From positions 2,976,001-3,040,000 of the forward strand of contig OZ257142.1 of NCBI GenBank assembly GCA_965279035.1: a DNA stretch of 64,000 nucleotides, given 5' to 3'. A program made the translations under genes and the position numbers. Under the pieces are notes generated by a model. The model did not search any database. It saw only the letters and a program-made list of their open reading frames with translations, and was not told the DNA's origin. This document shows, one piece after another, positions 1 through 64,000 of the stretch; the stretch's first letter is position 1; each line of letters opens with the position of its first letter. This DNA is from Bacteroidia bacterium (lineage in GTDB: Bacteria > Bacteroidota > Bacteroidia > M30B66).

Positions 1-307
1 TTATTCCATTTATCAGATTGTCATATATCTCAACGCGTTGAGACCAAGTCGTTCGTATTGGATTTCTCTTCTTCTTAACCTTATATCCGTACCTAAAACC
101 AATCCGCTCAAAAGCATCCCTACCTATTGGATGGCGTTGTGGATCCATAAAATAGATCTTTCTACAACCCATTTGGCGATGATTATGACGCACTTTTGAT
201 ATGTAACGAACGATACTTTCTTCCACCTTTAATTGGTCGCGACTTCGTCTTTCACTCTTCCAAAGTGCTTGCTTACTAAGGCCTGCCACTTCTAACAGAC
301 TCTTCAT
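1..307 (-). CDS. IS3-family transposase OrfB, N-terminal part (partial)
   Basis: Manual translation from ATG 307 gives MKSLLEVAGLSKQALWK...RHNHRQMGCRKIY...IGRDAFERIG...RTTWS...YDNLI, open to the edge. ATGA overlap with the orfA stop. Confidence 0.85.
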   Translation of the reverse strand, partial: MKSLLEVAGLSKQALWKSERRSRDQLKVEESIVRYISKVRHNHRQMGCRKIYFMDPQRHPIGRDAFERIGFRYGYKVKKKRNPIRTTWSQRVEIYDNLINGI

Positions 308-726
308 TTTGTACCCGTGCTTTTGTCCTTTTGTGGATCGGAACCAGAGTAAGGCTGGTTTAATAAATTTTTTTTTAAATCAGTTTGGAACTCCTCATTT
401 GCTAACTCAATGACCTTGCTCAATAAATCAAGTTCCATCTGTTTTCGGCCCAATGCGGCTTCCAATTCACGGATGCGCTGCTCAAGCTCTTTGCTTTTGT
501 ATGATTCGCTTTGCACTTCCACTACTAAGATTTTTCCTCTCTTCAAATATCGACTATATTGATAAATCCATCGATAAACTGAAGTTATTGTTACTCCTAG
601 TTCCTGGGCTACTTTAGATACTGAAGCCACTCCGGATTCAATATCCTTAACTGTTTGACGCTTTAATTCTTCACTAAAAACTCTTCGTGGCCGAATTACT
701 TCTTTGCGATTTAAATGCTTTTTCAT
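304..726 (-). CDS. IS3-family transposase OrfA (HTH)
   Basis: RRVFSEELKRQTVKDIESG..SVSKVAQELGV..SVYRW HTH, followed by coiled-coil ELEQRIRELEAALGRKQME. Confidence 0.9.
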   Translation of the reverse strand: MKKHLNRKEVIRPRRVFSEELKRQTVKDIESGVASVSKVAQELGVTITSVYRWIYQYSRYLKRGKILVVEVQSESYKSKELEQRIRELEAALGRKQMELDLLSKVIELANEEFQTDLKKNLLNQPYSGSDPQKDKSTGTK

Positions 727-822
727 GTCCCGTTTTTTAAGTTGATTTTGGTCAACCTATTTCAGTCACGGACAAGTGGAAATTAAAAAAGTAGAGAATG
801 AGGAATAGGATTGATAATAAAA

Positions 823-846
823 GTCAACCTATTTTAGGCAAGGACA
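823..846 (+). repeat. Second IS3-like terminal repeat, direct copy of 751..774
   Basis: gtcaacctattttaggcaaggaca vs gtcaacctatttcagtcacggaca, 21/24 identical; both are followed by agt. Confidence 0.75.
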
Positions 847-1314
847 AGTATTTAAGAATATACAATTGCCTTATTAGATTTACTTAAACAACAAATAGTA
901 TTGAAGGACAATCTACTATTAAAGCTGCATAAAAGGATTTATATAACATCCTTTACGATATTGATTTATGGGGATTGAAATAAAATCAATTACATTAATC
1001 CAGCATCGATTCTTCGTAAAGACAAATCGAGTTGTTCTAAAAATTGACGAAGCCGTTCACTAATAGGTTTTGATACACTAATCGTCTTATTCCCTGCTGA
1101 TTGATTGGAATAATTTTGATTATTCGATTGAGCGAATACAGAATGCAGTTCTGGATTTGAATTCCCTGAGCTTATCATATACAAAGTTCTTAGCGTATCC
1201 GTGTTGCATCTTGAGTTCGAAACGTCGATTTGGTTTAATTCGTATGTCGTAAAGAAAAATCTCGAAAAAAAGCCAACATTTACTCGATTTGATTCATTGG
1301 GCTGAAATTATACT

Positions 1315-1908
1315 ATGTGGCATTTATACCTTCTTGTTTTTCTTATTGCATTTTTATTTGATGTAGTTCCATTGCCATTGCCCCCTGCTTTTACAGCCAT
1401 GATATTTTTACAGATTTATTTTAAGCTGGATGTTTGGACGGTCATTTATTTTGGTGTTGCTGGTTCTGTATTAGGCAGATATATTCTCACTTTATACATT
1501 CCTCGTGTTGCTGGTACTTTATTTAATCCAGCTAAAAATGCTGATGTTCAATACCTTGGTAAAAAGTTAAAAGAAAAAAGTTGGAAAGGACATTTGGTCA
1601 TTTTCACGTATTCGCTTTTACCCTTACCAACAACACCTTTATTTATTGCAGGTGGAATGGCGAAAATGAAACCTTATCTCATTTTACCTGGATTTATTAT
1701 TGGGAAATTTATCAGTGATTCGATAAGTGTTTTTGCTGGAAAATATACTGCCGATAATTTACCTGAAATTTTTAGTGGAATTATTTCCTGGAAATCAATA
1801 ACATCAATCGTTGTTGGAATATTGCTCTTGTTTTCATTGCTTTTTATAAATTGGCGTGAGTTATTTCAGTCTAAAAAATTCAAACTCAATTTTAATATTT
1901 GGAAATAA
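1315..1908 (+). CDS. Membrane protein, DedA/VTT-like
   Basis: 197 aa, several TM segments, with PLPLPP, GSVLG and YSLLPLPTTPLFIAGG re-entrant-like motifs. Confidence 0.6.
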   Translation: MWHLYLLVFLIAFLFDVVPLPLPPAFTAMIFLQIYFKLDVWTVIYFGVAGSVLGRYILTLYIPRVAGTLFNPAKNADVQYLGKKLKEKSWKGHLVIFTYSLLPLPTTPLFIAGGMAKMKPYLILPGFIIGKFISDSISVFAGKYTADNLPEIFSGIISWKSITSIVVGILLLFSLLFINWRELFQSKKFKLNFNIWK

Positions 1909-2326
1909 ACTACTTCTTCGATAAACAAGTTATTAGTAAGGCGGGTTGGCATCATCCTAAGACAACCTATCGTTAACCAAAAGCAATATTAATTTTAAAT
2001 AAATAGGCAGCCTTTCCTGCAAAAAAGTTTCAATCTCCCTTCCACTTCACTAATGACGATAATTTCCAACATTATAATTTTCCTTTCAGTAATGTTATCA
2101 AGGTAAGCCGTATAGTTAAGCACAAGGAGTGAAAAATTCTACGTAGATAAATTTCACTCGACAATTAAACATTCAGAAAACAAAATACCCCACTTTTCAG
2201 CGGTGTGTTTCCACGTTTCATCACATTTATAAACATCAATATTTAATCAATAAGTTGTTCAAAATAATTTTGACTAAATCTTAATATACTTACAATCAAC
2301 ACCATAAATATATTTTCAATACCTAA

Positions 2327-2359
2327 TTTGCAAATACATAATATTCTTATGTATGTTTG
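2327..2359 (+). promoter_or_regulatory. Bacteroidota housekeeping promoter overlapped by a probable PadR operator
   Basis: TTTG (2327-2330), 21-bp spacer, TATGTTTG (2352-2359). Perfect inverted repeat ATACATAA-TATTC-TTATGTAT at 2334-2354. Confidence 0.7.
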
Positions 2360-2363
2360 TGTT

Positions 2364-2708
2364 ATGTATTCATCAGAGCTAATAAAAGGAACTTTAAAAA
2401 CGATAGTTCTAAAGTTGTTATCCGAAACAAAACATATGTACGGATATGAGATTACCCAAAAAGTAAAAGAGTTAACTGATTCTAAAATTGTTATAACAGA
2501 AGGTGCACTTTACCCTTTGCTTCATCAGCTGGAAGCTGAAGGAACAGTAACAACAGAAACGGTTAACATTGGAAAACGCGTAAGGAAATACTATACACTC
2601 ACTCAAACCGGAAATGAGCGGGCTAAAGAAAAGCTTTATGAATTTGCCGATTTCATTAACACAATGAATATTTTACTTGATCTCAAGCCAAGCGTAAAGT
2701 ATGTTTAG
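2364..2708 (+). CDS. PadR-family transcriptional regulator
   Basis: KGTLKTIVLKLL..MYGYEI..EGALYPLLHQLEAEG..RKYYTLT. ATG 2364 preferred over the ORF-track TTG 2328, which lies inside the promoter. Confidence 0.93.
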   Translation: MYSSELIKGTLKTIVLKLLSETKHMYGYEITQKVKELTDSKIVITEGALYPLLHQLEAEGTVTTETVNIGKRVRKYYTLTQTGNERAKEKLYEFADFINTMNILLDLKPSVKYV

Positions 2709-3954
2709 TTTAAACGATCAGCAAATCGCCTTTATTGAAAACGATATTAGAGTCAGGGGGATAACTTCTCCTGACTTAAATATCGATCTGTTGGATCATA
2801 TCTGTTGCTTAATTGAAAACAATCTGGATGAATGCAGGAACTTCGAAACGGTATATCAAGAAACTCTTTTGCTTTTTGGCGAAAAAGGATTGAAAGAAAT
2901 ACAAGAAGAAACAAATCGACTACTCACATTTAAACACTATTATATCATGAACTCAACAATGAAAATTAGTGGATACGCTTCATCATTGATGATATTATCT
3001 GGAGCATTTTTTAAATATAAACACTGGCCTGGAGATGACGCTTTAATGCAATTGGGAGTATTTATTCTTGCTGTACTTTTTTTACCATTGCTCTTTATTT
3101 TAAAATTTAAATCGAGTGCAGAAAATAACAGAAGTATTGTTTTAAGTATGATTGCCGGTGTTGCATCAGGTCTACTTTGTTTTGGTGTATTATTTAAAAT
3201 TATGCATTGGCCTTATGCAGAAATGTTGACTGTTTCTGGCTGTTTACTTCTAATCTTGGGTTACCTACCGATTTATTTTATTAGTATTTATAAAAACACA
3301 ACCAACAAAATAAATGCAACGGCAACGGTAATTATAATTATAGCTGGAGTGGGATTGTTTGTAGCTCAATCCAACTCCGGAATGTCAAGACCAGTATCAG
3401 ATAGTTTTTGGAGAGGGGTAACAGAAAGTGATCAGCTTTTATCTTTTATCAAAAAAGAGAATCAAACTTTTTATGAAAATGTAGATAAGAAAATTGTAAT
3501 TGAAGATTCTCCAAAATCAATGAATTCTATTCATCTTTTAAAATCAAAAACTGACGAGTTGGTTGATTATATTGATGAAATGAAAATAAAGGTAATTTCC
3601 GCTTCAGAACAAATCTCGGAAGAAGATGCCAGAAAAATTAAATTGGATGACTTGCGCTCATCAAGTGGAGAAGAAATTATTCATTCAATTTTGTTTGACA
3701 ATACTAATTCAAAGTATAGTGCTGTTGAATTGAAAAATAAAATTGAAAATTATAAGCAATTTGTTAATGCAAATTCGAGTTCAATTGATTTATCCATTTT
3801 AAAAACAGGAATGTTGAATATGAATGATGAACAAGTTTCCTGGGAACAATCCAATTTCGATCAGTTGCCAACAGCATTAGTTGTGTTTAATCTTATTCGA
3901 ATAGAGTTAGCTATAAAGAATATAGAGAGTGCGGTTTTAAGTCAATTAATTTAA
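2701..3954 (+). CDS. Membrane protein with PadR-partner N-terminus, two GldL-like TM hairpins and a GldM-N-like helical domain
   Basis: DLLDHICCLIE N-terminus; GAFFKYKHWPG and GVLFKIMHWPY; C-terminal KTDELVDYIDEMK...LKNKIENYK...SWEQSNFDQLP..VVFNLIRIELAIKNIE. Overlaps the padR stop. Confidence 0.65.
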   Translation: MFSLNDQQIAFIENDIRVRGITSPDLNIDLLDHICCLIENNLDECRNFETVYQETLLLFGEKGLKEIQEETNRLLTFKHYYIMNSTMKISGYASSLMILSGAFFKYKHWPGDDALMQLGVFILAVLFLPLLFILKFKSSAENNRSIVLSMIAGVASGLLCFGVLFKIMHWPYAEMLTVSGCLLLILGYLPIYFISIYKNTTNKINATATVIIIIAGVGLFVAQSNSGMSRPVSDSFWRGVTESDQLLSFIKKENQTFYENVDKKIVIEDSPKSMNSIHLLKSKTDELVDYIDEMKIKVISASEQISEEDARKIKLDDLRSSSGEEIIHSILFDNTNSKYSAVELKNKIENYKQFVNANSSSIDLSILKTGMLNMNDEQVSWEQSNFDQLPTALVVFNLIRIELAIKNIESAVLSQLI

Positions 3955-4038
3955 AAATACCCTTCGGAAATACTCACTATAACAATTAGATAACAAGTTA
4001 CAGCATAAAATTCCCTTCTTTAAAACAAAACCTTCACA

Positions 4039-5850
4039 ATGAAAACCTCTCTTTTGTTAACTATCATTTTGCTATTTAGCTCGGTTGTTTTTTCCCAAAC
4101 AAATTATTCTTCCGAAACACTCGAAAAAATAAAAGAGGTCGAAAACAATATTACAGGAAGAATTATCCTTAATGATGACCAACCAAGCACGATTATAGAG
4201 CGGATGGCTAAATACAATTTAAAAGGCATGAGTATCGCGGTTATCCAAGATTACAAAATTGTTTGGGCAAAAGGTTATGGCTGGGCCGATGAGGAACAGA
4301 AAATACCTGTAACAACCGAAACCTTATTTGAACCAGGATCAATAAGTAAATCATTGAACGCTCTTGGCATTTTAAAATTAGCACAAGAAAAAAAAATTGA
4401 TCTTAATACTGACATTAATACCTATTTAACTTCCTGGAAATTCCCATACGATTCACTTTCAAAAGAAAAAAAAATAACATTAGCTCAGATACTTAGCCAT
4501 ACTGCAGGGTTATCAGTGCATGGTTTCCCTGGTCATGATATCAACGGACCAATTCCAACGGTGTTTGATGTTTTAGACGGAACAAAACCCGCTGTTACAC
4601 CTGCTGTCCGAAGTATGTTTGAACCCGGTTTAAGGTTTGAGTATTCAGGAGGAGGCACTACTATTTCGCAATTACTGCTTATGGATGTTACGAAGCAAGC
4701 ATATGCTACCTGGATGTATGAAAATGTTTTAAAACCAATCGGTATGGAAAATAGTTCTTTTGCACAGCCTCCTGCAAAAGATAAGCAATTGTTGTGCGCC
4801 TCGGGTTTCTATTCCGATGGCTCTCCTGTCTCAAACAAATTTCATGTTTACCCAGAGCAGGCAGCAGCAGGTTTGTGGATGACGCCAAGCGATCTATGTA
4901 ATTATATTATTGACATGCAATTGGCTTATCAGGGCAAACCATCTAAAGTATTGACACCTGAAATGGTAAAACTGCATTTAACAACTTATAATGACGGACC
5001 TACATCACTTGGTTCCTTTATTGAGGACCACAATGGAGCTAAATATTTTGAGCACGGAGCTGCCAATGATGGTTTTTGTGGAGACTTTTATGGCAGTTTA
5101 GAAGGCGGCTATGGTGTAGTTGTATTTTTAAATAAGGAAGATCAAAAAATTTTACCCGAAGTAATAAATAGTGTTGCGAAAGCATACAACTGGAAAAATT
5201 TTTATCACGAGCCAATAAGGAAAAAAAGCATCGAGCTTGACGATAAAACACTTAAGTCTTATGAAGGTATTTATTTATTTGATGATGGAACATGGGAAGC
5301 TATTACTAAAAGAGATGGCGAATATTATTACTATCTATCCCATACATATCTAAAAATGTATTATAGTGCTCCCACTGTTTTTTTTACTGAATTTTTCTCA
5401 GTTGCAAGAGAATTTTTAAAAGATGAAAAAGGAAACATACTTGGTTATACTAGCAATGTAGATGGTAATACAAATCCAAAAGCCACAAAGATTAGAAGTA
5501 CGGACACGTTAATGGGTTCAGTTGAATTTTTAAACGACATTGGGTGGTATTTGTTAGAAAATAAACAATACGATGTGGCATTGGAGTATATTAAACGTGG
5601 TTTACAGCTATACCCTAAGAACTTGCTTTTGGAAGGAAATCTTGCACATTGTTATTTATTTAAAAACGAATATGACAAGGCCATAGAAATTTACAAAAGA
5701 AATTTAACGCAAACTATTGAACCTTCTTTTTCGTGGGAGAATATGATAGAACAGGATTTTGAATTTTTTAAAGCAAACAAGTTCCCAACAGATCAGATGG
5801 ATAAAGTAAGTAGCGAATTAAAAATTAAAAAAACTATATCAAGCGAATAA
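4039..5850 (+). CDS. Serine hydrolase (beta-lactamase/AmpC-like superfamily) with C-terminal TPR
   Basis: Signal peptide, SISK (SxxK), LSHTAG, FEYSGGG, HGA; TPR-like LNDIGWYLLENKQYDVALEYIKRGLQLYP. Confidence 0.88.
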   Translation: MKTSLLLTIILLFSSVVFSQTNYSSETLEKIKEVENNITGRIILNDDQPSTIIERMAKYNLKGMSIAVIQDYKIVWAKGYGWADEEQKIPVTTETLFEPGSISKSLNALGILKLAQEKKIDLNTDINTYLTSWKFPYDSLSKEKKITLAQILSHTAGLSVHGFPGHDINGPIPTVFDVLDGTKPAVTPAVRSMFEPGLRFEYSGGGTTISQLLLMDVTKQAYATWMYENVLKPIGMENSSFAQPPAKDKQLLCASGFYSDGSPVSNKFHVYPEQAAAGLWMTPSDLCNYIIDMQLAYQGKPSKVLTPEMVKLHLTTYNDGPTSLGSFIEDHNGAKYFEHGAANDGFCGDFYGSLEGGYGVVVFLNKEDQKILPEVINSVAKAYNWKNFYHEPIRKKSIELDDKTLKSYEGIYLFDDGTWEAITKRDGEYYYYLSHTYLKMYYSAPTVFFTEFFSVAREFLKDEKGNILGYTSNVDGNTNPKATKIRSTDTLMGSVEFLNDIGWYLLENKQYDVALEYIKRGLQLYPKNLLLEGNLAHCYLFKNEYDKAIEIYKRNLTQTIEPSFSWENMIEQDFEFFKANKFPTDQMDKVSSELKIKKTISSE

Positions 5851-5931
5851 AGAAAGAGAAAAGAAATAGTGTAAGCTTCATAAAACGGGAAAGGCTGCAT
5901 AACCTTACTCGAATTGAATTAAAATAAATAT

Positions 5932-5956
5932 CCCGTTTTGCCGAACGGGTTTTTTA
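5932..5956 (+). terminator. Intrinsic terminator
   Basis: cccgtt-ttgccg-aacggg followed by a T run, downstream of the serine hydrolase. Confidence 0.6.
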
Positions 5957-6464
5957 TTGTGAAAATTTATATGTAATGCAAAAAAATCATACTGCAAGGA
6001 CAGCTAAATTTTTCATAGCCAACTATGGAGCTTTGACTTGCCATCTTCTTCCTTGCATGTGTATGCGTAGTGTGAAAAGAGAAAGTTTCCCTTCACTCCT
6101 GTAAAAATTAAAACTGAGACCGCTCATGTCAAGACAACAAAGCAAAAAAAGAACATTTCGGAAAAGGTAACTATACTTCTCTGTAGACACATTAACGAAA
6201 GTAATAATACATCCGCCCAACTTATAACAGCACACACCATCAAAGCCAAGCATTTCGGGAGTTTGAGGTATTCGTTTTACTTGTTATTTTCGTCTAATCT
6301 AAAGCATTCCATTCACCTCATTTGGCTATTATAGTGTGGAATGACAGCATCTAATAAATTCCTATTATTTTTAATTGATTAGGTCCATTTGGTGAATTAG
6401 GAAAAATCAAACATTCTGGATTTTAGTACTGTTCATCCATTTCTACTTTAATCTTATTTGAATC

Positions 6465-7556
6465 CTATTCTACTGTTTCCCACCAAGAAGAATATGTCTT
6501 AAGTTCTTTTAATACACTCAATTCACCAATCATCGGATGAATAATAGGCATATTGAATTTTTTACTTTCAGCAAGTACACGTTTGATCGGTTCATCCCAC
6601 GCATGCATCGATAAACTGAATTTAGCCCAATGAACAGGAAGCAGCACTTCGGCTTTAAGATCGATTGCCGCAAGAACCACTTCTTCGGGCATCATGTGAA
6701 TATGACTCCAGTTTTTATTGTACTGCCCACATTCGAGTATGGCCAAATCGAATGGTCCATATTGTTCTCCTATTTCTTTAAAATGTGAATCATATCCACT
6801 ATCACCGCCAAGAAAAAGTGAGAAGCTAGGTGTTTTCAAAACATAGGAAGTCCATAAGCTGGATTGGCGCCGAATTCCTCTTCCAGAAAAATGCCGCGAA
6901 GGTGTGTAGAATATGTCAAAACCAGATTCAAGGGTATGCGATTGATGCCAATTTTTTTCCAAAATGATTTCCTTAGAAAATCCCCAATGTTCGAGGTGAG
7001 CACCAACACCGAGAGGACAAATCACTTTATTTACGCGTGGTAGAAGTGCTTTTACAGTTTTATAATCTAAATGATCCCAGTGATCGTGGGTAATGATTAG
7101 ATAATCGATATCCGGAATATCGGAAACCTGAAAGGCATCGCTTCCTTTGAAACTTCGCGTTGTAGAAGCAATGGGAGATGCTGTTCCATTGAGTACTGGA
7201 TCGATTAAAAATTTCTTCCCATCTACTTGAAGAAAATAGGAAGAATGTCCAAACCAAACGAGACAATTTTCATTGGGCGAAATTGATTTTAAATTGGTTT
7301 TGATTGTAGGAATTGGAGATGAAGGAACGCTACGTTTGTCTTTGTTTAAAAGGAAATCGCGCATAACCGAAAACACAGTTGCTCCATTCGTAAAATCGGG
7401 AGTTGGACTGCTATTTTGAAACTTTTTCTTCTGATAATTAGGAGATTGTTCTATTATATTTAATCGATCGCCTTGTGGATGTTTCCCAAAACGTTTGGTT
7501 TGAAGAAATGCATAAATGCCAATACAAAAAAGAATCGGTATTAGGAGATAGAACAT
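6465..7556 (-). CDS. MBL-fold metallo-hydrolase (RomA/NAPE-PLD-like)
   Basis: WFGHSS, LIDPV, THDHWDHLD, PSRHFSGR, GGDSGY, ECGQY, PVHWAKF. Confidence 0.9.
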   Translation of the reverse strand: MFYLLIPILFCIGIYAFLQTKRFGKHPQGDRLNIIEQSPNYQKKKFQNSSPTPDFTNGATVFSVMRDFLLNKDKRSVPSSPIPTIKTNLKSISPNENCLVWFGHSSYFLQVDGKKFLIDPVLNGTASPIASTTRSFKGSDAFQVSDIPDIDYLIITHDHWDHLDYKTVKALLPRVNKVICPLGVGAHLEHWGFSKEIILEKNWHQSHTLESGFDIFYTPSRHFSGRGIRRQSSLWTSYVLKTPSFSLFLGGDSGYDSHFKEIGEQYGPFDLAILECGQYNKNWSHIHMMPEEVVLAAIDLKAEVLLPVHWAKFSLSMHAWDEPIKRVLAESKKFNMPIIHPMIGELSVLKELKTYSSWWETVE

Positions 7557-7611
7557 TGAATATAATGTCTGTTAAAATGAGTGAATTAAAACAGTCATCA
7601 GTAAAAGAAGT

Positions 7612-8013
7612 TTAGCTTTTGGGTTGAAATAAATTTAAAGAAATAATTTCTTCCATGATTGGAATATCGGCTTCGGACCAATCGAGTTTTCTTAATTCAT
7701 TTTCATCACACCAACAATAGTGATCATGTTCCTGTAGTTTCAAATTGCCATGAATTATTTTTACTAAAAAAGGGATGAGTTGTATATGCATTGTTTCATA
7801 TCGATGCTCTACTGTTTTTAAAGATTGAATAATTTCAATATCGAGATTCAATTCTTCTTTTATTTCTCGTTGAATACACTGTTCTGCTGATTCTCCTAAT
7901 TCAATTTTACCACCTGGGAATTCCCATTTACCGGGCATGTTCATGTGAGCTGATCGGCGCACAGCAAAAACTTTATTTTCACATACTATAATGGCGCAAC
8001 AAACTCGAATCAT
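7612..8013 (-). CDS. NUDIX (deoxy)nucleoside triphosphate pyrophosphohydrolase (MutT/NudG-like)
   Basis: Nudix box WEFPGGKIELGESAEQCIQREIKEELN; C-terminal LDWSEAD. Confidence 0.92.
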   Translation of the reverse strand: MIRVCCAIIVCENKVFAVRRSAHMNMPGKWEFPGGKIELGESAEQCIQREIKEELNLDIEIIQSLKTVEHRYETMHIQLIPFLVKIIHGNLKLQEHDHYCWCDENELRKLDWSEADIPIMEEIISLNLFQPKS

Positions 8014-8115
8014 GGAATGATTTATAGGCTAAAAATAATATTTAGTGTTAATTTAAAAGGTTCTTGAACTATTTTAAATATTTATAAAAACGATTTAACG
8101 CAATACTTCCAAATA

Positions 8116-8550
8116 TTAAAGGAATGATTCATTGAACACTATGGAATGTTGATTTACAAATTGTTTAGTCCAAGATTTAATTTGATTTCTTACTGAACGA
8201 AATGATTGCATGATTTCATTTTCAGTTCCTAAAGCCTTTGCTGGATCGGGAAAATTTTGATGAATTCGAATGGCTTTGCCGGAAAAATAAGGACAGTTTT
8301 CATTGGCATTATCGCATACAGTAATGATATAATTGAATTCAATTCCTAAATATTCATCCAAAACAGTGGAGGTATGATTTGAAATATCAATACCGTCTTC
8401 TTTCATAACAGCAATTGCACGTTGATTCAGTCCATGCGCTTCGATTCCAGCTGAATAGATTTGAGCTTTATTTCCCAAGAAATGTCGAAAATATCCTTCG
8501 GCCATTTGGGATCGACAGGAGTTTCCAGTGCAGAGAATGAGGATGTTCAT
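8116..8550 (-). CDS. arsC: Arsenate reductase (thioredoxin-dependent, LMW-PTP fold)
   Basis: CTGNSCRSQMAEG, ITVCD..ENCP, FPDPA; last gene of the ars operon. Confidence 0.93.
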   Translation of the reverse strand: MNILILCTGNSCRSQMAEGYFRHFLGNKAQIYSAGIEAHGLNQRAIAVMKEDGIDISNHTSTVLDEYLGIEFNYIITVCDNANENCPYFSGKAIRIHQNFPDPAKALGTENEIMQSFRSVRNQIKSWTKQFVNQHSIVFNESFL

Positions 8551-8552
8551 TT

Positions 8553-8610
8553 AATTACGGATTTTCAATTACGAATTGGCAATTACGAATTACGAATGAT
8601 CAATTACGAA
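8553..8610. repeat. AATTACG heptamer-phased tandem repeat
   Basis: AATTACG at 8553, 8567, 8581, 8588 and 8602; all spacings are multiples of 7. Confidence 0.85.
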
Positions 8611-8655
8611 ATGGGAATTGAGGTACGTGCATTTGAAATGACTTGGCTGAAGTGT

Positions 8656-9678
8656 TTAAGATGTTTGAAATTTTGATTTTTGAGAGCGGGCAAAACGAAC
8701 AAGTAAAATTAAAACGGGCACTTCGATAAGAGGACCGATAACGGCGGCAAATGCAGCACCTGATGATAATCCGAAAACGGCAATGGCAACTGCAATTCCT
8801 AATTCGAAATTATTTCCAGAAGATGTGAATGCAATGGTAACTGCTTCGGAATACTGAGCACCGGTTTTACGAGCAAGATAAAAAGCTAAGAAAAATATGA
8901 TTCCAAAAAAGATGCTTAATGGAATGGCAATTCGGATAACATCAAGTGGAAGATTGATGAGTGTTTGTCCTTTAAGACTGAACATGAGCACAATAGTAAA
9001 TAATAATGCAATGAGTGTTATTGGGCTAATGCGGGGAAGAAAAACGTTTGAATACCAGCTTTTTCCTTTCATTGGAATTAAACAAGTGCGCAATAAAATG
9101 CCGATAATAAATGGAATGCCTAAATAAATAAAAACAGTTCCTGCAATTTCGCTCATGGGTATATCGACCACAATGCCTGTAAAACCAAATAATTCGGGCA
9201 GGAACGTTATAAAAAACCAAGCATAAATAGAATAAAACACAACTTGAAAAATGCTATTAAATGCAACAAGTGCGGCCACATAATCGCGATCACCACCAGC
9301 CAAATCATTCCAAACAATAACCATTGCAATGCAAGGTGCAATTCCAATTAGCATAAGTCCAACCGTATATTCAACTTCATTTGGCAAAAAAATACGAGCC
9401 AATAAAAACATAAGAAGCGGTGAAAGAACCCAATTGAAAAGAAAAACAATTCCAAATAATTTTATATTTCGAAATAGTACAGGTATTCGGCTGTAATTGA
9501 CTTTTGCTAATGGAGGAATCATCATCAGAATGAGTCCTATAGCAAGTGGAATATTGGTACTGCCCTGCCCCATTTGATTAATGAAATTGGGTAAACTAGG
9601 AAAGACTAAGCTTAAAACAATTCCAGCTGTCATTGCTAGAAAAATCCAAAGTGTTAAAAAGCGATCAAGGAAAGACAT
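8656..9678 (-). CDS. acr3: ACR3-family arsenite efflux transporter
   Basis: SFLDRFLTLWIFLAM, PLAIGLILMMIPPLAKV, APCIAMVIVW, SGNNFELGIAVA, GPLIEVP. ATG 9678 preferred over TTG 9693, which falls inside the repeat. Confidence 0.95.
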   Translation of the reverse strand: MSFLDRFLTLWIFLAMTAGIVLSLVFPSLPNFINQMGQGSTNIPLAIGLILMMIPPLAKVNYSRIPVLFRNIKLFGIVFLFNWVLSPLLMFLLARIFLPNEVEYTVGLMLIGIAPCIAMVIVWNDLAGGDRDYVAALVAFNSIFQVVFYSIYAWFFITFLPELFGFTGIVVDIPMSEIAGTVFIYLGIPFIIGILLRTCLIPMKGKSWYSNVFLPRISPITLIALLFTIVLMFSLKGQTLINLPLDVIRIAIPLSIFFGIIFFLAFYLARKTGAQYSEAVTIAFTSSGNNFELGIAVAIAVFGLSSGAAFAAVIGPLIEVPVLILLVRFARSQKSKFQTS

Positions 9679-9690
9679 GGGGAGAATTAG

Positions 9691-9737
9691 CAATTACGAA
9701 TGATCAATTACGAATTAAGAATGATCAATTACGAATG
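9691..9737. repeat. AATTACG heptamer-phased tandem repeat
   Basis: AATTACG at 9692, 9706 and 9727. The 23-mer aattacgaatgatcaattacgaa is identical to 8588-8610. Confidence 0.85.
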
Positions 9738-9796
9738 ATTGAATATGTATGAATGAATACACTGCTCAATCTACTTTGTACTTTCTACTAGTTCAA

Positions 9797-9855
9797 GCGT
9801 GAAGGATTGAGCGGAGTTCCTACGACGCGAAAGCCTGACCCGAAGGGGCACGCCC
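9797..9855 (-). repeat. GC-rich structured REP-like intergenic element
   Basis: Minus strand GGGCGTG-CCCCTTCGGGTC-AGGCTTTCGC...TCCGCTCAATCCTTCACGC; terminal GCGTG/CACGC pairing and a C(UUCG)G loop. Confidence 0.5.
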
Positions 9856-9860
9856 TCATT

Positions 9861-10706
9861 TTAACAACAGCCCGAATTGGGTGCGCAACACGGTTCTTTT
9901 CCTGGTTTTTCACCATACACTGTTATGCTATAAATCACATCACCTTGAGCACGGAAATTAGCTAGTTCGGAATCGTTTAAATAGTTATTTAAAATATCGT
10001 CAGGAACAATGATTGGTTTTTGCTTCTGAATGCTCACATTCTGAAAACCAGCGCGGAAAATTGAACCCATATAGGTATCAATTTGCAATGCCCCTGAAAC
10101 ACATCCTGCATACATTTCGGCTGCTTGACGAATATGCTCAGGCAAAGTTCCTGTGAGAACAATATCTGAAATACTAAAATGTCCACCTGGCTTGAGAACA
10201 CGCATGATTTCTGAGAAAACTGCAGCTTTATCGGGTACAAGATTTAGTACACAATTACTCACAACAACATCCGCCACATTCGAAGTAAGAGGTAGTTTTT
10301 CGATATCGCCTTGACGAAATTCTACATTTGAAAATCCTCGTACTTCTGCATTTTGACGAGCTTTTGTGATCATTTCGGGTGTGAAATCAATACCAATTAC
10401 ATGTCCTGTTTCGCCTGCTTCGGCACGAGCGATAAAACAATCGTTCCCCGCTCCAGATCCTAAATCGATGACCGTATTTCCAGTTTTGATCTTGGCAAAT
10501 TGAGTTGGTAAACCGCAACCTAATCCTAAATCGGCATCGGGATGATAGCCTTCCAGTTGGGAATAATCATCGCTCATGATCGTATACACTTCTTGCGAAA
10601 CAGGTCCGCTTCCACAACAGGATGCGGCATTGTCTGATTTATCCTGTAAGGCGATGGTTGCGTATTTTTCGCGTACGGTATTTTTTATTTCTTCGGAGGT
10701 TTTCAT
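9861..10706 (-). CDS. arsM: Arsenite S-adenosylmethionine methyltransferase
   Basis: SCC, LGLGCGLP, IDLGSGAGND, VSNCVLNL, YAGCVSGA, C-terminal CC pairs; ars context. Confidence 0.95.
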   Translation of the reverse strand: MKTSEEIKNTVREKYATIALQDKSDNAASCCGSGPVSQEVYTIMSDDYSQLEGYHPDADLGLGCGLPTQFAKIKTGNTVIDLGSGAGNDCFIARAEAGETGHVIGIDFTPEMITKARQNAEVRGFSNVEFRQGDIEKLPLTSNVADVVVSNCVLNLVPDKAAVFSEIMRVLKPGGHFSISDIVLTGTLPEHIRQAAEMYAGCVSGALQIDTYMGSIFRAGFQNVSIQKQKPIIVPDDILNNYLNDSELANFRAQGDVIYSITVYGEKPGKEPCCAPNSGCC

Positions 10707-10746
10707 GGTTAGATATTTTAATTTAGGAATGTTGATTTGTTGATGT

Positions 10747-10929
10747 TTGAGTCTCAGGACTGAAGTCTGGTTGTGTATGAGTGATGATTTATTTGTTATT
10801 TGAGTCTCAGGACTGAAGTCCTGAGTTGCTGGGGGTATGAAGATTCATTTAGTTGATTCGAGATTTCTATGTCTTCGGTATGTGGTCTAGTGTTGTTGAG
10901 TCTCAGGACTGAAGTCCTGAGTTGCTGGG
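10747..10929. repeat. Three REP-like palindromes CTCAGGAC-TGAA-GTCCTGAG
   Basis: Truncated copy at 10747-10767; identical 34-bp copies ttgagtctcaggactgaagtcctgagttgctggg at 10800-10833 and 10896-10929. Confidence 0.88.
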
Positions 10930-10973
10930 AATAAAGATGTATTCATTTAGAAGATTTTAGATTCTAGGCATAA

Positions 10974-11309
10974 CTAACAACACGTTGAATTCATTGGTTT
11001 ATCTAAATCAATATGAAAGGTTTGAAATGCCTGTAGCATTTTATTCCAGTTTTCGCGATGGATACAATAGCAAGATTTTACACCTGAAACAGTGCCTTTG
11101 ATGAGTCCTGCTTTTTTTAAAGCAAGAAGATGTTGAGATACTGTTGCTTGAGCTAAGGGTAAACCTTCCACAATCTCACCACAGATACAAGTATCTCGTT
11201 CTGAAAGAATCTGTAAAATAGCCAAGCGTGCAGGATGAGCAATTGCTCTTGCAAACTCAGCCATTTCAACAAGTTCAGACGAAAATTCAGCTTTTCTATT
11301 GAGTGCCAT
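10974..11309 (-). CDS. arsR: ArsR/SmtB metalloregulator
   Basis: AIAHPARLAIL, CICGEIV, LAQATVSQHL, C-terminal CC. ATG 11309 preferred (ORF track starts at 11348). Confidence 0.92.
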   Translation of the reverse strand: MALNRKAEFSSELVEMAEFARAIAHPARLAILQILSERDTCICGEIVEGLPLAQATVSQHLLALKKAGLIKGTVSGVKSCYCIHRENWNKMLQAFQTFHIDLDKPMNSTCC

Positions 11310-11349
11310 AATGCAGTTTGTAGGACAAAGTAAAAACATATTTATCATA

Positions 11350-11367
11350 TATCGTAGATTTACGATA
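11350..11367. promoter_or_regulatory. Probable ArsR operator
   Basis: Perfect inverted repeat TATCGTA-GATT-TACGATA about 40 bp upstream of arsR. Confidence 0.7.
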
Positions 11368-11462
11368 AATAAATTTTAGTGCATTCAGGTTGTTAGAATA
11401 AAAACGTGTTAGACTAAGGTGTAGAAATGACAATTTCGTATACTTGAAACTTAGAACTGAGT

Positions 11463-14165
11463 ATGAAAAAAATCTACCACTTTCCTTTAATAATTAGCAT
11501 TTTTCTTCTTTTTCCCCTGGTTGTGAGTAGTCAATCCGATACTGAATTTTGGTTTGCAGCACCAGAAGTTTCTATCACACATGGCGATAATCCAATCTAT
11601 TTACGGATGAGTGCTCAAAGTCAGGATGCGAATGTACTTATTAGTATTCCCGCCAATCCTGCCTTTGCTCCAATAGGAATCACCATTCCAGCTGATAGTT
11701 CATGGACATTGGATCTAACAGCCTACAAAGCATTGCTCGAGAATATTCCAGCCAATACGGTATTGCCTCGAGGATTGTATGTACACTCAAACAAACCTAT
11801 CACAGTTTATTACGAAGTCAGTGCGCCCAATAATCCAGACATTTTCCCGCTTAAAGGAAGAAATGCACTAGGCACTCACTTTTACACCCCTTTTCAGAAT
11901 ATTTTCGATAATGGAGCATTCTCCGTTCAGCCTTATTCCAGTTTTGACATTGTAGCAACCGAAGACAATACAACTGTTACGATTACGCCAAGTATTGCAA
12001 TTAATAGTCATCCTGCAGGTGTTCCATTTACTATTACCTTAAACCGAGGAGAAACCTATTCGTGTTTAGCAGCTGGAACTTTGGCAGCAAATCACCCAGC
12101 AGGTTCGGAAATCAGTTCTAATCGTCCCATTTGTGTGACTATAAAGGATGATTCTATGTCCAACGACACTTGCCGCGATTTATGGGGTGATCAGATTATT
12201 CCCGTTGAATTAGTTGGCTTGCAATACATTGTGATGCGTGGTTTTTTACTAACCGATGAATATGCATTTGTTCTTGCTACAGAAGATGCTACCGATATTT
12301 TTGTTGCTGGAAATTCAACTCCTGTTGCCACCATTAATACTGGCGAGCAATACATGTATACGATACCTTTAGGACAATCAACAACATTTATTGAAACTAG
12401 CAAACCTGCCTATGTCTTGCATATTTCAGGGTATGGATGTGAAGTTGGAGGAGCTGTCCTTCCTCCTATTCAATGTACAGGTTCTGATGCTGTTTATTTT
12501 ACTCGTGCAACCGGCGATTTATTTGGATTGAACATCATGACACGAAGCGGTTCTCAAGGGAATTTCTTGTTGAATGGAAATAGTACATTGGTTCCGGCTT
12601 CAGCATTTCAACCTGTTGCAGGTACATCAAATGCTTGGGTTGCAGCACAAATTAGTTTCACAACGAGTCAAGTTCCAGTTGGTGAAACGAGTGTACTTAT
12701 TAATACATCAACTACGTCTAATTTATTTCATTTAGGAATGATTGATGGCGGTTCTTCGACTGGTTGTCGCTATGGTTATTTTTCTGATTTCAGCACTGCA
12801 AACCTTGGTGGCAATCGTTTGGTATGTTTGGGCGATACACTTCGTTTAGATGCTGGTGCAAACATGGATTCTTACCAATGGAACACGGGTGCAAATACAC
12901 AAGAAATCACTGTTTTTCTTCAAGGACAGTATTCTGTAACAACCACTTACAATGGCTGTACATCAACCGATACGATTATAGTTGCAAAAGACACAACTCA
13001 TATTCAATTTGATAATGAACACATAGTCGTGTGCGGTTCAAATGATGTTTTTTTAAATGCACATTCAGGCTTTATTACCTACGAATGGATGGATTTGAGC
13101 AGCAATAATGATTCTTTATACTATGTAAATACCGAGGGAGATTATTGGGTAGAAGTGATGTCGCTTGGTGGATGTTATTCAAGGGATACATTAGGAGTTG
13201 AATTTGGCGTTGTTCCTCCAATGCTTACTGTTCAAGCTACTACTCCTATTTGTGAGGGCGAAGATTTAACGTTGACTGCTACAGGTGCCACCTATCCTGT
13301 TACTTGGGATGGTATTAACTTCTTTCATGCTGATGGCGCAGTTCAAACTATTCCAAACGCCTCTTTATTAGCCGATGGTTTTTACAATGCATATCAGGAC
13401 AATGGACAATGTAAAAGTCCGCTCGCTTTTGTTGAAGTGAATATCATCCCATTACCCAATCAAGTCATTTTAGGTGATACAATTTTATGTGAAGGAGAAA
13501 ACACACTTTTGAGCATTGGTAATGGTCCTTTTGATGATTTTACTTGGTCAACTTCGGATACAGTTGCAAGTATTACCGCTTTGCCAGGAACTTATAGCAT
13601 ATCTGCAACAAAAGATGGTTGTAGTAGAACCGTTTCAGCAACAGTACATTTGGCTGAGCCGATTGCCAATTTTATAACAGCACCTAATTATTACGTTTTC
13701 CTTGGAAATGAATTTCAGTTTAGCGATTCCTCGATTGTTTCTCCCTATTCTCAAAATGTAATTTTCAATTGGGATTTCGAAGATGGCGATTTTGGATCAG
13801 GGACAACGATCAATCATTTATACGCTGATACCGGAACATATTCTGTTATGTTAGTAGTAACAAATCAAGAAGGATGTATTGATACTACCTATGAGACGGT
13901 TTTGGTTGTGAAAGATGTTGTTGTGCCGAATGCATTTTCACCAAATGGTGATGGAATTAATGATGTGTTTAAGATTGCGAACCTCAATTTATTTGAGAAT
14001 TCCAAACTCCTGATTTTCAATCGCTGGGGAAATGAACTATACAGCAGTGATAATTATAAAAACAATTGGGATGGAGGCGATGCACCAGCTGGAACCTATT
14101 TTTATATTTTGGATATAGGCAAAGGAGTTGCGCCATTAAAGGGTACTATGTTGATGGCGAAATAA
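11463..14165 (+). CDS. T9SS type B CTD surface protein (IgGFc-binding-like N-domain, Ig-like repeats, PKD)
   Basis: Signal peptide; DTEFWFAAP..IVATEDNTTV..YGYFSDF; PKD WDFEDG; C-terminal VPNAFSPNGDGINDVF..IFNRWG..NNWDG..GTYFY. Confidence 0.9.
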   Translation: MKKIYHFPLIISIFLLFPLVVSSQSDTEFWFAAPEVSITHGDNPIYLRMSAQSQDANVLISIPANPAFAPIGITIPADSSWTLDLTAYKALLENIPANTVLPRGLYVHSNKPITVYYEVSAPNNPDIFPLKGRNALGTHFYTPFQNIFDNGAFSVQPYSSFDIVATEDNTTVTITPSIAINSHPAGVPFTITLNRGETYSCLAAGTLAANHPAGSEISSNRPICVTIKDDSMSNDTCRDLWGDQIIPVELVGLQYIVMRGFLLTDEYAFVLATEDATDIFVAGNSTPVATINTGEQYMYTIPLGQSTTFIETSKPAYVLHISGYGCEVGGAVLPPIQCTGSDAVYFTRATGDLFGLNIMTRSGSQGNFLLNGNSTLVPASAFQPVAGTSNAWVAAQISFTTSQVPVGETSVLINTSTTSNLFHLGMIDGGSSTGCRYGYFSDFSTANLGGNRLVCLGDTLRLDAGANMDSYQWNTGANTQEITVFLQGQYSVTTTYNGCTSTDTIIVAKDTTHIQFDNEHIVVCGSNDVFLNAHSGFITYEWMDLSSNNDSLYYVNTEGDYWVEVMSLGGCYSRDTLGVEFGVVPPMLTVQATTPICEGEDLTLTATGATYPVTWDGINFFHADGAVQTIPNASLLADGFYNAYQDNGQCKSPLAFVEVNIIPLPNQVILGDTILCEGENTLLSIGNGPFDDFTWSTSDTVASITALPGTYSISATKDGCSRTVSATVHLAEPIANFITAPNYYVFLGNEFQFSDSSIVSPYSQNVIFNWDFEDGDFGSGTTINHLYADTGTYSVMLVVTNQEGCIDTTYETVLVVKDVVVPNAFSPNGDGINDVFKIANLNLFENSKLLIFNRWGNELYSSDNYKNNWDGGDAPAGTYFYILDIGKGVAPLKGTMLMAK

Positions 14166-14270
14166 ACAAAATGTCATTGTTAACTGTACTGTGAAGATTT
14201 TTTAATAAAACTCTGGTATAAACCAATTGCTCGGTGTATTTTAGGTTTTCCTTAAAATTGAACTACAAGG

Positions 14271-17084
14271 ATGCCTATGCGAATTGTTCTATCCTGTTTG
14301 CTTACTTTCAGTTTAACAATCTTTTCATCACTAACACTTGAAGCTCAGCAGTTGCGAGGCACGATAAGTAGTGCCAAAAATGGTGAAACATTAATTGGAG
14401 CAACAGCTGTCATAAAAGGTACTTCGATTGGAGCAAGTGCAGATATTGATGGGAATTTTGTCATTCAAAATCCGGGAAATCCACCCTTTGTCTTAGTTGT
14501 ATCCTTTGTAGGATTTACGACCAAAGAAATGCAAGTAAATTCCTTAGATCAAAAACTTATCATCAAGTTAAGTCCGAACGAGAAGTTGCTCAAAGAGGTT
14601 GAAATTGTTGATTCTCGTTTAACTGAAAAGCAAAGAGAATCTCCATTAACGGTTGAAGCAATGGATCTCTTAGCCATAAAAGAAACACCTGCTGCCAACT
14701 TTTATGATGGACTTGGAACGCTAAAAGGTGTCGATTTAACGGCAGCTAGTTTGGGTTTTAAGATTATCAATACACGAGGATTCAATAGCACATCGCCCGT
14801 TCGTTCTTTGCAAATTATAGATGGGGTAGATAATCAATCACCTGGATTAAACTTTTCACTTGGGAACTTTTTAGGTTCATCCGAATTGGATGTTCAAAAG
14901 GTGGATATTATCGTTGGAGCAAGTTCGGCCTTTTATGGACCGAATGCTTTCAATGGAGTAATAAGCATGACAACCAAAAACCCTTTTGACTATACTGGAT
15001 TGTCGGTTCAGACGAAAGTGGGTGAACGGAATTTATATGAAACGGCCATTCGGTATGCGGAAAAATTTCAGAATAAAAAGGGAGAAGATAAGTTTGCTTT
15101 TAAGCTCAATATGTCGTTCATGCGTGCTTATGATTGGGTAGCTGATAATATGGATGCGACGGATCAATCGGTTGGAAAAGTTGGGAATCCGGGAGGTTAT
15201 GATGCTGTTAATCGGTACGGTGATGAAGAATTGGGTGGCTATCGGAACAATTATGCTTCAAGCTCACTTTTAAAATCAACCTATTCGGGTTTAGGAACAA
15301 TTTATCGAACAGGATATAATGAAAAAGATTTGGTGGATTATAATACACGAAACATCAAGCTCAATGCGGCATTTCACTATCGTTTGAAGCCGGATGTAGA
15401 ATTGATTTTGAGTAGTAATTTCGGAACAGGAACTACAATCTATCAAGGAGAGAATCGCTTCAGTTTGAAGAATATTTTATTCTTTCAACAGCGGTTTGAG
15501 ATAACTAAAAAAGATAAATTTTTCCTTCGTGTTTATGCTACAAACGAGGATGCTGGAGATTCGTTCGACGCTGTTGTATCAGCATTTGAGATGCAAAATC
15601 TTTCAAAGTCGAATAATCAGTGGAAACAAGATTATCAAAATGGATGGACAGCAGGTGGATTTAATGCACCCCGATTTATTGTGAAAGGATTTGATGGTTA
15701 TCCAACACCATTTAATGAATCGAAATATGATTCGGTAATGGCAGCAAATTATGATCGTTTAGTTGTTTTGCATGATTCGGTGAGAGCAAAAACGGATAGA
15801 GGGAATGGTGTTTCGTCGATCAATTTTTTCAAACCGGGAACTGCACGTTTTGATTCTGCCTTTGCTGCTGTAAAATCAAGAACATTAGCGAATAAAGGTT
15901 CATTATTAAAAGATAAATCGGCACTGTATCATGCCCATGCTGAATACAAATTCAATTTTGGGAAATTTAGTCGTTTGGTTGTTGGCTCCAATGTGAGAAT
16001 GTATCGTCCAAATTCAAATGGAACTATTTTCAGTGATACACTCATTATAGATAAAATTTCGGGTGCAGATACAACGTATAAAAGACGTGTTATTGTTAAC
16101 AAGGAGTTTGGTGCTTATGCTGGTTTTCAACGAAAATTATTGGCCGAACGTTTAAGTTTGAATGCCACCTTGCGTGTTGATAAGAATCAAAATTTCAATT
16201 GGATTTCCACTCAGAGTTTTTCGGGAATTTATACTCACAATAACAACCATACTTTCCGTGCGGTTTATTCATCAGCAGTAAGAAACCCCACATTAGCTGA
16301 TCAGTATTTATATTATAACGTAGGTCGAGCCATTCTTTTAGGAAACATTACAGGGAAAGATTCTTTGATTGAAATTAATTCATTCTTTAATTACCTCAAT
16401 ACGTTGAATCCAAAAGAACTGAGATACTTTAATGTGGATCCAATTCGTCCCGAAAAAGTGCAAACCGTAGAATTCGGTTATCGAAGTACTTTATTCAAAC
16501 GACTTTTTGTGGATGCAAGTTATTACTACTCACAATACCGCGATTTTATTGGTTATAAAATTGGCTTGGATGTAAAATTCACAGGAAGTGTTCCTCAAAT
16601 TCAAGCTTATCGACTTGCTGCCAATACCAAAGATTTAGTCTATACACAAGGACTTTCGCTTGGATTAAATTATTACCTGTTTAATAAACTCGAACTTTCG
16701 GGTAATTATTCTTACAATTTCCTCAGTCGTCCCAATATCACCGATGAAATTATCACGGCATTCAACACTCCCTACAATAAATTCAATCTAGGATTAAGTG
16801 GAAGGAAAATCAAACTTCCTTGGATTAAGGGAGAACGCTTTTCTTTTAACACGAATTACAAATGGGTTCAAGGATTCCGATTTGAAGGATCTCCACAATT
16901 TACTGGATCAATTCCTTCGTATGGAATGCTCGACGGACAAATTAGTTATGCTGTTGAAAAATGGAGGAGCGTATTTAAATTGGGTGCATCTAACTTGTTA
17001 AATAACAAAGTTTCGATGGTTTATGGTGGCCCGAAAGTAGGTCGTTTGGCTTATTTCTCAGTGCTTGTAGACCTTAGTAACTAA
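14271..17084 (+). CDS. TonB-dependent receptor with N-terminal carboxypeptidase-regulatory-like domain
   Basis: GETLIGATAVIKGT..ADIDGNF; plug INTRGF..IDGVDN..GASSAFYGPNAFNGVI; barrel end GASNLLN. Confidence 0.92.
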   Translation: MPMRIVLSCLLTFSLTIFSSLTLEAQQLRGTISSAKNGETLIGATAVIKGTSIGASADIDGNFVIQNPGNPPFVLVVSFVGFTTKEMQVNSLDQKLIIKLSPNEKLLKEVEIVDSRLTEKQRESPLTVEAMDLLAIKETPAANFYDGLGTLKGVDLTAASLGFKIINTRGFNSTSPVRSLQIIDGVDNQSPGLNFSLGNFLGSSELDVQKVDIIVGASSAFYGPNAFNGVISMTTKNPFDYTGLSVQTKVGERNLYETAIRYAEKFQNKKGEDKFAFKLNMSFMRAYDWVADNMDATDQSVGKVGNPGGYDAVNRYGDEELGGYRNNYASSSLLKSTYSGLGTIYRTGYNEKDLVDYNTRNIKLNAAFHYRLKPDVELILSSNFGTGTTIYQGENRFSLKNILFFQQRFEITKKDKFFLRVYATNEDAGDSFDAVVSAFEMQNLSKSNNQWKQDYQNGWTAGGFNAPRFIVKGFDGYPTPFNESKYDSVMAANYDRLVVLHDSVRAKTDRGNGVSSINFFKPGTARFDSAFAAVKSRTLANKGSLLKDKSALYHAHAEYKFNFGKFSRLVVGSNVRMYRPNSNGTIFSDTLIIDKISGADTTYKRRVIVNKEFGAYAGFQRKLLAERLSLNATLRVDKNQNFNWISTQSFSGIYTHNNNHTFRAVYSSAVRNPTLADQYLYYNVGRAILLGNITGKDSLIEINSFFNYLNTLNPKELRYFNVDPIRPEKVQTVEFGYRSTLFKRLFVDASYYYSQYRDFIGYKIGLDVKFTGSVPQIQAYRLAANTKDLVYTQGLSLGLNYYLFNKLELSGNYSYNFLSRPNITDEIITAFNTPYNKFNLGLSGRKIKLPWIKGERFSFNTNYKWVQGFRFEGSPQFTGSIPSYGMLDGQISYAVEKWRSVFKLGASNLLNNKVSMVYGGPKVGRLAYFSVLVDLSN

Positions 17085-17164
17085 ATTGTATGTTATTCCA
17101 TTGAACACTTGCAAAAGTCGAAATCTTCATCAACTTTGTACATTGCACATTAAACCCCTTAATC

Positions 17165-18877
17165 ATGAATAAACTATACAAACTTTCGCTCGCACTTGTT
17201 ATGGGGGGATTTTCCTTCCAAGCAAATGCACAACGATACCTCACAGAGGTATTCACTGATGCTCAGATTACTATTCAAAATGACGTTCAATACGGAGAAA
17301 ACCTATCAATACAAAATACGGTTTTAGGTGCACTTGCAACACCGCCTCAAAATATTGCGCCTAGTATACTTCCATTGTTAATGGATGTTTATTATCCAAC
17401 CATAGCTGGGGATAATATTACAGAACGCCCTTTAGTTATTTATGCACCAACAGGAAACTTTCTACCTGCAGGTATCAATGGCTCACCTACAGGTAGTCGT
17501 AAAGACAGCTCGTGTGTGAACATGGCTAAACAATTTGCTAAACGCGGATATGTGTGTGCTGTTGTTGATTATCGTTTAGGATGGAATCCATTTTCAACTG
17601 ATCAAATCATTCGTACAGGAACTATTTTGAATGCAGCCTATAAAGGTCAGCAGGATACCAAAGCGGCTGTTCGATTTTTCCGTAATGATCGCGCTACAAC
17701 AAATACTTTTAAAATTGACCCAACTCGCGTAGTGCTTTTTGGAGAAGGTACTGGTGGATATGTAGTGATGGCGCATGCTTTCCTAGATCAACCATGGAAA
17801 ATTGGACGTTTACCTGGATTAGGGGATGATAAATTCCTTCGTACACAAGCTCCCGATTCTTCTGTTATTGATACAACACGTATAGGTAATTTTGATGGAA
17901 CAAATGATATTACTGTTAACTTGATTCCATTTGCTACGAGTGGTAATTTCTTGAAAATAACAGGAAACGTTGCCAATAACCCTGGCTATTCTTCAGATGC
18001 AAATATTGTAATCAATATGGGTGGAGCATTGGGAGATACATCTTGGTTAGATGATGGTCAAATTCCAATGATTGGAATCCATGCTGTACGCGATCCAAAT
18101 GCACCTTATCAAATTGGTGATGTAATCGTTCCTACTACAGGTGACCTTGTTATTCCATTTGCATCTGGAGCAGGATTTAACATTGAAAAAGCCAATGCAT
18201 ATGGTAACAATGCCTCTTTTTCAACACGTATTTATCCTGATGCCATTACTGCTGCTGTAGAATCTCATTATGGACAAAGCATTCCATTTGCAAGTTCTAC
18301 TATCAATATTGGAACTGGAAAAGGTTTGCTTCCTTTCATTCTTCCTGAAGCTTCCATTTATCCATATAATAACGGAAGTCCTTGGCAGTTCTGGAATTCA
18401 GGACAAGCTACTGCAAATTACCCAGTAGTAGTTGGAGGAAATACCATCACAACTCACCAAGCTTCTGCTGCTAGCAATCCTGCAATGGCTACTAGCAATG
18501 AAGTTGGTCGTACTTCTGGATTAACATACATTGATACTGTTCAACGTTATATCAATCCACGTATCGTTTGTGCATTGAATTTAGCTGAATGTAATTTGTT
18601 TGATGCTGAAGGTATCCATGAAATCAACGCTTCTAATAACTTGGTAAGTGCTTATCCAAATCCATCAAACGGAACTGTGATGATTCGTTCTATTGTTGGT
18701 GCTGGTCAATTGAATTCTCTTGCGATGTTCGATCTTACTGGTCGTCAAGTTTTAGTTGAAAGTGGTTTGAAAACATCTACATACCAAATTAACCGTAACG
18801 ATCTTCCTTCAGGTATTTACCTTCTACAGGTTGTTACCGAAAAAGGTCGCGGTACTATCAAATTGATTTTCGAATAA
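17165..18877 (+). CDS. T9SS type A cargo with alpha/beta-hydrolase-like fold
   Basis: Signal peptide; LLMDVYYP, RGYVCAVVDYRLG, AAVRFFR..IDP; elbow reads GEGTGG; CTD AYPNPS..FDLTGRQV..LPSGIYLL. Confidence 0.82.
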   Translation: MNKLYKLSLALVMGGFSFQANAQRYLTEVFTDAQITIQNDVQYGENLSIQNTVLGALATPPQNIAPSILPLLMDVYYPTIAGDNITERPLVIYAPTGNFLPAGINGSPTGSRKDSSCVNMAKQFAKRGYVCAVVDYRLGWNPFSTDQIIRTGTILNAAYKGQQDTKAAVRFFRNDRATTNTFKIDPTRVVLFGEGTGGYVVMAHAFLDQPWKIGRLPGLGDDKFLRTQAPDSSVIDTTRIGNFDGTNDITVNLIPFATSGNFLKITGNVANNPGYSSDANIVINMGGALGDTSWLDDGQIPMIGIHAVRDPNAPYQIGDVIVPTTGDLVIPFASGAGFNIEKANAYGNNASFSTRIYPDAITAAVESHYGQSIPFASSTINIGTGKGLLPFILPEASIYPYNNGSPWQFWNSGQATANYPVVVGGNTITTHQASAASNPAMATSNEVGRTSGLTYIDTVQRYINPRIVCALNLAECNLFDAEGIHEINASNNLVSAYPNPSNGTVMIRSIVGAGQLNSLAMFDLTGRQVLVESGLKTSTYQINRNDLPSGIYLLQVVTEKGRGTIKLIFE

Positions 18878-18895
18878 TTTCTGATTTTGTTTAAG

Positions 18896-18927
18896 AAAGT
18901 CCTGGTGGTAACATCAGGACTTTTTTT
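18896..18927 (+). terminator. Intrinsic terminator
   Basis: aaagtcctggtg-gtaa-catcaggacttt followed by a T run. Confidence 0.85.
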
Positions 18928-18937
18928 ATTTTACCAC

Positions 18938-20701
18938 ATGCAAAGCAAGCGGACACATATCCTATTCATCATTCTTATTCTGCTGTTTGCATTCAGTCGT
19001 TTCATATTTCTCGAGTCCGATCCAGCTTGGTGGAAAAGTACCGACGACATTCATGATGAAGCTTGGTGGGCAGAGAATGTGCGTAGACTTTTTTATGGCG
19101 AACCTTGGCCTGGAGATGCATTTGCCCGCTCATTTGCAGTTGGGCCAATCACTGCATTGATTCATTGGATTCACTTCAAATTATTTGGGTTGAATTTTTT
19201 TAGTTTACGACTCATTGCACTTATTCCAGCAACAGCAAGTGTGATTCTCGTATTATGGAAAAAAATTCCAGGAATTGATAAAACCCAAGGCATTCAAGCT
19301 TCTGCACTGCTTGTTGTTATGCCTATTTTTTGGTCGATGAGTCGTATTGGACATGTGGAAGCATTGCTTAGTTTTATGTTGATTCTCATTGCACTTTTAT
19401 CATTTCATACAAAAGCAACAACTTGGTTTGTAATTGGGATTTTGTTGACTTGTGCACTACTTATCAAACTCTCATTCATTTACTTTCTACCAGCTTTGGG
19501 TTCTTGGTTTCTATACCGACATATTGGAATTAAAAACCTACTTGTTGCATTTGTTACGTTTTTCCTTCTTAGCAGCTTAAGCTATCTTTTTTACTTCTAT
19601 CCTTTCAATCAGGATTTCGAACAATTCAATGCCTATTTTTCAAAGAGCTATTATCCAATCCATCAATTACTCGATCCGAGAGGTTGGTTTATTCGTCTTG
19701 CTTGGCTGCCTGAGAAATTGAGTGTCACAACTCCTATGAATTGTTTATTAATTAGTGGAATTCTTATTCGAATAGGTCAAGGGACTTTGCCTTCAAGAAA
19801 GACTGGATTTGCTTCATTAGCGGCATTGTGCTTATTCTTCCTGCTGTTTTCAGATTTCTCTGATCGAAGAATCCTTGTTTTACTCGTGCTACTTCCATTG
19901 GTACTTGTTGAACCACACGAAAGAACATCAAAAGCTAATTTCAGAACTGCCTTTGCTTGGATTCTTGGAATTCCTTTGTTTACCAGTTTTACAGCGATCA
20001 TTCATCCTGGTAATCCGAATACATTCAATCAGCTATTCGAAAGTATTCCTTGGTTTTTATTGATTTATACAAGTCTTTTTCTTGGAGCATTTTATCTTTT
20101 AAAGAAGTTTAAGTTGGATGCACCATTGATCATATTTAGATCGGGAATTCTATATTGGATTTTGTTATCAATTTATCATAGTTCGATATTTCTTAATCAA
20201 AGCACTCATTGGGGATTTTTACCATGCATGATTGCACATGGTGTAGTGATTGGATTCGGACTTTTAACTGCTTGGAAATTAAACTGGAAATATCAATTCA
20301 GCATTTCATGGGTATCGATAGTCGTAATCACCTCATTAGCAATATTATCAACAGAAATAATTCAACCGCATTTTACATTACGAGAAGCGGCCATTGAAAC
20401 TAGGAATCTTTGCGAAACACAAGGCAATGGAATTGGTCCTGAAACGCTAGTTGAATTGAGTTTGTTAAGTTCGTGTAAGCCTATGTTGTATTTGGATGTT
20501 GCACAAAAACAAAATTCGAAACAATATCATTGGTTTGCTGGTATAACAACACCAAAGGCAAATATGGATTCCTTAAATCGCTTGTTTTTAAACAATGCCT
20601 TTCTTTTATCGGATACAAATGGAATGGTCTTGAAAAAGAAACCTGTATTATGGTCACCAGTAGGTTATCGAGAATCAGTAATATTTCGCTATCATCCTTG
20701 A
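18938..20701 (+). CDS. GT-C fold membrane glycosyltransferase (ArnT/PMT-like)
   Basis: DIHDEAWW acidic loop, LFGLNFFSLRL, SRIGHVE, LLIK, many TMs. ATG 18938 lies after the terminator. Confidence 0.7.
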   Translation: MQSKRTHILFIILILLFAFSRFIFLESDPAWWKSTDDIHDEAWWAENVRRLFYGEPWPGDAFARSFAVGPITALIHWIHFKLFGLNFFSLRLIALIPATASVILVLWKKIPGIDKTQGIQASALLVVMPIFWSMSRIGHVEALLSFMLILIALLSFHTKATTWFVIGILLTCALLIKLSFIYFLPALGSWFLYRHIGIKNLLVAFVTFFLLSSLSYLFYFYPFNQDFEQFNAYFSKSYYPIHQLLDPRGWFIRLAWLPEKLSVTTPMNCLLISGILIRIGQGTLPSRKTGFASLAALCLFFLLFSDFSDRRILVLLVLLPLVLVEPHERTSKANFRTAFAWILGIPLFTSFTAIIHPGNPNTFNQLFESIPWFLLIYTSLFLGAFYLLKKFKLDAPLIIFRSGILYWILLSIYHSSIFLNQSTHWGFLPCMIAHGVVIGFGLLTAWKLNWKYQFSISWVSIVVITSLAILSTEIIQPHFTLREAAIETRNLCETQGNGIGPETLVELSLLSSCKPMLYLDVAQKQNSKQYHWFAGITTPKANMDSLNRLFLNNAFLLSDTNGMVLKKKPVLWSPVGYRESVIFRYHP

Positions 20702-20753
20702 TGCTTGTTTTAGGATGTAGAATTAATCATATTTGTCGGAAGAAGTTTCATTT

Positions 20754-21248
20754 ATGAAAAAAATACTCATTCCTTTCACAGTCCTTTTGTTTACACTGTT
20801 TTTGATTACTCAATCATCCTGTAAAAAAGACAAAGTAAAGGGCTGTATGAATTCTGAAGCCAAAAACTATTCGGCTGATGTAAATGAAGATGATGGTTCG
20901 TGTACATTCAAACGTGATAAATTTCTGGGTTCTTATTCAGGTAAGCGTTTATGCAATACACCAACAACTGATACATTGATTTCTATTTCAGTCACTGCTG
21001 ATGGAAATGAATATTCGAAAATTATCATCAACGATTTTCCTGTAAGTGGTTCCAATGTTCATGCTTCCGTAAATAGTCAAAATGAGTTGCTATTAATTAT
21101 TGCTTCACAAACGATTTCGAACGATTTAGAAACCTATACCATTTCAGGATCAGCTTCTTATTACGAAGATCAAATTGTTTTGAATTATATAACAGACAAT
21201 TTAGGAACCTTGGACACCTGTGGTATTTCGGTAAATAAAATCAAATAA
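20754..21248 (+). CDS. Lipoprotein of unknown function
   Basis: MKKIL..TQSSC lipobox; GCMNSEAKNY..DDGSC..RDKFLGSY. Confidence 0.75.
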   Translation: MKKILIPFTVLLFTLFLITQSSCKKDKVKGCMNSEAKNYSADVNEDDGSCTFKRDKFLGSYSGKRLCNTPTTDTLISISVTADGNEYSKIIINDFPVSGSNVHASVNSQNELLLIIASQTISNDLETYTISGSASYYEDQIVLNYITDNLGTLDTCGISVNKIK

Positions 21249-21349
21249 TGCAACTCTCCTTACAACTTTTCGTATTCAGTACGATCTTGTTTTTTCTTTA
21301 GTTAGTTTAACAACAAGTTTTACTATCTTTGTGTAGCACGTATTATTTC

Positions 21350-21823
21350 ATGATTCGACCACTTCTATATAAATCTGTTTTCTCTTTGGTAATTTTATCA
21401 TCATTCCTTTTCAGTGGATGTGATAAAAAGCAAGGATGTACTGATCCATTAGCTGAAAACTACGATCCCTCTGCTGAGATTGAAAATGCTACGTGCATCA
21501 CTCAAAGACAAAAGTTTTTGGGATTATATGATGCTCAAGAACAATGCATTATTACAAATACGAATGCTTTCTTTTCTGAAGTTCGTAAGGCAAACGATAA
21601 TCTAACAGACATTCTCATATTTAATTTCAATAATACGTATATCAATCCAGTTAGAGCAACAGTGAACCGAACCACTTTTGTAATTGATCGTCAAGATCCT
21701 GATGGAACTGGTCATGCAATACAAGGAGAAGGTTCAATTCAAGGAAATATTATTACTATTCAGTATAAAATCCGTATCAATGCAGTTGTCAATAACGATT
21801 GTATTGTGAATATGACTAAATAA
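21350..21823 (+). CDS. Lipoprotein of unknown function, paralog of the previous gene
   Basis: LFSGC lipobox; GCTDPLAENY..C..RQKFLGLY; TATCTTTG -7 box at 21324-21331. Confidence 0.75.
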   Translation: MIRPLLYKSVFSLVILSSFLFSGCDKKQGCTDPLAENYDPSAEIENATCITQRQKFLGLYDAQEQCIITNTNAFFSEVRKANDNLTDILIFNFNNTYINPVRATVNRTTFVIDRQDPDGTGHAIQGEGSIQGNIITIQYKIRINAVVNNDCIVNMTK

Positions 21824-21824
21824 G

Positions 21825-23513
21825 TTAGTCATTTCGAACTGCTTGAATTTCTAATAGATACGTTTTTCTAAGTACATCAGGCCTCTTTTGAGGATTCCCA
21901 AAATTCATACTTAATAAAGCTGCTGGATAATCATCGTTTTTTCGAATGACTTTCCATTGACAGTTACCAGCATCTATTATTTCTTGCAACCCTTCTTCAT
22001 TTGTAAAAAGATAAAATCTCGGATTTCTTTTTAAGAGTGTATCAAGATCCGAAGTGCTTATTTCAATTGCCGTCTTGTGAGTATAAACGTCAATAGAGCG
22101 TGCATTTACTTTAGTGATATAGAGTGGTTGATTTGCTAATCCATTTTCCAACATCCATTTTCCTGTTTGAGAGGAAGATTGGTAATTCAACACTTGAGGA
22201 TAAAACCAAGTTGCCATCAATACATTTACACTCAGTGAGGAAACGAGCGACATCCAAAGGAATTTCGATAATCGCTGTTCAAAATGATGGATCAAAGCCC
22301 AAAGGAAGGCAACAAATCCACCGATTCCGATGAGAATAAGAACTGGGTTAGTGATTGGGAAAAACCATACAAATATGAGCGCTCCAAATCCCCAGCATCC
22401 AAAAAGAACAACAGCTTGTGGAATATTTAGCCAATTAAAATTGAATTTACTTTCGCGCTGTTCAATTTCATGAAGAAAATTAGCAGTCATTACAGCTGCC
22501 ATTGGAAATACTACATAGATGTAATGTGGCAATTTATAGTGAGATGCCGATAATGCTATAAATGGCAACCAAAATCCACCAAAACTTATCCATTCTGATT
22601 TTGACCGTATGAATTCAGTCCAGTTTTTAATTGCTGATTGAATAAATAGAACACCTGCTCCAATGAGTCCTAAGGTCCAAGGCAAAAATGACCAAGCAAG
22701 GCTATGCACAAAGAAGAAAGGACCGGTATCATTCTTCCACACATTTTCACCGGTAATTCGACCAAAGCTTTGTTCCCAAAAGAAAAACCGGATTCCAGAA
22801 ACACCTTGATTTCCATTGACTGTTTTCTCAGGATGTAAATCAAATTGTTGATATAAACCCCAAACCATAGGAGAAAGAACAATAGCGGTAATGAATAAAC
22901 CAATCAGCCATTCCCAACGAAAAATATTCTTCCAATCTCCTTTCAAGAGTAAATGAGTACCTAAAGCCATCACAGGAACTACAATTCCCAATGGTCCTTT
23001 AGCTAGCATGCCAATTCCAATGAAGAAAAATGCTGGAATCCAATAATATCCTCGGCTTTGTCGAATCTGTTCACTTAAAAGCCAGATGGCGGCAATTACT
23101 GCATTCGTAAGGTAAACGTCGGTTCGGACATCGTTTGTAAAATGAAAATAACCTTGTGATGTTGCTAAAATAATGGCAGCCAAAACTGCAGTTCGTTCAG
23201 GATACCAAATGCGAGTAAATCGATAAATGGAATAGATTCCTAAAAGTGCGAAAAGTATAGCTGGGAGTTTAAAAGCAAGCTCCCCTACTCCGAAAATGCT
23301 GTAGAATAAAGCAGTAATCCAAAAAATGAAAGGTGGTTTATCGAGATATTCTTTACCTCGATCAAAAACATGAAGGAAGTCGCCACTGCTGAGCATTTCG
23401 CGCGACATATTTGCATACTGCGCAGAATCTACTTCCATGATATCCACAGGAATCGCCAAGAGATAAACAATAACAGCTAGGGCGACGATCCAAAGTGGAT
23501 GGCGGAACTTCAT
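21825..23513 (-). CDS. ArnT/GT39-like GT-C glycosyltransferase
   Basis: [38 protein letters not shown] 23513 overlaps the upstream stop (ATGA). Confidence 0.9.
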
Positions 23514-24235
23514 TTTCGGATAAAGAGATTGTATTTTAAGATGCACCAAATTGCACGGAAACCATCTTTCCAACCGATTTTCTTTCCTTCGGCATAGGTT
23601 CTTCCATAATAGGAAATACCCACTTCATAAATCCGAATGTTAGGGATACGTGCAATGCGAGCAGTAACCTCAGGCTCAAAACCAAAACGCTTCTCCCTTA
23701 GGTTAAGCGATTGTATGGTTTCGCGACGAAAAAGTTTGTAGCAGGTTTCCATATCCGACAAGTTCAAATTCGTGAACATGTTTGATAGGAAAGTGAGCAG
23801 TCGATTTCCGATCGTATGCCAGAAAAATAAGATTCGATGGGGGTTTCCTCCAATAAAGCGACTACCATAAACGACATCAGCAAAACCATCGAGAATAGGT
23901 TTTAACAGGATGAGGTATTCTTGAGGATCATACTCCAAATCGGCATCTTGAATGATGACAAAATCGCCCGTTGCACGTTTGATTCCTGTGTGAAGTGCAG
24001 CACCTTTTCCTGCATTCACTTCGTGTTTTACATACACAATACCTGTTTCAGGATATTGGTCCATATATCGTTGAACCGCTAGTTCTGTATCATCTTTAGA
24101 GCAATCATTCACAATGATTACTTGTTTTTCCATGTTTTCGGGTAAAACAACTGCTCGCACTTTATCCAATATGAAATGGATAGTAGCACCTTCGTTGTAA
24201 GCAGGAATGACGATTGAAAGAATGCGGTTTGCCAT
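23510..24235 (-). CDS. GT2 glycosyltransferase (DPM1/ArnC-like, polyprenyl-phosphate)
   Basis: [43 protein letters not shown]. Confidence 0.93.
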
Positions 24236-24246
24236 GACAAAAAAAT

Positions 24247-24345
24247 GGGTAAGTTACTTATATCGCACCGCTCAACCACCTACCCTTGCTACCTTCCGGT
24301 CCTGGGGGATTTCAGCAGGAGCTGGTCGTACAAGACTTACCCGCC
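24247..24345 (-). ncRNA. ffs: Small signal recognition particle RNA (4.5S)
   Basis: Minus strand GGGUAAGU...CCCCCAGGACCGGAAGGUAGCAAGGG...ACUUACCC: helix-8 motif with GGAA loop and paired ends. TATTTTTG promoter at 24354-24347 and a U-run after the 3' end. Confidence 0.95.
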
Positions 24346-24516
24346 GCAAAAATAGGAAAATGAACGTATGAAAGTTTGATATCGCTCTATTTTTTTGAAA
24401 GCGCCTATTATTCAAGTATTTATATTAAGCAGCTAATTAAGCAGTGCAAGAATCAAATGGAAAGGAAGGAATTTCGCATGCTGAAACTGTTATATTTGCC
24501 CCTAAATCAAATTAAA

Positions 24517-25062
24517 ATGGCTCAAATAGTCAATGCTCCCATGATGCCGCCGGCTTCTCGTCATGGTTTTTTTCTGGGACTTTCTTTAGTGATCATGCAA
24601 ACGGTCTTTTATCTAGCAGATATTAAACTAGATTCAGGATTGGGTTATATTTCATACGTAATATTAATTACTGGGCTATTTCTTTCGATACGTAATTACC
24701 GTGATCAACTCAATGGAGGATTTGTATCTTATGGTAAATCCGTTGGCTATGGTGTTCTTGTTTCGCTCATGGCAGGAATCATTTCATCTGTATTTGTATT
24801 TGTACTTTATAAATACATCGATGCTTCAATCATTGATAAATTATTGATTGAATCAGAAGCAAAACTAGAAGAACAAAATTTAGCACCGGAGCAGCTTGAA
24901 ATGGCGATGGAAATGAATCGTAAAATATTCACTCCCTTTGCTATTGCTATCATGTCGGTTATTGGATATGTATTTATGGGACTTGTTTTCAGCCTCGTAC
25001 TTTCAGTGTTTCTCAAAAAAGAAAATGAAAGCAGTGGAACATTCGATAATGATACACTTTGA
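24517..25062 (+). CDS. DUF4199-like membrane protein
   Basis: Four TMs, IRNYRDQLNGGFVSYGKSVGYG, YKYID, SVFLKKE; TATATTTG box at 24491-24498 supports ATG 24517. Confidence 0.8.
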   Translation: MAQIVNAPMMPPASRHGFFLGLSLVIMQTVFYLADIKLDSGLGYISYVILITGLFLSIRNYRDQLNGGFVSYGKSVGYGVLVSLMAGIISSVFVFVLYKYIDASIIDKLLIESEAKLEEQNLAPEQLEMAMEMNRKIFTPFAIAIMSVIGYVFMGLVFSLVLSVFLKKENESSGTFDNDTL

Positions 25063-26006
25063 TGATCGACATTTCTGTTGTTGTTCCACTTTATAACGAG
25101 GAAGAATCCCTTCCTGAACTATGTGCCTGGATTGCCAAAGTAATGCAGGAAAACCAGTTTTCGTGGGAAGTTATTTTGGTGGATGATGGTAGTAGTGATT
25201 CTTCCTGGGAGGTGATCTCCAACTTACAAAAAGAAGATTCACATATTAAAGGCATTCGATTCCGCAGGAATTATGGAAAATCAGGAGCGCTCAATGTTGG
25301 ATTTGAGGCCTGTTCAGGAAATGTGGTTATAACAATGGATGCTGATTTACAAGATAGCCCAGACGAAATACCACAGCTTTATCGAATGATTACCGAAGAA
25401 GGATTTGATTTGGTAAGTGGTTGGAAGCAGAAACGATTTGATCCAATAACGAAGACAGTTCCTACTAAATTATTCAATTGGGCAGCGCGCAGAATGAGTG
25501 GAATTTATTTGCACGATTTCAACTGTGGATTAAAAGCCTATCGTGGTGAAGTGGTGAAAAGTATCGAAGTGTATGGAGAAATGCATCGCTATATTCCGGT
25601 GTTAGCCAAATGGGCAGGATTTAAAAAGATTGGTGAAAAAGTAGTTCAACATCGTGCTCGCAAATATGGAACTACCAAGTTTGGTTGGGAGCGATTTGTA
25701 AATGGCTTTCTCGATTTATTAAGCATCACCTTTGTTTCCCGATTTGGTAAACGTCCCATGCATTTATTTGGTTTGCTTGGGACCTTGAGTTTTATGATTG
25801 GATTTTTTATTGCGGCATATCTCACGTTTGCAAAATTTGCCCATCAAGCCTATAAAATGACCGAACGTCCTTTGTTTTATTTCGGATTGTTCTTTATGGT
25901 TGTTGGAACACAATTATTTTTGGCCGGTTTTCTGGGTGAATTAATTTCACGCAACGGGCATGATCGGAATTCTTATCAAATCAGAGAAAAAACGAGTAAT
26001 TTATAA
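25059..26006 (+). CDS. GT2 glycosyltransferase (ArnC-like)
   Basis: SVVVPLYNEE, VDDGSSD, RNYGKS, MDADLQDSP, HDFNCGLKAY, YGEMHRYIP, two C-terminal TMs. Confidence 0.93.
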   Translation: MMIDISVVVPLYNEEESLPELCAWIAKVMQENQFSWEVILVDDGSSDSSWEVISNLQKEDSHIKGIRFRRNYGKSGALNVGFEACSGNVVITMDADLQDSPDEIPQLYRMITEEGFDLVSGWKQKRFDPITKTVPTKLFNWAARRMSGIYLHDFNCGLKAYRGEVVKSIEVYGEMHRYIPVLAKWAGFKKIGEKVVQHRARKYGTTKFGWERFVNGFLDLLSITFVSRFGKRPMHLFGLLGTLSFMIGFFIAAYLTFAKFAHQAYKMTERPLFYFGLFFMVVGTQLFLAGFLGELISRNGHDRNSYQIREKTSNL

Positions 26007-26022
26007 TACTGAGCTAAATAGC

Positions 26023-28887
26023 TCAAGCACTTAATTTTTGAATAACGAGTTCTATCGTATTTCCAATGATTGGAATATGCTTTTTGAGTAAATCTAAATT
26101 ATGCTCTTCAGCAGCCTGTTCTGTTTCGGGTAAGATATCTTTCAAACTGATAATTCCCATGTCTTTGATTGATGGCTTTAAGCGGTGTGCATAAGCTTTC
26201 ATATCTGTATAATTCTCTTCTGCTAAGGCCTTTTTCAATTTTGCTAAAGTATTTGGTACTTCTTTTATGAAAATCGATACCATATGATTTAGAAATTCTT
26301 TGTCTCCCCTACTGAGTTTTTCGAGTTTTGATAAATCGTAAAGAGGAAAATCACTTGCTTGAATTTCAGATTGAACGATTGGTTCAATAGAAGCTGTTTG
26401 AGGCAAAATTTGAACGTCCGTTTTTAATAAACTCGTAATCTTCGCTATCAAATCTTCTTCTTCAAATGGTTTTGCTAAAAAATCGTTCATTCCACTTTCT
26501 TTGCATTTTATCTGCATAGGTAGAAGTACATTCGCTGTTAAGGCGATAATTGGAAATTCATTCCCATAGAGTTCACGAATCCTTCGGGTTGTTTCTAGTC
26601 CATCAATACCGGGCATTTGTATATCCATGAGAATAATATCCGGTTTGAATTGTTTTAATAAATCCAAGGCGATATACCCATCTTCTGCTTCGGTAAGTTC
26701 AATCCCATAAGGCATAAGCATCGAACTTGCAACAATTCTATTCGTTGGATTGTCTTCAACCAAGAGCACTTTTTTGCTTTTTAAATTGAAAATAGAATCG
26801 GGAAGAATGTTTTTTTCTTGTTGAATTGGTGCTGTTGAAATTTCAAATGGAAATTCAATAGTGACAGTAGTACCTGAACCTTTTTGACTACTCAAATTCA
26901 ATTTCCCATCCATCAATTTTACCAATTCACTGGTAATGGTCATTCCTAATCCAGTTCCACCATATTGTTTAGAAACACGTTGATCTTCCTGAGTAAATTT
27001 CTCAAATATTTTATTTAAGAAATCGCCTTCCATCCCAATACCAGTATCAGAGACACTCATCCGAATGAGTTGATTATTTCCTTCCGAACGAATTAAACTG
27101 CATTGAATGGTAATACTTCCTTCACTTGTAAATTTGATCGCATTACTTAATAAATTCATCATGATTTGATTGAGACGCGATGGATCTCCAATTAACCAAG
27201 GTGAAATGCGATTGTCGTAATTATAAAAAATGGCCACCCCTTTTTCTTCCGCTTTATATCCTAAAATATTGACCGATTTTTCTATGGATTCTTTTAAACT
27301 AAATTGAATTTTTTCGATGGTTAATTTGCCCGCTTCCAGCTTAGAATAGTCGAGCACATCATTTAAAATGACCAGTAAATTTTTTGCCGAATTATTAATA
27401 TGATTTAAGTATTTATCTTGAACTGGATCTAATTCTGTTTTTGCCATTAAAGCACCCAAACCAATGATAGCATTCATCGGAGTTCGAATTTCGTGGCTCA
27501 TATTAGCAATAAAGGAATCGCGTGCTATAACCGATTGATCGGCTCGTTCTTTTTCTTCAATTAATTCAGATTGAAGTTTCTTTTGATTGGTAATATCGAG
27601 GTGAATTCCAATAGAACCAATTTGAACACCATCATCATTAAAACGAGGAGCCCCAGAAATAAGCCACCATTTTTCTTCTCCATTTCGAATAGTAACAGGC
27701 ATTTCGTATGCATCTGAAATCCCTTTCTGACGTAAATTAATCTTCTCTTCGATTAATTCATCATGCGAATGAGAAATAAATAATTCAGATGCATTTTTAC
27801 CAATTAATTCATCCAATGAATAGCCACTCATTTTGCAAAAACTTTGATTGGCATATTGAATGGTTTCATCCGTATTGACTTCGAGAATCCCTAGATTCAT
27901 ATTCTCGATAATTGAACGGTATTTTTCTTCTCGCCTACGTAGCTTGTTTTCTTGCGTTTTTCGTTCGGTTATATCCCGGTATTTCCAGAGGTTTCCTCGG
28001 TATTCATCATCAATAAAAAGAGGAATGTAATCACGTTCAAATACGCGCCCATCAGCTAAATCTAATTCTTCATTTACTACAAGTTCTCTTTTTTCTAAAA
28101 GTTGTTTTATTCGTTGAATAAATAAATCAGAATCCAGAAATAATTGAGCAGTTTCTTTTGCTGTATTTTCACAATTTATTCCAATCATTTTTTCGGCTGG
28201 AACTGGAACTCGAAATAATTGACAGAATGTTTGATTCACTAAAGCGATATCTCGGTTTTCGTCTTCCACCAAAACACCCATTTGAATGTTCTCGAGAAGT
28301 CCAGAAAATCGACGTGCAATAATTTTAAATTGCTCCTCAATTACTTTTTGGTAGGTGATGTCGATTGTTTCACCTAGAATCAAAACCGGAACGCCTTGAG
28401 TATCACGTTCAATGATTTGTGCTTTTTCTAAAACCCAACGGTAATCACCATCAACAGTCATTAATTGACAGGTTGTTTGGATTGTATCTTCGAGATGATC
28501 TTCCGAATTAATTAAATCTACTATGATTGAATATCCTTCGGGATTTCCAATAAGACGAAGTTGAGTAATTACTTCATTTAATTCATCATTATGAATTCCG
28601 AATTTTTTACAAAATCCAGGAGAAAAAGAGGCGATTCGGTTTTTTATATCTAAATGCCAAATACCATCACCATCGAAATCAAAGCCTTTCGCTTCGGAGC
28701 GTTTACCACCAGGAGTTGAAAAAGCAACATTGTTTTTTAAGATCCGAGACGCATTTAAAGCAGTAGAAAATTTCTTTTCTAATTCATGAATTCGGCGTTC
28801 GGCTTTTTTTAATTCCGATTCAGCACGAATACGAGATTCTCGTTCGTTAATTAATACTTGCTTTAAATCATCCTCTTGATTTAACAT
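26023..28887 (-). CDS. Cytoplasmic hybrid sensor kinase (PAS x3, HisKA, HATPase, REC, Hpt)
   Basis: ANMSHEIRTPMN, NLLSNAIKFT, DTGIG, GGTGLG, VEDN..LMDIQMP, AHRLKPS; no TM segment seen. Confidence 0.93.
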   Translation of the reverse strand: MLNQEDDLKQVLINERESRIRAESELKKAERRIHELEKKFSTALNASRILKNNVAFSTPGGKRSEAKGFDFDGDGIWHLDIKNRIASFSPGFCKKFGIHNDELNEVITQLRLIGNPEGYSIIVDLINSEDHLEDTIQTTCQLMTVDGDYRWVLEKAQIIERDTQGVPVLILGETIDITYQKVIEEQFKIIARRFSGLLENIQMGVLVEDENRDIALVNQTFCQLFRVPVPAEKMIGINCENTAKETAQLFLDSDLFIQRIKQLLEKRELVVNEELDLADGRVFERDYIPLFIDDEYRGNLWKYRDITERKTQENKLRRREEKYRSIIENMNLGILEVNTDETIQYANQSFCKMSGYSLDELIGKNASELFISHSHDELIEEKINLRQKGISDAYEMPVTIRNGEEKWWLISGAPRFNDDGVQIGSIGIHLDITNQKKLQSELIEEKERADQSVIARDSFIANMSHEIRTPMNAIIGLGALMAKTELDPVQDKYLNHINNSAKNLLVILNDVLDYSKLEAGKLTIEKIQFSLKESIEKSVNILGYKAEEKGVAIFYNYDNRISPWLIGDPSRLNQIMMNLLSNAIKFTSEGSITIQCSLIRSEGNNQLIRMSVSDTGIGMEGDFLNKIFEKFTQEDQRVSKQYGGTGLGMTITSELVKLMDGKLNLSSQKGSGTTVTIEFPFEISTAPIQQEKNILPDSIFNLKSKKVLLVEDNPTNRIVASSMLMPYGIELTEAEDGYIALDLLKQFKPDIILMDIQMPGIDGLETTRRIRELYGNEFPIIALTANVLLPMQIKCKESGMNDFLAKPFEEEDLIAKITSLLKTDVQILPQTASIEPIVQSEIQASDFPLYDLSKLEKLSRGDKEFLNHMVSIFIKEVPNTLAKLKKALAEENYTDMKAYAHRLKPSIKDMGIISLKDILPETEQAAEEHNLDLLKKHIPIIGNTIELVIQKLSA

Positions 28888-29186
28888 TGCTGAATTTGAA
28901 TTTCTCCTGAAGCAATTAACTCATATAATTTTGTCTTTCCAATCTCGAGCAAAACAGCCGTCTTTACAACATTATAGCTATTCTCTTCGAGACATTGTTG
29001 AATGATTCTCCGATTAATTTCTTTCAAACTTAATCCACGATACAACACGCTTAAGAATTCTTTAGCTCCTTCAATTTCGGTTATTTCCTCTTCATTTTTT
29101 TTACATAACTGAATGAGAGAATCCGAATTCCAAGGATCACTTTTTTTGAGAACAATTTTCAATGCAGTATTTTTCATATGCTTCAA
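28881..29186 (-). CDS. Small Fis-type HTH protein
   Basis: C-terminal SLKEINRRIIQQCLEENSYNVVKTAVLLEIGKTKLYELI; overlaps both neighbours. Confidence 0.75.
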   Translation of the reverse strand: MKHMKNTALKIVLKKSDPWNSDSLIQLCKKNEEEITEIEGAKEFLSVLYRGLSLKEINRRIIQQCLEENSYNVVKTAVLLEIGKTKLYELIASGEIQIQQC

Positions 29187-30274
29187 ATTGTTACTCCAGT
29201 ATCAGTCATTTCATAGCGACGAATAAAGCGATACCAACGATTGAAATTAGTGATAGTATGCACAATCTTCGTGTAGGCAATCACAATAAAAAACTGAATA
29301 ATTAGAATAAAGAAAAGTGAAAATCCACTGTATATCATTCCAATAGTAAAAGGCAAAATACTGGTATGTAGTGTGAGGATTCTTAAGGTAGCAATTTTAT
29401 GAGGAATTCGATTGCGAATAATCCAGTGATGTAAATGGTTTCGATCTGCAGAATACGGCGATCTACCTTGTGAAATACGAAAGGCAAAAACACGCAGCGT
29501 ATCGGTAACTGGAACGATTAACAATGCTGATAAAATAGCTAAAGAATCGGCAGGAGAAAGCCATTTTTGGACAAGTTCATATTGGCGAAACGACAATCCC
29601 ATGGCGATGAAAAAGAATCCAAAAACAAGTGATCCACCATCGCCCATAAATACTTTGGCAGGTGACCAATTAAAGAATAAGAATGCTAGAACCATGGCGG
29701 CCCAAGTAACTGAAATCATAAATAAACCTTGATCAGCCGATAGATAACCAATGAATCCAAAAACTAAGAGATTTAACATGGCCATTCCGCCGGCTAAACC
29801 ATCAATTCCATCAATTAAATTAAATGCATTGGTAACACCAGTAACAGCTATAATTGTGAGAATTGCATCAAACCAAAAGGGTAATTCATTGAGTCCAAAT
29901 AATCCACCTAGATTATTAATGGTAATTCCGTTGATGACTAAAAATGCACCGCATCCGATTTGTATCATAAATCGGAATCCAGAGGAAAGATTGCGTTGAT
30001 CGTCCCAAGCACCTGTAATCATGAGCAGTAACAAAGGAGCAGAAACGGCAATGTGCTCATACCAAAATTCACGTACCGATCCAAAAATGAGGGTCATTTC
30101 AATCCAGGTAATTCCTAATGCCAAACCACCAATTGCAGGAATCGCCTTTTTATGGGTTTTACGTTCATCGGGCTTGTCTAATAAACTGAATTTATGAAAC
30201 AGTTTAATGAGCAAGGGAAGTTGGACAATCACGAGGATTGTTCCAGTAAGTAGTTCTATCCAGAAGCTTTTCAT
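29183..30274 (-). CDS. wecA: Undecaprenyl-phosphate HexNAc-1-phosphate transferase (WecA/MraY family)
   Basis: DKPDERKTH..PAIGG, WDD, NAFNLIDGIDGL, FMGDGGS, ADRNHLHH. Confidence 0.88.
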   Translation of the reverse strand: MKSFWIELLTGTILVIVQLPLLIKLFHKFSLLDKPDERKTHKKAIPAIGGLALGITWIEMTLIFGSVREFWYEHIAVSAPLLLLMITGAWDDQRNLSSGFRFMIQIGCGAFLVINGITINNLGGLFGLNELPFWFDAILTIIAVTGVTNAFNLIDGIDGLAGGMAMLNLLVFGFIGYLSADQGLFMISVTWAAMVLAFLFFNWSPAKVFMGDGGSLVFGFFFIAMGLSFRQYELVQKWLSPADSLAILSALLIVPVTDTLRVFAFRISQGRSPYSADRNHLHHWIIRNRIPHKIATLRILTLHTSILPFTIGMIYSGFSLFFILIIQFFIVIAYTKIVHTITNFNRWYRFIRRYEMTDTGVTI

Positions 30275-30277
30275 AAA

Positions 30278-31525
30278 TCAACGTTTTTCAAAAAAGTGGT
30301 AAGTGTGACGTAAATGCGGTATTCCAAACTGATCAAATTCTTCTTTCCTAAATACACGAGAAGCAATGGATACCAATCGTTTTGAAGGGCGGCCTTCATA
30401 CACGCGTTTTACGAGATGCAAATAGCGCGAAGCGATTGTTTCCCATGTGTAGCGTTTTAATGCAATCTGTTTCATGACAGAAGCATTTTCGTTTAATTTT
30501 TCGATGTTGATATTGCTCAGAATTTCTGATAAGGTTCGAGCATCTTTAAAATAAATGGCATGTCCTTGCGTGGTGGTGACATTGTATTTTACACCAAAGG
30601 CAATCACAGCACAACCGAGATACATAGCTTCAACAAGGGAAGGATTTGTTCCACCAGCTGAATGACCATGCACGTAGGCTACAGCCGTGCTGCGCAATAC
30701 ATCCAATGTGCGTTGATCGTAGATTGGATCGAGAATGATCAGATTAGAAAATGTAGCATATTTTTCCCGAAGTGCTTTTCCATATTCGCTATGGTTCCAA
30801 TTTCCAACAAACACGTAAGTTTTATCGGTGAATTCGGAAAATGCTTTTAATAAAATGTGCACATTGTTTTCGGGTTCAATGCGACAAACACTGAAATAAT
30901 AAGGAGCATTTAAGAAAGGATATTTCTCACGATCCTCCGGAATTGGTTCTTGAAAAGAGGCATGATCAGCGCCATATTCGATAATATGACTCAGGCTCTT
31001 ATATCGAATCGCAGTATAATCCTGAATTGCTTCATTGTCGGCAATATCAGCATCGCTGAATTTTACAGCCAAATATTCCGCAAACCACAAATACCAACGT
31101 GCATATTTGCCCCATTTAGCTCGCTTCCATTCAATTCCATCGATAGAAACAATGAGCTTTCGTCGCGTAAACCATTTCACAAAAGGAAATAAAAATCCAC
31201 CACTTACGCCCAGTACTATTAATACATCCGAAAATAAAACGGCATGTAGTATACTCAAACAATCGTATAAAATGGACGATTTTCCATTTGCATCCAAGGG
31301 AATATAAACCAGTTTTGCGCCTTTATACGATTTTAAACGTTCCGATTTCTTATATTTTTTACCACTGCAATAGACTGTCATATCGCAGCTTTCGGACATA
31401 TTTGTTGCAAGATGCTCTGCCAATGTTTCAAAACCACCATAGCAGGCTGGCAATCCTACGGTACCTATTACGGCAACACGGGTTTTGCGCTTTTCTTTTC
31501 CGTTCGTTTGTTCTGGTGTTTTCAT
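30278..31525 (-). CDS. DUF1972/GT4 glycosyltransferase (WchF/Cps2T-like, possible rhamnosyltransferase)
   Basis: IGTVGLPACYGGFET, DGIEWKRAKW, RIEPENN, HGHSAGGTNPSLVEAM. Confidence 0.88.
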   Translation of the reverse strand: MKTPEQTNGKEKRKTRVAVIGTVGLPACYGGFETLAEHLATNMSESCDMTVYCSGKKYKKSERLKSYKGAKLVYIPLDANGKSSILYDCLSILHAVLFSDVLIVLGVSGGFLFPFVKWFTRRKLIVSIDGIEWKRAKWGKYARWYLWFAEYLAVKFSDADIADNEAIQDYTAIRYKSLSHIIEYGADHASFQEPIPEDREKYPFLNAPYYFSVCRIEPENNVHILLKAFSEFTDKTYVFVGNWNHSEYGKALREKYATFSNLIILDPIYDQRTLDVLRSTAVAYVHGHSAGGTNPSLVEAMYLGCAVIAFGVKYNVTTTQGHAIYFKDARTLSEILSNINIEKLNENASVMKQIALKRYTWETIASRYLHLVKRVYEGRPSKRLVSIASRVFRKEEFDQFGIPHLRHTYHFFEKR

Positions 31526-32571
31526 GAGTTCAAATCGGTATAAGAAATAGTTGAAACGGTATTTTCATCAATTGATTGACGAGAGAAATTGTGTGTTAAT
31601 TCGTGTATTTTATGATGTAGTGATTCATAGTTTCGTGAATCGATTAACCAACCATCATCGGGTTCTGAAACAATTTCTGCCGGACCACCAATAGGCGGAG
31701 CAATGACCCGAATGCCATAGGCTTTAGCTTCTAAAATGGTCATTCCAAATGTTTCTATCCATTGATCAGGCAGACTTAAATTCATGACTAAATCGGCTTG
31801 TTGATAAGCGGGATGCGTATTGCGTGTTGGTGATAGAATTTCGCAATTCGCAGGTGGTTTTTCTTTTTCAATAAAATCTTGAATATCTCCTTCGGAAGCA
31901 TTTAACATTAATCGAAAACGTACATGTGGAAAATCTTTGGCTAAGCGGGTAAAAACATACACGCCTTTATATTCTTTTAAACTACAAAGCATCAACACGG
32001 TGAAAGGGCCTTTCGGTTTCACTTTTCCGTGCTTTTTCACTTCGGCAAGAAACTCTTTATCCAAGCGATTATGGATAACACCTTGAATTGGTTTTTTAAA
32101 TTGAAAACAACTTTTCAAATAATGTGAAACAAAAATCATTTCACGGGTGCAATGCTCCGAAATGAAACAAAGAAAACGGAATAATGAAGCGGGTTTTACA
32201 CTTACTTCATGCATGTGCTGAATGGTATGAACACCCCGAATTTTCGCTGCTATTAATGCTCCAAATGGCAATAAGGTATTGACATGAACAGTATCATTCT
32301 TTTTCAGTTTTACTAATAAAGACGTAAATAAATACACCTGAACATAGAGAAAATTCAAGAGTGTAATATATTTTTTCGGGCTCCAGGAATAGGGTAAATG
32401 ATGATAGTGAACACCTTCAATATCCGACAGGAAGCCCTTGCTATTTGAAGTATACAGATGAACATCTTTTCCAGCTTCCACATAATCCAATAGTACCATT
32501 GAAAATACAAGAGGACTTCCGCTGATGTCGTTTAATAAATGAATGCCGTATAGTTTTCCTGAATTTTTCAT
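31522..32571 (-). CDS. GT4 glycosyltransferase
   Basis: HLLNDISGSP, HMHE, EYKG, ETFGMTILEA. Confidence 0.9.
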   Translation of the reverse strand: MKNSGKLYGIHLLNDISGSPLVFSMVLLDYVEAGKDVHLYTSNSKGFLSDIEGVHYHHLPYSWSPKKYITLLNFLYVQVYLFTSLLVKLKKNDTVHVNTLLPFGALIAAKIRGVHTIQHMHEVSVKPASLFRFLCFISEHCTREMIFVSHYLKSCFQFKKPIQGVIHNRLDKEFLAEVKKHGKVKPKGPFTVLMLCSLKEYKGVYVFTRLAKDFPHVRFRLMLNASEGDIQDFIEKEKPPANCEILSPTRNTHPAYQQADLVMNLSLPDQWIETFGMTILEAKAYGIRVIAPPIGGPAEIVSEPDDGWLIDSRNYESLHHKIHELTHNFSRQSIDENTVSTISYTDLNS

Positions 32572-33890
32572 TGTGAAATGGTATTTCCGGTTAAACTAAA
32601 AAGGGTTTCATTTTGATCGGATGATGATTGGGCATTTTGAGTATTTCCAGCAACTTTACGATAGATAGCATACAGTTCGTCTGCCCGGTTTTCCCAAAGG
32701 AAAGTGCTTAAAAATCGTTGCCGTGCTAATTGGCGTTCGTGCTGATAAAATGCTGAATCATGTTTCAATCGTAGGAGTTGATCTGCAAAGGCATTTTTCC
32801 AATCAGCATTCGGATTATACTCTATTTTCAATGCTGAATCCGGATGAATAAATCGTCCTGGACCACAATTATCCCAACATAAAACTGGTACACCATAACT
32901 CAATGCTTCTGCTACAACCATTCCTGCACCTTCGTGCGATGGGAAAAGAAAAACCGAAGTGGTTTGATAAATCTTTTTCAATTCATCCCTTGGAATCCAT
33001 TCGATAATTTCGAGTTGAGCAGAAATTCCAAGTGAGATTGCTAATGCTTTTAATTTGTGTTTTTCTGGTCCACTTCCAACGAGAATTAATTTAGCTTTAT
33101 GTTTTTCAGAATCTTTGAGTTGAATATAGAATTGATGAAATGCTTCTATCGTAATATCAAAACCTTTTAATCCAACAAAACGTCCAGCAGATAAAACAAT
33201 AAACTCATCTGTTTCAATCGGTTTATCAACTTCTTCGGATGCAACAGAAGGCAAAATGGAGTACTTATTTTTCAGTCCTAATTTATTCGCTGCTTCTTGA
33301 TGCATGCAGAAAATATGATCAGCCGAATTGCGTGTTATTTTTAAGAAAGGATCTAGGTACCAAAAAACATTTTTCAGAGTCCAAAGAAATCGATCCATAA
33401 TTAAATTCCGAGTCGAATAAAATGGACGAATAAATCCTTTAGGAATACGCGGATGATGTCCTACAGGTCCCCAAACAAAAGGCTTACGCCAAATCCAAAG
33501 AAAACTAGGAGTCCAATCGTTGTGGAAATTTAAATTATGAACCACATCCACTTGATTGCGCAATGATCGAAAATGAAGCGCTAATCCGAGTTGCCAGAAA
33601 TAATAATAAATGAGACTTAAAACGGGGCCTTTTTTCCAGAATAATAATTTCTTAGGCCAATCGTAATATCGGAATTCGATACGATCATAAAGTTCATTTA
33701 ATTCGGGATGTTCCTCTTGATATTTCTCAATTGCAGGACGATTGTTTTTCCGCGTGACAGCAATGACTTTGCAATTTTTTGCGATTTGCAAAACAAAATT
33801 CCAGCCCATACCATCTTCCGAACCTTTGAACGGATTGATGGCATAGGCAGAGGCAAACACAGTAATGTTCGGAGTAGAAGTGTTTATCAT
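32568..33890 (-). CDS. GT4 glycosyltransferase
   Basis: SAYAINPFKGSEDGMGW, GRFVGLKG, FPSHEGAGMVVAEA. Confidence 0.9.
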   Translation of the reverse strand: MINTSTPNITVFASAYAINPFKGSEDGMGWNFVLQIAKNCKVIAVTRKNNRPAIEKYQEEHPELNELYDRIEFRYYDWPKKLLFWKKGPVLSLIYYYFWQLGLALHFRSLRNQVDVVHNLNFHNDWTPSFLWIWRKPFVWGPVGHHPRIPKGFIRPFYSTRNLIMDRFLWTLKNVFWYLDPFLKITRNSADHIFCMHQEAANKLGLKNKYSILPSVASEEVDKPIETDEFIVLSAGRFVGLKGFDITIEAFHQFYIQLKDSEKHKAKLILVGSGPEKHKLKALAISLGISAQLEIIEWIPRDELKKIYQTTSVFLFPSHEGAGMVVAEALSYGVPVLCWDNCGPGRFIHPDSALKIEYNPNADWKNAFADQLLRLKHDSAFYQHERQLARQRFLSTFLWENRADELYAIYRKVAGNTQNAQSSSDQNETLFSLTGNTISQ

Positions 33891-34591
33891 GCAGCAGATT
33901 GTTGATCACGTTGTTTTAAAATCCGCGCAGGTACGCCGCCAATAACAGCATAGTCGGGAAAATGTCCGGTTACAACAGCTCCGGCAGCTATCACACAATG
34001 ATTTCCGATTGTTGCACCATCCAAGATGCTTACTTTAGAACCAATCCAACATCCCGAACCAATGACAATTCCTTTGCGCGTTACTCCTTGCAAACGGATA
34101 AGTTCTTCGGGATTTATAAATACATGGTTTTCGGGATGACAAGAAAAATATTGTCCAATGATACAGTCTGAACCAATCTTCAATCCTCCACCCCCACCTA
34201 AATAAGCAAACTCGCCCATTCCAACGCGATCGCCAATTTGAATTCCGATTCCAGGTTGATTAAGCGATGTTGATGCTACAATTTGACTATACGAACCAAT
34301 ACTTACGTTTTTACCAAGTTGAATACCTTGAGTACTTAAGGCTGAAAACAAAACATGGTCGCCAGCTTTAAGCAAACGACCATAGCGAAAGGAAGAAAAA
34401 TAACGAAAACGAACACCAGAACCGAGCATCATCATTTTAGGAGAACGCCCTCTGAGAAGGACTTTGAAACCTCTCAGTAATTGAAACACGGTTTGAATTC
34501 CAAAACTCCAAAGCATTTTGCCAGTTACGGCTTCATGCATGTTGAAGTCAGGATTTCGTACTTGAATGAGTCGAGTGTATAGGTGTTTCAT
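33887..34591 (-). CDS. Hexapeptide-repeat (LbH) O-acyltransferase
   Basis: IQIGDRVG, LKIGSDCIIG, ENH, IVIGSGCWIG..GATIGNHCVIAAGAVV..GGVPAR. ATG 34591 preferred (track 34642). Confidence 0.9.
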   Translation of the reverse strand: MKHLYTRLIQVRNPDFNMHEAVTGKMLWSFGIQTVFQLLRGFKVLLRGRSPKMMMLGSGVRFRYFSSFRYGRLLKAGDHVLFSALSTQGIQLGKNVSIGSYSQIVASTSLNQPGIGIQIGDRVGMGEFAYLGGGGGLKIGSDCIIGQYFSCHPENHVFINPEELIRLQGVTRKGIVIGSGCWIGSKVSILDGATIGNHCVIAAGAVVTGHFPDYAVIGGVPARILKQRDQQSAA

Positions 34592-37028
34592 TGCTTGTGT
34601 TACCCACCACATTACGCATGATGGATTCCACTGTTTCGCCAATTTCTACGTTTTCTATACATCGATACAGATGAGTATGATCTCCTTTTTGAAGACGAGC
34701 AAATAATTCGGTGTATTGTTTTGTGAGGCTGATAATAGTTTCTTTATCGAGCTCTTGTTTACGCTTTAAAATCACGTCTGGCGCAGCCCACAGGAAATAA
34801 TTAAATTCTGGTTTTTTAATAAATGGATAGAATTTTTCGGTGAATTTAGGATTTAATGCAATGTTACTTCTTCGACTATCATTGATAAAATCGAAGTAAT
34901 ATCGATCATAAAGCACAATGGTATTTTTTCTTACATAACGGAAATAAATAAACCACTGACCAAAAATATAATCGCAGAGGTAATAAGCAAAACGAATGAG
35001 TGATGAGATTTTACTTGAGTTTTGTCCTTGACGAGGTAAGGTAGAAACAGAGCGTTCTTCAGCTCCTTTTTTTCCATATTTCAAAGCACTGATAATAGGT
35101 AATATAGAAGGACGATGCCGAATAACAATAACGCGACGACGATGTTTCTTTTCGAGTTCTGTTTTAACAGCATCAATGATGGTTGATTTTCCAGCACCAT
35201 CAACTCCGCTGAATGTAATTAAGAATCCTTTTTCGCTGCGCATATTTTGAAGAATTTCGGTCCAATATCTGATTCTGTTTTTGATTTTAGAAAAACCTGA
35301 ATTTTCAGGACGATTTAAAACAGATTGAATAAGCTTCTTTTGCTCAATCTTATCAGGTTGATTGTGTGTCCAGATGAGATGTTTTTGAGGAATTAGAGCC
35401 CCATTGAGCGTGTAGAATAATAGCACATATTCCCTATTGGATTCTGGTGATGCATTGGAAATTCCATTGTGAGAAATGATTCTATTTTTAAGCACTTTCG
35501 AGGCATCCAAATATTCGATATGATTTCGTTTGAATTGAAATATGAAATCCAGATCGATTCTGCTACCATCCAATAAAATAACTTCCACCTGAAGCATTTT
35601 AATTAAATTCTTAATCACAACGTGTTTCACCCAAGAATGCTGTTTAAAAAAATCAATCATCTTTTGGGCATCAGCTCGGGTTGTGCACAAATCAATATCT
35701 GAATTTATTGGCGTATACGATAAATCGGGTAAATTGAATTTCAATAAGGCATATTCGAATGAAGAAATTTCCTTTTGAAAATCGATAAGGACAGATTTAC
35801 GAACTTCTTCATTTTGCACAGCAAGCAAATACTGAATGGATTGAGCCCAAGTTTCCAACAACCAGTTGACTTGCGTGTGCCATTTTTCTTGATTCGAATA
35901 TACATTCAGATAATAGGAACACACTCGATTGAGATAATGCATTTCGATGAGTGCCGGATGGATTTGATTGGATTTTAAAAACGAATCTACAGTAGGAATA
36001 GCAAGCATTTCCTGAATACGAGATCGGATTTGAGCAAAGGAAATTCGTTCAACTAAAATGGCTTGTTGATATACGTAATGAAAAAGATCTTCGAGAGGAA
36101 TTCCCTGTTCTTGATACATTTCCCAATCAAGAATCTGCAGTCGTTTGCCCAACATGCGGCAATTCCAAGGCGTGAAATCACCATGAACAGGAGCAGAATG
36201 AAACAAAGGATTGCTCAAACAAAATGATTGAAGTTTTGTAAAATCAACAATAAATTCAGGATTGAATTTTTTGGGATTTAAAGAAAATGTTTCAATCGTA
36301 GGTGATGTATTATTCAATCCACTCGAAACCCATTCAACAAAGCTCGAAACGTCCAATTGAGAAACTAAAGGTACTGATTTGGCAGATTCTCCTTTTAAAG
36401 AAGTTTGAGAAAAATTGGATGAATTATTTTTATTGATTGAAAAGGGATAATCAAAAAAACGTTCCGCCGAAGATGCTTTTAAATTGCTTAATGCTTTGTT
36501 CTCATTTCCGAGATTTTGTTTTGCAATTTCAGTGAAGGGGAATTTATCAAAAACAACATTTCCATTCTCATCGATTGTCCGCAAAATGGCTTTACGATTC
36601 GGTCCAACTGTACCAGTAAAAACTGCCCAAATTCGATTAGAAGGATCGCAATATTCAAAATCAGCTACTTGTATTATTCCTTGTTTAAAAAACCTGCCAA
36701 GTCCAAGTTTAAAGCTGAATTTTGCAGCTAAAACAAAGAGTTTACTTTTAAAATTTCCTTGATTATAAAAATGAATAAAATTAGGCTGAGAAGCATTTGC
36801 TGACCAAAGCCAACGGGTTGTTCCATCAGAATTATAAATACAATGAAAAGTGAGAATGGATTTGGAACTTGATTTTCGAATTAATCCAAAAGCTTTTAAT
36901 AATTCAATATCAAAATTTTTATCTTCTTTGAAAGAATTAATTGTTGTATCAAGTTTAACTTCAGAATGAAGTCTTTCATTTTCTGATGAAGCAGACATGT
37001 TAAATGAAAGAGATAGCGCCTTTTCCAT
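34548..37028 (-). CDS. Multidomain protein: APH/choline-kinase-like + nucleotidyltransferase-like + thymidylate-kinase-like P-loop
   Basis: HGDFTPWN..ILDWE (about 36185-36120); YALLK..SDIDL..RIDLDF (about 35755-35545); SGVDGAGKST..HRP..LYDRYYFD..KRKQEL (from about 35210). Confidence 0.75.
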   Translation of the reverse strand: MEKALSLSFNMSASSENERLHSEVKLDTTINSFKEDKNFDIELLKAFGLIRKSSSKSILTFHCIYNSDGTTRWLWSANASQPNFIHFYNQGNFKSKLFVLAAKFSFKLGLGRFFKQGIIQVADFEYCDPSNRIWAVFTGTVGPNRKAILRTIDENGNVVFDKFPFTEIAKQNLGNENKALSNLKASSAERFFDYPFSINKNNSSNFSQTSLKGESAKSVPLVSQLDVSSFVEWVSSGLNNTSPTIETFSLNPKKFNPEFIVDFTKLQSFCLSNPLFHSAPVHGDFTPWNCRMLGKRLQILDWEMYQEQGIPLEDLFHYVYQQAILVERISFAQIRSRIQEMLAIPTVDSFLKSNQIHPALIEMHYLNRVCSYYLNVYSNQEKWHTQVNWLLETWAQSIQYLLAVQNEEVRKSVLIDFQKEISSFEYALLKFNLPDLSYTPINSDIDLCTTRADAQKMIDFFKQHSWVKHVVIKNLIKMLQVEVILLDGSRIDLDFIFQFKRNHIEYLDASKVLKNRIISHNGISNASPESNREYVLLFYTLNGALIPQKHLIWTHNQPDKIEQKKLIQSVLNRPENSGFSKIKNRIRYWTEILQNMRSEKGFLITFSGVDGAGKSTIIDAVKTELEKKHRRRVIVIRHRPSILPIISALKYGKKGAEERSVSTLPRQGQNSSKISSLIRFAYYLCDYIFGQWFIYFRYVRKNTIVLYDRYYFDFINDSRRSNIALNPKFTEKFYPFIKKPEFNYFLWAAPDVILKRKQELDKETIISLTKQYTELFARLQKGDHTHLYRCIENVEIGETVESIMRNVVGNTSNETPIHSTHSSTKS

Positions 37029-38353
37029 CAGGTAGAACTAAGTTGAGATGATTGATCTGATTGAAGCCAGGCGTATTTCTTTTGTCGTATTTTCAATTTT
37101 ACACGTTCGCGAAGACTCAAGGTTTGAGGCAATTGCATGGTGATATAGAAAATTATTAATTGGTAAAATAAAATACCATAATTGGTTTCTCCAAAAATTC
37201 CAAACTCGGTAAAACTATTAATGAGAATTGGAATGAACATTCCTAAGATCATCAGTTTCTTATCGTTTACTTTCTCTGTAACAGTGGCTTTCAACGTAAA
37301 AAACAACTGAAATAAAACGATAGTAAATCCAATAAAACCTAAATTCATTAAAACTTGAATAAAGGTATTATGTGTCATTTGTCCGGCGTATGTGTGAACA
37401 CCTTGAAAATAGTCTTTATAGGCAATCCGCATAAAACCAAATCCGAGTAAAGGTTCTTTGGGCAAACCTTCTGTTATCAATGCTTGCCAAAAAGGTAAAC
37501 GACCAGTCATCGACATTACTTCATCTAAACCACCTGCATTTTCTTTTACAATCATTTTCTCCAATGCAAGCGGAATCGCCATAAAGGAAGAAGCATACAT
37601 GGCAATTTTTAATTTCACATTGGAGCTTTGTCGAATATGAAAAAATGCAATTAATAAAGCACCAATCGTACTTGATCGTGAACCAGTAAGAACCAATGCC
37701 CACAACAAAAGAAGCACTTTAATGATGGTCCATACTTTCCGATGATTTCGATATAAATTGAAAATTAGACAGGAAATTCCAACAGCGCAAAGCATTCCAA
37801 GTTCGTTTGGATTCATGAAAAATCCACCCAAACGCGCTTCTTCACCACCATGAGTAAGTCGGTAAAAATCATCTGGATTGATATACATGCCCACTAAGAA
37901 TATCAAAATCATCAGAAATACAGCATTACCTGCAACATGATATAATTTAATTCCACAATCGGGGAAATATCCATCGAGTAATATGAAACACTGAACAAAG
38001 AAGAAAGCGAAGATTAAACCTTCAAAATCCATGATCCACTGTAATGAGCTATAGCCCAAATTCGTAGACCAGAGAAAGGAAATTAATCCTAATGCTAAAT
38101 AGGCAGAATATAAAAACGGGCTTAATCCAAACTTCCAAGATATCTTGCTGGAAGCGCCATGAGCAACTATGTTGTTACGCACCCAAATGATTAACATGGT
38201 CATGCTAAATCGGGTGATGATTTTAATAATACGGGTGATATTGATGTTTTCGCTCCAAGTGAAAAATCCGGCGAGTTTAATAAACAAGATTATAAGCAGC
38301 AAGGTTTGCAGCCGTTTAAAAAATCTCAGTTTATCCTCTTCGGAACGTATCAT
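37028..38353 (-). CDS. wzy: Wzy polymerase / O-antigen ligase family
   Basis: About 12 TMs; RLGG..NPNELG, LTGSRS, TGRLPFW, PLLGFGF, HNTFIQVLMNLGFIG; operon context favours a polymerase. Confidence 0.8.
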   Translation of the reverse strand: MIRSEEDKLRFFKRLQTLLLIILFIKLAGFFTWSENINITRIIKIITRFSMTMLIIWVRNNIVAHGASSKISWKFGLSPFLYSAYLALGLISFLWSTNLGYSSLQWIMDFEGLIFAFFFVQCFILLDGYFPDCGIKLYHVAGNAVFLMILIFLVGMYINPDDFYRLTHGGEEARLGGFFMNPNELGMLCAVGISCLIFNLYRNHRKVWTIIKVLLLLWALVLTGSRSSTIGALLIAFFHIRQSSNVKLKIAMYASSFMAIPLALEKMIVKENAGGLDEVMSMTGRLPFWQALITEGLPKEPLLGFGFMRIAYKDYFQGVHTYAGQMTHNTFIQVLMNLGFIGFTIVLFQLFFTLKATVTEKVNDKKLMILGMFIPILINSFTEFGIFGETNYGILFYQLIIFYITMQLPQTLSLRERVKLKIRQKKYAWLQSDQSSQLSST

Positions 38354-39474
38354 ATACTCAAAGCACGTTGATAAATGGAATTAAAATCCTTGAGTATTTT
38401 TTTCCAGTTGAAGTTCGATTCAACCATAGCTCGAGAACGAATTTGAAGTTCTTGAGGAGCAGTATGAATGTACATTCTGTAGGAAGCAATGAGTCCTTCC
38501 AGCATTTCAATTTTGTTCGTATCCGAAATAACAATACCAGCTTTAGACTGACGGATTTCATCACCTAAATTAGTTGCTTCAGAAATTAAACACGGTATTC
38601 CCATAGAAGCTGCTTCGAGCACGGCTGTAGGCAGACCTTCATTACGACTTGGATGAACAAATAGATTCAATTGTGCAAGTAAACCATCCTTTTCGGCACC
38701 AAAGCGACTACCCCAAAACGTAATTTTTTCTTTAATCCCAAGTGTTTCTGCGCGTTGCTCAAGTGAGGTACGTTCGGGACCATCACCAATTATCCAAAGA
38801 TGGGCTGTAGGAACTTCATTCAGAAAGAGTGTAAAAGCGTCAAGTAAAACATCCAAACCTTTGGTATATACATCAACCCGTCCACAAAAACCAATGAGGT
38901 AATTGGAAGTCGCAGAATTTAAAATAGCTGCATGTTCGCCAAATAATTCAAATCCATAAGGAACACGTTGTATTTGAATGCCTTTTAATAAATGATTGAG
39001 TCCATCTGATTCGCTTTTACCTAATACGTGAACAATGGCAGCTTTTTGCAACATCGATTGTTCAAAGAGGCGAAAATAAATGGCTTTCGACATTCCACTT
39101 TTTCTCCAAGCGATGCGGTTGTAGCTTCCATGAGGAGTGAAAATAAATTTCTTACCATGCGCAGCTAAATAATTAGCGATTGAATAAAAAACGGGAATAA
39201 ATCCACCATGCAAATGAAAAACAACATCATCCGAAGTTTCCAAAATTGCAAGCTTCATGAATTCGGGAATAAAAAACGGAAATCTATACTTTTTAAAAAG
39301 TACAGTTTTAAAATTCCGTTCAGGATAATCGTGTTCAAGAGAATTGGAAATACCCCAAACCTGAACAGGGATGCCTGCTTTAGATTGTTCAGTAGCTAAA
39401 TTATAGACTACTTTATTCACCCCATTCATACGCTGAGGATTTACTTTTCCTAATGCGATATGGATAATTTCCAT
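38350..39474 (-). CDS. GT4 glycosyltransferase
   Basis: NGVNKVV, HLHG, TPHG, GRVDVYTKGLD, PSRNEGLPTAVLEA. Confidence 0.92.
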   Translation of the reverse strand: MEIIHIALGKVNPQRMNGVNKVVYNLATEQSKAGIPVQVWGISNSLEHDYPERNFKTVLFKKYRFPFFIPEFMKLAILETSDDVVFHLHGGFIPVFYSIANYLAAHGKKFIFTPHGSYNRIAWRKSGMSKAIYFRLFEQSMLQKAAIVHVLGKSESDGLNHLLKGIQIQRVPYGFELFGEHAAILNSATSNYLIGFCGRVDVYTKGLDVLLDAFTLFLNEVPTAHLWIIGDGPERTSLEQRAETLGIKEKITFWGSRFGAEKDGLLAQLNLFVHPSRNEGLPTAVLEAASMGIPCLISEATNLGDEIRQSKAGIVISDTNKIEMLEGLIASYRMYIHTAPQELQIRSRAMVESNFNWKKILKDFNSIYQRALSI

Positions 39475-40685
39475 GCGAAATGTTTTTTACGGTAAAGGAA
39501 GATGATCCAGATACTTGTCATTAATATTTGACTGAGCATCATTCCAGCAATGATACCGGCCGATTGATAAGTCCGAATAAGAAAACTTGCAGAAATTAAA
39601 ATCAGAACTAATGCAGCAGCATGTGCAATAAAATAAACATGATTATATCCTGAAGCACGAATTAAAACTCGAATTGGGTATGCAATTAGAATGAGGAAAT
39701 ACAATAAAGCAATCCAAAGATGAAGAGGTTCTGTTATTTCTTGAGGACTAATTAATTTAGCTAAGAATGGGAAGAACAAAGCTAAAAGCACCAATAATCC
39801 AGCAACAGGTAATAAAAAAGCTGCAGAGATTCTTAAAACAAATGAAGCTTTATCACCTGAACGTCCATTCCATGCCGCCACTTTAGGAACTGCGTAATTT
39901 TCGTATGCTTGAAGGAAAATATTTAACAATCCAAATAAATACTGTGTTAAACGAAGCAGTCCGAGTGCAGATGCGCTTATCCATGCTCCAGCAGCCATCA
40001 ATAAATAGTTGGAACTACTCCATTGAACTACCGAAGTAATCACCATCCATCCTGCTGTGGAAGCTGTTTTCTTGATGTAATATCCTTTCATTCGTCTTCC
40101 CGATGATGTAGGTTTGAGGATGAAAAGGAAAAGTAATCCAGTTAAAGAGGATCCTCCTAAAATGAGAAGAGCTTGTGCAGGGTGAGTAGGAGATAAAATT
40201 AAAATTGCCCCTCCAAATAAAAGCACATTTAATCCATCAATTATTAAAAGATTTAATCCTGGATAAAGGATAATACAGAGTTTACGAAGCAAATCAGATA
40301 TAAGCCAAATAAAAGAGACTAAAAATAATATTCCAAAATGCAAAGAAGGATTGTAAATGATTTGAAATAAAAACTCAAATATGATTGATAATATTATTGC
40401 AGAAGGAAATGCTAAAAATAGAATGGTTCCGGTGTATTTTCTTCTGGAAGTTTCTCCTAGTTTACCAAGGAAAACTTGTGCAGGTTGAATAAATAATGCT
40501 TGTTGAAATGACATCAATAACATCATTCCCAAATAAACTAATGCATAAGTTCCGTATCCTTCGAGTTGTAATTTCCAAGCAAGTAAAAAATTACTAAGAA
40601 AACCGGCAGCACTAATGAGCGATTGATCAGCTATAAGAAGCAATCGTGCATCTAAATTCCTCAGCCATGTGTATAAATTTTTCAT
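39450..40685 (-). CDS. wzx: Wzx-like flippase
   Basis: ADQSLISAAGFLSNFLLA..GYGTYAL N-terminus, about 12 TMs, position in a wza-wzc operon. Confidence 0.75.
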   Translation of the reverse strand: MKNLYTWLRNLDARLLLIADQSLISAAGFLSNFLLAWKLQLEGYGTYALVYLGMMLLMSFQQALFIQPAQVFLGKLGETSRRKYTGTILFLAFPSAIILSIIFEFLFQIIYNPSLHFGILFLVSFIWLISDLLRKLCIILYPGLNLLIIDGLNVLLFGGAILILSPTHPAQALLILGGSSLTGLLFLFILKPTSSGRRMKGYYIKKTASTAGWMVITSVVQWSSSNYLLMAAGAWISASALGLLRLTQYLFGLLNIFLQAYENYAVPKVAAWNGRSGDKASFVLRISAAFLLPVAGLLVLLALFFPFLAKLISPQEITEPLHLWIALLYFLILIAYPIRVLIRASGYNHVYFIAHAAALVLILISASFLIRTYQSAGIIAGMMLSQILMTSIWIIFLYRKKHFAWKLSISH

Positions 40686-42853
40686 CCTACAGATGGCTTT
40701 AATTTATGTTCAAATCGCAGTATTCTCTTACCCAAATCAAGGATTTTATTCAAACTAATTAATTTGGGATAATAACTTGAGCGATTGAGAACAATCTCTA
40801 ATTTGAGTCCCTGTAAGGTTTCGCTAATCTCGTTTGCTTGATCAACTTCTGTAGCTTTTGAATTTAGTGAGTCGATAACCAAAATGGTGCTTGAACAAGC
40901 AGATAAAATCAAAAACGATCTTGCCTCATGATCGAGTGTTCCTGGATCACAAAGAACACAATCGTACTGATTCAATTCATCCGATTTCCAAGTTTGATCT
41001 TCGTTTAATAAATGATCAATGAAAGCAGCATCATACAATTTTTTTGAATTTGAGTAAATAGTATTTTCCTCTGCATAAATAACGAGGACTTTTTTACCCA
41101 TTATTTGAAGAGCTGTGGCAATTCGATCGGTTATGAATTCCTTTTGATTCCCTGTGCGAACAGCTGTTAAACAAAGTATTTTATCTTTTCCAAAATATTC
41201 GTTTAACCATAAAACGGATGCCCATTGAGAAAAGAATAATTGTTCACTCATTCTATTCTTGAAAAATGGTATTGATTTAATAAAAGGCAATAAAGTTCTT
41301 TTCTGAATAAATTCTTCATCACCAATTGGAAATCGAACTTTAAATAATATGATGGAAAGTAATGTTCCAAATAGAAATGTCAAAAATGCAGCTAAAGCTT
41401 TGAAAAGACTTGGACTTGGCGATGTAGGAGTTGTAGGAACTTCTCCAAAATCGATAATTCTATGAAAGGACATTTTTGCAGCACGCGCAATCTCAGCTTC
41501 CGTTTTTTTCTCATGAAGGAAACGAAAAATAGATTCATTCATTTGGTTGCTTCGTTCCAATCCACCTAATGTTCGTTCACGTGTTGGTAGACCTACAAAA
41601 GAAGCTTCTGCATCCGCAATTTCTTCTTCTAAACTGCTTAATTTTATTTGTGTATTTGTTTTAGTATTATTAATACTCTCTTTAATATATTCTATAAGAT
41701 CATGAATATTCTCATCGATAATTTTCACCTTTTCATGATCAGGAGTATATTTTATGAGCATTTCTTTTTTCTCTGCTCTATATGTTTTTATCTTCTTTAC
41801 TAATTCGGTAGAGAGCAGGTCGTTAAACGCTTCAAAGTTCGGAGCTAGTTCTAAAAAGCGATCATCACCTTGATGTATATAATGATTAAGTGTATCAATT
41901 GCTGCCAAATTCATTCGGATATTGACTTGTTGTTTTTTCAAATCAGAAATCTTCCGTAAATCGGTTTCTGTTTCCTGGCGGATATTGATGATATTCTTAG
42001 AATTTCGATAAAATTCAATATTATTTTCAGAGCTATCTAATTCGTGAGCATATTGCTTCAATTGCTTGTCTAGAAATGTAACTGTAGTATCAGCAGTTAA
42101 ATATTTCGTTTCTTCAAAATCGCGGATATAACAGCTTGCAACTAGATTTACAACATCGTGAGCTTTTTGAGGAACAGGCGATTTATAACTTAATCGAATA
42201 ACTGGAACGTCTTTATCCATCGCCAATACATCCAAATTACTTCGAATTTCGGACACTAAACGTGACTTAGATCTTAAAACAAAACGGTAATTATCATCGA
42301 CTTGCATGCTAGGGCGTTTCTTCAAAAGCTCCTCATTTTTTAGAATGAGAATTTCAGAATTACCAACAGTAAGAGATCGACCTAATTTGCATTTAAACTG
42401 CTTTTCACCAGGTGTTGTTAAACTGTAATCATTTCCATGAATAATTAATTGGAATGGTCGATCTAACAATGAAGAATCATTAATTACCGTGAAAATTTTC
42501 AAAGGTGATTGATCGTACAATTCAGTCGAATGAATATCACCTACACGATAAATAATATAGGATTCAGGAAGATTGGCAGCAACTTTTTCAAGAATTGAAT
42601 TCGATTTAATTAATTCGATTTCAGCCGAAATTTTATTTTCAGTGGCGAAGTAATCAATATCATCGTAAAGATGCGAACCCGTTGGTCCTTGCTGATTATC
42701 GGCTAATTTAATTCGAGCGGTACTTTCGTATACTGGTGTAACATAGGAAACATATTTACCTGCAAGCCAAATTCCCAAGAAAACTAAAACCAACGTGAAA
42801 GGAAGTCCTCTCAAGAATGGTCGTAATGTGGAATTCATTTCTTTCGAAAACAT
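40682..42853 (-). CDS. wzc: Wzc/GumC polysaccharide co-polymerase with degenerate kinase domain
   Basis: TM-PVYESTARI..EIELIKS..coiled coil..YTPDH..FLHEKKTEAEI..IID..P..P-TM; cytoplasmic domain lacks an intact Walker A. Confidence 0.85.
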   Translation of the reverse strand: MFSKEMNSTLRPFLRGLPFTLVLVFLGIWLAGKYVSYVTPVYESTARIKLADNQQGPTGSHLYDDIDYFATENKISAEIELIKSNSILEKVAANLPESYIIYRVGDIHSTELYDQSPLKIFTVINDSSLLDRPFQLIIHGNDYSLTTPGEKQFKCKLGRSLTVGNSEILILKNEELLKKRPSMQVDDNYRFVLRSKSRLVSEIRSNLDVLAMDKDVPVIRLSYKSPVPQKAHDVVNLVASCYIRDFEETKYLTADTTVTFLDKQLKQYAHELDSSENNIEFYRNSKNIINIRQETETDLRKISDLKKQQVNIRMNLAAIDTLNHYIHQGDDRFLELAPNFEAFNDLLSTELVKKIKTYRAEKKEMLIKYTPDHEKVKIIDENIHDLIEYIKESINNTKTNTQIKLSSLEEEIADAEASFVGLPTRERTLGGLERSNQMNESIFRFLHEKKTEAEIARAAKMSFHRIIDFGEVPTTPTSPSPSLFKALAAFLTFLFGTLLSIILFKVRFPIGDEEFIQKRTLLPFIKSIPFFKNRMSEQLFFSQWASVLWLNEYFGKDKILCLTAVRTGNQKEFITDRIATALQIMGKKVLVIYAEENTIYSNSKKLYDAAFIDHLLNEDQTWKSDELNQYDCVLCDPGTLDHEARSFLILSACSSTILVIDSLNSKATEVDQANEISETLQGLKLEIVLNRSSYYPKLISLNKILDLGKRILRFEHKLKPSVG

Positions 42854-42855
42854 GG

Positions 42856-43605
42856 CTATTTAAATAATTGTGTTAAAACAACAATGGTGGTTAAAACACT
42901 AGTAACAGTCATGATATTGGCCGAACGTTTATCCCAAACTTTTCCTTTACGCGATGGAACATAAATGATATCTCCCGGTTTTACCGAAAGTTTATTCAAA
43001 TAGGCTTGATCTGGATCAGTTAAATCGACAGTGAGGGCGCGCAACGTATCGTTAACTACACGTGCAATTTGAATATTCCGTTTATCCGCATAAAAATCGA
43101 AATCGCCCGCTCTAGCTAAGCACTCGGCGAGAGTGTTTTGTTCTTTCTCCAAATTCATAAATCCGGGATTTTTCATTTCTCCCAAAATTGAAATTTGACG
43201 ATTTAAAACACGTAATCGAATAACAGGATTTACGATTGATTTCGCATAAATTTTTGTCAAGGAATCTTCTGCTTGACTCACTGTCATTCCTGCAATGTGG
43301 ACTTGTCCAACACGTGGTAAAGCAGCATAACCATCAGGATCAATTAACACCCAACGACCATATACTTCGTTTGCATTGTAAATTCCATATACCGAACCCA
43401 AACTCAAATCATCATGTCCTTGAATACTCAAGTTGATTTTATCGTCGGATTTAAGAATGTGTTCGTTTGTTGATGCTTTGAAAAACGCAGAACTATCTGC
43501 TGATGATTTCACTTCCGGATAACGAAGATTTTGTGTCCTACATGATGGAAACATCATAAGAACAAACAAAAATAGTAGAATACTCAGGAAGGAAAGGTGT
43601 TTCAT
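42856..43605 (-). CDS. wza: Polysaccharide export outer-membrane lipoprotein
   Basis: FPSC lipobox; IDPDGYAALPRVGQVHIAGMT, ILGEMKNPG, LARAGD, KPGDIIYVP. Confidence 0.9.
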   Translation of the reverse strand: MKHLSFLSILLFLFVLMMFPSCRTQNLRYPEVKSSADSSAFFKASTNEHILKSDDKINLSIQGHDDLSLGSVYGIYNANEVYGRWVLIDPDGYAALPRVGQVHIAGMTVSQAEDSLTKIYAKSIVNPVIRLRVLNRQISILGEMKNPGFMNLEKEQNTLAECLARAGDFDFYADKRNIQIARVVNDTLRALTVDLTDPDQAYLNKLSVKPGDIIYVPSRKGKVWDKRSANIMTVTSVLTTIVVLTQLFK

Positions 43606-43607
43606 GC

Positions 43608-44060
43608 TTAAAACATTTTGGTAATAGAAGACAAAATGCCAGCAAAACTGCGCTTACGACGAAGTTGAATTTCTCTCAAGTAATTGTTCAAACGTGTAAT
43701 TACTTCTGTTAAATGATCAAGGTCATTATCGTCTTTTATGATATAGTCGAAAGCTCCGTATTTAAGAGCGTCCACAGCTGTTTTCATGTCTTTCTGAGCC
43801 GACAAATAAATCACAGGAATATCAGGATTCTGACGTTTAATTTTTTTCAATACTTCCAATCCATCAAAAGGCTGCATCGAATGGTCGATAATAACGGCAT
43901 CCGGTTCATCCATTAATTGATTTAAGAAATCCTGACTATCTTCAAATAAACGAACTTCTTTCACGCCAATATTGCGAATATGTCGCTCGTACATCGCAAG
44001 GCAATGAGGATCATCGTCGAGTAAAAAAATACTGTTCAGAATTTGCGTATTCGTTTTCAT
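43608..44060 (-). CDS. Single-domain response regulator (receiver only)
   Basis: FLLDDDP, IIDHSM, DGLEVLKKIK, LSAQKDMKTAVDALKYGAFDYIIK; no output domain. Confidence 0.9.
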   Translation of the reverse strand: MKTNTQILNSIFLLDDDPHCLAMYERHIRNIGVKEVRLFEDSQDFLNQLMDEPDAVIIDHSMQPFDGLEVLKKIKRQNPDIPVIYLSAQKDMKTAVDALKYGAFDYIIKDDNDLDHLTEVITRLNNYLREIQLRRKRSFAGILSSITKMF

Positions 44061-44179
44061 AAGATGGTATTTGTTGATGGTTGGTTAGATTTAAATCCAC
44101 TTGAAATAATAATGAACATAGTGAGATTCGGCTGTTGAGCTGTTGCTTTTAATTCGAATAAATCAACGAATGTGTCCAT
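44057..44179 (-). CDS. Possible 40-aa leader ORF
   Basis: MDTFVDLFELKATAQQPNLTMFIIISSGFKSNQPSTNTIL*; its stop overlaps the regulator start (ATGA). Confidence 0.3.
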   Translation of the reverse strand: MDTFVDLFELKATAQQPNLTMFIIISSGFKSNQPSTNTIL

Positions 44180-44365
44180 GATTAATTAGGGAATCTTGTT
44201 GAGTGTTTACGCCTAAGTAGTATGTGAGTTACTCGCTATGTAAGTTCAAAATAGAAACAAGGTTAAATTTGAACACCCTCTAATCTTCTGTAAAATAACT
44301 TTATTACAACTATCTGATATTCAAATTATAATAAGATAAAATAATTAGAATTTGTAGATATTAAA

Positions 44366-44437
44366 ATTTCCGTTTTTCGGAAATGCATGGTAAGTTTTAA
44401 CGTGATTGTGGGGAAATAAATTCCGTTTTCCGGAAAT
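44366..44437. promoter_or_regulatory. Paired palindromic boxes TTCCG-N5-CGGAA upstream of the EPS operon
   Basis: ATTTCCG-TTTTT-CGGAAAT (44366-44384) and TTCCG-TTTTC-CGGAAAT (44421-44437), 53 bp apart in AT-rich intergenic DNA. Confidence 0.65.
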
Positions 44438-44499
44438 ACCCATCCATTATAAAAACTTTGAGGGTTGAGTGTTGCAGGCTTTCCTAATTTGAAGAACGT

Positions 44500-47400
44500 T
44501 TAAAAATTCTCATCTAAATACGTCTTCTCAGTCCCTGGTAAGGTTTTTAGAATTTCCCATCCACCATTTTTATTCTGCTTTTCAATTACATAAAATCCAA
44601 CTCCGTTTGGCCCCCAGCTTTGATATGGTGTCCAGAATAATTGATTATATACTTCATTATATGCTTCCACTTTTAATACAACATTATCACCCTCTACACC
44701 AGCGCCTGCTTCAACTTTACAAATGTTGCGTGCAAAAACCTGATATTGATATTTGGTTTCATTCACTTCCACTTGTTCATCCATGTAATAGGTTTGATCA
44801 ACCGGCAATTCTGCCAATAATACATACGGTTCTCCTTCAGCAGCGCGGTAAATTCCATATCCAGTAATTTTATCTAAAAGCGTATCAGGTGGTGCCCATT
44901 CCGTTAAAATCATCGAATTGTTTACCACTGTTGATCGTCCAATATTGACGTACTGGTTGATAAATGGATTTGATATTACTGCTGGCAAATCATAATCGGA
45001 TGAAGATTCTAAGTGGAGAATTCCATCCAGCTCTTGAGCTAAAACTTCATATTTGTATTGCACAGGACAAACCACCGAACTATCAACAAAATGGGTTGTT
45101 AAACCATCAACTGAACCTACGTTCAATAATGTACCAGTTCCAATTTCAGTTCTCAAAACGATATAGCTGTGTGGAAGTCGTCCTACATAAGGCGTCCAAT
45201 TCACATCAATGAGATTATTGAGTTGAGTGATTGCTTGTATATTGATCGTGCAGTGTTCTTGCAAGCTGTCGATATTTACTTTTCTACCACAGATATCAAC
45301 CGCTTCAACCTTATAACAATACACCGAATCCTGCGTGTTTACTTGGGTATCGTAAAAGCTTAATTGATGCGAATCATTGATAGTTGTAATTAATGAGTAG
45401 GTAGAAATACCGGAACTTCTTCGTAAAATGTTGTAATGAGAAAAATGTTCAGCAAAATTTTCAATCCATTCTATGATAATGGAATCAAGTCCTTCAACAG
45501 AAACGCGAAGTATTGGACTGATTGGTGGAGGAATGCTATCGAAAACTTCAACCGCCGATGGATAAGTGATCGAATCAGTACATCCATTTAAATTTTGAAC
45601 ATAAAGCGAAACATCATAAAATCCAGGATTTCCAAACGAATAGGTTGAATCGGGATTGGTAAATGTTGCTGTATCGTTAAAGACTAGTTCGTAGCTAGGA
45701 GAAAGCAAACTTGAACTGGTATTTTCAAATTCAACCAATAATGGTAAACAACCAGTGCCTTGCATGATAGATAAAGAAGCATCAGGAACGAGCAAAGCAT
45801 CCACCGAATCAACACGAAGTGTATCATAGCAACCCAATGAATTTTGAGTAACCAATTCGATATAATATTCACCCGCAGAGAAATAGGTATGTGAAGGAGT
45901 TGAATCGTTTAAGAATGCTGATCCATCGCCGAAATTCCAAGAATAATTTACTGCATCAGAAGTGAGATTATGAACGATTGGACTAAAAGGAGTACAACCA
46001 CTATCCGATTCTAGTGTGAATTGAGCATTTGGACGTTCGTATACTTGAAAAGGAATTGTGCTCGAATTGAAAGCAGAACAACCTACTGTATCGCGAGAGA
46101 ACAAGGTAATTACGTATGAACCCGGTTCGTCGTATAAGAATACCGGATTTTGATCAGTGCTCGACGTTCCTTCACCAAAGTTCCACTCCCACTCTACTGC
46201 ATTGAGCGATTGATCTTCAAACTGAAGTGGAACACCAACACATCCCGAGGCATTGGAAATTGTAAAGGAAGTTGCAGGTCCTAAAACTGTGATATAATCA
46301 GGACGAACAATGGTATCGGAACAACCAAATGCAGAAGTGACAATTAATTGAATAGAATAAATTCCTGGTGAATCGTAAAGTTTAACTGGATTTTGAAGCG
46401 AGGAACCACTATTGTCACCAAAATCCCAATCCCAAGAAACGGCAGTACCTGTACTATCATAAAATTCAACAATAGAAGGAGCACATGCAGCTGGTGAAGG
46501 TGAAACAAAATTGGCATGTATACTACTCACCCGAATAGGTGCAACCCAAGACGTATCCGAACAACCCGAAGGCGTAATTCCGACAACATAGGGACTGAAA
46601 AGTCCATCTTGTAAATAGGTATATGAAAATGCGGAGTCGGTAAAAATAGCTCCATCTCCGGTGTGCCATTCAAATTGTCCCTGCAAATTACTTTGTGCAA
46701 AAAACGAAACGGGCAATGGATTACATGAGCCAATATATGTTGCTGTTTGTTGAAGATGATAGATTAATACTCCCGGTTTAACAATCGAATCGGTACAACC
46801 AAAAGGAGTTGTAATGGTTAGTTTAACCGAATCGGCGGGTTCTTGAGAAAAGGTGATGAGCGGATTTTGTTCGGTAGATGTAATTCCGTTTCCAAAATCC
46901 CAAAACCAGGATTGAGCTTCTAAACTTGAATCGGAAAACTGAGCAATAGCAGGTAAACAGTTTTGATCTTGTGTAAAGCTAAAATCGGGATAGGCATTGT
47001 ACACGTGAATAGGATCGAAAAGAAGTGTGTCTTTACATGTTGTTATCCATGTTGTTGTAGCAATCATCATTAATCCACTGTATGTTCCAGTATCGGCATA
47101 CGCCAAATTCAATGTATCAGAATTGGTGAGGAAAGTAAGATTATCGTAATAATTCACATACGTTAAAGGAGCGGGAGAAATGATCTGTACTTCATGAGGA
47201 GCACAACCATCCCAATTCCCATTGATAATTACATCCAATTTGGGAGTTGCATAAACAATGTGTTGTGTGAGTGTATTATTATAAACACAACCATCCGAAG
47301 TCGTAATTTGAAGATGAATGGTATACGAACCTGTTGAATCATATTGATAAACTGGCTCAGCTAAATTCGAAGTTCCTCCATCACCAAACTGCCAGAAAAA

Positions 47401-50289
47401 CGATAATCCATTGGTGTTTGCCAATTGTTCAAAATGCACCGAATCGCGACAAACTGTTGTTGGATAGGAAACAAAAGGCATTGGTTTATTCATCAAAATA
47501 TTCTGATTCGAAATGGATGAACAACCCAAAGTATCGGTCACGATAACTCGAATATTAATTCCTGAATTCGTGAGCGGTGTTTGGTAATTTACTTGAACGC
47601 CATTGTATGGATTGCTAGTTCCAAAAACCCATTGAACTTGATCGAATAATGCAGCATTTGCTAAATCTGTAGCTATGAAAAACGTTGTACAATTATTACT
47701 AGTAGTTAGTAACATTTCGGCCGTATAACCGCCAATATTAATGCTTTGCGGATACGTTATTGTTTGAATTCCAAAAGGTGTATTTGCAGTATAGGAAACA
47801 TTATAAATACCCGGTGTTGTATACACTTTTAGTGGATTGGTATCCGTTGAAGTGGTTCCATCTCCAAAATTCCATTGAATTATTTGATGCGTTGGTGATT
47901 GACGGAAAAACGAAATTCCTGCAGGAGCACAAGAAATAAATGGTGTAGAAGGAATGGTGGTTGATGTTGGATTACTTCCACCACTTCCATTATTTCCTCC
48001 GTTTGGTAATGCAAAAGGATTACCTGTTACCGTGAGAGTACAACCATTAGCTATAACAGTTAATGTTGCAACGTAATTTCCAGCCGTTTGATATATATGA
48101 ATTGGGTTTGATTGTGTGGAAGTTGTTCCATCACCAAAATCCCAAAGCCAAGATGTAATTCCTCCTATTCCGGGAGTAAATGAAACCGGAGTTGGGAACG
48201 GATCAGCTGGATCGTATGAAGTTGAAAAAGAAGGATTGAATTCGGTAAATGTAACCGCATTAAATCCAACAAATGTTCGTTCGCAACCTGCAGCAGTGGT
48301 AATGGTTAAACCAACATGATAATTATTGGTTGTTGGATAATTATGTGTCGGATTGTGTTGTGTTGAAGTAGTACCATCACCAAAATCCCAAAGCCATGAA
48401 ACAGCATCCGAAATGGTATCAGAAAAATGAACCGTATGAGGTGGACATGGATCAACTATAACCTGGAATTCTGGAATAATTCCTTCAACCGTAATTTGCT
48501 GATAAATAGGATAAGATAATCCACAAATGCTTCCATCGCTCACTTGGAGTGAAACGGTATAATTTCCAGGTGATGTATATGTATGAGATGGTGCAGCTAA
48601 GTTCGAAGTAGTTCCATCACCAAAATCCCAAGCAAAAGAAGTGATATTGGGATCGTTAATTCCGAAAGACGTTGTAAATGGCGAGCAGCCTGAAATAGGC
48701 GGCGGTGTTGGATAATTTGCTAGTTGTGCCGTTACATTTACTCCTCCCGGAAAATCTAAAGTATCGGAACATCCTCCAGAACCATAAGCAATTAAACGTA
48801 CTTGATATTGTCCAAATGTGGTATAAATATGCGATGGCAATGAATCCGTTGAAGTTGTTCCATCACCAAAATCCCATAAATAGGAAATGGCATTGAGCGT
48901 CGTATTGGTAAACTGAACATTCAATGGAGGACAACCTGTGGTGTTGCTCATTGTTGCAAAAATCTCAGGAGCTGTAACAATTACATTCGAAACCGTAGTT
49001 GTTCTCCAGCAACCAAATTGATTGTAGGCTTTTAAGGTGATTGTATAAACTCCCGGTTGTGTATAGGAATAGATGGGAGTTGGATCGAAGGAATATCCTC
49101 CATCACCAAACGTCCAAAAATAATTAGTAGCACCAACTGAAGTATTGGTCAATTGCACCGCTAAGGGCGCACATCCAACTGTATTGGTTGCTGTAAATGC
49201 TGCAGTTGGTTTGGGATTCACATGAACAACTGCTGGTGCTGGTAAAGAATAGGTACAGCCGTTAGGCATAACCACAGTCAATGTAATGTCATAAGCTCCT
49301 GCTGGAAAATACGTAAGCGCAAACGTTGGCGTTGTTGCCGATTGTCCATCACTCGAATGCCACGAATACGAAGTAGCTCCCACAACCTGCGAACTCAATG
49401 TGGTTGCAAAAGGTAAACATCCACTTAAATTTCCAGAAATAATGGGTGTATTATCCGGAAAAACGGTTGCAACATTGGGAATAGTCACCGAATCGGCACA
49501 TCCAAAAGCATTGGTCATTTTCAATTCAACCGAAAAAACTCCTGAATTAGCAAATACATGATCTGGGTTGATATCACTACTAAAAAGTCCATCTCCAAAA
49601 TCCCATGTATACGTGTCATTTGTTACTGAGCCTGAAGTGAAATGAAAGTTTTGTTGAAGATCACAGGTGGAAGTGATATCGACCGAATAACTAGCATGTG
49701 GCGTTGCAATAACCTGTACGGGTTGTGGTAAATTTACTACCGTTTGACAACCATTCACGTTTGTTGCAAGCAAACTCACATTGTAAGTCCCTGTGTTATT
49801 GTAGGTTTTAATTGGATTTAGAAGTGAAGAAGTTGAACCATCACCAAAATCCCAGTTAAGGTTAGTTGCATCAGGAGAAACACAGGCAAATTGAAAACTG
49901 GTGAAATTATCGCAGCCATTGTAGGTGTTTACCGAAATGGCTAATTGAGGTCCCGGAGTAGCGGTAATGTAATTTGCAAGTGTTGTTGTATCACGAGAGC
50001 CATTAGCAGCAATGGCAATCAACCGAACAGTGTATGTTCCCGGTTGGATGTAAACATTCTGAGGATTAACAAGTGTGGAGAAATTTCCATTCCCAAAATC
50101 CCATTGATAAGAAACAGCATTGGTGGAAGTATTCGTAAAATTAACACTCAATGGAGCACAACCCGAAACGCTTGGTGTACTAAAACTAGCAATCGGAGTT
50201 TGTGCAGCTAGTCGAACCGAAATACACAGCAGCAGCATGAACAGGCGAATGCCTATTCTTCCCGGAAGCCCTTTAAGCGACTTCTTCAT
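44500..50289 (-). CDS. Giant PKD-repeat surface protein with C-terminal Fn3-like repeats
   Basis: Signal peptide ending LAAQ; about 15 W-x-FG(D/N)G PKD motifs preceded by GCxP; Fn3-like YCYKVEAVD / YKYEVLA / YQYQVFA. Start at ATG 50289 or GTG 50310. Confidence 0.92.
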   Translation of the reverse strand: MKKSLKGLPGRIGIRLFMLLLCISVRLAAQTPIASFSTPSVSGCAPLSVNFTNTSTNAVSYQWDFGNGNFSTLVNPQNVYIQPGTYTVRLIAIAANGSRDTTTLANYITATPGPQLAISVNTYNGCDNFTSFQFACVSPDATNLNWDFGDGSTSSLLNPIKTYNNTGTYNVSLLATNVNGCQTVVNLPQPVQVIATPHASYSVDITSTCDLQQNFHFTSGSVTNDTYTWDFGDGLFSSDINPDHVFANSGVFSVELKMTNAFGCADSVTIPNVATVFPDNTPIISGNLSGCLPFATTLSSQVVGATSYSWHSSDGQSATTPTFALTYFPAGAYDITLTVVMPNGCTYSLPAPAVVHVNPKPTAAFTATNTVGCAPLAVQLTNTSVGATNYFWTFGDGGYSFDPTPIYSYTQPGVYTITLKAYNQFGCWRTTTVSNVIVTAPEIFATMSNTTGCPPLNVQFTNTTLNAISYLWDFGDGTTSTDSLPSHIYTTFGQYQVRLIAYGSGGCSDTLDFPGGVNVTAQLANYPTPPPISGCSPFTTSFGINDPNITSFAWDFGDGTTSNLAAPSHTYTSPGNYTVSLQVSDGSICGLSYPIYQQITVEGIIPEFQVIVDPCPPHTVHFSDTISDAVSWLWDFGDGTTSTQHNPTHNYPTTNNYHVGLTITTAAGCERTFVGFNAVTFTEFNPSFSTSYDPADPFPTPVSFTPGIGGITSWLWDFGDGTTSTQSNPIHIYQTAGNYVATLTVIANGCTLTVTGNPFALPNGGNNGSGGSNPTSTTIPSTPFISCAPAGISFFRQSPTHQIIQWNFGDGTTSTDTNPLKVYTTPGIYNVSYTANTPFGIQTITYPQSINIGGYTAEMLLTTSNNCTTFFIATDLANAALFDQVQWVFGTSNPYNGVQVNYQTPLTNSGINIRVIVTDTLGCSSISNQNILMNKPMPFVSYPTTVCRDSVHFEQLANTNGLSFFWQFGDGGTSNLAEPVYQYDSTGSYTIHLQITTSDGCVYNNTLTQHIVYATPKLDVIINGNWDGCAPHEVQIISPAPLTYVNYYDNLTFLTNSDTLNLAYADTGTYSGLMMIATTTWITTCKDTLLFDPIHVYNAYPDFSFTQDQNCLPAIAQFSDSSLEAQSWFWDFGNGITSTEQNPLITFSQEPADSVKLTITTPFGCTDSIVKPGVLIYHLQQTATYIGSCNPLPVSFFAQSNLQGQFEWHTGDGAIFTDSAFSYTYLQDGLFSPYVVGITPSGCSDTSWVAPIRVSSIHANFVSPSPAACAPSIVEFYDSTGTAVSWDWDFGDNSGSSLQNPVKLYDSPGIYSIQLIVTSAFGCSDTIVRPDYITVLGPATSFTISNASGCVGVPLQFEDQSLNAVEWEWNFGEGTSSTDQNPVFLYDEPGSYVITLFSRDTVGCSAFNSSTIPFQVYERPNAQFTLESDSGCTPFSPIVHNLTSDAVNYSWNFGDGSAFLNDSTPSHTYFSAGEYYIELVTQNSLGCYDTLRVDSVDALLVPDASLSIMQGTGCLPLLVEFENTSSSLLSPSYELVFNDTATFTNPDSTYSFGNPGFYDVSLYVQNLNGCTDSITYPSAVEVFDSIPPPISPILRVSVEGLDSIIIEWIENFAEHFSHYNILRRSSGISTYSLITTINDSHQLSFYDTQVNTQDSVYCYKVEAVDICGRKVNIDSLQEHCTINIQAITQLNNLIDVNWTPYVGRLPHSYIVLRTEIGTGTLLNVGSVDGLTTHFVDSSVVCPVQYKYEVLAQELDGILHLESSSDYDLPAVISNPFINQYVNIGRSTVVNNSMILTEWAPPDTLLDKITGYGIYRAAEGEPYVLLAELPVDQTYYMDEQVEVNETKYQYQVFARNICKVEAGAGVEGDNVVLKVEAYNEVYNQLFWTPYQSWGPNGVGFYVIEKQNKNGGWEILKTLPGTEKTYLDENF

Positions 50290-50641
50290 TTTCGGGTTGC
50301 TGTTTTTCACGCGTGTATATATATTTTGAATAACACAATCTTATACACTAGAATGACAGACTTGTTTCTACATATTCTGAGTTTCCTTACGCTAATTTAC
50401 ACTATGAAAAAATAAATTAATCTATTTTAACATGCTGACATTGTTTACATTACAATAATATCAAACAAGTATTTTCACTAATTTATATTGAAACTAACAA
50501 GGCATTTTGAGAATATGAAAATTGAATTTGAAAATTCCTATTTCACCTGTAAACTGAATGATTCTCACAAAAAATTCATTGCTTTACAGAAAGGCAAAAT
50601 GTCTTCAAGAATCATCCATTTATTCAATATAGTTCGATGTT

Positions 50642-51820
50642 ATGAAAAATAGTATCCTTCTGTTTTTCCTAGTATTTATAGGAAGTTCAGTCCAATCACA
50701 AATTTATTCTGTAGGACATACCCAACAAATATTTACCGATCCTTCGCGTTCCAATCGAAGTATTCCTGCCGAAGTTTATTATCCATCAACTACTGATGGT
50801 GATAATGTCCCCATTGCTTCTGGACAATTTCCTGTCCTCATTTTCGGACATGGATTTTTAATGACATACGATGCATACAATGTGATATGGGATTGGATTG
50901 TTCCTGAAGGATTTATTATGGTATTTCCAACAACAGAAGGTTCTATTTCGCCATCACACACCGATTTTGCAAAAGACCTATCATTTTTAAATGGAGCGAT
51001 GAAATCGGAAGGATTAAACTCGAGTTCATTTTTCTACAATGCAATTGCAACCAAATCGGCCGTAATGGGACATTCAATGGGCGGTGGTAGTGCATTTTTA
51101 GCTGTTCAATATGATCCTACAATAACAGCATTAGCAACAGTAGCGGCAGCCGTTACAAATCCTTCTTCGGTAACAGCAGCTTCTTCTATTACAATTCCTT
51201 CATTAACTATTTCAGGTGCTAACGATTGTATTGCACCACCAGCTAATCATCAAATTCCGATGTATTATGCACTTGGTTCTAGTTGTAAATCGTTTGTGAG
51301 CATATTAGGAGCTAGTCATTGTCAATTTGCAGGAACGAGTTTTACGTGTTCATTAGGAGAAGCAACGTGTACGCCCGGTCCAGCCCTTGCACCTGCTCAA
51401 CAACAAGCAACTGCAAATTTCTATTTAACAACCTGGTTAAAATTTCAATTACAAGATGATTGTGCTTCAGGTCTTGATTTTCAAACAACGATTAGCACCG
51501 CCATTTCAATACAAGGACAACAAAACTGTTCTTTAACTTGTACTTCAACTGGTGAGAACATTCATTCAATACTATTTAAATTATCCATTCAACCGAATCC
51601 ATTTAATTCTGTATGCACAGTAAAATGTGAAAGAGAATTAAAAGATGCATCCTGTGTTATTTTAAACTCTCTAGGACAAGAAGTGAAATTGATTCAAGGA
51701 ATTCAAGGAAAAACCTTTGAATTTTCAAAAGCGGAGCTGAATTCAGGAATATATTTCATTCAAATTCAAGAGAACAATCAGGTTCTTGGAATTCAAAAAT
51801 TGATAATTGCGAATGATTAA
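50642..51820 (+). CDS. Secreted alpha/beta hydrolase (chlorophyllase/cutinase-like) with T9SS type A CTD
   Basis: FGHGF, GHSMGGG, NDC, SHCQF; CTD QPNPF..NSLGQEV..LNSGIYFI. Confidence 0.88.
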   Translation: MKNSILLFFLVFIGSSVQSQIYSVGHTQQIFTDPSRSNRSIPAEVYYPSTTDGDNVPIASGQFPVLIFGHGFLMTYDAYNVIWDWIVPEGFIMVFPTTEGSISPSHTDFAKDLSFLNGAMKSEGLNSSSFFYNAIATKSAVMGHSMGGGSAFLAVQYDPTITALATVAAAVTNPSSVTAASSITIPSLTISGANDCIAPPANHQIPMYYALGSSCKSFVSILGASHCQFAGTSFTCSLGEATCTPGPALAPAQQQATANFYLTTWLKFQLQDDCASGLDFQTTISTAISIQGQQNCSLTCTSTGENIHSILFKLSIQPNPFNSVCTVKCERELKDASCVILNSLGQEVKLIQGIQGKTFEFSKAELNSGIYFIQIQENNQVLGIQKLIIAND

Positions 51821-51849
51821 ATTATTGAATGTGTGTTAACTTAGAAATT

Positions 51850-52812
51850 CTACTTCTTATTTTTTTTATTGATTTTTCTAAAATAGCGTTGTAATAAAAA
51901 AGTATGTTGCAATGCTTCTAAATCGGCATCGAGTTTCTTTGAACCACTGTCTAAATTGGCTAATGTTTGTTTGATGTGAGTTCCTGTTTCAGCATCATTC
52001 AACAACAAGCCCAAAGGAGCATTGGTCGAATTTGCAGATTCTTTTACACTGCTTACAAAAGCAGATGCTGAATCTATGATTTCATGAAATTGAATAGCAC
52101 TTAATTTAAGTGAATTAAATAGAATAGTATCGCTCACTAGTTCATTAGCAAGAGAACCTTTTTTATTTAAACCTTTGGAATAGGTAGTGATAGAACTTAA
52201 AAATTCGTTTGCCTTCTGAGATGCATGATTGAGCGAGGTTCCAGCTTCATTCAATTGATTATATAAATCATCCTCTTTTAATAATTTACCAATAGTCCCA
52301 TTTCCATTTGATAAATCACTACTCACCACCTTTAAATCATTTGTAATTGCTAAAATATTTTTATTGTTTTCTTGTAAGGTATTAATCATATCGTCTGAAG
52401 TAAATGTTTTTTCAACTCCAAGTTGATCTCCTTGTTCTACAGTAGGATGCAAAGCAGTTCCCCCATAGATTATTAATATTTTATTCCCAATTAATCCATC
52501 CGTACTGAGTTTAACATATGAATTTTTTCGAATAAATGGAACTGAATTAACATCCACTTTCAATTCAACTCGTACTTTATTGTTTTCAACAAATTCAAGT
52601 TTACTAACAGTGCCAACTTTTACTCCCGAAAACCAAATATTATTTCCTTCTTTCAAACCATTTACATCATCAAATAGAGCAATTAATGTGATTTTTTGTT
52701 TAAAGGTTTCATGTATATTACCAATAACTAAGATGCCAGCTATAAGAAATATCAATCCCAATAAAACAAATATTCCAACAATTACAGGACGCCTTTTTGA
52801 TTTATTTTCCAT
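51850..52812 (-). CDS. mlaD: MlaD/MCE family protein
   Basis: VGIFV TM, FDDVNGLKEGNNIWFSGVKVGTV, TDGLIGNK, GNGTIGKLL. Confidence 0.9.
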   Translation of the reverse strand: MENKSKRRPVIVGIFVLLGLIFLIAGILVIGNIHETFKQKITLIALFDDVNGLKEGNNIWFSGVKVGTVSKLEFVENNKVRVELKVDVNSVPFIRKNSYVKLSTDGLIGNKILIIYGGTALHPTVEQGDQLGVEKTFTSDDMINTLQENNKNILAITNDLKVVSSDLSNGNGTIGKLLKEDDLYNQLNEAGTSLNHASQKANEFLSSITTYSKGLNKKGSLANELVSDTILFNSLKLSAIQFHEIIDSASAFVSSVKESANSTNAPLGLLLNDAETGTHIKQTLANLDSGSKKLDADLEALQHTFLLQRYFRKINKKNKK

Positions 52813-52814
52813 GA

Positions 52815-53585
52815 TTAATGTATAAAATTGTAGGAGTAAAACTTCTTTATTTCCTCATTCTCTGTAAGAAATACTTCATCAAATTTTCCAATTTTCTGAA
52901 AACTTCCATTGAGTAAAATAGCTACCCGATTGCCTGTTTCACGGGCACACGTTAAATCATGAGTAATGATTAATGACGTAGTCTTATATGTTTTTTGAAC
53001 TTGGTTGATGAGTTTATTTATTTCTGAAGATGTTATAGGATCCAAACCAGCTGTTGGCTCATCATACAACATAATTTCAGGTCTTAAAATTAATGTTCGA
53101 GCTATACCTATTCGCTTTCTTTGTCCACCCGATAAGTCGGAAGGCATTACATGTATCTTATCCATTAATCCAACGGCATTGAGCACTTCTTCCACTGCAA
53201 TTTTTATTTCTTGTTTACTCAATTCCTTTTTATTCATTTCTAAAGGAAAACGGATATTTTCCTCAACACTCATGCTGTCGTATAAAGCACTATTTTGAAA
53301 GGAAAATCCAACTCGTATTCTTAATTTATTGAGTTCTTTTTCAGAAATAGCATTCATATCTTGTCCGAGAACTTTTACATCACCACGATCGGATTTTATT
53401 AAGCCAACCAGAATTTTAATTAATACAGATTTTCCACTTCCTGATTTACCAAGAATTACAACATTTTCGCCTTTTCCAACGAGTAAATTAATTCCGTTTA
53501 AAACAGCTAAATCACCAAAGGATTTATATAAATCGTTTATTTCAATGATTGAATTTGAATTTGGTATTATAGGCTCGCTTTTCAT
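52815..53585 (-). CDS. mlaF: MlaF-like ABC ATPase
   Basis: GKSGSGKS, FQNSALYDSM, LSGGQRKR, YDEPTAGLDP, ITHD. ATG 53585 preferred (track 53606). Confidence 0.9.
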   Translation of the reverse strand: MKSEPIIPNSNSIIEINDLYKSFGDLAVLNGINLLVGKGENVVILGKSGSGKSVLIKILVGLIKSDRGDVKVLGQDMNAISEKELNKLRIRVGFSFQNSALYDSMSVEENIRFPLEMNKKELSKQEIKIAVEEVLNAVGLMDKIHVMPSDLSGGQRKRIGIARTLILRPEIMLYDEPTAGLDPITSSEINKLINQVQKTYKTTSLIITHDLTCARETGNRVAILLNGSFQKIGKFDEVFLTENEEIKKFYSYNFIH

Positions 53586-53587
53586 CT

Positions 53588-54382
53588 TTAATAATATCGA
53601 ATCCAATTAGAGACTTGAACAATGAGTATTTCTTCTATGAAAATCACAAAAATGGAAATTACTACTGCTTCATTCGCTGCTATTCCAACGCCTCGTGTTC
53701 CTTGACTAGCATTAAATCCTTTATAACATCCAATGGCTCCGATGGTAAATCCGTAGAAAATTGCTTTGACAACTGCAGTAAAAAAATCTAAAAAACTAAC
53801 ATTCGAAAATGCATTGTCGATATAAGCGAAAAAATTGGTTGACTCATTGGAATAGACATTGGTGAACGAACCAAATAATGCCACTATGGTGCAGTAAAAA
53901 GAAAGAATTGGAATAGTGATTAATGAGGCAGTAACACGAGTGGCAACTAGATATTTAAATGGATTTATAGCTGAAACTTCCATAGCATCTATTTGCTCCG
54001 TAACTTTCATGGAACCCAATTCAGCACCGATTCCAGAACCAACTTTCCCAGCACATATTATAGCCGTTACAAGTGGTCCTAATGCTTTAACAATGGCAAT
54101 TCCCATTAAAGAGGGCAACCAAGAAGTCGCACCTAAATCTTCTAATGGAGGTCGCGATTGTTTGGTGAAAACAATGCCAATAATAAATCCTGTGAGTGTA
54201 ATTAATGATAAGGACTTAACCCCAATTTCATAACATTGATTTACAATTTCCTTAAAGTGAAATGGAGGAATTAAAAGGTTCTTTAGTAATTGAATAAAAA
54301 AATGGAATGCTTTGTATAAACCTGTAAAATAGGCATCAAGCTCTTGGGATAGAAAGTATTTAGGAGAGCTTTTTTCTGGCAC
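53588..54382 (-). CDS. mlaE: MlaE ABC permease
   Basis: LGPLVTAIICAGKVGSGIGAELGSMKVTEQIDAMEV, GTRGVGIA. Confidence 0.93.
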   Translation of the reverse strand: MPEKSSPKYFLSQELDAYFTGLYKAFHFFIQLLKNLLIPPFHFKEIVNQCYEIGVKSLSLITLTGFIIGIVFTKQSRPPLEDLGATSWLPSLMGIAIVKALGPLVTAIICAGKVGSGIGAELGSMKVTEQIDAMEVSAINPFKYLVATRVTASLITIPILSFYCTIVALFGSFTNVYSNESTNFFAYIDNAFSNVSFLDFFTAVVKAIFYGFTIGAIGCYKGFNASQGTRGVGIAANEAVVISIFVIFIEEILIVQVSNWIRYY

Positions 54383-54529
54383 AAAAAGGACATATTAAGT
54401 TAAATAAATCATCATTTCTAATAAACAAAAATGAAGATTTCCTTTCTGAGCAAATTATATATTTATGGAAATAATTTACATAATTCTTCTTATTTCAATT
54501 TATTAAAAGAAATAATGAAATAATTCTAA

Positions 54530-54886
54530 TTAGTTCCCCGAATAAATACAGCCCGAAGTGCAGGTTTCAGCAACTTCAACATCTGAAAGTTCTGGTAATG
54601 CAGGTTTCACTTTATTCCAAATCCAAATGGCCAACTGCTCACTTGTTGGATTTTCCAATCCATCAATATCATTCAAATAATTATGATCAAGCAAATCGAG
54701 AAAGGGCCTAAATGCCTTTTTCAAATCCCCAAAATCCATAATCCAACCAGTTACAGCATCGGGTTGCCCTTCTACCCAAAGTCTAATTTTATACGAATGT
54801 CCATGCAAGCGACGACACTTATGTCCTTCAGGAACTGCTGGTAAAAAATGTGCAGCTTCGAAATTGAAATCCTTGTAAATTTTCAT
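54530..54886 (-). CDS. queD: 6-carboxytetrahydropterin synthase
   Basis: [43 protein letters not shown]; TAATTTTG box at 54929-54922. Confidence 0.96.
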
Positions 54887-54968
54887 GGTAGAATTCGGTG
54901 AAACATCGAATAATTAGCGGTCAAAATTAGCGCATTTTGTGCATTAATACATGATCTAAATCACCAAT

Positions 54969-55769
54969 TTATTGAAGCTTAAAACTTATAGGTAAAGTGT
55001 ACATAACAGCCACAGGTTTGCCTTCTTGTCGCCCTGGAATCCATTTGGGCAAACTCGAAACAACACGAAGTGCTTCTGCATCAAGCAATGGATGAACACT
55101 TCGAATAATCGTACAATCGCTCACTAAACCATCACTCCCAACCTTAAACTTCACAAAAACTTTCCCTTCAATACTTTTCTTTCGACATTCTTTGGGATAG
55201 CGTACATTATTAGAAATATACTGATAAAGGGCTTGTTCTGTACCCGGAAATTGGGGCAATTCTTCAGCTGGAAAATACGTTGTATCTGCCCCACTCTTCG
55301 TATAACAAGTTCCTTTAATCATCTTGCCAGCATCGTATAGTTCTTTCCTACGCATTTTCCCATCAGGAGTATACCAAAAATGTGCACCAATGGCTAAATC
55401 ATTTCGATATTCTCCCTCAAAACTCACTTTTCCATTCGGATAAAAGATTCGTTCATTCCCATTGCGCATTCCATTTTTATAAAATATCTCTTGCACCTTT
55501 TCTCCTGTTTTTAAATACTGTGTATAAATTCCATCTTTAATTTCGCGTGGAATGATAGAACTTACTTGATATTCCGTTTTAATTGTTCCACTAATATCAA
55601 ATTCCCGAACAAGAAATCCTATCGCTTGTGGACTTGATATTTTATAGCTAGAAGCTTCAATCTGATTACAGGATTGTCCATCCTTATTGAAATAAAGTGT
55701 ATCACTCTGTGCCCAAATGGAAATGGAAATAGTGAATTGAAAAAGCAAAACAAAAACGAAACGCCTCAT
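54969..55769 (-). CDS. tonB: TonB C-terminal domain protein with MORN-variant repeats
   Basis: YKNGMRNG..YPNGK repeats; PQFPG..YPKE..IEGKVFVKF..LDAEALRVV..WIPG..LPISFKL. Cleavable signal peptide rather than a TM anchor. Confidence 0.8.
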   Translation of the reverse strand: MRRFVFVLLFQFTISISIWAQSDTLYFNKDGQSCNQIEASSYKISSPQAIGFLVREFDISGTIKTEYQVSSIIPREIKDGIYTQYLKTGEKVQEIFYKNGMRNGNERIFYPNGKVSFEGEYRNDLAIGAHFWYTPDGKMRRKELYDAGKMIKGTCYTKSGADTTYFPAEELPQFPGTEQALYQYISNNVRYPKECRKKSIEGKVFVKFKVGSDGLVSDCTIIRSVHPLLDAEALRVVSSLPKWIPGRQEGKPVAVMYTLPISFKLQ

Positions 55770-55811
55770 GGATTTAAATAAAAGAAAGGCAAATTAACGA
55801 CATTCAATGAA

Positions 55812-56012
55812 TTAAAGTTTGTATTCAAACCATATAACTTCCTCAATTGCTAATTGAAATACGCGCGCAATATCACTCGCTAATTTCAAGGATGGATTGT
55901 AGCGATTGTTTTCTAAATGTACAATCGTTTCACGCCGTACCTGAACACGATTCGCCAATTCCTCTTGAGAAATACTTAATTCTTGACGTAATTGTTTTAT
56001 CCGGTTTTGCAT
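55812..56012 (-). CDS. XRE/Cro-CI family HTH regulator
   Basis: NRIKQLR..SQEELA..VRRETIVHLENNRYNPSLKLA. ATG 56012 (track 56048). Confidence 0.9.
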   Translation of the reverse strand: MQNRIKQLRQELSISQEELANRVQVRRETIVHLENNRYNPSLKLASDIARVFQLAIEEVIWFEYKL

Positions 56013-56028
56013 CACCGGACTGCTTTTT

Positions 56029-56364
56029 TCAACTTCCTTTTCGGTCATAAATGGTGTACGAAATCCCCACTGTTAAACACATAAACCAAGTTATTCCTTG
56101 AATTGCTAAAATTAGTTGATCGGTCGATGGTTTTTGAATAATAAAAAATGCCAAAATCACATTTGCAATAATCGCTGCAATAAAGCCATTTCGAGCGGCT
56201 TTATCACTATTTTGTTTCATTCGTTCGTCTTTGGTCACTTTACTAAAGGCGCCAAAAGCTAAAAACGATAAGAAAGTTAACCAAGAATTATCCCCGGTAA
56301 TAGGTGCTAAAACAGCTAATACAGCAAGGAGAGTGAACAGTTGAAGAGTTTTACGTAGTTGCAT
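56029..56364 (-). CDS. Small membrane protein (DUF2178/DUF3796-like, DER motif)
   Basis: Four TMs with KDERMKQNSDKAARNGF; typical partner of small XRE regulators. Confidence 0.65.
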   Translation of the reverse strand: MQLRKTLQLFTLLAVLAVLAPITGDNSWLTFLSFLAFGAFSKVTKDERMKQNSDKAARNGFIAAIIANVILAFFIIQKPSTDQLILAIQGITWFMCLTVGISYTIYDRKGS

Positions 56365-56378
56365 AGTGTTAATTTTAT

Positions 56379-56416
56379 ATGTTACAAATATATAACATGT
56401 TAGATATATATAACAT
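56379..56416. promoter_or_regulatory. Tandem operator ATGTTA-N8-TAACAT x2
   Basis: ATGTTACAAATATATAACAT (56379-56398) and ATGTTAGATATATATAACAT (56397-56416), overlapping by 2 bp, just upstream of the membrane/XRE genes. Confidence 0.75.
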
Positions 56417-56434
56417 CTCAACTATTTTTTTTCA

Positions 56435-58219
56435 TCAACATTTCATGAACCTATAAGACTTCACCCGATTAGTATTCTTTAACCGAATAAAATAAATTCC
56501 CGATTGAAAATTTTGGATATCTAGAATTTCTTTTGCATTTATTGTTCCTTGCATCATGAGCTTTCCTGCAGCATCTTTAATTTCAAATTCTGTATAAATG
56601 CCCATCGTTTCAATGACTAATTTGTCATCAACTGGATTGGGATACAATTTAAATCCTAATTCATTTTCACTTGCAATTAAATCAGTTATAGTAATTTGAA
56701 TACTATTCGAATTTGCCGAAATACAACCCAATTCACTAACTATAACGTAATAAATTCCTGTGGCATTCACTGTTAGATCTTGAGCAGTTTCACTAATAAG
56801 AATCCCATCTTGATTATACCATTGATTTCCATTGATAGATGACGAATGCAGCGTATTTCCATTGAGAGTAATAGTGGGTGTTTCTGGTAGTGGATTCACT
56901 TGTACAAACAATGTCGATTCTCCTCCTTTTCCATAAACATTCACACCTCGTACAGTAATTTCCCCCGAAAATGCTGACAAATTAATATTCACCGTAATGG
57001 AATTGCTCGTACTTGTCCCAATAAATCCTGAAGGTAAAATCCATTCATACGAATTCGCTCCCGCAATGGACGCAACAGTATATGTGACGGAATTTTGTCC
57101 TCTACACGTGCTCAAACTCCCTATAATAGGACCGCTACACGCAGGAAGATGATTCAACAATACGCGATACAATAAAAATGTAACTCCATCCATTCCCGAT
57201 GGATCTGAATTCGTCAATCCACAAACAACAGCATTCATACAATCATCATAAATCATTTTACTTCGATAGCCCCAGGTTCTACCTCCATGTCCCCAATAGG
57301 TGTGATTTTGAGTTGTTTCACGGCTTAATCCAAGTCCATAATCGTATGTGGGCGATGGAGTTGCAACGAACGTAGTTAATTCACTAAGCGATTGTTGATT
57401 TAAAATCTGACCATTAAATAATGCAGCATACCACTGAGCCATTTCGCCCGATGTAGAATAAATTGCTCCAGCTGCACCGCCTGCCGTATTTAAACCCGTT
57501 GTTGACGTATCGTTATAATCAATCGTATTCCACCAACGATGCGCCACTGTTCCAACCCAAGGTTCTTGCACATCATAAAATGTGCTATCCATATTCAATG
57601 GAATTAAAATACTATCTCGAATTAATCTTGAAATATGAAATCCAGTAATATTTTCTGCAATCATTCCAGCAATTACATAATTTATATTCGAATAGCCCCA
57701 ACCTGTACCTGCTGCAAATTGTGGAGTTCCAACCCATCCCAATACTTCCTCCGGACTAAAAACGCGATCTGAATTATTATTAATTGTATCCATATACGGT
57801 GCAACAAATAATGGATCCGAAATTCCACTCGTATGATTTAATAATTGTCGAACCGTAATAGCAGAATTAATATTCGGATGCGCTGGCAACCATGTTCCTA
57901 TTGCAGCATCCAGATTAATTTGATTGTTTTCGGCAAGTTTCAACATCACCGTCGAAACAAATAATTTCGTATTACTCGCAATTCCAAATTCCATATCCGA
58001 ATTTATTGGAACACCCGTATGCGATAAACCAGAAACACCTTTCCACATGCCCTGTCCAGGCAAATACACACTAGCCGACATTCCCTTAATATTCGAAATC
58101 AACGATGTGTAATACGTTAATGTATCCTGCAACATGTTCGTTAATTCCGGCGATAGCGTTTGGCTTTGGCTTTTTTGAATGCATAATAAAACCAGAAAAC
58201 TTAATATAAATTTCCTCAT
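56435..58219 (-). CDS. Serine hydrolase (D-Ala-D-Ala carboxypeptidase-like) with Ig-like domains and T9SS type A CTD
   Basis: ASNTK, LLNHTSG, YSN, HGG; CTD LYPNPV..DAAGK..SGIYFIR. Confidence 0.9.
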   Translation of the reverse strand: MRKFILSFLVLLCIQKSQSQTLSPELTNMLQDTLTYYTSLISNIKGMSASVYLPGQGMWKGVSGLSHTGVPINSDMEFGIASNTKLFVSTVMLKLAENNQINLDAAIGTWLPAHPNINSAITVRQLLNHTSGISDPLFVAPYMDTINNNSDRVFSPEEVLGWVGTPQFAAGTGWGYSNINYVIAGMIAENITGFHISRLIRDSILIPLNMDSTFYDVQEPWVGTVAHRWWNTIDYNDTSTTGLNTAGGAAGAIYSTSGEMAQWYAALFNGQILNQQSLSELTTFVATPSPTYDYGLGLSRETTQNHTYWGHGGRTWGYRSKMIYDDCMNAVVCGLTNSDPSGMDGVTFLLYRVLLNHLPACSGPIIGSLSTCRGQNSVTYTVASIAGANSYEWILPSGFIGTSTSNSITVNINLSAFSGEITVRGVNVYGKGGESTLFVQVNPLPETPTITLNGNTLHSSSINGNQWYNQDGILISETAQDLTVNATGIYYVIVSELGCISANSNSIQITITDLIASENELGFKLYPNPVDDKLVIETMGIYTEFEIKDAAGKLMMQGTINAKEILDIQNFQSGIYFIRLKNTNRVKSYRFMKC

Positions 58220-58573
58220 CAGAAATAGTTTTTGAATTCATTAAATTTACCACTATTAAAGAAATTATTGGAATATATCTCAGAGAATATGAACATGTAT
58301 TTTAACAAGTTAGTATCATTTAATTCCCTTTTGGGCAAATAATAAAAGGACTTCCGCTAAGCTTCATCCCTTTTATTACCGCGCTTTCGCCCATGCATGG
58401 CATTTGGCTCTATCGCTTTTGCAAGAATACTCTCAAACTAAATAAACCTGTTGAATGGTAAAATTAAAACACAATTCAAAAATGTTAATCGCATATGCAA
58501 ATATTGAATGTTAGTGGAAGGCTCTAAAAATTAAATTATATTAAACTAAATTTAGGTTTAGAAACGTATCAGT

Positions 58574-58729
58574 GCGATGGCTATGTCTGGGCGGCGAGGG
58601 TGTGTTTCGACTTTCATTAGAAAAATGAATTTCCGAGCAGAATGGTCGAAAAAAGGCCATGCGCGCAAGCAGCATCGTCCAGACTTGAACTTCTTTGGTT
58701 ACTTTCTTGTTTCAAGACAAGAAAGTAAC
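58574..58729. repeat. GC-rich structured intergenic element ending in a 13-bp perfect hairpin
   Basis: GTCTGGGCG/CGTCCAGAC outer stem, TTCGAC/GTCGAA inner stem, and GTTACTTTCTTGT-TTCAAG-ACAAGAAAGTAAC (58698-58729). Confidence 0.55.
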
Positions 58730-59006
58730 ACGTCGTAGACAAACATGAATGATATATTAACAAGTTGCTTTAACAGCTTTATTTCATTGATTGATATGAA
58801 ATAATAAAATTGATAAATCAACCACACATAGGTTTAGATAATTAGAATTCAACAATTAGTTAAGAATTAAATTCCATTGAACCAATTAACTTCATTCAAA
58901 ATCCAACGTATATTGCAAGACCATTTGATTAAATCAATCAAAATCTACCTGACCAATTCATTCATTATTTCTCGGAAATAATAATGTATCCATTCTCTCC
59001 ATCTGC

Positions 59007-62000
59007 ATGCGTAAATTCCATTTACTTTTCTGCTTTTGCTTGTTGATTTTCCAATTCTACAATGGTTTTGCGCAAATTATCATCAACGAAGGTTCCAACA
59101 GAAACTACTCAACTATTGCCGACGAAAATGGCGATTTCCCCGATTGGATTGAATTATACAATGCTGGAAACGATACAGTCAATTTGTATAATTATGCCTT
59201 AAGCGACGCATTAGATCAACCTTCTCAATGGCTTTTTCCACCCATTAACCTTGCACCGGGAGAATTTAAAGTTGTATTCTGTAGTGGTAAAAACCGAAAA
59301 CCGATAAGTGGCTTTCAACATGTTGTTACAAGCAATGCATTCAATCCAGTTACTGGTTGGAATACCCACACTTTTACAGAACCTTTTTATTGGGATGGAA
59401 TTTCCAATATCCTCATCAATGTGTGTTCATTTTCATCTACTGGATATACTGTAAATTCTATTTTCAACCAAACTGAAACTACCTACAATTCTACCTTATA
59501 CAGCTTTCAAGATGGCAGCCCAGCTTCTTGTTCAGCTCAATATGGAACAGCTGCAACGCGTCGACCAAACATAAAATTGAACAATTCAATTATTGGTTCA
59601 GGAACATCGCAAAATGGCAACACCGATTATCCTGCTCCTTATGGAAATTGGTATTGGGGCGCTCGACATCAATTGTTAATTCCAGCCAACGAATTAAATG
59701 CGTCCGGTTTAACTGCCGGAAATATCAATAGTCTCTCCTTCGATATTGCATCAACAGAACCAAGTACGGTTTACGATTACATCGAACTCAACATGAAATT
59801 AGTTTCAGAAAACAATCTGACTACTGAATTTCAATCGATCGATCCCAATATGAACCAACACACCAATTTTAAAATTTCTTCCGATGGTGAAACAGTTTAC
59901 CTCTTTTCACCAGATCATTTGCCGATAAGTTCCTTAGAAGTTTCCGTCCAAAATCTTGATAATAGCACCGGATTATTTCCTGATGCTAGCAGCAATACTG
60001 TTCTGTTTGATATTGCAAGTCCAGCAGCATCCAACAATCAATCAAACATATTTAATTCTTATGCTTTAGCACCCGATTTAATTACTCCATCCGGTCTTTT
60101 TCAATCAACGTTAAACATATCTATAAGTGACTTAAATCCAGTTTCCGAACAAGCAATAATACGTTACACCACCGATGGAAGCGAGCCGAATGATTCATCA
60201 ACACTTTATACTTCATCTGGAATATTTATTTTCACTTCAAGCACCATTCGGGCACGTGCATTTATTGAAGGAAAATTACCAAGTAGCGTAAGTTCAGCAT
60301 CCTATTTATTAGGATTAAATCATGTAACTCCCATTATTTCAGTCATGACCAATTCCAGTAATTTATATGGAAATGCTGGTATTTTCGATCATTGGGATCA
60401 GGATTGGGAGCGCCCCGTGCATGTTGATTATTTCGATACAGATCATAGCCTTATATTTTCCCAAAACAGCGGAATGCAAATCGATGGTGGCTGGGGAGGA
60501 AGTCGATCCAATCCTCAACATTCATTTCGATTAGAATTAGATAATGGAGTTTTAGGCGAAGGATCGGTGAATTTTCCATTTATTCCCAATCGTCCTAATA
60601 GAACCAAATACAGTAATTTTTATTTACGCAATGGTAGTAATCAATACCTCGCATTGCCCTATAAAGATGCCTCACAGGTGATGATGATGGCTGGCGAAAC
60701 AAATAATTATTTCTCTGCTTGGCGCCCTGTCACCGTGTATATCAATGGAAATTATTTTGGTTTATATGAACTACGTGAAAAGTTCGATACCGAATATTTT
60801 AAAACACTCGAAGGTGCAACTTCTGCACAAACCGAAATACTAACAGCAAGTGCTTGGTATGGTTGGGGATTGCGTGCATTAACTGGATCTGTAGAAAATT
60901 TTTATTCGGTACATGCTCAATTCGATCAATTAGATCCCAATGATTCTAATTTCTGGAATAATGCCGATCAGTATTTCGACATGACCTATTACACCGATTA
61001 TATTATTGGAGAAAGTTGGATGGGAAATACCGATTGGCCAGCAAATAATATTAAAATATATCGTTCCGATGCAACCAATCAACGTTATCGGTTTTGTACG
61101 ATCGATTTAGAAATGTCGATGGGACCTTTTGCTTTTACCGATTGTACTATTGATCATATTGCTTATATGCTCGGTCAAGATCAAAATAATCCCTATATCA
61201 ACATCTTTTTAAAAGGTATACAGAACAAGCGTTTCCACGATTATTTCATCAACCGTTTCGCGGATAATATGAACACCACATATCGCATCGATCGTTTATT
61301 GGGAATTGAAAATAGCATGTTTAATTCTACAGTATTGGAAATGCCCAATGAATATGGACGCTGGGGCGATCCCAATGCTATTTCACAACAAATGACTTCC
61401 TTTTACGATAATCATTTATTTTTTCAAGATCAGCTTTCACAACGTACCGAAATTGTCCGGAATAATATTCAAAGCAATTTCGAATTACCCAGTCAGGTGG
61501 ATATGACTTTGGATGTATTTCCTGCAGGTTCAGGTAAAATAAAAATCAGCACCATTACACCTGATGAATATCCTTGGAATGGGGTGTATTTTAATGGTAT
61601 TCCAGTGAAAATTGAAGCCATTGCTAATACGGGTTATCATTTCTTGCATTGGGGAAATAATGCTTTATTAAATGATACATTGCAATCGGTATTTATAGAT
61701 ACACTCAATTTAAATAGTGTTTTATTCAAAGCCTATTTTGAAGAGAATTTTGATGTGAGTACTCAAGAACTTGCATCGTCAAATGGATGGAGCGTTTATC
61801 CCAATCCAGCGCATAATCAACTTTACCTCGCGCATCCTTCAGCTACAAATACGAATAGCTATCAAATTATCGACTTAGCTGGTCGTATTCAACAAAGCGG
61901 AACCATTGTTTCAGATTTGAGTAATTCAGTCATTGATTTGAGTGCATTAGCACCTTCAGCCTATATTATTCGCTTGTTTTCAAAGGAAAAAACAGATGCT

Positions 62001-62027
62001 CAAATCCGATTTATTAAGACACGTTAA
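59007..62027 (+). CDS. CotH kinase-family protein (lamin-tail, Fn3-associated, CotH, T9SS type A CTD)
   Basis: IIINEG..DWIELYN; IRYTTDGSEP; WERP..GGSR..YINGNYFGLYELREK..NTDWPANN..DLE; CTD VYPNPA..DLAGR. Confidence 0.9.
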   Translation: MRKFHLLFCFCLLIFQFYNGFAQIIINEGSNRNYSTIADENGDFPDWIELYNAGNDTVNLYNYALSDALDQPSQWLFPPINLAPGEFKVVFCSGKNRKPISGFQHVVTSNAFNPVTGWNTHTFTEPFYWDGISNILINVCSFSSTGYTVNSIFNQTETTYNSTLYSFQDGSPASCSAQYGTAATRRPNIKLNNSIIGSGTSQNGNTDYPAPYGNWYWGARHQLLIPANELNASGLTAGNINSLSFDIASTEPSTVYDYIELNMKLVSENNLTTEFQSIDPNMNQHTNFKISSDGETVYLFSPDHLPISSLEVSVQNLDNSTGLFPDASSNTVLFDIASPAASNNQSNIFNSYALAPDLITPSGLFQSTLNISISDLNPVSEQAIIRYTTDGSEPNDSSTLYTSSGIFIFTSSTIRARAFIEGKLPSSVSSASYLLGLNHVTPIISVMTNSSNLYGNAGIFDHWDQDWERPVHVDYFDTDHSLIFSQNSGMQIDGGWGGSRSNPQHSFRLELDNGVLGEGSVNFPFIPNRPNRTKYSNFYLRNGSNQYLALPYKDASQVMMMAGETNNYFSAWRPVTVYINGNYFGLYELREKFDTEYFKTLEGATSAQTEILTASAWYGWGLRALTGSVENFYSVHAQFDQLDPNDSNFWNNADQYFDMTYYTDYIIGESWMGNTDWPANNIKIYRSDATNQRYRFCTIDLEMSMGPFAFTDCTIDHIAYMLGQDQNNPYINIFLKGIQNKRFHDYFINRFADNMNTTYRIDRLLGIENSMFNSTVLEMPNEYGRWGDPNAISQQMTSFYDNHLFFQDQLSQRTEIVRNNIQSNFELPSQVDMTLDVFPAGSGKIKISTITPDEYPWNGVYFNGIPVKIEAIANTGYHFLHWGNNALLNDTLQSVFIDTLNLNSVLFKAYFEENFDVSTQELASSNGWSVYPNPAHNQLYLAHPSATNTNSYQIIDLAGRIQQSGTIVSDLSNSVIDLSALAPSAYIIRLFSKEKTDAQIRFIKTR

Positions 62028-62029
62028 AA

Positions 62030-63445
62030 TCAAAAAATAAGTACTAAAATCACCAATAAAATAAATGAAATAATATTGAGTACAATTCCGGCTCTCAACA
62101 TTTCGGATGGACGAATATGACCACTACTAAAAGCAATAGCATTCGGTGGTGTACTCATGGGAAACATAAAATCGCAGCTTGCCGAAATAGTTACTGGAAT
62201 AGCAAATACCAAAGGATCAATTCCACGAGTTTGAGCTAAAGCAGCAACAACGGGAACGAAAATCGTCACCATCGCTAAATTGCTCATAAATGCAGTGAGA
62301 ATCAAACCGATTCCACATAATAAAATGAGATAAGCATCCGCACTGAGGCCTTGTAATGAAGCCAAATGACTGGTAAGCATATCAAGTGCACCACATTTTT
62401 TAAAAGCCATAGCCAGCGATAAACCACCACCAAACATGAGCAAAATTCCCCAAGGTAAACGGCTTGTGTCATCCCAATGCAACATGGTTTCATCGTCATT
62501 TCCTTTGATAATAAATAAACTCACACCCGCTGCCATAGCTACCCAAACATCACTCAATGGATAAGTTGGATAAAAAGATTTGATAATTCCTTCGGAGAGC
62601 CATAACGTAACAGCACAACAGAAGACAATCAACATACGCTTTTCACTTTTACTAAAAGCTCCTAATTGTATTAATTCATGTTGAAAAAATGCATGTCCTT
62701 TTTCAAATTTCCCTAAATGCACCGGAAATATCCAATGGCTTAAAACATAATACGCTGATAGCAATAAAACCAATGAAAAAGGAGTTCCATAAAGCATCCA
62801 TTCGGCGAAGGAAATTTCTCGGTTAAAAGTCTCACTTAATATTCCAACAGCAGCTGCATTGGGCGGTGTTCCAATGAGAGTAGCCATTCCACCAATACTG
62901 GATGCATATGCTATTCCTAGAAAAAGATTGAGCTTAAAATTGCGAATGGAGCGACTATGTTCGGTTTCATCGGTGTGAAATAAATTTGCTACAGCCAACG
63001 CAATAGGAAACATCATTAATGTGGTTGCTGTATTCGAAATCCACATGCTGATGAACCACGAAGACAACATAAATCCGAGAATAATACGATTGGAATTTGT
63101 TCCTGTTATGAGCACTAAACTCAAGGAAAAACGTTTATGTAATTGGGATTTTTCGAGCGCCAATGCCATGAGAAATCCACCTAAAAAAAGAAACACGAAT
63201 TTATCTCCATAAGGTGCGCATGCGGCTTCCATGGTGGAAATTCCTAAAACGGGAAAAAGCAAAATGGGTAATAATGCTGTAACAGCCATTGGAACTGATT
63301 CAAGCAGCCACCAAGCAAGCATCCAGAGTAATATTCCCAACACCATTATAACTTGAATGGACCAATGAAAAGGATTGATCCATATGAGTAAAGATGTAAT
63401 CAAGGGTGGCAAAACGATCTTTAAGAAATGGGATGATTGTTTCAT
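62030..63445 (-). CDS. DASS/SLC13 sodium-coupled anion symporter
   Basis: SMWISNTATT, ASSIGGMATLIGTPPN, LPWGILLMFGGGLSL, FMFPMSTPPNAI. Confidence 0.94.
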   Translation of the reverse strand: MKQSSHFLKIVLPPLITSLLIWINPFHWSIQVIMVLGILLWMLAWWLLESVPMAVTALLPILLFPVLGISTMEAACAPYGDKFVFLFLGGFLMALALEKSQLHKRFSLSLVLITGTNSNRIILGFMLSSWFISMWISNTATTLMMFPIALAVANLFHTDETEHSRSIRNFKLNLFLGIAYASSIGGMATLIGTPPNAAAVGILSETFNREISFAEWMLYGTPFSLVLLLSAYYVLSHWIFPVHLGKFEKGHAFFQHELIQLGAFSKSEKRMLIVFCCAVTLWLSEGIIKSFYPTYPLSDVWVAMAAGVSLFIIKGNDDETMLHWDDTSRLPWGILLMFGGGLSLAMAFKKCGALDMLTSHLASLQGLSADAYLILLCGIGLILTAFMSNLAMVTIFVPVVAALAQTRGIDPLVFAIPVTISASCDFMFPMSTPPNAIAFSSGHIRPSEMLRAGIVLNIISFILLVILVLIF

Positions 63446-63524
63446 TAAATTCTAAAATGGTTGATTGGTAACTTCATGCAAATAATTAGTAATCGTAATA
63501 AATGTGGAATAAAAAACTTCTGAA

Positions 63525-63743
63525 TTAATGAGTTGATTTTGATTTACGAACAAACCCAAAATAAAAACTGAATAAGAAAAACACGAAATGTATACAACCA
63601 CGAATAAATAAAAATTCATGTGTCATTGTACTTCCCATAAAGGGTAAATCGATTTTTAAATAGGAGAAATACCAGCTAGCGCCCGCCGTAACGAAAAATG
63701 CACCTGATAAAAATTTAGCTATTTCCTTCCACTGTATTTTCAT
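63525..63743 (-). CDS. Small two-TM hypothetical protein
   Basis: 72-aa ORF with two hydrophobic segments, fills intergenic space. Confidence 0.65.
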   Translation of the reverse strand: MKIQWKEIAKFLSGAFFVTAGASWYFSYLKIDLPFMGSTMTHEFLFIRGCIHFVFFLFSFYFGFVRKSKSTH

Positions 63744-63763
63744 CCTGAATCTCGTTTATTGAT

Positions 63764-64000
63764 TTAATGCCGATTATCACAATTGATATAAACGGGTGGT
63801 AGGTCTTTCTTCAAAAAGGTAATTTTATCACAGCCAAAAGACATATACTCAAAACCCATAATTACTGGTGGTTTCCCTTTGAATAATCTACCAACAAATT
63901 GATTTATCATCTTTTCATTTGTCATCAAATTTAAAGGCGCAGGCATGGTACTTTCAGAATCATAAAAACAATCATTTCGAACGAGTGTATTGGTTTTACT
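63764..64000 (-). CDS. Hypothetical protein, C-terminal part (partial)
   Basis: Frame is open from the window edge (SKTNTLVRND...) to TAA 63764. Confidence 0.55.
   Translation of the reverse strand, partial: SKTNTLVRNDCFYDSESTMPAPLNLMTNEKMINQFVGRLFKGKPPVIMGFEYMSFGCDKITFLKKDLPPVYINCDNRH

Follow-up and report, generated by a model that had tools for sequence, protein, structure and literature searches.

Several described systems combine a kinase with a nucleotide-transfer step to place a phospho-substituent on a glycan, including the LicA/LicC/LicD pathway for phosphocholine and the Campylobacter MeOPN pathway (Cj1418, Cj1416 and Cj1415), the latter of which also contains a P-loop kinase. Protein-kinase-like enzymes that phosphorylate a growing glycan include WbdD of E. 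coli O9a, which has a methyltransferase and acts in an ABC-transporter pathway, two points in which it differs from the protein studied here, and the eukaryotic POMK, which works beside the nucleotidyltransferase (NTase)-fold phospho-alcohol transferases fukutin and FKRP. Enterobacterial common antigen is WecA-initiated and dependent on Wzx, Wzy and a co-polymerase, and its locus is conserved clade-wide rather than strain-variable.

Examination of the window, the whole 64-kb stretch of DNA that was analysed, revealed an 826-aa three-domain protein (hereafter FUS) encoded within a polysaccharide operon (Table 1); we found no publication on its family. The logic of FUS is similar to that of the LicA/LicC/LicD and MeOPN pathways, but FUS is one polypeptide whereas those pathways use separate proteins, and their nucleotidyltransferases, LicC and Cj1416, presumably differ in fold from its middle domain. 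The initial annotation had described an open reading frame that overlaps a wzy gene and an acyltransferase gene and encodes three catalytic-looking domains; the frame is real, every quoted motif lies where it had been placed, and a family-wide Pfam scan together with AlphaFold2 and Foldseek found the three domains in the order claimed. The ATG of the FUS gene shares one base with the TGA of the upstream Wzy-type gene (TGATG), and the downstream acyltransferase gene, with its TTG start as listed, overlaps the FUS gene by 95 nt; because most acyltransferase homologues align from residue 18, the real figure is probably near 44 nt.

Table 1. Features of the FUS locus, in coordinates of the window.
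Feature	Coordinates	Strand	FUS residues	Basis or occurrence
Hybrid histidine kinase (PAS, HisKA, HATPase, REC, Hpt), cluster-linked	26023..28887	-		Domain search
WecA-like initiating phospho-N-acetylhexosamine transferase (Glycos_transf_4)	29183..30274	-		Pfam; TIGR02380 E 3.9e-49, under cut-off
DUF1972 glycosyltransferase	30278..31525	-		Pfam
GT4-family glycosyltransferase GT1_349	31522..32571	-		In 54/56 long loci
GT4-family glycosyltransferase GT1_440	32568..33890	-		In 55/56 long loci
Hexapeptide-repeat O-acetyltransferase (WbbJ/WcaF-like)	33887..34642	-		Pfam, NCBIfam; in 54/56 long loci
FUS, three-domain protein (P0001), 826 aa	34548..37028	-	1-826	ORF list and translation, ATG start
dTMP-kinase-like P-loop kinase domain	34596..35234	-	599-811	Foldseek, phmmer, Pfam PF02223
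DRY motif	34899-34907	-	708-710	
P-loop GVDGAGKST	35181-35207	-	608-616	
Pol-beta-type NTase-fold domain with helical subdomain	35235..35816	-	405-598	Domain model, fold searches
D494 (D of IDLD)	35547-35549	-	494	
SDIDL motif	35688-35702	-	443-447	
APH/choline-kinase-type (protein-kinase-like) kinase domain	35820..36638	-	131-403	Foldseek, Pfam, residue invariance
DWE motif	36120-36128	-	301-303	
HGDFTPWN motif	36162-36185	-	282-289	
N-terminal extension before kinase N-lobe	36639..36896	-	45-130	Secondary structure, invariant columns
Wzy-type polymerase, 441 aa (Wzy_C)	37028..38353	-		Pfam
GT4-family glycosyltransferase GT1_374	38350..39474	-		Pfam/NCBIfam
Polytopic membrane protein, 411 aa, very hydrophobic throughout	39450..40685	-		Position conserved in 51/56 loci
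Wzc-like polysaccharide co-polymerase (Wzz + GNVR), 723 aa	40682..42853	-		Pfam/NCBIfam
Short Wza-type outer-membrane export protein (Poly_export + SLBB), 249 aa	42856..43605	-		Pfam
Single-domain response regulator, first operon gene	43608..44060	-		Pfam, alignment

Alignment of 118 full-length FUS homologues (39% mean column identity) supported an AlphaFold2 model with a mean pLDDT of 89.7 and a pTM of 0.84, in which disorder was limited to residues 1-34 and 812-826. Residues D284, N289, D301, E303 and E176 of the kinase domain, D444, D446 and D494 of the NTase domain, and G608-D610, G611, G613, K614, T616, D708 and R709 of the P-loop domain were invariant, and H282 and K162 were retained in at least 90% of the homologues, indicating by alignment that the motifs are not due to chance. 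The expectation that catalytic residues would be conserved was likewise borne out across 176 FUS pieces from 166 loci, 143 of which showed no more than two deviations over 28 scored catalytic or motif sites; the 33 deviant pieces were either contig-cut or split, retaining the scored residues of whichever part they contain, or were reduced-module proteins. Because the FUS of the window falls below Pfam thresholds when searched alone (Thymidylate_kin 26.1 bits against a cut-off of 27; APH E 0.034), the earlier domain calls could not be confirmed by Pfam by itself, and their confirmation came from the family-wide Pfam scan and the structure searches. At the level of sequence and model, FUS is two different kinases and a nucleotidyltransferase joined in one polypeptide.

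The first domain has a bilobal protein-kinase-like fold, as judged by Foldseek on the model, with the HxDxxxxN loop, the metal-binding Asp (D301) and the Lys-Glu pair (K162, E176) all present; its key elements are a Gly-rich loop (GTVGPNRK), K162, E176, HGDFTPWN and DWE. Foldseek matches of the whole model included the macrolide 2'-phosphotransferase MphH (5uxd, E 1.3e-6), LicA (4r7b, E 4.3e-6, TMt 0.54), APH(2'')-Ib (4dca), MphB (5uxa) and MtnK (2pul). Pfam APH matched 22 of 33 family members at E<=0.01 (best E 2.7e-10), with the FUS of the window under the gathering threshold (14.3 versus 23.2 bits), and some members matched the protein-kinase-like families RIO1 (4/33) and TCAD9 (7/33). FUS thus shares with the APH/macrolide phosphotransferase/LicA family its fold, the Brenner motif HxDxxxxN, the D of DWE and the Lys-Glu pair, but differs from it in an additional conserved stretch of about 85 residues at the N-terminus, in which N66, R72 and W73 of an NxDGxxRW motif are invariant, in being fused to two more enzymes, and in its restriction to one polysaccharide system.

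For the middle domain, the presence of an NTase fold had been set beforehand as a test of the initial annotation, and a pol-beta-type fold was found in the model, by Foldseek and by VIA-align. When the domain was modelled separately (pLDDT 96.6) and searched against 48,161 chains with VIA-align, the best match was JHP933 (4ok0, Z 9.7, rmsd 3.6 over 142 aa), and further matches were ANT(2'') (4xje, Z 7.9), MenT1 (8an4, Z 7.9), TM1012 (2ewr, Z 7.7) and LnuA (4wh5, Z 6.8); Foldseek returned TUT7, MenT1, TM1012 and JHP933. Most of the 50 VIA-align matches listed were NTase-fold proteins, none was an FKRP or LicD-type chain, and one exceeded Z 8, making the fold match moderate. D444, D446 and D494 were placed on model strands 445-449 and 490-496, providing the DxD and the third carboxylate, and R410 and K430 were also invariant. 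FUS shares the NTase core and a helical C-terminal subdomain with JHP933, ANT(2'')-Ia, LnuA, TM1012 and MenT1 (Z 9.7 to 6.8), but the hG[GS] motif that precedes DxD in pol-beta NTases is absent, the equivalent place reading YALLKF, with K430 invariant and no Gly-Ser pair. The model has the pol-beta alpha-beta-alpha-beta-beta-beta core, and nucleotidyl transfer is predicted. By sequence this domain appears almost confined to the three-domain architecture: a search of 1.84 billion sequences at E<=1e-3 gave 305 representatives, and among the 150 best-scoring of these, 120 were 768-910 aa long with the domain in mid-protein.

These folds bear on the main idea of the initial annotation, a soluble donor assembly line in which the kinase would phosphorylate a free alcohol or sugar, the NTase would join an NMP to yield an NDP-activated donor, the P-loop kinase would add a phosphate or recycle the nucleotide, and a transferase of the operon would install the group. 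The fold matches to the first domain include two enzymes of free small molecules, the choline kinase LicA and 5-methylthioribose kinase; where the full system is present, all three sites are conserved; and, as had been stated, no gene for nucleotide-sugar synthesis, nor any other donor-synthesis gene, was found in the operon or elsewhere in the 64-kb window. However, in a LicA/LicC-type line the NTase must use a phosphate ester as its substrate, and the structures closest to the middle domain by VIA-align are sugar-hydroxyl O-nucleotidylyltransferases and one tRNA-modifying toxin, relatives that move NMP onto hydroxyls or RNA ends; the enzymes that synthesise CDP-choline, CDP-glutamine or NDP-sugars are not known to have a pol-beta fold. 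In addition, apart from the acetyltransferase, nothing encoded in the operon is an obvious candidate for transferring a non-sugar substituent, and no LicD-type or phosphoramidate transferase was recognisable in it by Pfam or NCBIfam. The kinase-then-nucleotidyltransferase line goes beyond the evidence, and we consider it less likely than the tailoring proposed below, though a live rival to it.

The third domain has the NMP-kinase fold with P-loop, DRY and lid (R756 and K757), as well as an RHRP motif (637-640). Its top Foldseek matches were dTMP kinases (TMt 0.60-0.76), including 2plr (E 2.7e-7), 3hjn (TMt 0.71) and 4qgh (TMt 0.73); phmmer against the PDB gave 2plr (E 1.8e-4), collinear with FUS residues 599-759, and Pfam PF02223 (Thymidylate_kin) matched 32 of 33 family members. 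The FUS of the window scored under the curated TMK cut-offs for both PF02223 (26.1 versus 27) and TIGR00041 (26.7 versus 83.25 bits), and the TIGR00041 match spans the P-loop region only. FUS shares with Tmk the fold, the TMK-typical P-loop Asp, the RxxP after strand 2, the DRY and the basic lid, all of these motifs being collinear with those of S. tokodaii TMK, but it is fused and not a housekeeping enzyme; in the phmmer alignment, the residues after DRY appear replaced at what we take to be the thymine-recognition positions of TMKs.

The initial annotation also placed the FUS gene in an EPS operon, and the gene does lie among genes of Wza, Wzc, Wzx and Wzy type, in the middle of a 12-13-gene WecA-initiated Wzx/Wzy cluster. 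Its DUF1972 glycosyltransferase scored 181.6 bits against the Cps2T beta-1,4-rhamnosyltransferase model NF046071, which has a cut-off of 500. The 411-aa membrane protein had no Pfam or NCBIfam match and probably serves as the system's Wzx flippase. Wzc BY-kinases are marked by GK[ST] in Walker A and by a cluster of tyrosines at the C-terminus; the Wzc-like protein, for which Pfam reported Wzz and GNVR only, has a BY-kinase-like C-terminal domain with a degenerate Walker A (TGNQKEF in the window copy), and it was rejected as a BY-kinase on both features. Among 52 orthologues, GK[ST] was present in 5, GK in 19 and no GK in 33, and in 47 the C-terminal 25 residues contained at most two Tyr. The operon begins with a response regulator gene, whose product has an intact receiver (D15, D16, D59, S87 and K109); in reduced modules this gene lies directly upstream of the FUS gene, and homologues of the hybrid histidine kinase accompany 42 of 56 long loci and all seven reduced-module loci examined (L088-L090, L094-L096 and L100).

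The degenerate Walker A, the absence of any phosphatase gene seen in the operon and the two-component proteins that accompany the FUS gene in full and reduced clusters raise the possibility that FUS is a regulatory enzyme controlling polymerisation or export, or the GT4 enzymes. It would phosphorylate or nucleotidylate a protein, or make or consume a nucleotide signal, under the two-component system of the operon, replacing the tyrosine-autokinase cycle that the Wzc-like protein has apparently lost. The RIO1 and TCAD9 matches and the fold similarity of the middle domain to MenT1, which modifies a macromolecule, are consistent with such a role, a live rival that we rate as no more and no less probable than the donor line. 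Against it, the first domain is closest in fold to small-molecule kinases rather than protein kinases, and many EPS loci have their own two-component system with no FUS-like link.

Comparison of loci showed that FUS is a fixed part of a polysaccharide-export cluster common to hundreds of Bacteroidota species. Gene order was identical in 51 of the 56 long loci (at least 19 kb), which come from many Bacteroidota orders; the other five lacked the Wza-to-Wzy half, with the Wzy-type gene elsewhere in the genome in four and the Wzc-like gene in all five. The Wzy-type polymerase, present in 51 of 56 long loci, was 45-67% identical across orders. Rather than the ordinary EPS locus that had been assumed, sequence conservation indicates one conserved system, not a variable capsule or O-antigen locus. 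As the initial annotation had suggested a neighbourhood survey might find, FUS homologues, fused or split, were confined in the loci examined to this cluster type or its reduced derivatives. Among 401 evenly drawn Bacteroidota genomes, the FUS gene occurred in 10 (about 2.5%) and its Wzy type in 7, all seven of which were FUS-positive. The system is thus similar to enterobacterial common antigen in being WecA-initiated, Wzx/Wzy-dependent and encoded by a conserved locus, but it is patchily distributed in the sampled genomes, comes with a dedicated two-component system, uses a pseudo-kinase as co-polymerase and includes the three-enzyme protein.

The same distribution bears on whether FUS is simply a thymidylate kinase with a housekeeping role, or an enzyme that modifies antibiotics, fused and located here by chance, as might be supposed from public annotations, which name many members 'thymidylate kinase' or 'phosphotransferase', and from the resistance enzymes among the fold neighbours. 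A gene found in so few genomes cannot be the tmk of Bacteroidota, and a canonical tmk (152.7 bits) stands apart from the FUS gene in one carrier genome, G404; none was detected in carriers G001 and G002 with the models used, which makes those two genomes uninformative on this point. The low TIGR00041 score, the destruction or loss of the P-loop in reduced modules, and the gene's fixed place in the cluster and strict association with a single Wzy type also argue against this explanation, which we regard as highly improbable.

From the observed folds, conserved catalytic residues, operon context, co-occurrence and pattern of domain coupling, we infer a substrate, an order of steps and a chemistry for FUS. 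We tentatively propose, with a probability of about 35%, that FUS tailors the repeat unit at the cytoplasmic face, while this is attached to undecaprenyl diphosphate and has yet to be flipped. On this view FUS is soluble and cytoplasmic and has three active sites: the first belongs to a small-molecule kinase resembling those for aminoglycosides, macrolides or choline, the next to a pol-beta-type nucleotidyltransferase like ANT(2''), Lnu and JHP933, and the last to a dTMP-kinase-like P-loop kinase. As an obligate, single-copy core part of one WecA-initiated Wzx/Wzy Bacteroidota system, it may phosphorylate, through its first kinase, a sugar hydroxyl on the portion made by its two companion GT4 transferases. 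The NTase and P-loop kinase may form a coupled pair that transfers a nucleotidyl or phospho-group to the glycan, with the P-loop kinase acting, at a guess, on the nucleotide by-product or a nucleotidylated intermediate; this step would matter only for a unit that is polymerised and exported. The solved relatives nearest to the first and middle domains (MphH/MphB, APH(2''), ANT(2'') and LnuA) modify sugar hydroxyls of small glycosides. Against the proposal, a nucleotide-bearing glycan has, to our knowledge, no well-known precedent in Wzy-dependent pathways. Glycan phosphorylation or chain control, which the initial annotation had offered as its alternative, may hold and is close to this tailoring proposal; the interpretation given in that annotation is, as a whole, partly supported. 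The position of the FUS gene between the polymerase gene and the acetyltransferase/glycosyltransferase block, the fixed gene order, the strict Wzy co-occurrence and the consistent domain coupling were noted in favour of tailoring.

Domain coupling was evident in split and reduced loci. In one lineage, the FUS gene was split at residues 403-410 in all seven loci into a kinase gene and an NTase/P-loop gene. Reduced clusters lacked Wza, Wzc, Wzx, Wzy, the acetyltransferase, the DUF1972 glycosyltransferase and WecA but retained the first kinase with GT4 glycosyltransferases and the two-component system. In all six distinct cases (L088, L089, L090, L095, L096 and L100) the P-loop domain was dead or truncated, whereas the first-kinase catalytic residues were retained in five of the six. 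Partial replacement of the NTase carboxylates (QDD, EDN) was also seen in the reduced modules. GT1_440 adjoined the FUS gene in L088, L089, L090, L095 and L100 and, being kept in all reduced modules, is the gene most tightly linked to it; GT1_349 was retained in L088, L090, L095 and L100 and missing from L089. Reduction arose at least twice, within Chryseobacterium and within the Flavobacterium succinicans group, and the retained kinase and NTase-fold parts had dN/dS values of 0.09-0.16, which are rough since dS was saturated.

Modules that combine the first kinase and glycosyltransferases with no initiating transferase, flippase or polymerase nearby are no worse a fit to a soluble or regulatory role than to tailoring. 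The pairing of a kinase and NTase fold with two glycosyltransferases, with no lipid-carrier machinery, would fit the donor line, but partial loss of the NTase carboxylates and loss of the P-loop kinase would be odd if the glycosyltransferases that stay needed a three-step product. For regulation, the persistence of the first kinase under purifying selection where Wzc and Wzy are gone implies that at least this domain does not act on either protein. In the L089 copy the catalytic residues are gone from all three sites while the ORF is intact at 598-599 aa, which hints at a non-catalytic role and favours regulation; this dead copy and the companion hybrid histidine kinase and response regulator were noted against tailoring.

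The open reading frame encodes 826 residues, and the motifs reported in the initial annotation lie where it placed them: HGDFTPWN at residues 282–289 and DWE at 301–303 in the first kinase, SDIDL at 443–447 and IDLD ending at D494 in the middle domain, and GVDGAGKST at 608–616 and DRY at 708–710 in the P-loop kinase. The overlaps with both neighbouring genes were also found, the ATG sharing one base with the TGA of the upstream Wzy-type gene and the downstream acyltransferase frame, as listed, overlapping by 95 nt. Because homologues of the acyltransferase mostly align from residue 18, the true overlap is probably about 44 nt rather than 95.

Profile scores for this protein alone were low (Thymidylate_kin, 26.1 bits, below the cut-off of 27; APH, E 0.034; TIGR00041, 26.7 bits against a cut-off of 83.25). 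Among 33 family members, Thymidylate_kin was recognized in 32, APH in 22, TCAD9 in 7 and RIO1 in 4. A word-indexed search returned at least 876 relatives of 454–1446 aa at E≤1e-3; nearly all of the best 120 were 770–890 aa long with 90–100% query coverage, and the named sources among these 120 were Bacteroidota, annotated publicly as 'thymidylate kinase', 'phosphotransferase' or 'hypothetical'. In an alignment of 118 homologues with a mean column identity of 39%, all three parts showed invariant or nearly invariant putative catalytic residues, and all 28 scored sites were kept, with no more than two deviations, in 143 of 176 protein pieces from 166 loci, every deviant being a cut piece, a split piece or a protein from a reduced module. 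The protein comprises three domains with catalytically competent-looking sites. Hits in the ESM Atlas were the clusters of the family itself, a single 780-aa cluster, mostly labelled Acidobacteriota, at 0.97, and 'bifunctional' APH+AAA_33/Zeta_toxin proteins at 0.76–0.80, which serve as leads only.

An AlphaFold2 model of the whole protein, built from the 118-sequence alignment, had a mean pLDDT of 89.7 and a pTM of 0.84, with disorder confined to residues 1–34 and 812–826; the high pTM suggests that the predicted domains are packed in a fixed arrangement. Foldseek comparison with the PDB related the N-terminal part to macrolide 2'-phosphotransferases, LicA choline kinase, APH(2'') and methylthioribose kinase, and the C-terminal part to dTMP kinases (2plr, E 2.7e-7; TMt 0.60–0.76). 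The middle domain, modelled alone (residues 405–598, pLDDT 96.6), matched pol-beta-type nucleotidyltransferases both in Foldseek, where four TUT7 chains at E≤1e-3 were followed by MenT1, TM1012 and JHP933, and in an all-against-representatives structural alignment, where JHP933 was closest (Z 9.7, rmsd 3.6 over 142 residues), followed by ANT(2'') (Z 7.9), MenT1 (7.9), TM1012 (7.7) and LnuA (6.8), with small alarmone synthetases and terminal transferases at Z 5–6.4. The match to the modelled domain is moderate, since a single row exceeded Z 8; in its favor, D444/D446 and D494 fall on the strands where they would be expected. Together, the matches and this placement bear out the nucleotidyltransferase fold that the initial annotation had assumed. 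The G[GS] motif usual in the pol-beta superfamily is absent, and FKRP/LicD-type transferases did not occur among the 50 fold matches listed. By sequence, the middle domain is almost confined to the three-domain architecture: a search of 1.84 billion proteins yielded 305 representatives at E≤1e-3, and among the 150 best, 120 were 768–910 aa long and carried it in mid-protein, the other 30 being shorter.

The fold bears on the proposal that the protein is a soluble, one-polypeptide assembly line for an activated phospho-substituent. LicC-type enzymes have a different fold from that of the middle domain, whose neighbours of solved structure target hydroxyls or RNA ends, and this proposal, which we consider unlikely, is therefore weakened. 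The observation that went with it, the lack of a nucleotide-sugar synthesis gene in the operon, extends to the whole window, where none was found.

Natural split forms indicate how the domains are grouped. A search among shorter proteins revealed many with a length of about 434 aa whose alignment covers residues 410–808, the nucleotidyltransferase plus the P-loop kinase. In all seven split loci fetched, which have the same cluster order, a partner gene lies directly upstream and aligns from residue 18–60 up to 403–406. Catalytic residues are kept in both halves; the nucleotidyltransferase and the P-loop kinase remain fused.

Features of the operon and its surroundings, and extents of three reduced modules in other genomes; the counts are of fetched loci of at least 19 kb in which tblastn with the window's proteins found the gene
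Feature	Coordinates	Strand	Loci (of 56)	Remarks
Gene 1, response regulator		-	53	single-domain
Gene 2, short Wza	42856-43605	-	51	249 aa, Poly_export + SLBB
Gene 3, Wzc-like co-polymerase	40682-42853	-	51	
Gene 4, probable Wzx	39450-40685	-	51	411 aa, polytopic membrane protein; no Pfam or NCBIfam match
Gene 5, GT4 glycosyltransferase GT1_374	38350-39474	-	55 (inflated by weak cross-hits onto GT1_440 in four loci without GT1_374)	
Gene 6, Wzy-type polymerase	37028-38353	-	51	
Gene 7, three-domain protein	34548-37028	-	56	
Gene 8, hexapeptide acetyltransferase		-	54	
Gene 9, GT4 glycosyltransferase GT1_440	32568-33890	-	55	
Gene 10, GT4 glycosyltransferase GT1_349	31522-32571	-	54	
Gene 11, DUF1972 glycosyltransferase		-	54	Cps2T-like, under cut-off
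Gene 12, WecA-like initiating transferase		-	54	
Next, small Fis-type HTH protein	28881-29186	-		101 aa, HTH_8 motif only
Last, hybrid histidine kinase		-	42	
PKD-repeat protein	44500-50310	-		
Secreted CotH kinase-like protein	59007-62027	+		
Second glycan-related group	18887-26006			
Reduced module in locus L088	1-13500			
Reduced module in locus L089	7500-18000			
Reduced module in locus L090	900-14100			

The operon encodes the components of a Wzx/Wzy system. The 411-aa membrane protein holds the flippase position in 51 of the 56 long loci and may represent a divergent Wzx family. In E. coli Wza, the C-terminus forms an outer-membrane helix; judged from its length, the short Wza-type protein probably lacks one, and no beta-barrel partner for this protein was recognized in the operon. 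The small HTH protein, encoded between the WecA-like and hybrid kinase genes, looks like the DNA-binding tail of a sigma-54 activator, a full-length form of which occurs in the reduced modules, and has homologues in only five of the 56 long loci.

Gene order was the same throughout the long loci, and this locus is a conserved system, not a variable one. The Wzy-type protein is 45–67% identical across Chitinophagaceae, Weeksellaceae, Flavobacteriaceae and Balneolaceae, families distant from one another, and also in cytophagal genera such as Spirosoma and Fibrella, which is very unusual for a Wzy. Five loci lack the Wza-to-Wzy half; their genomes carry a Wzy-type gene elsewhere in four cases and a Wzc-like gene elsewhere in all five. 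Among 401 genomes drawn evenly from the phylum, ten carried the three-domain gene and seven this type of Wzy, all seven being among the ten. The three-domain protein is tied obligately, one-to-one, to one conserved Wzx/Wzy system. A scan of 185,579 species, one genome each, found 502 stretches encoding a relative, and two MAGs with typical Bacteroidota cluster content bear the labels Bifidobacterium breve and Halioglobus sp. (L086 and L159), which are probably binning or labelling errors in public records.

The C-terminal domain of the Wzc-like co-polymerase looks like a BY-kinase with a degenerate Walker A motif; among 52 orthologues GK[ST] was present in 5 and GK absent altogether in 33, the C-terminal tyrosine cluster was missing in most, and the operon contains no gene for a Wzb-type phosphatase. 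The scarcity of an intact Walker A motif favors a regulatory role for the three-domain protein, as do the constant presence of the two-component system and a copy, in locus L089, that is intact yet catalytically dead; we regard such a role as unlikely.

Further information came from the reduced modules, clusters without the export and polymerization half that were found in three carriers lacking this Wzy type (G015, G030 and G098) and in three further Flavobacterium loci. Each comprises genes for a sigma-54 response regulator, a FIST protein and a hybrid kinase 43–45% identical to that of the window over the aligned part, together with the single-domain regulator gene, the three-domain gene in full or shortened form, GT1_440 and, in some, GT1_349. 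They lack Wza, Wzc, Wzx and Wzy, as well as the acetyltransferase, the DUF1972 glycosyltransferase and WecA. In all six distinct reduced-module proteins the P-loop kinase was truncated or destroyed by replacement of the P-loop GK. One of the six retains all nucleotidyltransferase carboxylates, three show conservative or partial changes in them and one has lost them; in the last, the 431-aa protein of L100, truncation has removed them along with the rest of the domain. The catalytic residues of the first kinase were kept in five and lost only in L089.

In a FastTree phylogeny with SH-like support only, from which L094 and L131 (which duplicate L090 and L088) and pieces covering under 330 residues of the 60–590 region were omitted, the Chryseobacterium reduced case grouped beside a full-cluster Chryseobacterium (support 97) and the Flavobacterium reduced cases grouped with a full-cluster F. 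succinicans strain. This placement indicates that, as judged from the gene tree, reduction arose at least twice, independently in the two genera. With dS saturated and the values therefore rough, dN/dS between reduced and full sisters was 0.10–0.15 for the kinase and 0.09–0.16 for the nucleotidyltransferase fold, compared with 0.045–0.14 for full-to-full pairs and 0.81 for the P-loop remnant of L088 against its full sister. For the fully degenerate L089 copy, pS was 0.69–0.81 versus a pN of 0.29–0.39, with synonymous sites saturated. The first kinase is a separable unit, found in company with the two-component system and the two GT4 enzymes. Once a cluster has lost its lipid-carrier, polymerization and export half, it can do without the P-loop kinase.

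We propose, with a probability of about 0.35, that the three-domain protein acts on the repeat unit while this is cytoplasmic and lipid-linked. A phosphate would be placed onto a sugar hydroxyl by the first kinase, and the nucleotidyltransferase/P-loop pair would carry out a coupled nucleotide-dependent step. A more radical reading, which we hold to be doubtful, is that this pair performs chemistry new to Wzx/Wzy pathways. In one version, a nucleotide- or pyrophosphate-linked mark, whether transient or permanent, would be put on the lipid-linked unit and license flipping or polymerization; in another, a nucleotide-based switch would stand in for the Wzc tyrosine-autokinase cycle, degenerate here, and for the c-di-GMP control of other phyla; with mark or switch alike, the first kinase would work at the GT4 stage.

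A housekeeping thymidylate kinase or a resistance enzyme is very unlikely, given the occurrence in 10 of 401 genomes, the TIGR00041 score below cut-off, the loss of the P-loop in reduced modules and the tmk of genome G404. A search of five carrier genomes for a separate tmk, with TIGR00041 and PF02223, gave a clear result only in G404, with weak or absent matches in the others and the fusion itself missed in two. With either profile no thymidylate kinase was found in G001 and G002, the genomes behind loci L005 and L026, in a search whose control missed one of 14 reference genomes; either a divergent tmk or the sensitivity limit of the search accounts for this.

Wzx/Wzy pathways are the main bacterial route to capsules, O-antigens and biofilm polysaccharides, and the cytoplasmic accessory enzymes known from them are for the most part sugar-nucleotide enzymes, acyl- or pyruvyl-transferases and the Wzc/Wzb phosphorylation pair. 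Unlike the usual pathways, the system described here has invariant gene content, an unusually conserved polymerase, a co-polymerase kinase domain that is degenerate in most members and an obligate protein with, as predicted, three nucleotide-using active sites. All three folds are already known; what is new is that they are fused, that the fusion has a nucleotidyltransferase subfamily of its own, and that it is an obligate member of a clade-wide Wzy system whose co-polymerase is a pseudo-kinase. That the protein hides new chemistry or a new control principle seems to us unlikely; were the mark or switch reading true, it would found a new class of multi-enzyme proteins that control or tailor a clade-wide 'common' Bacteroidota polysaccharide.

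Full-text literature searches yielded no description of the family or cluster, and matching passages of the lipocone paper (PMC12419801) were not relevant.

Since at least 502 species-level genomes carry the system, among them those of cultivable Flavobacterium, Chryseobacterium, Pedobacter, Spirosoma and Fibrella strains, the question of function is open to bench work, and the natural split and reduced forms already point to the domains that cooperate. Either outcome, a new glycan modification or a new mode of polymerization control, would add a new element to polysaccharide assembly and correct the misleading public annotation 'thymidylate kinase'.

The surroundings of the operon fit a Bacteroidota genome, the window carrying T9SS sorting domains and GldL/GldM. 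Directly upstream of the response regulator lies a gene for a protein of 1936 aa that contains 13 or more PKD repeats, and a 1006-aa secreted protein elsewhere in the window combines CotH kinase-like, lamin-tail and chitobiase-C/Fn3-associated domains with a T9SS sorting tail. A second glycan-related group adjoins the operon and encodes two PMT_2 (ArnT/PMT-like) membrane glycosyltransferases, two GT2 enzymes and a DUF4199 protein.
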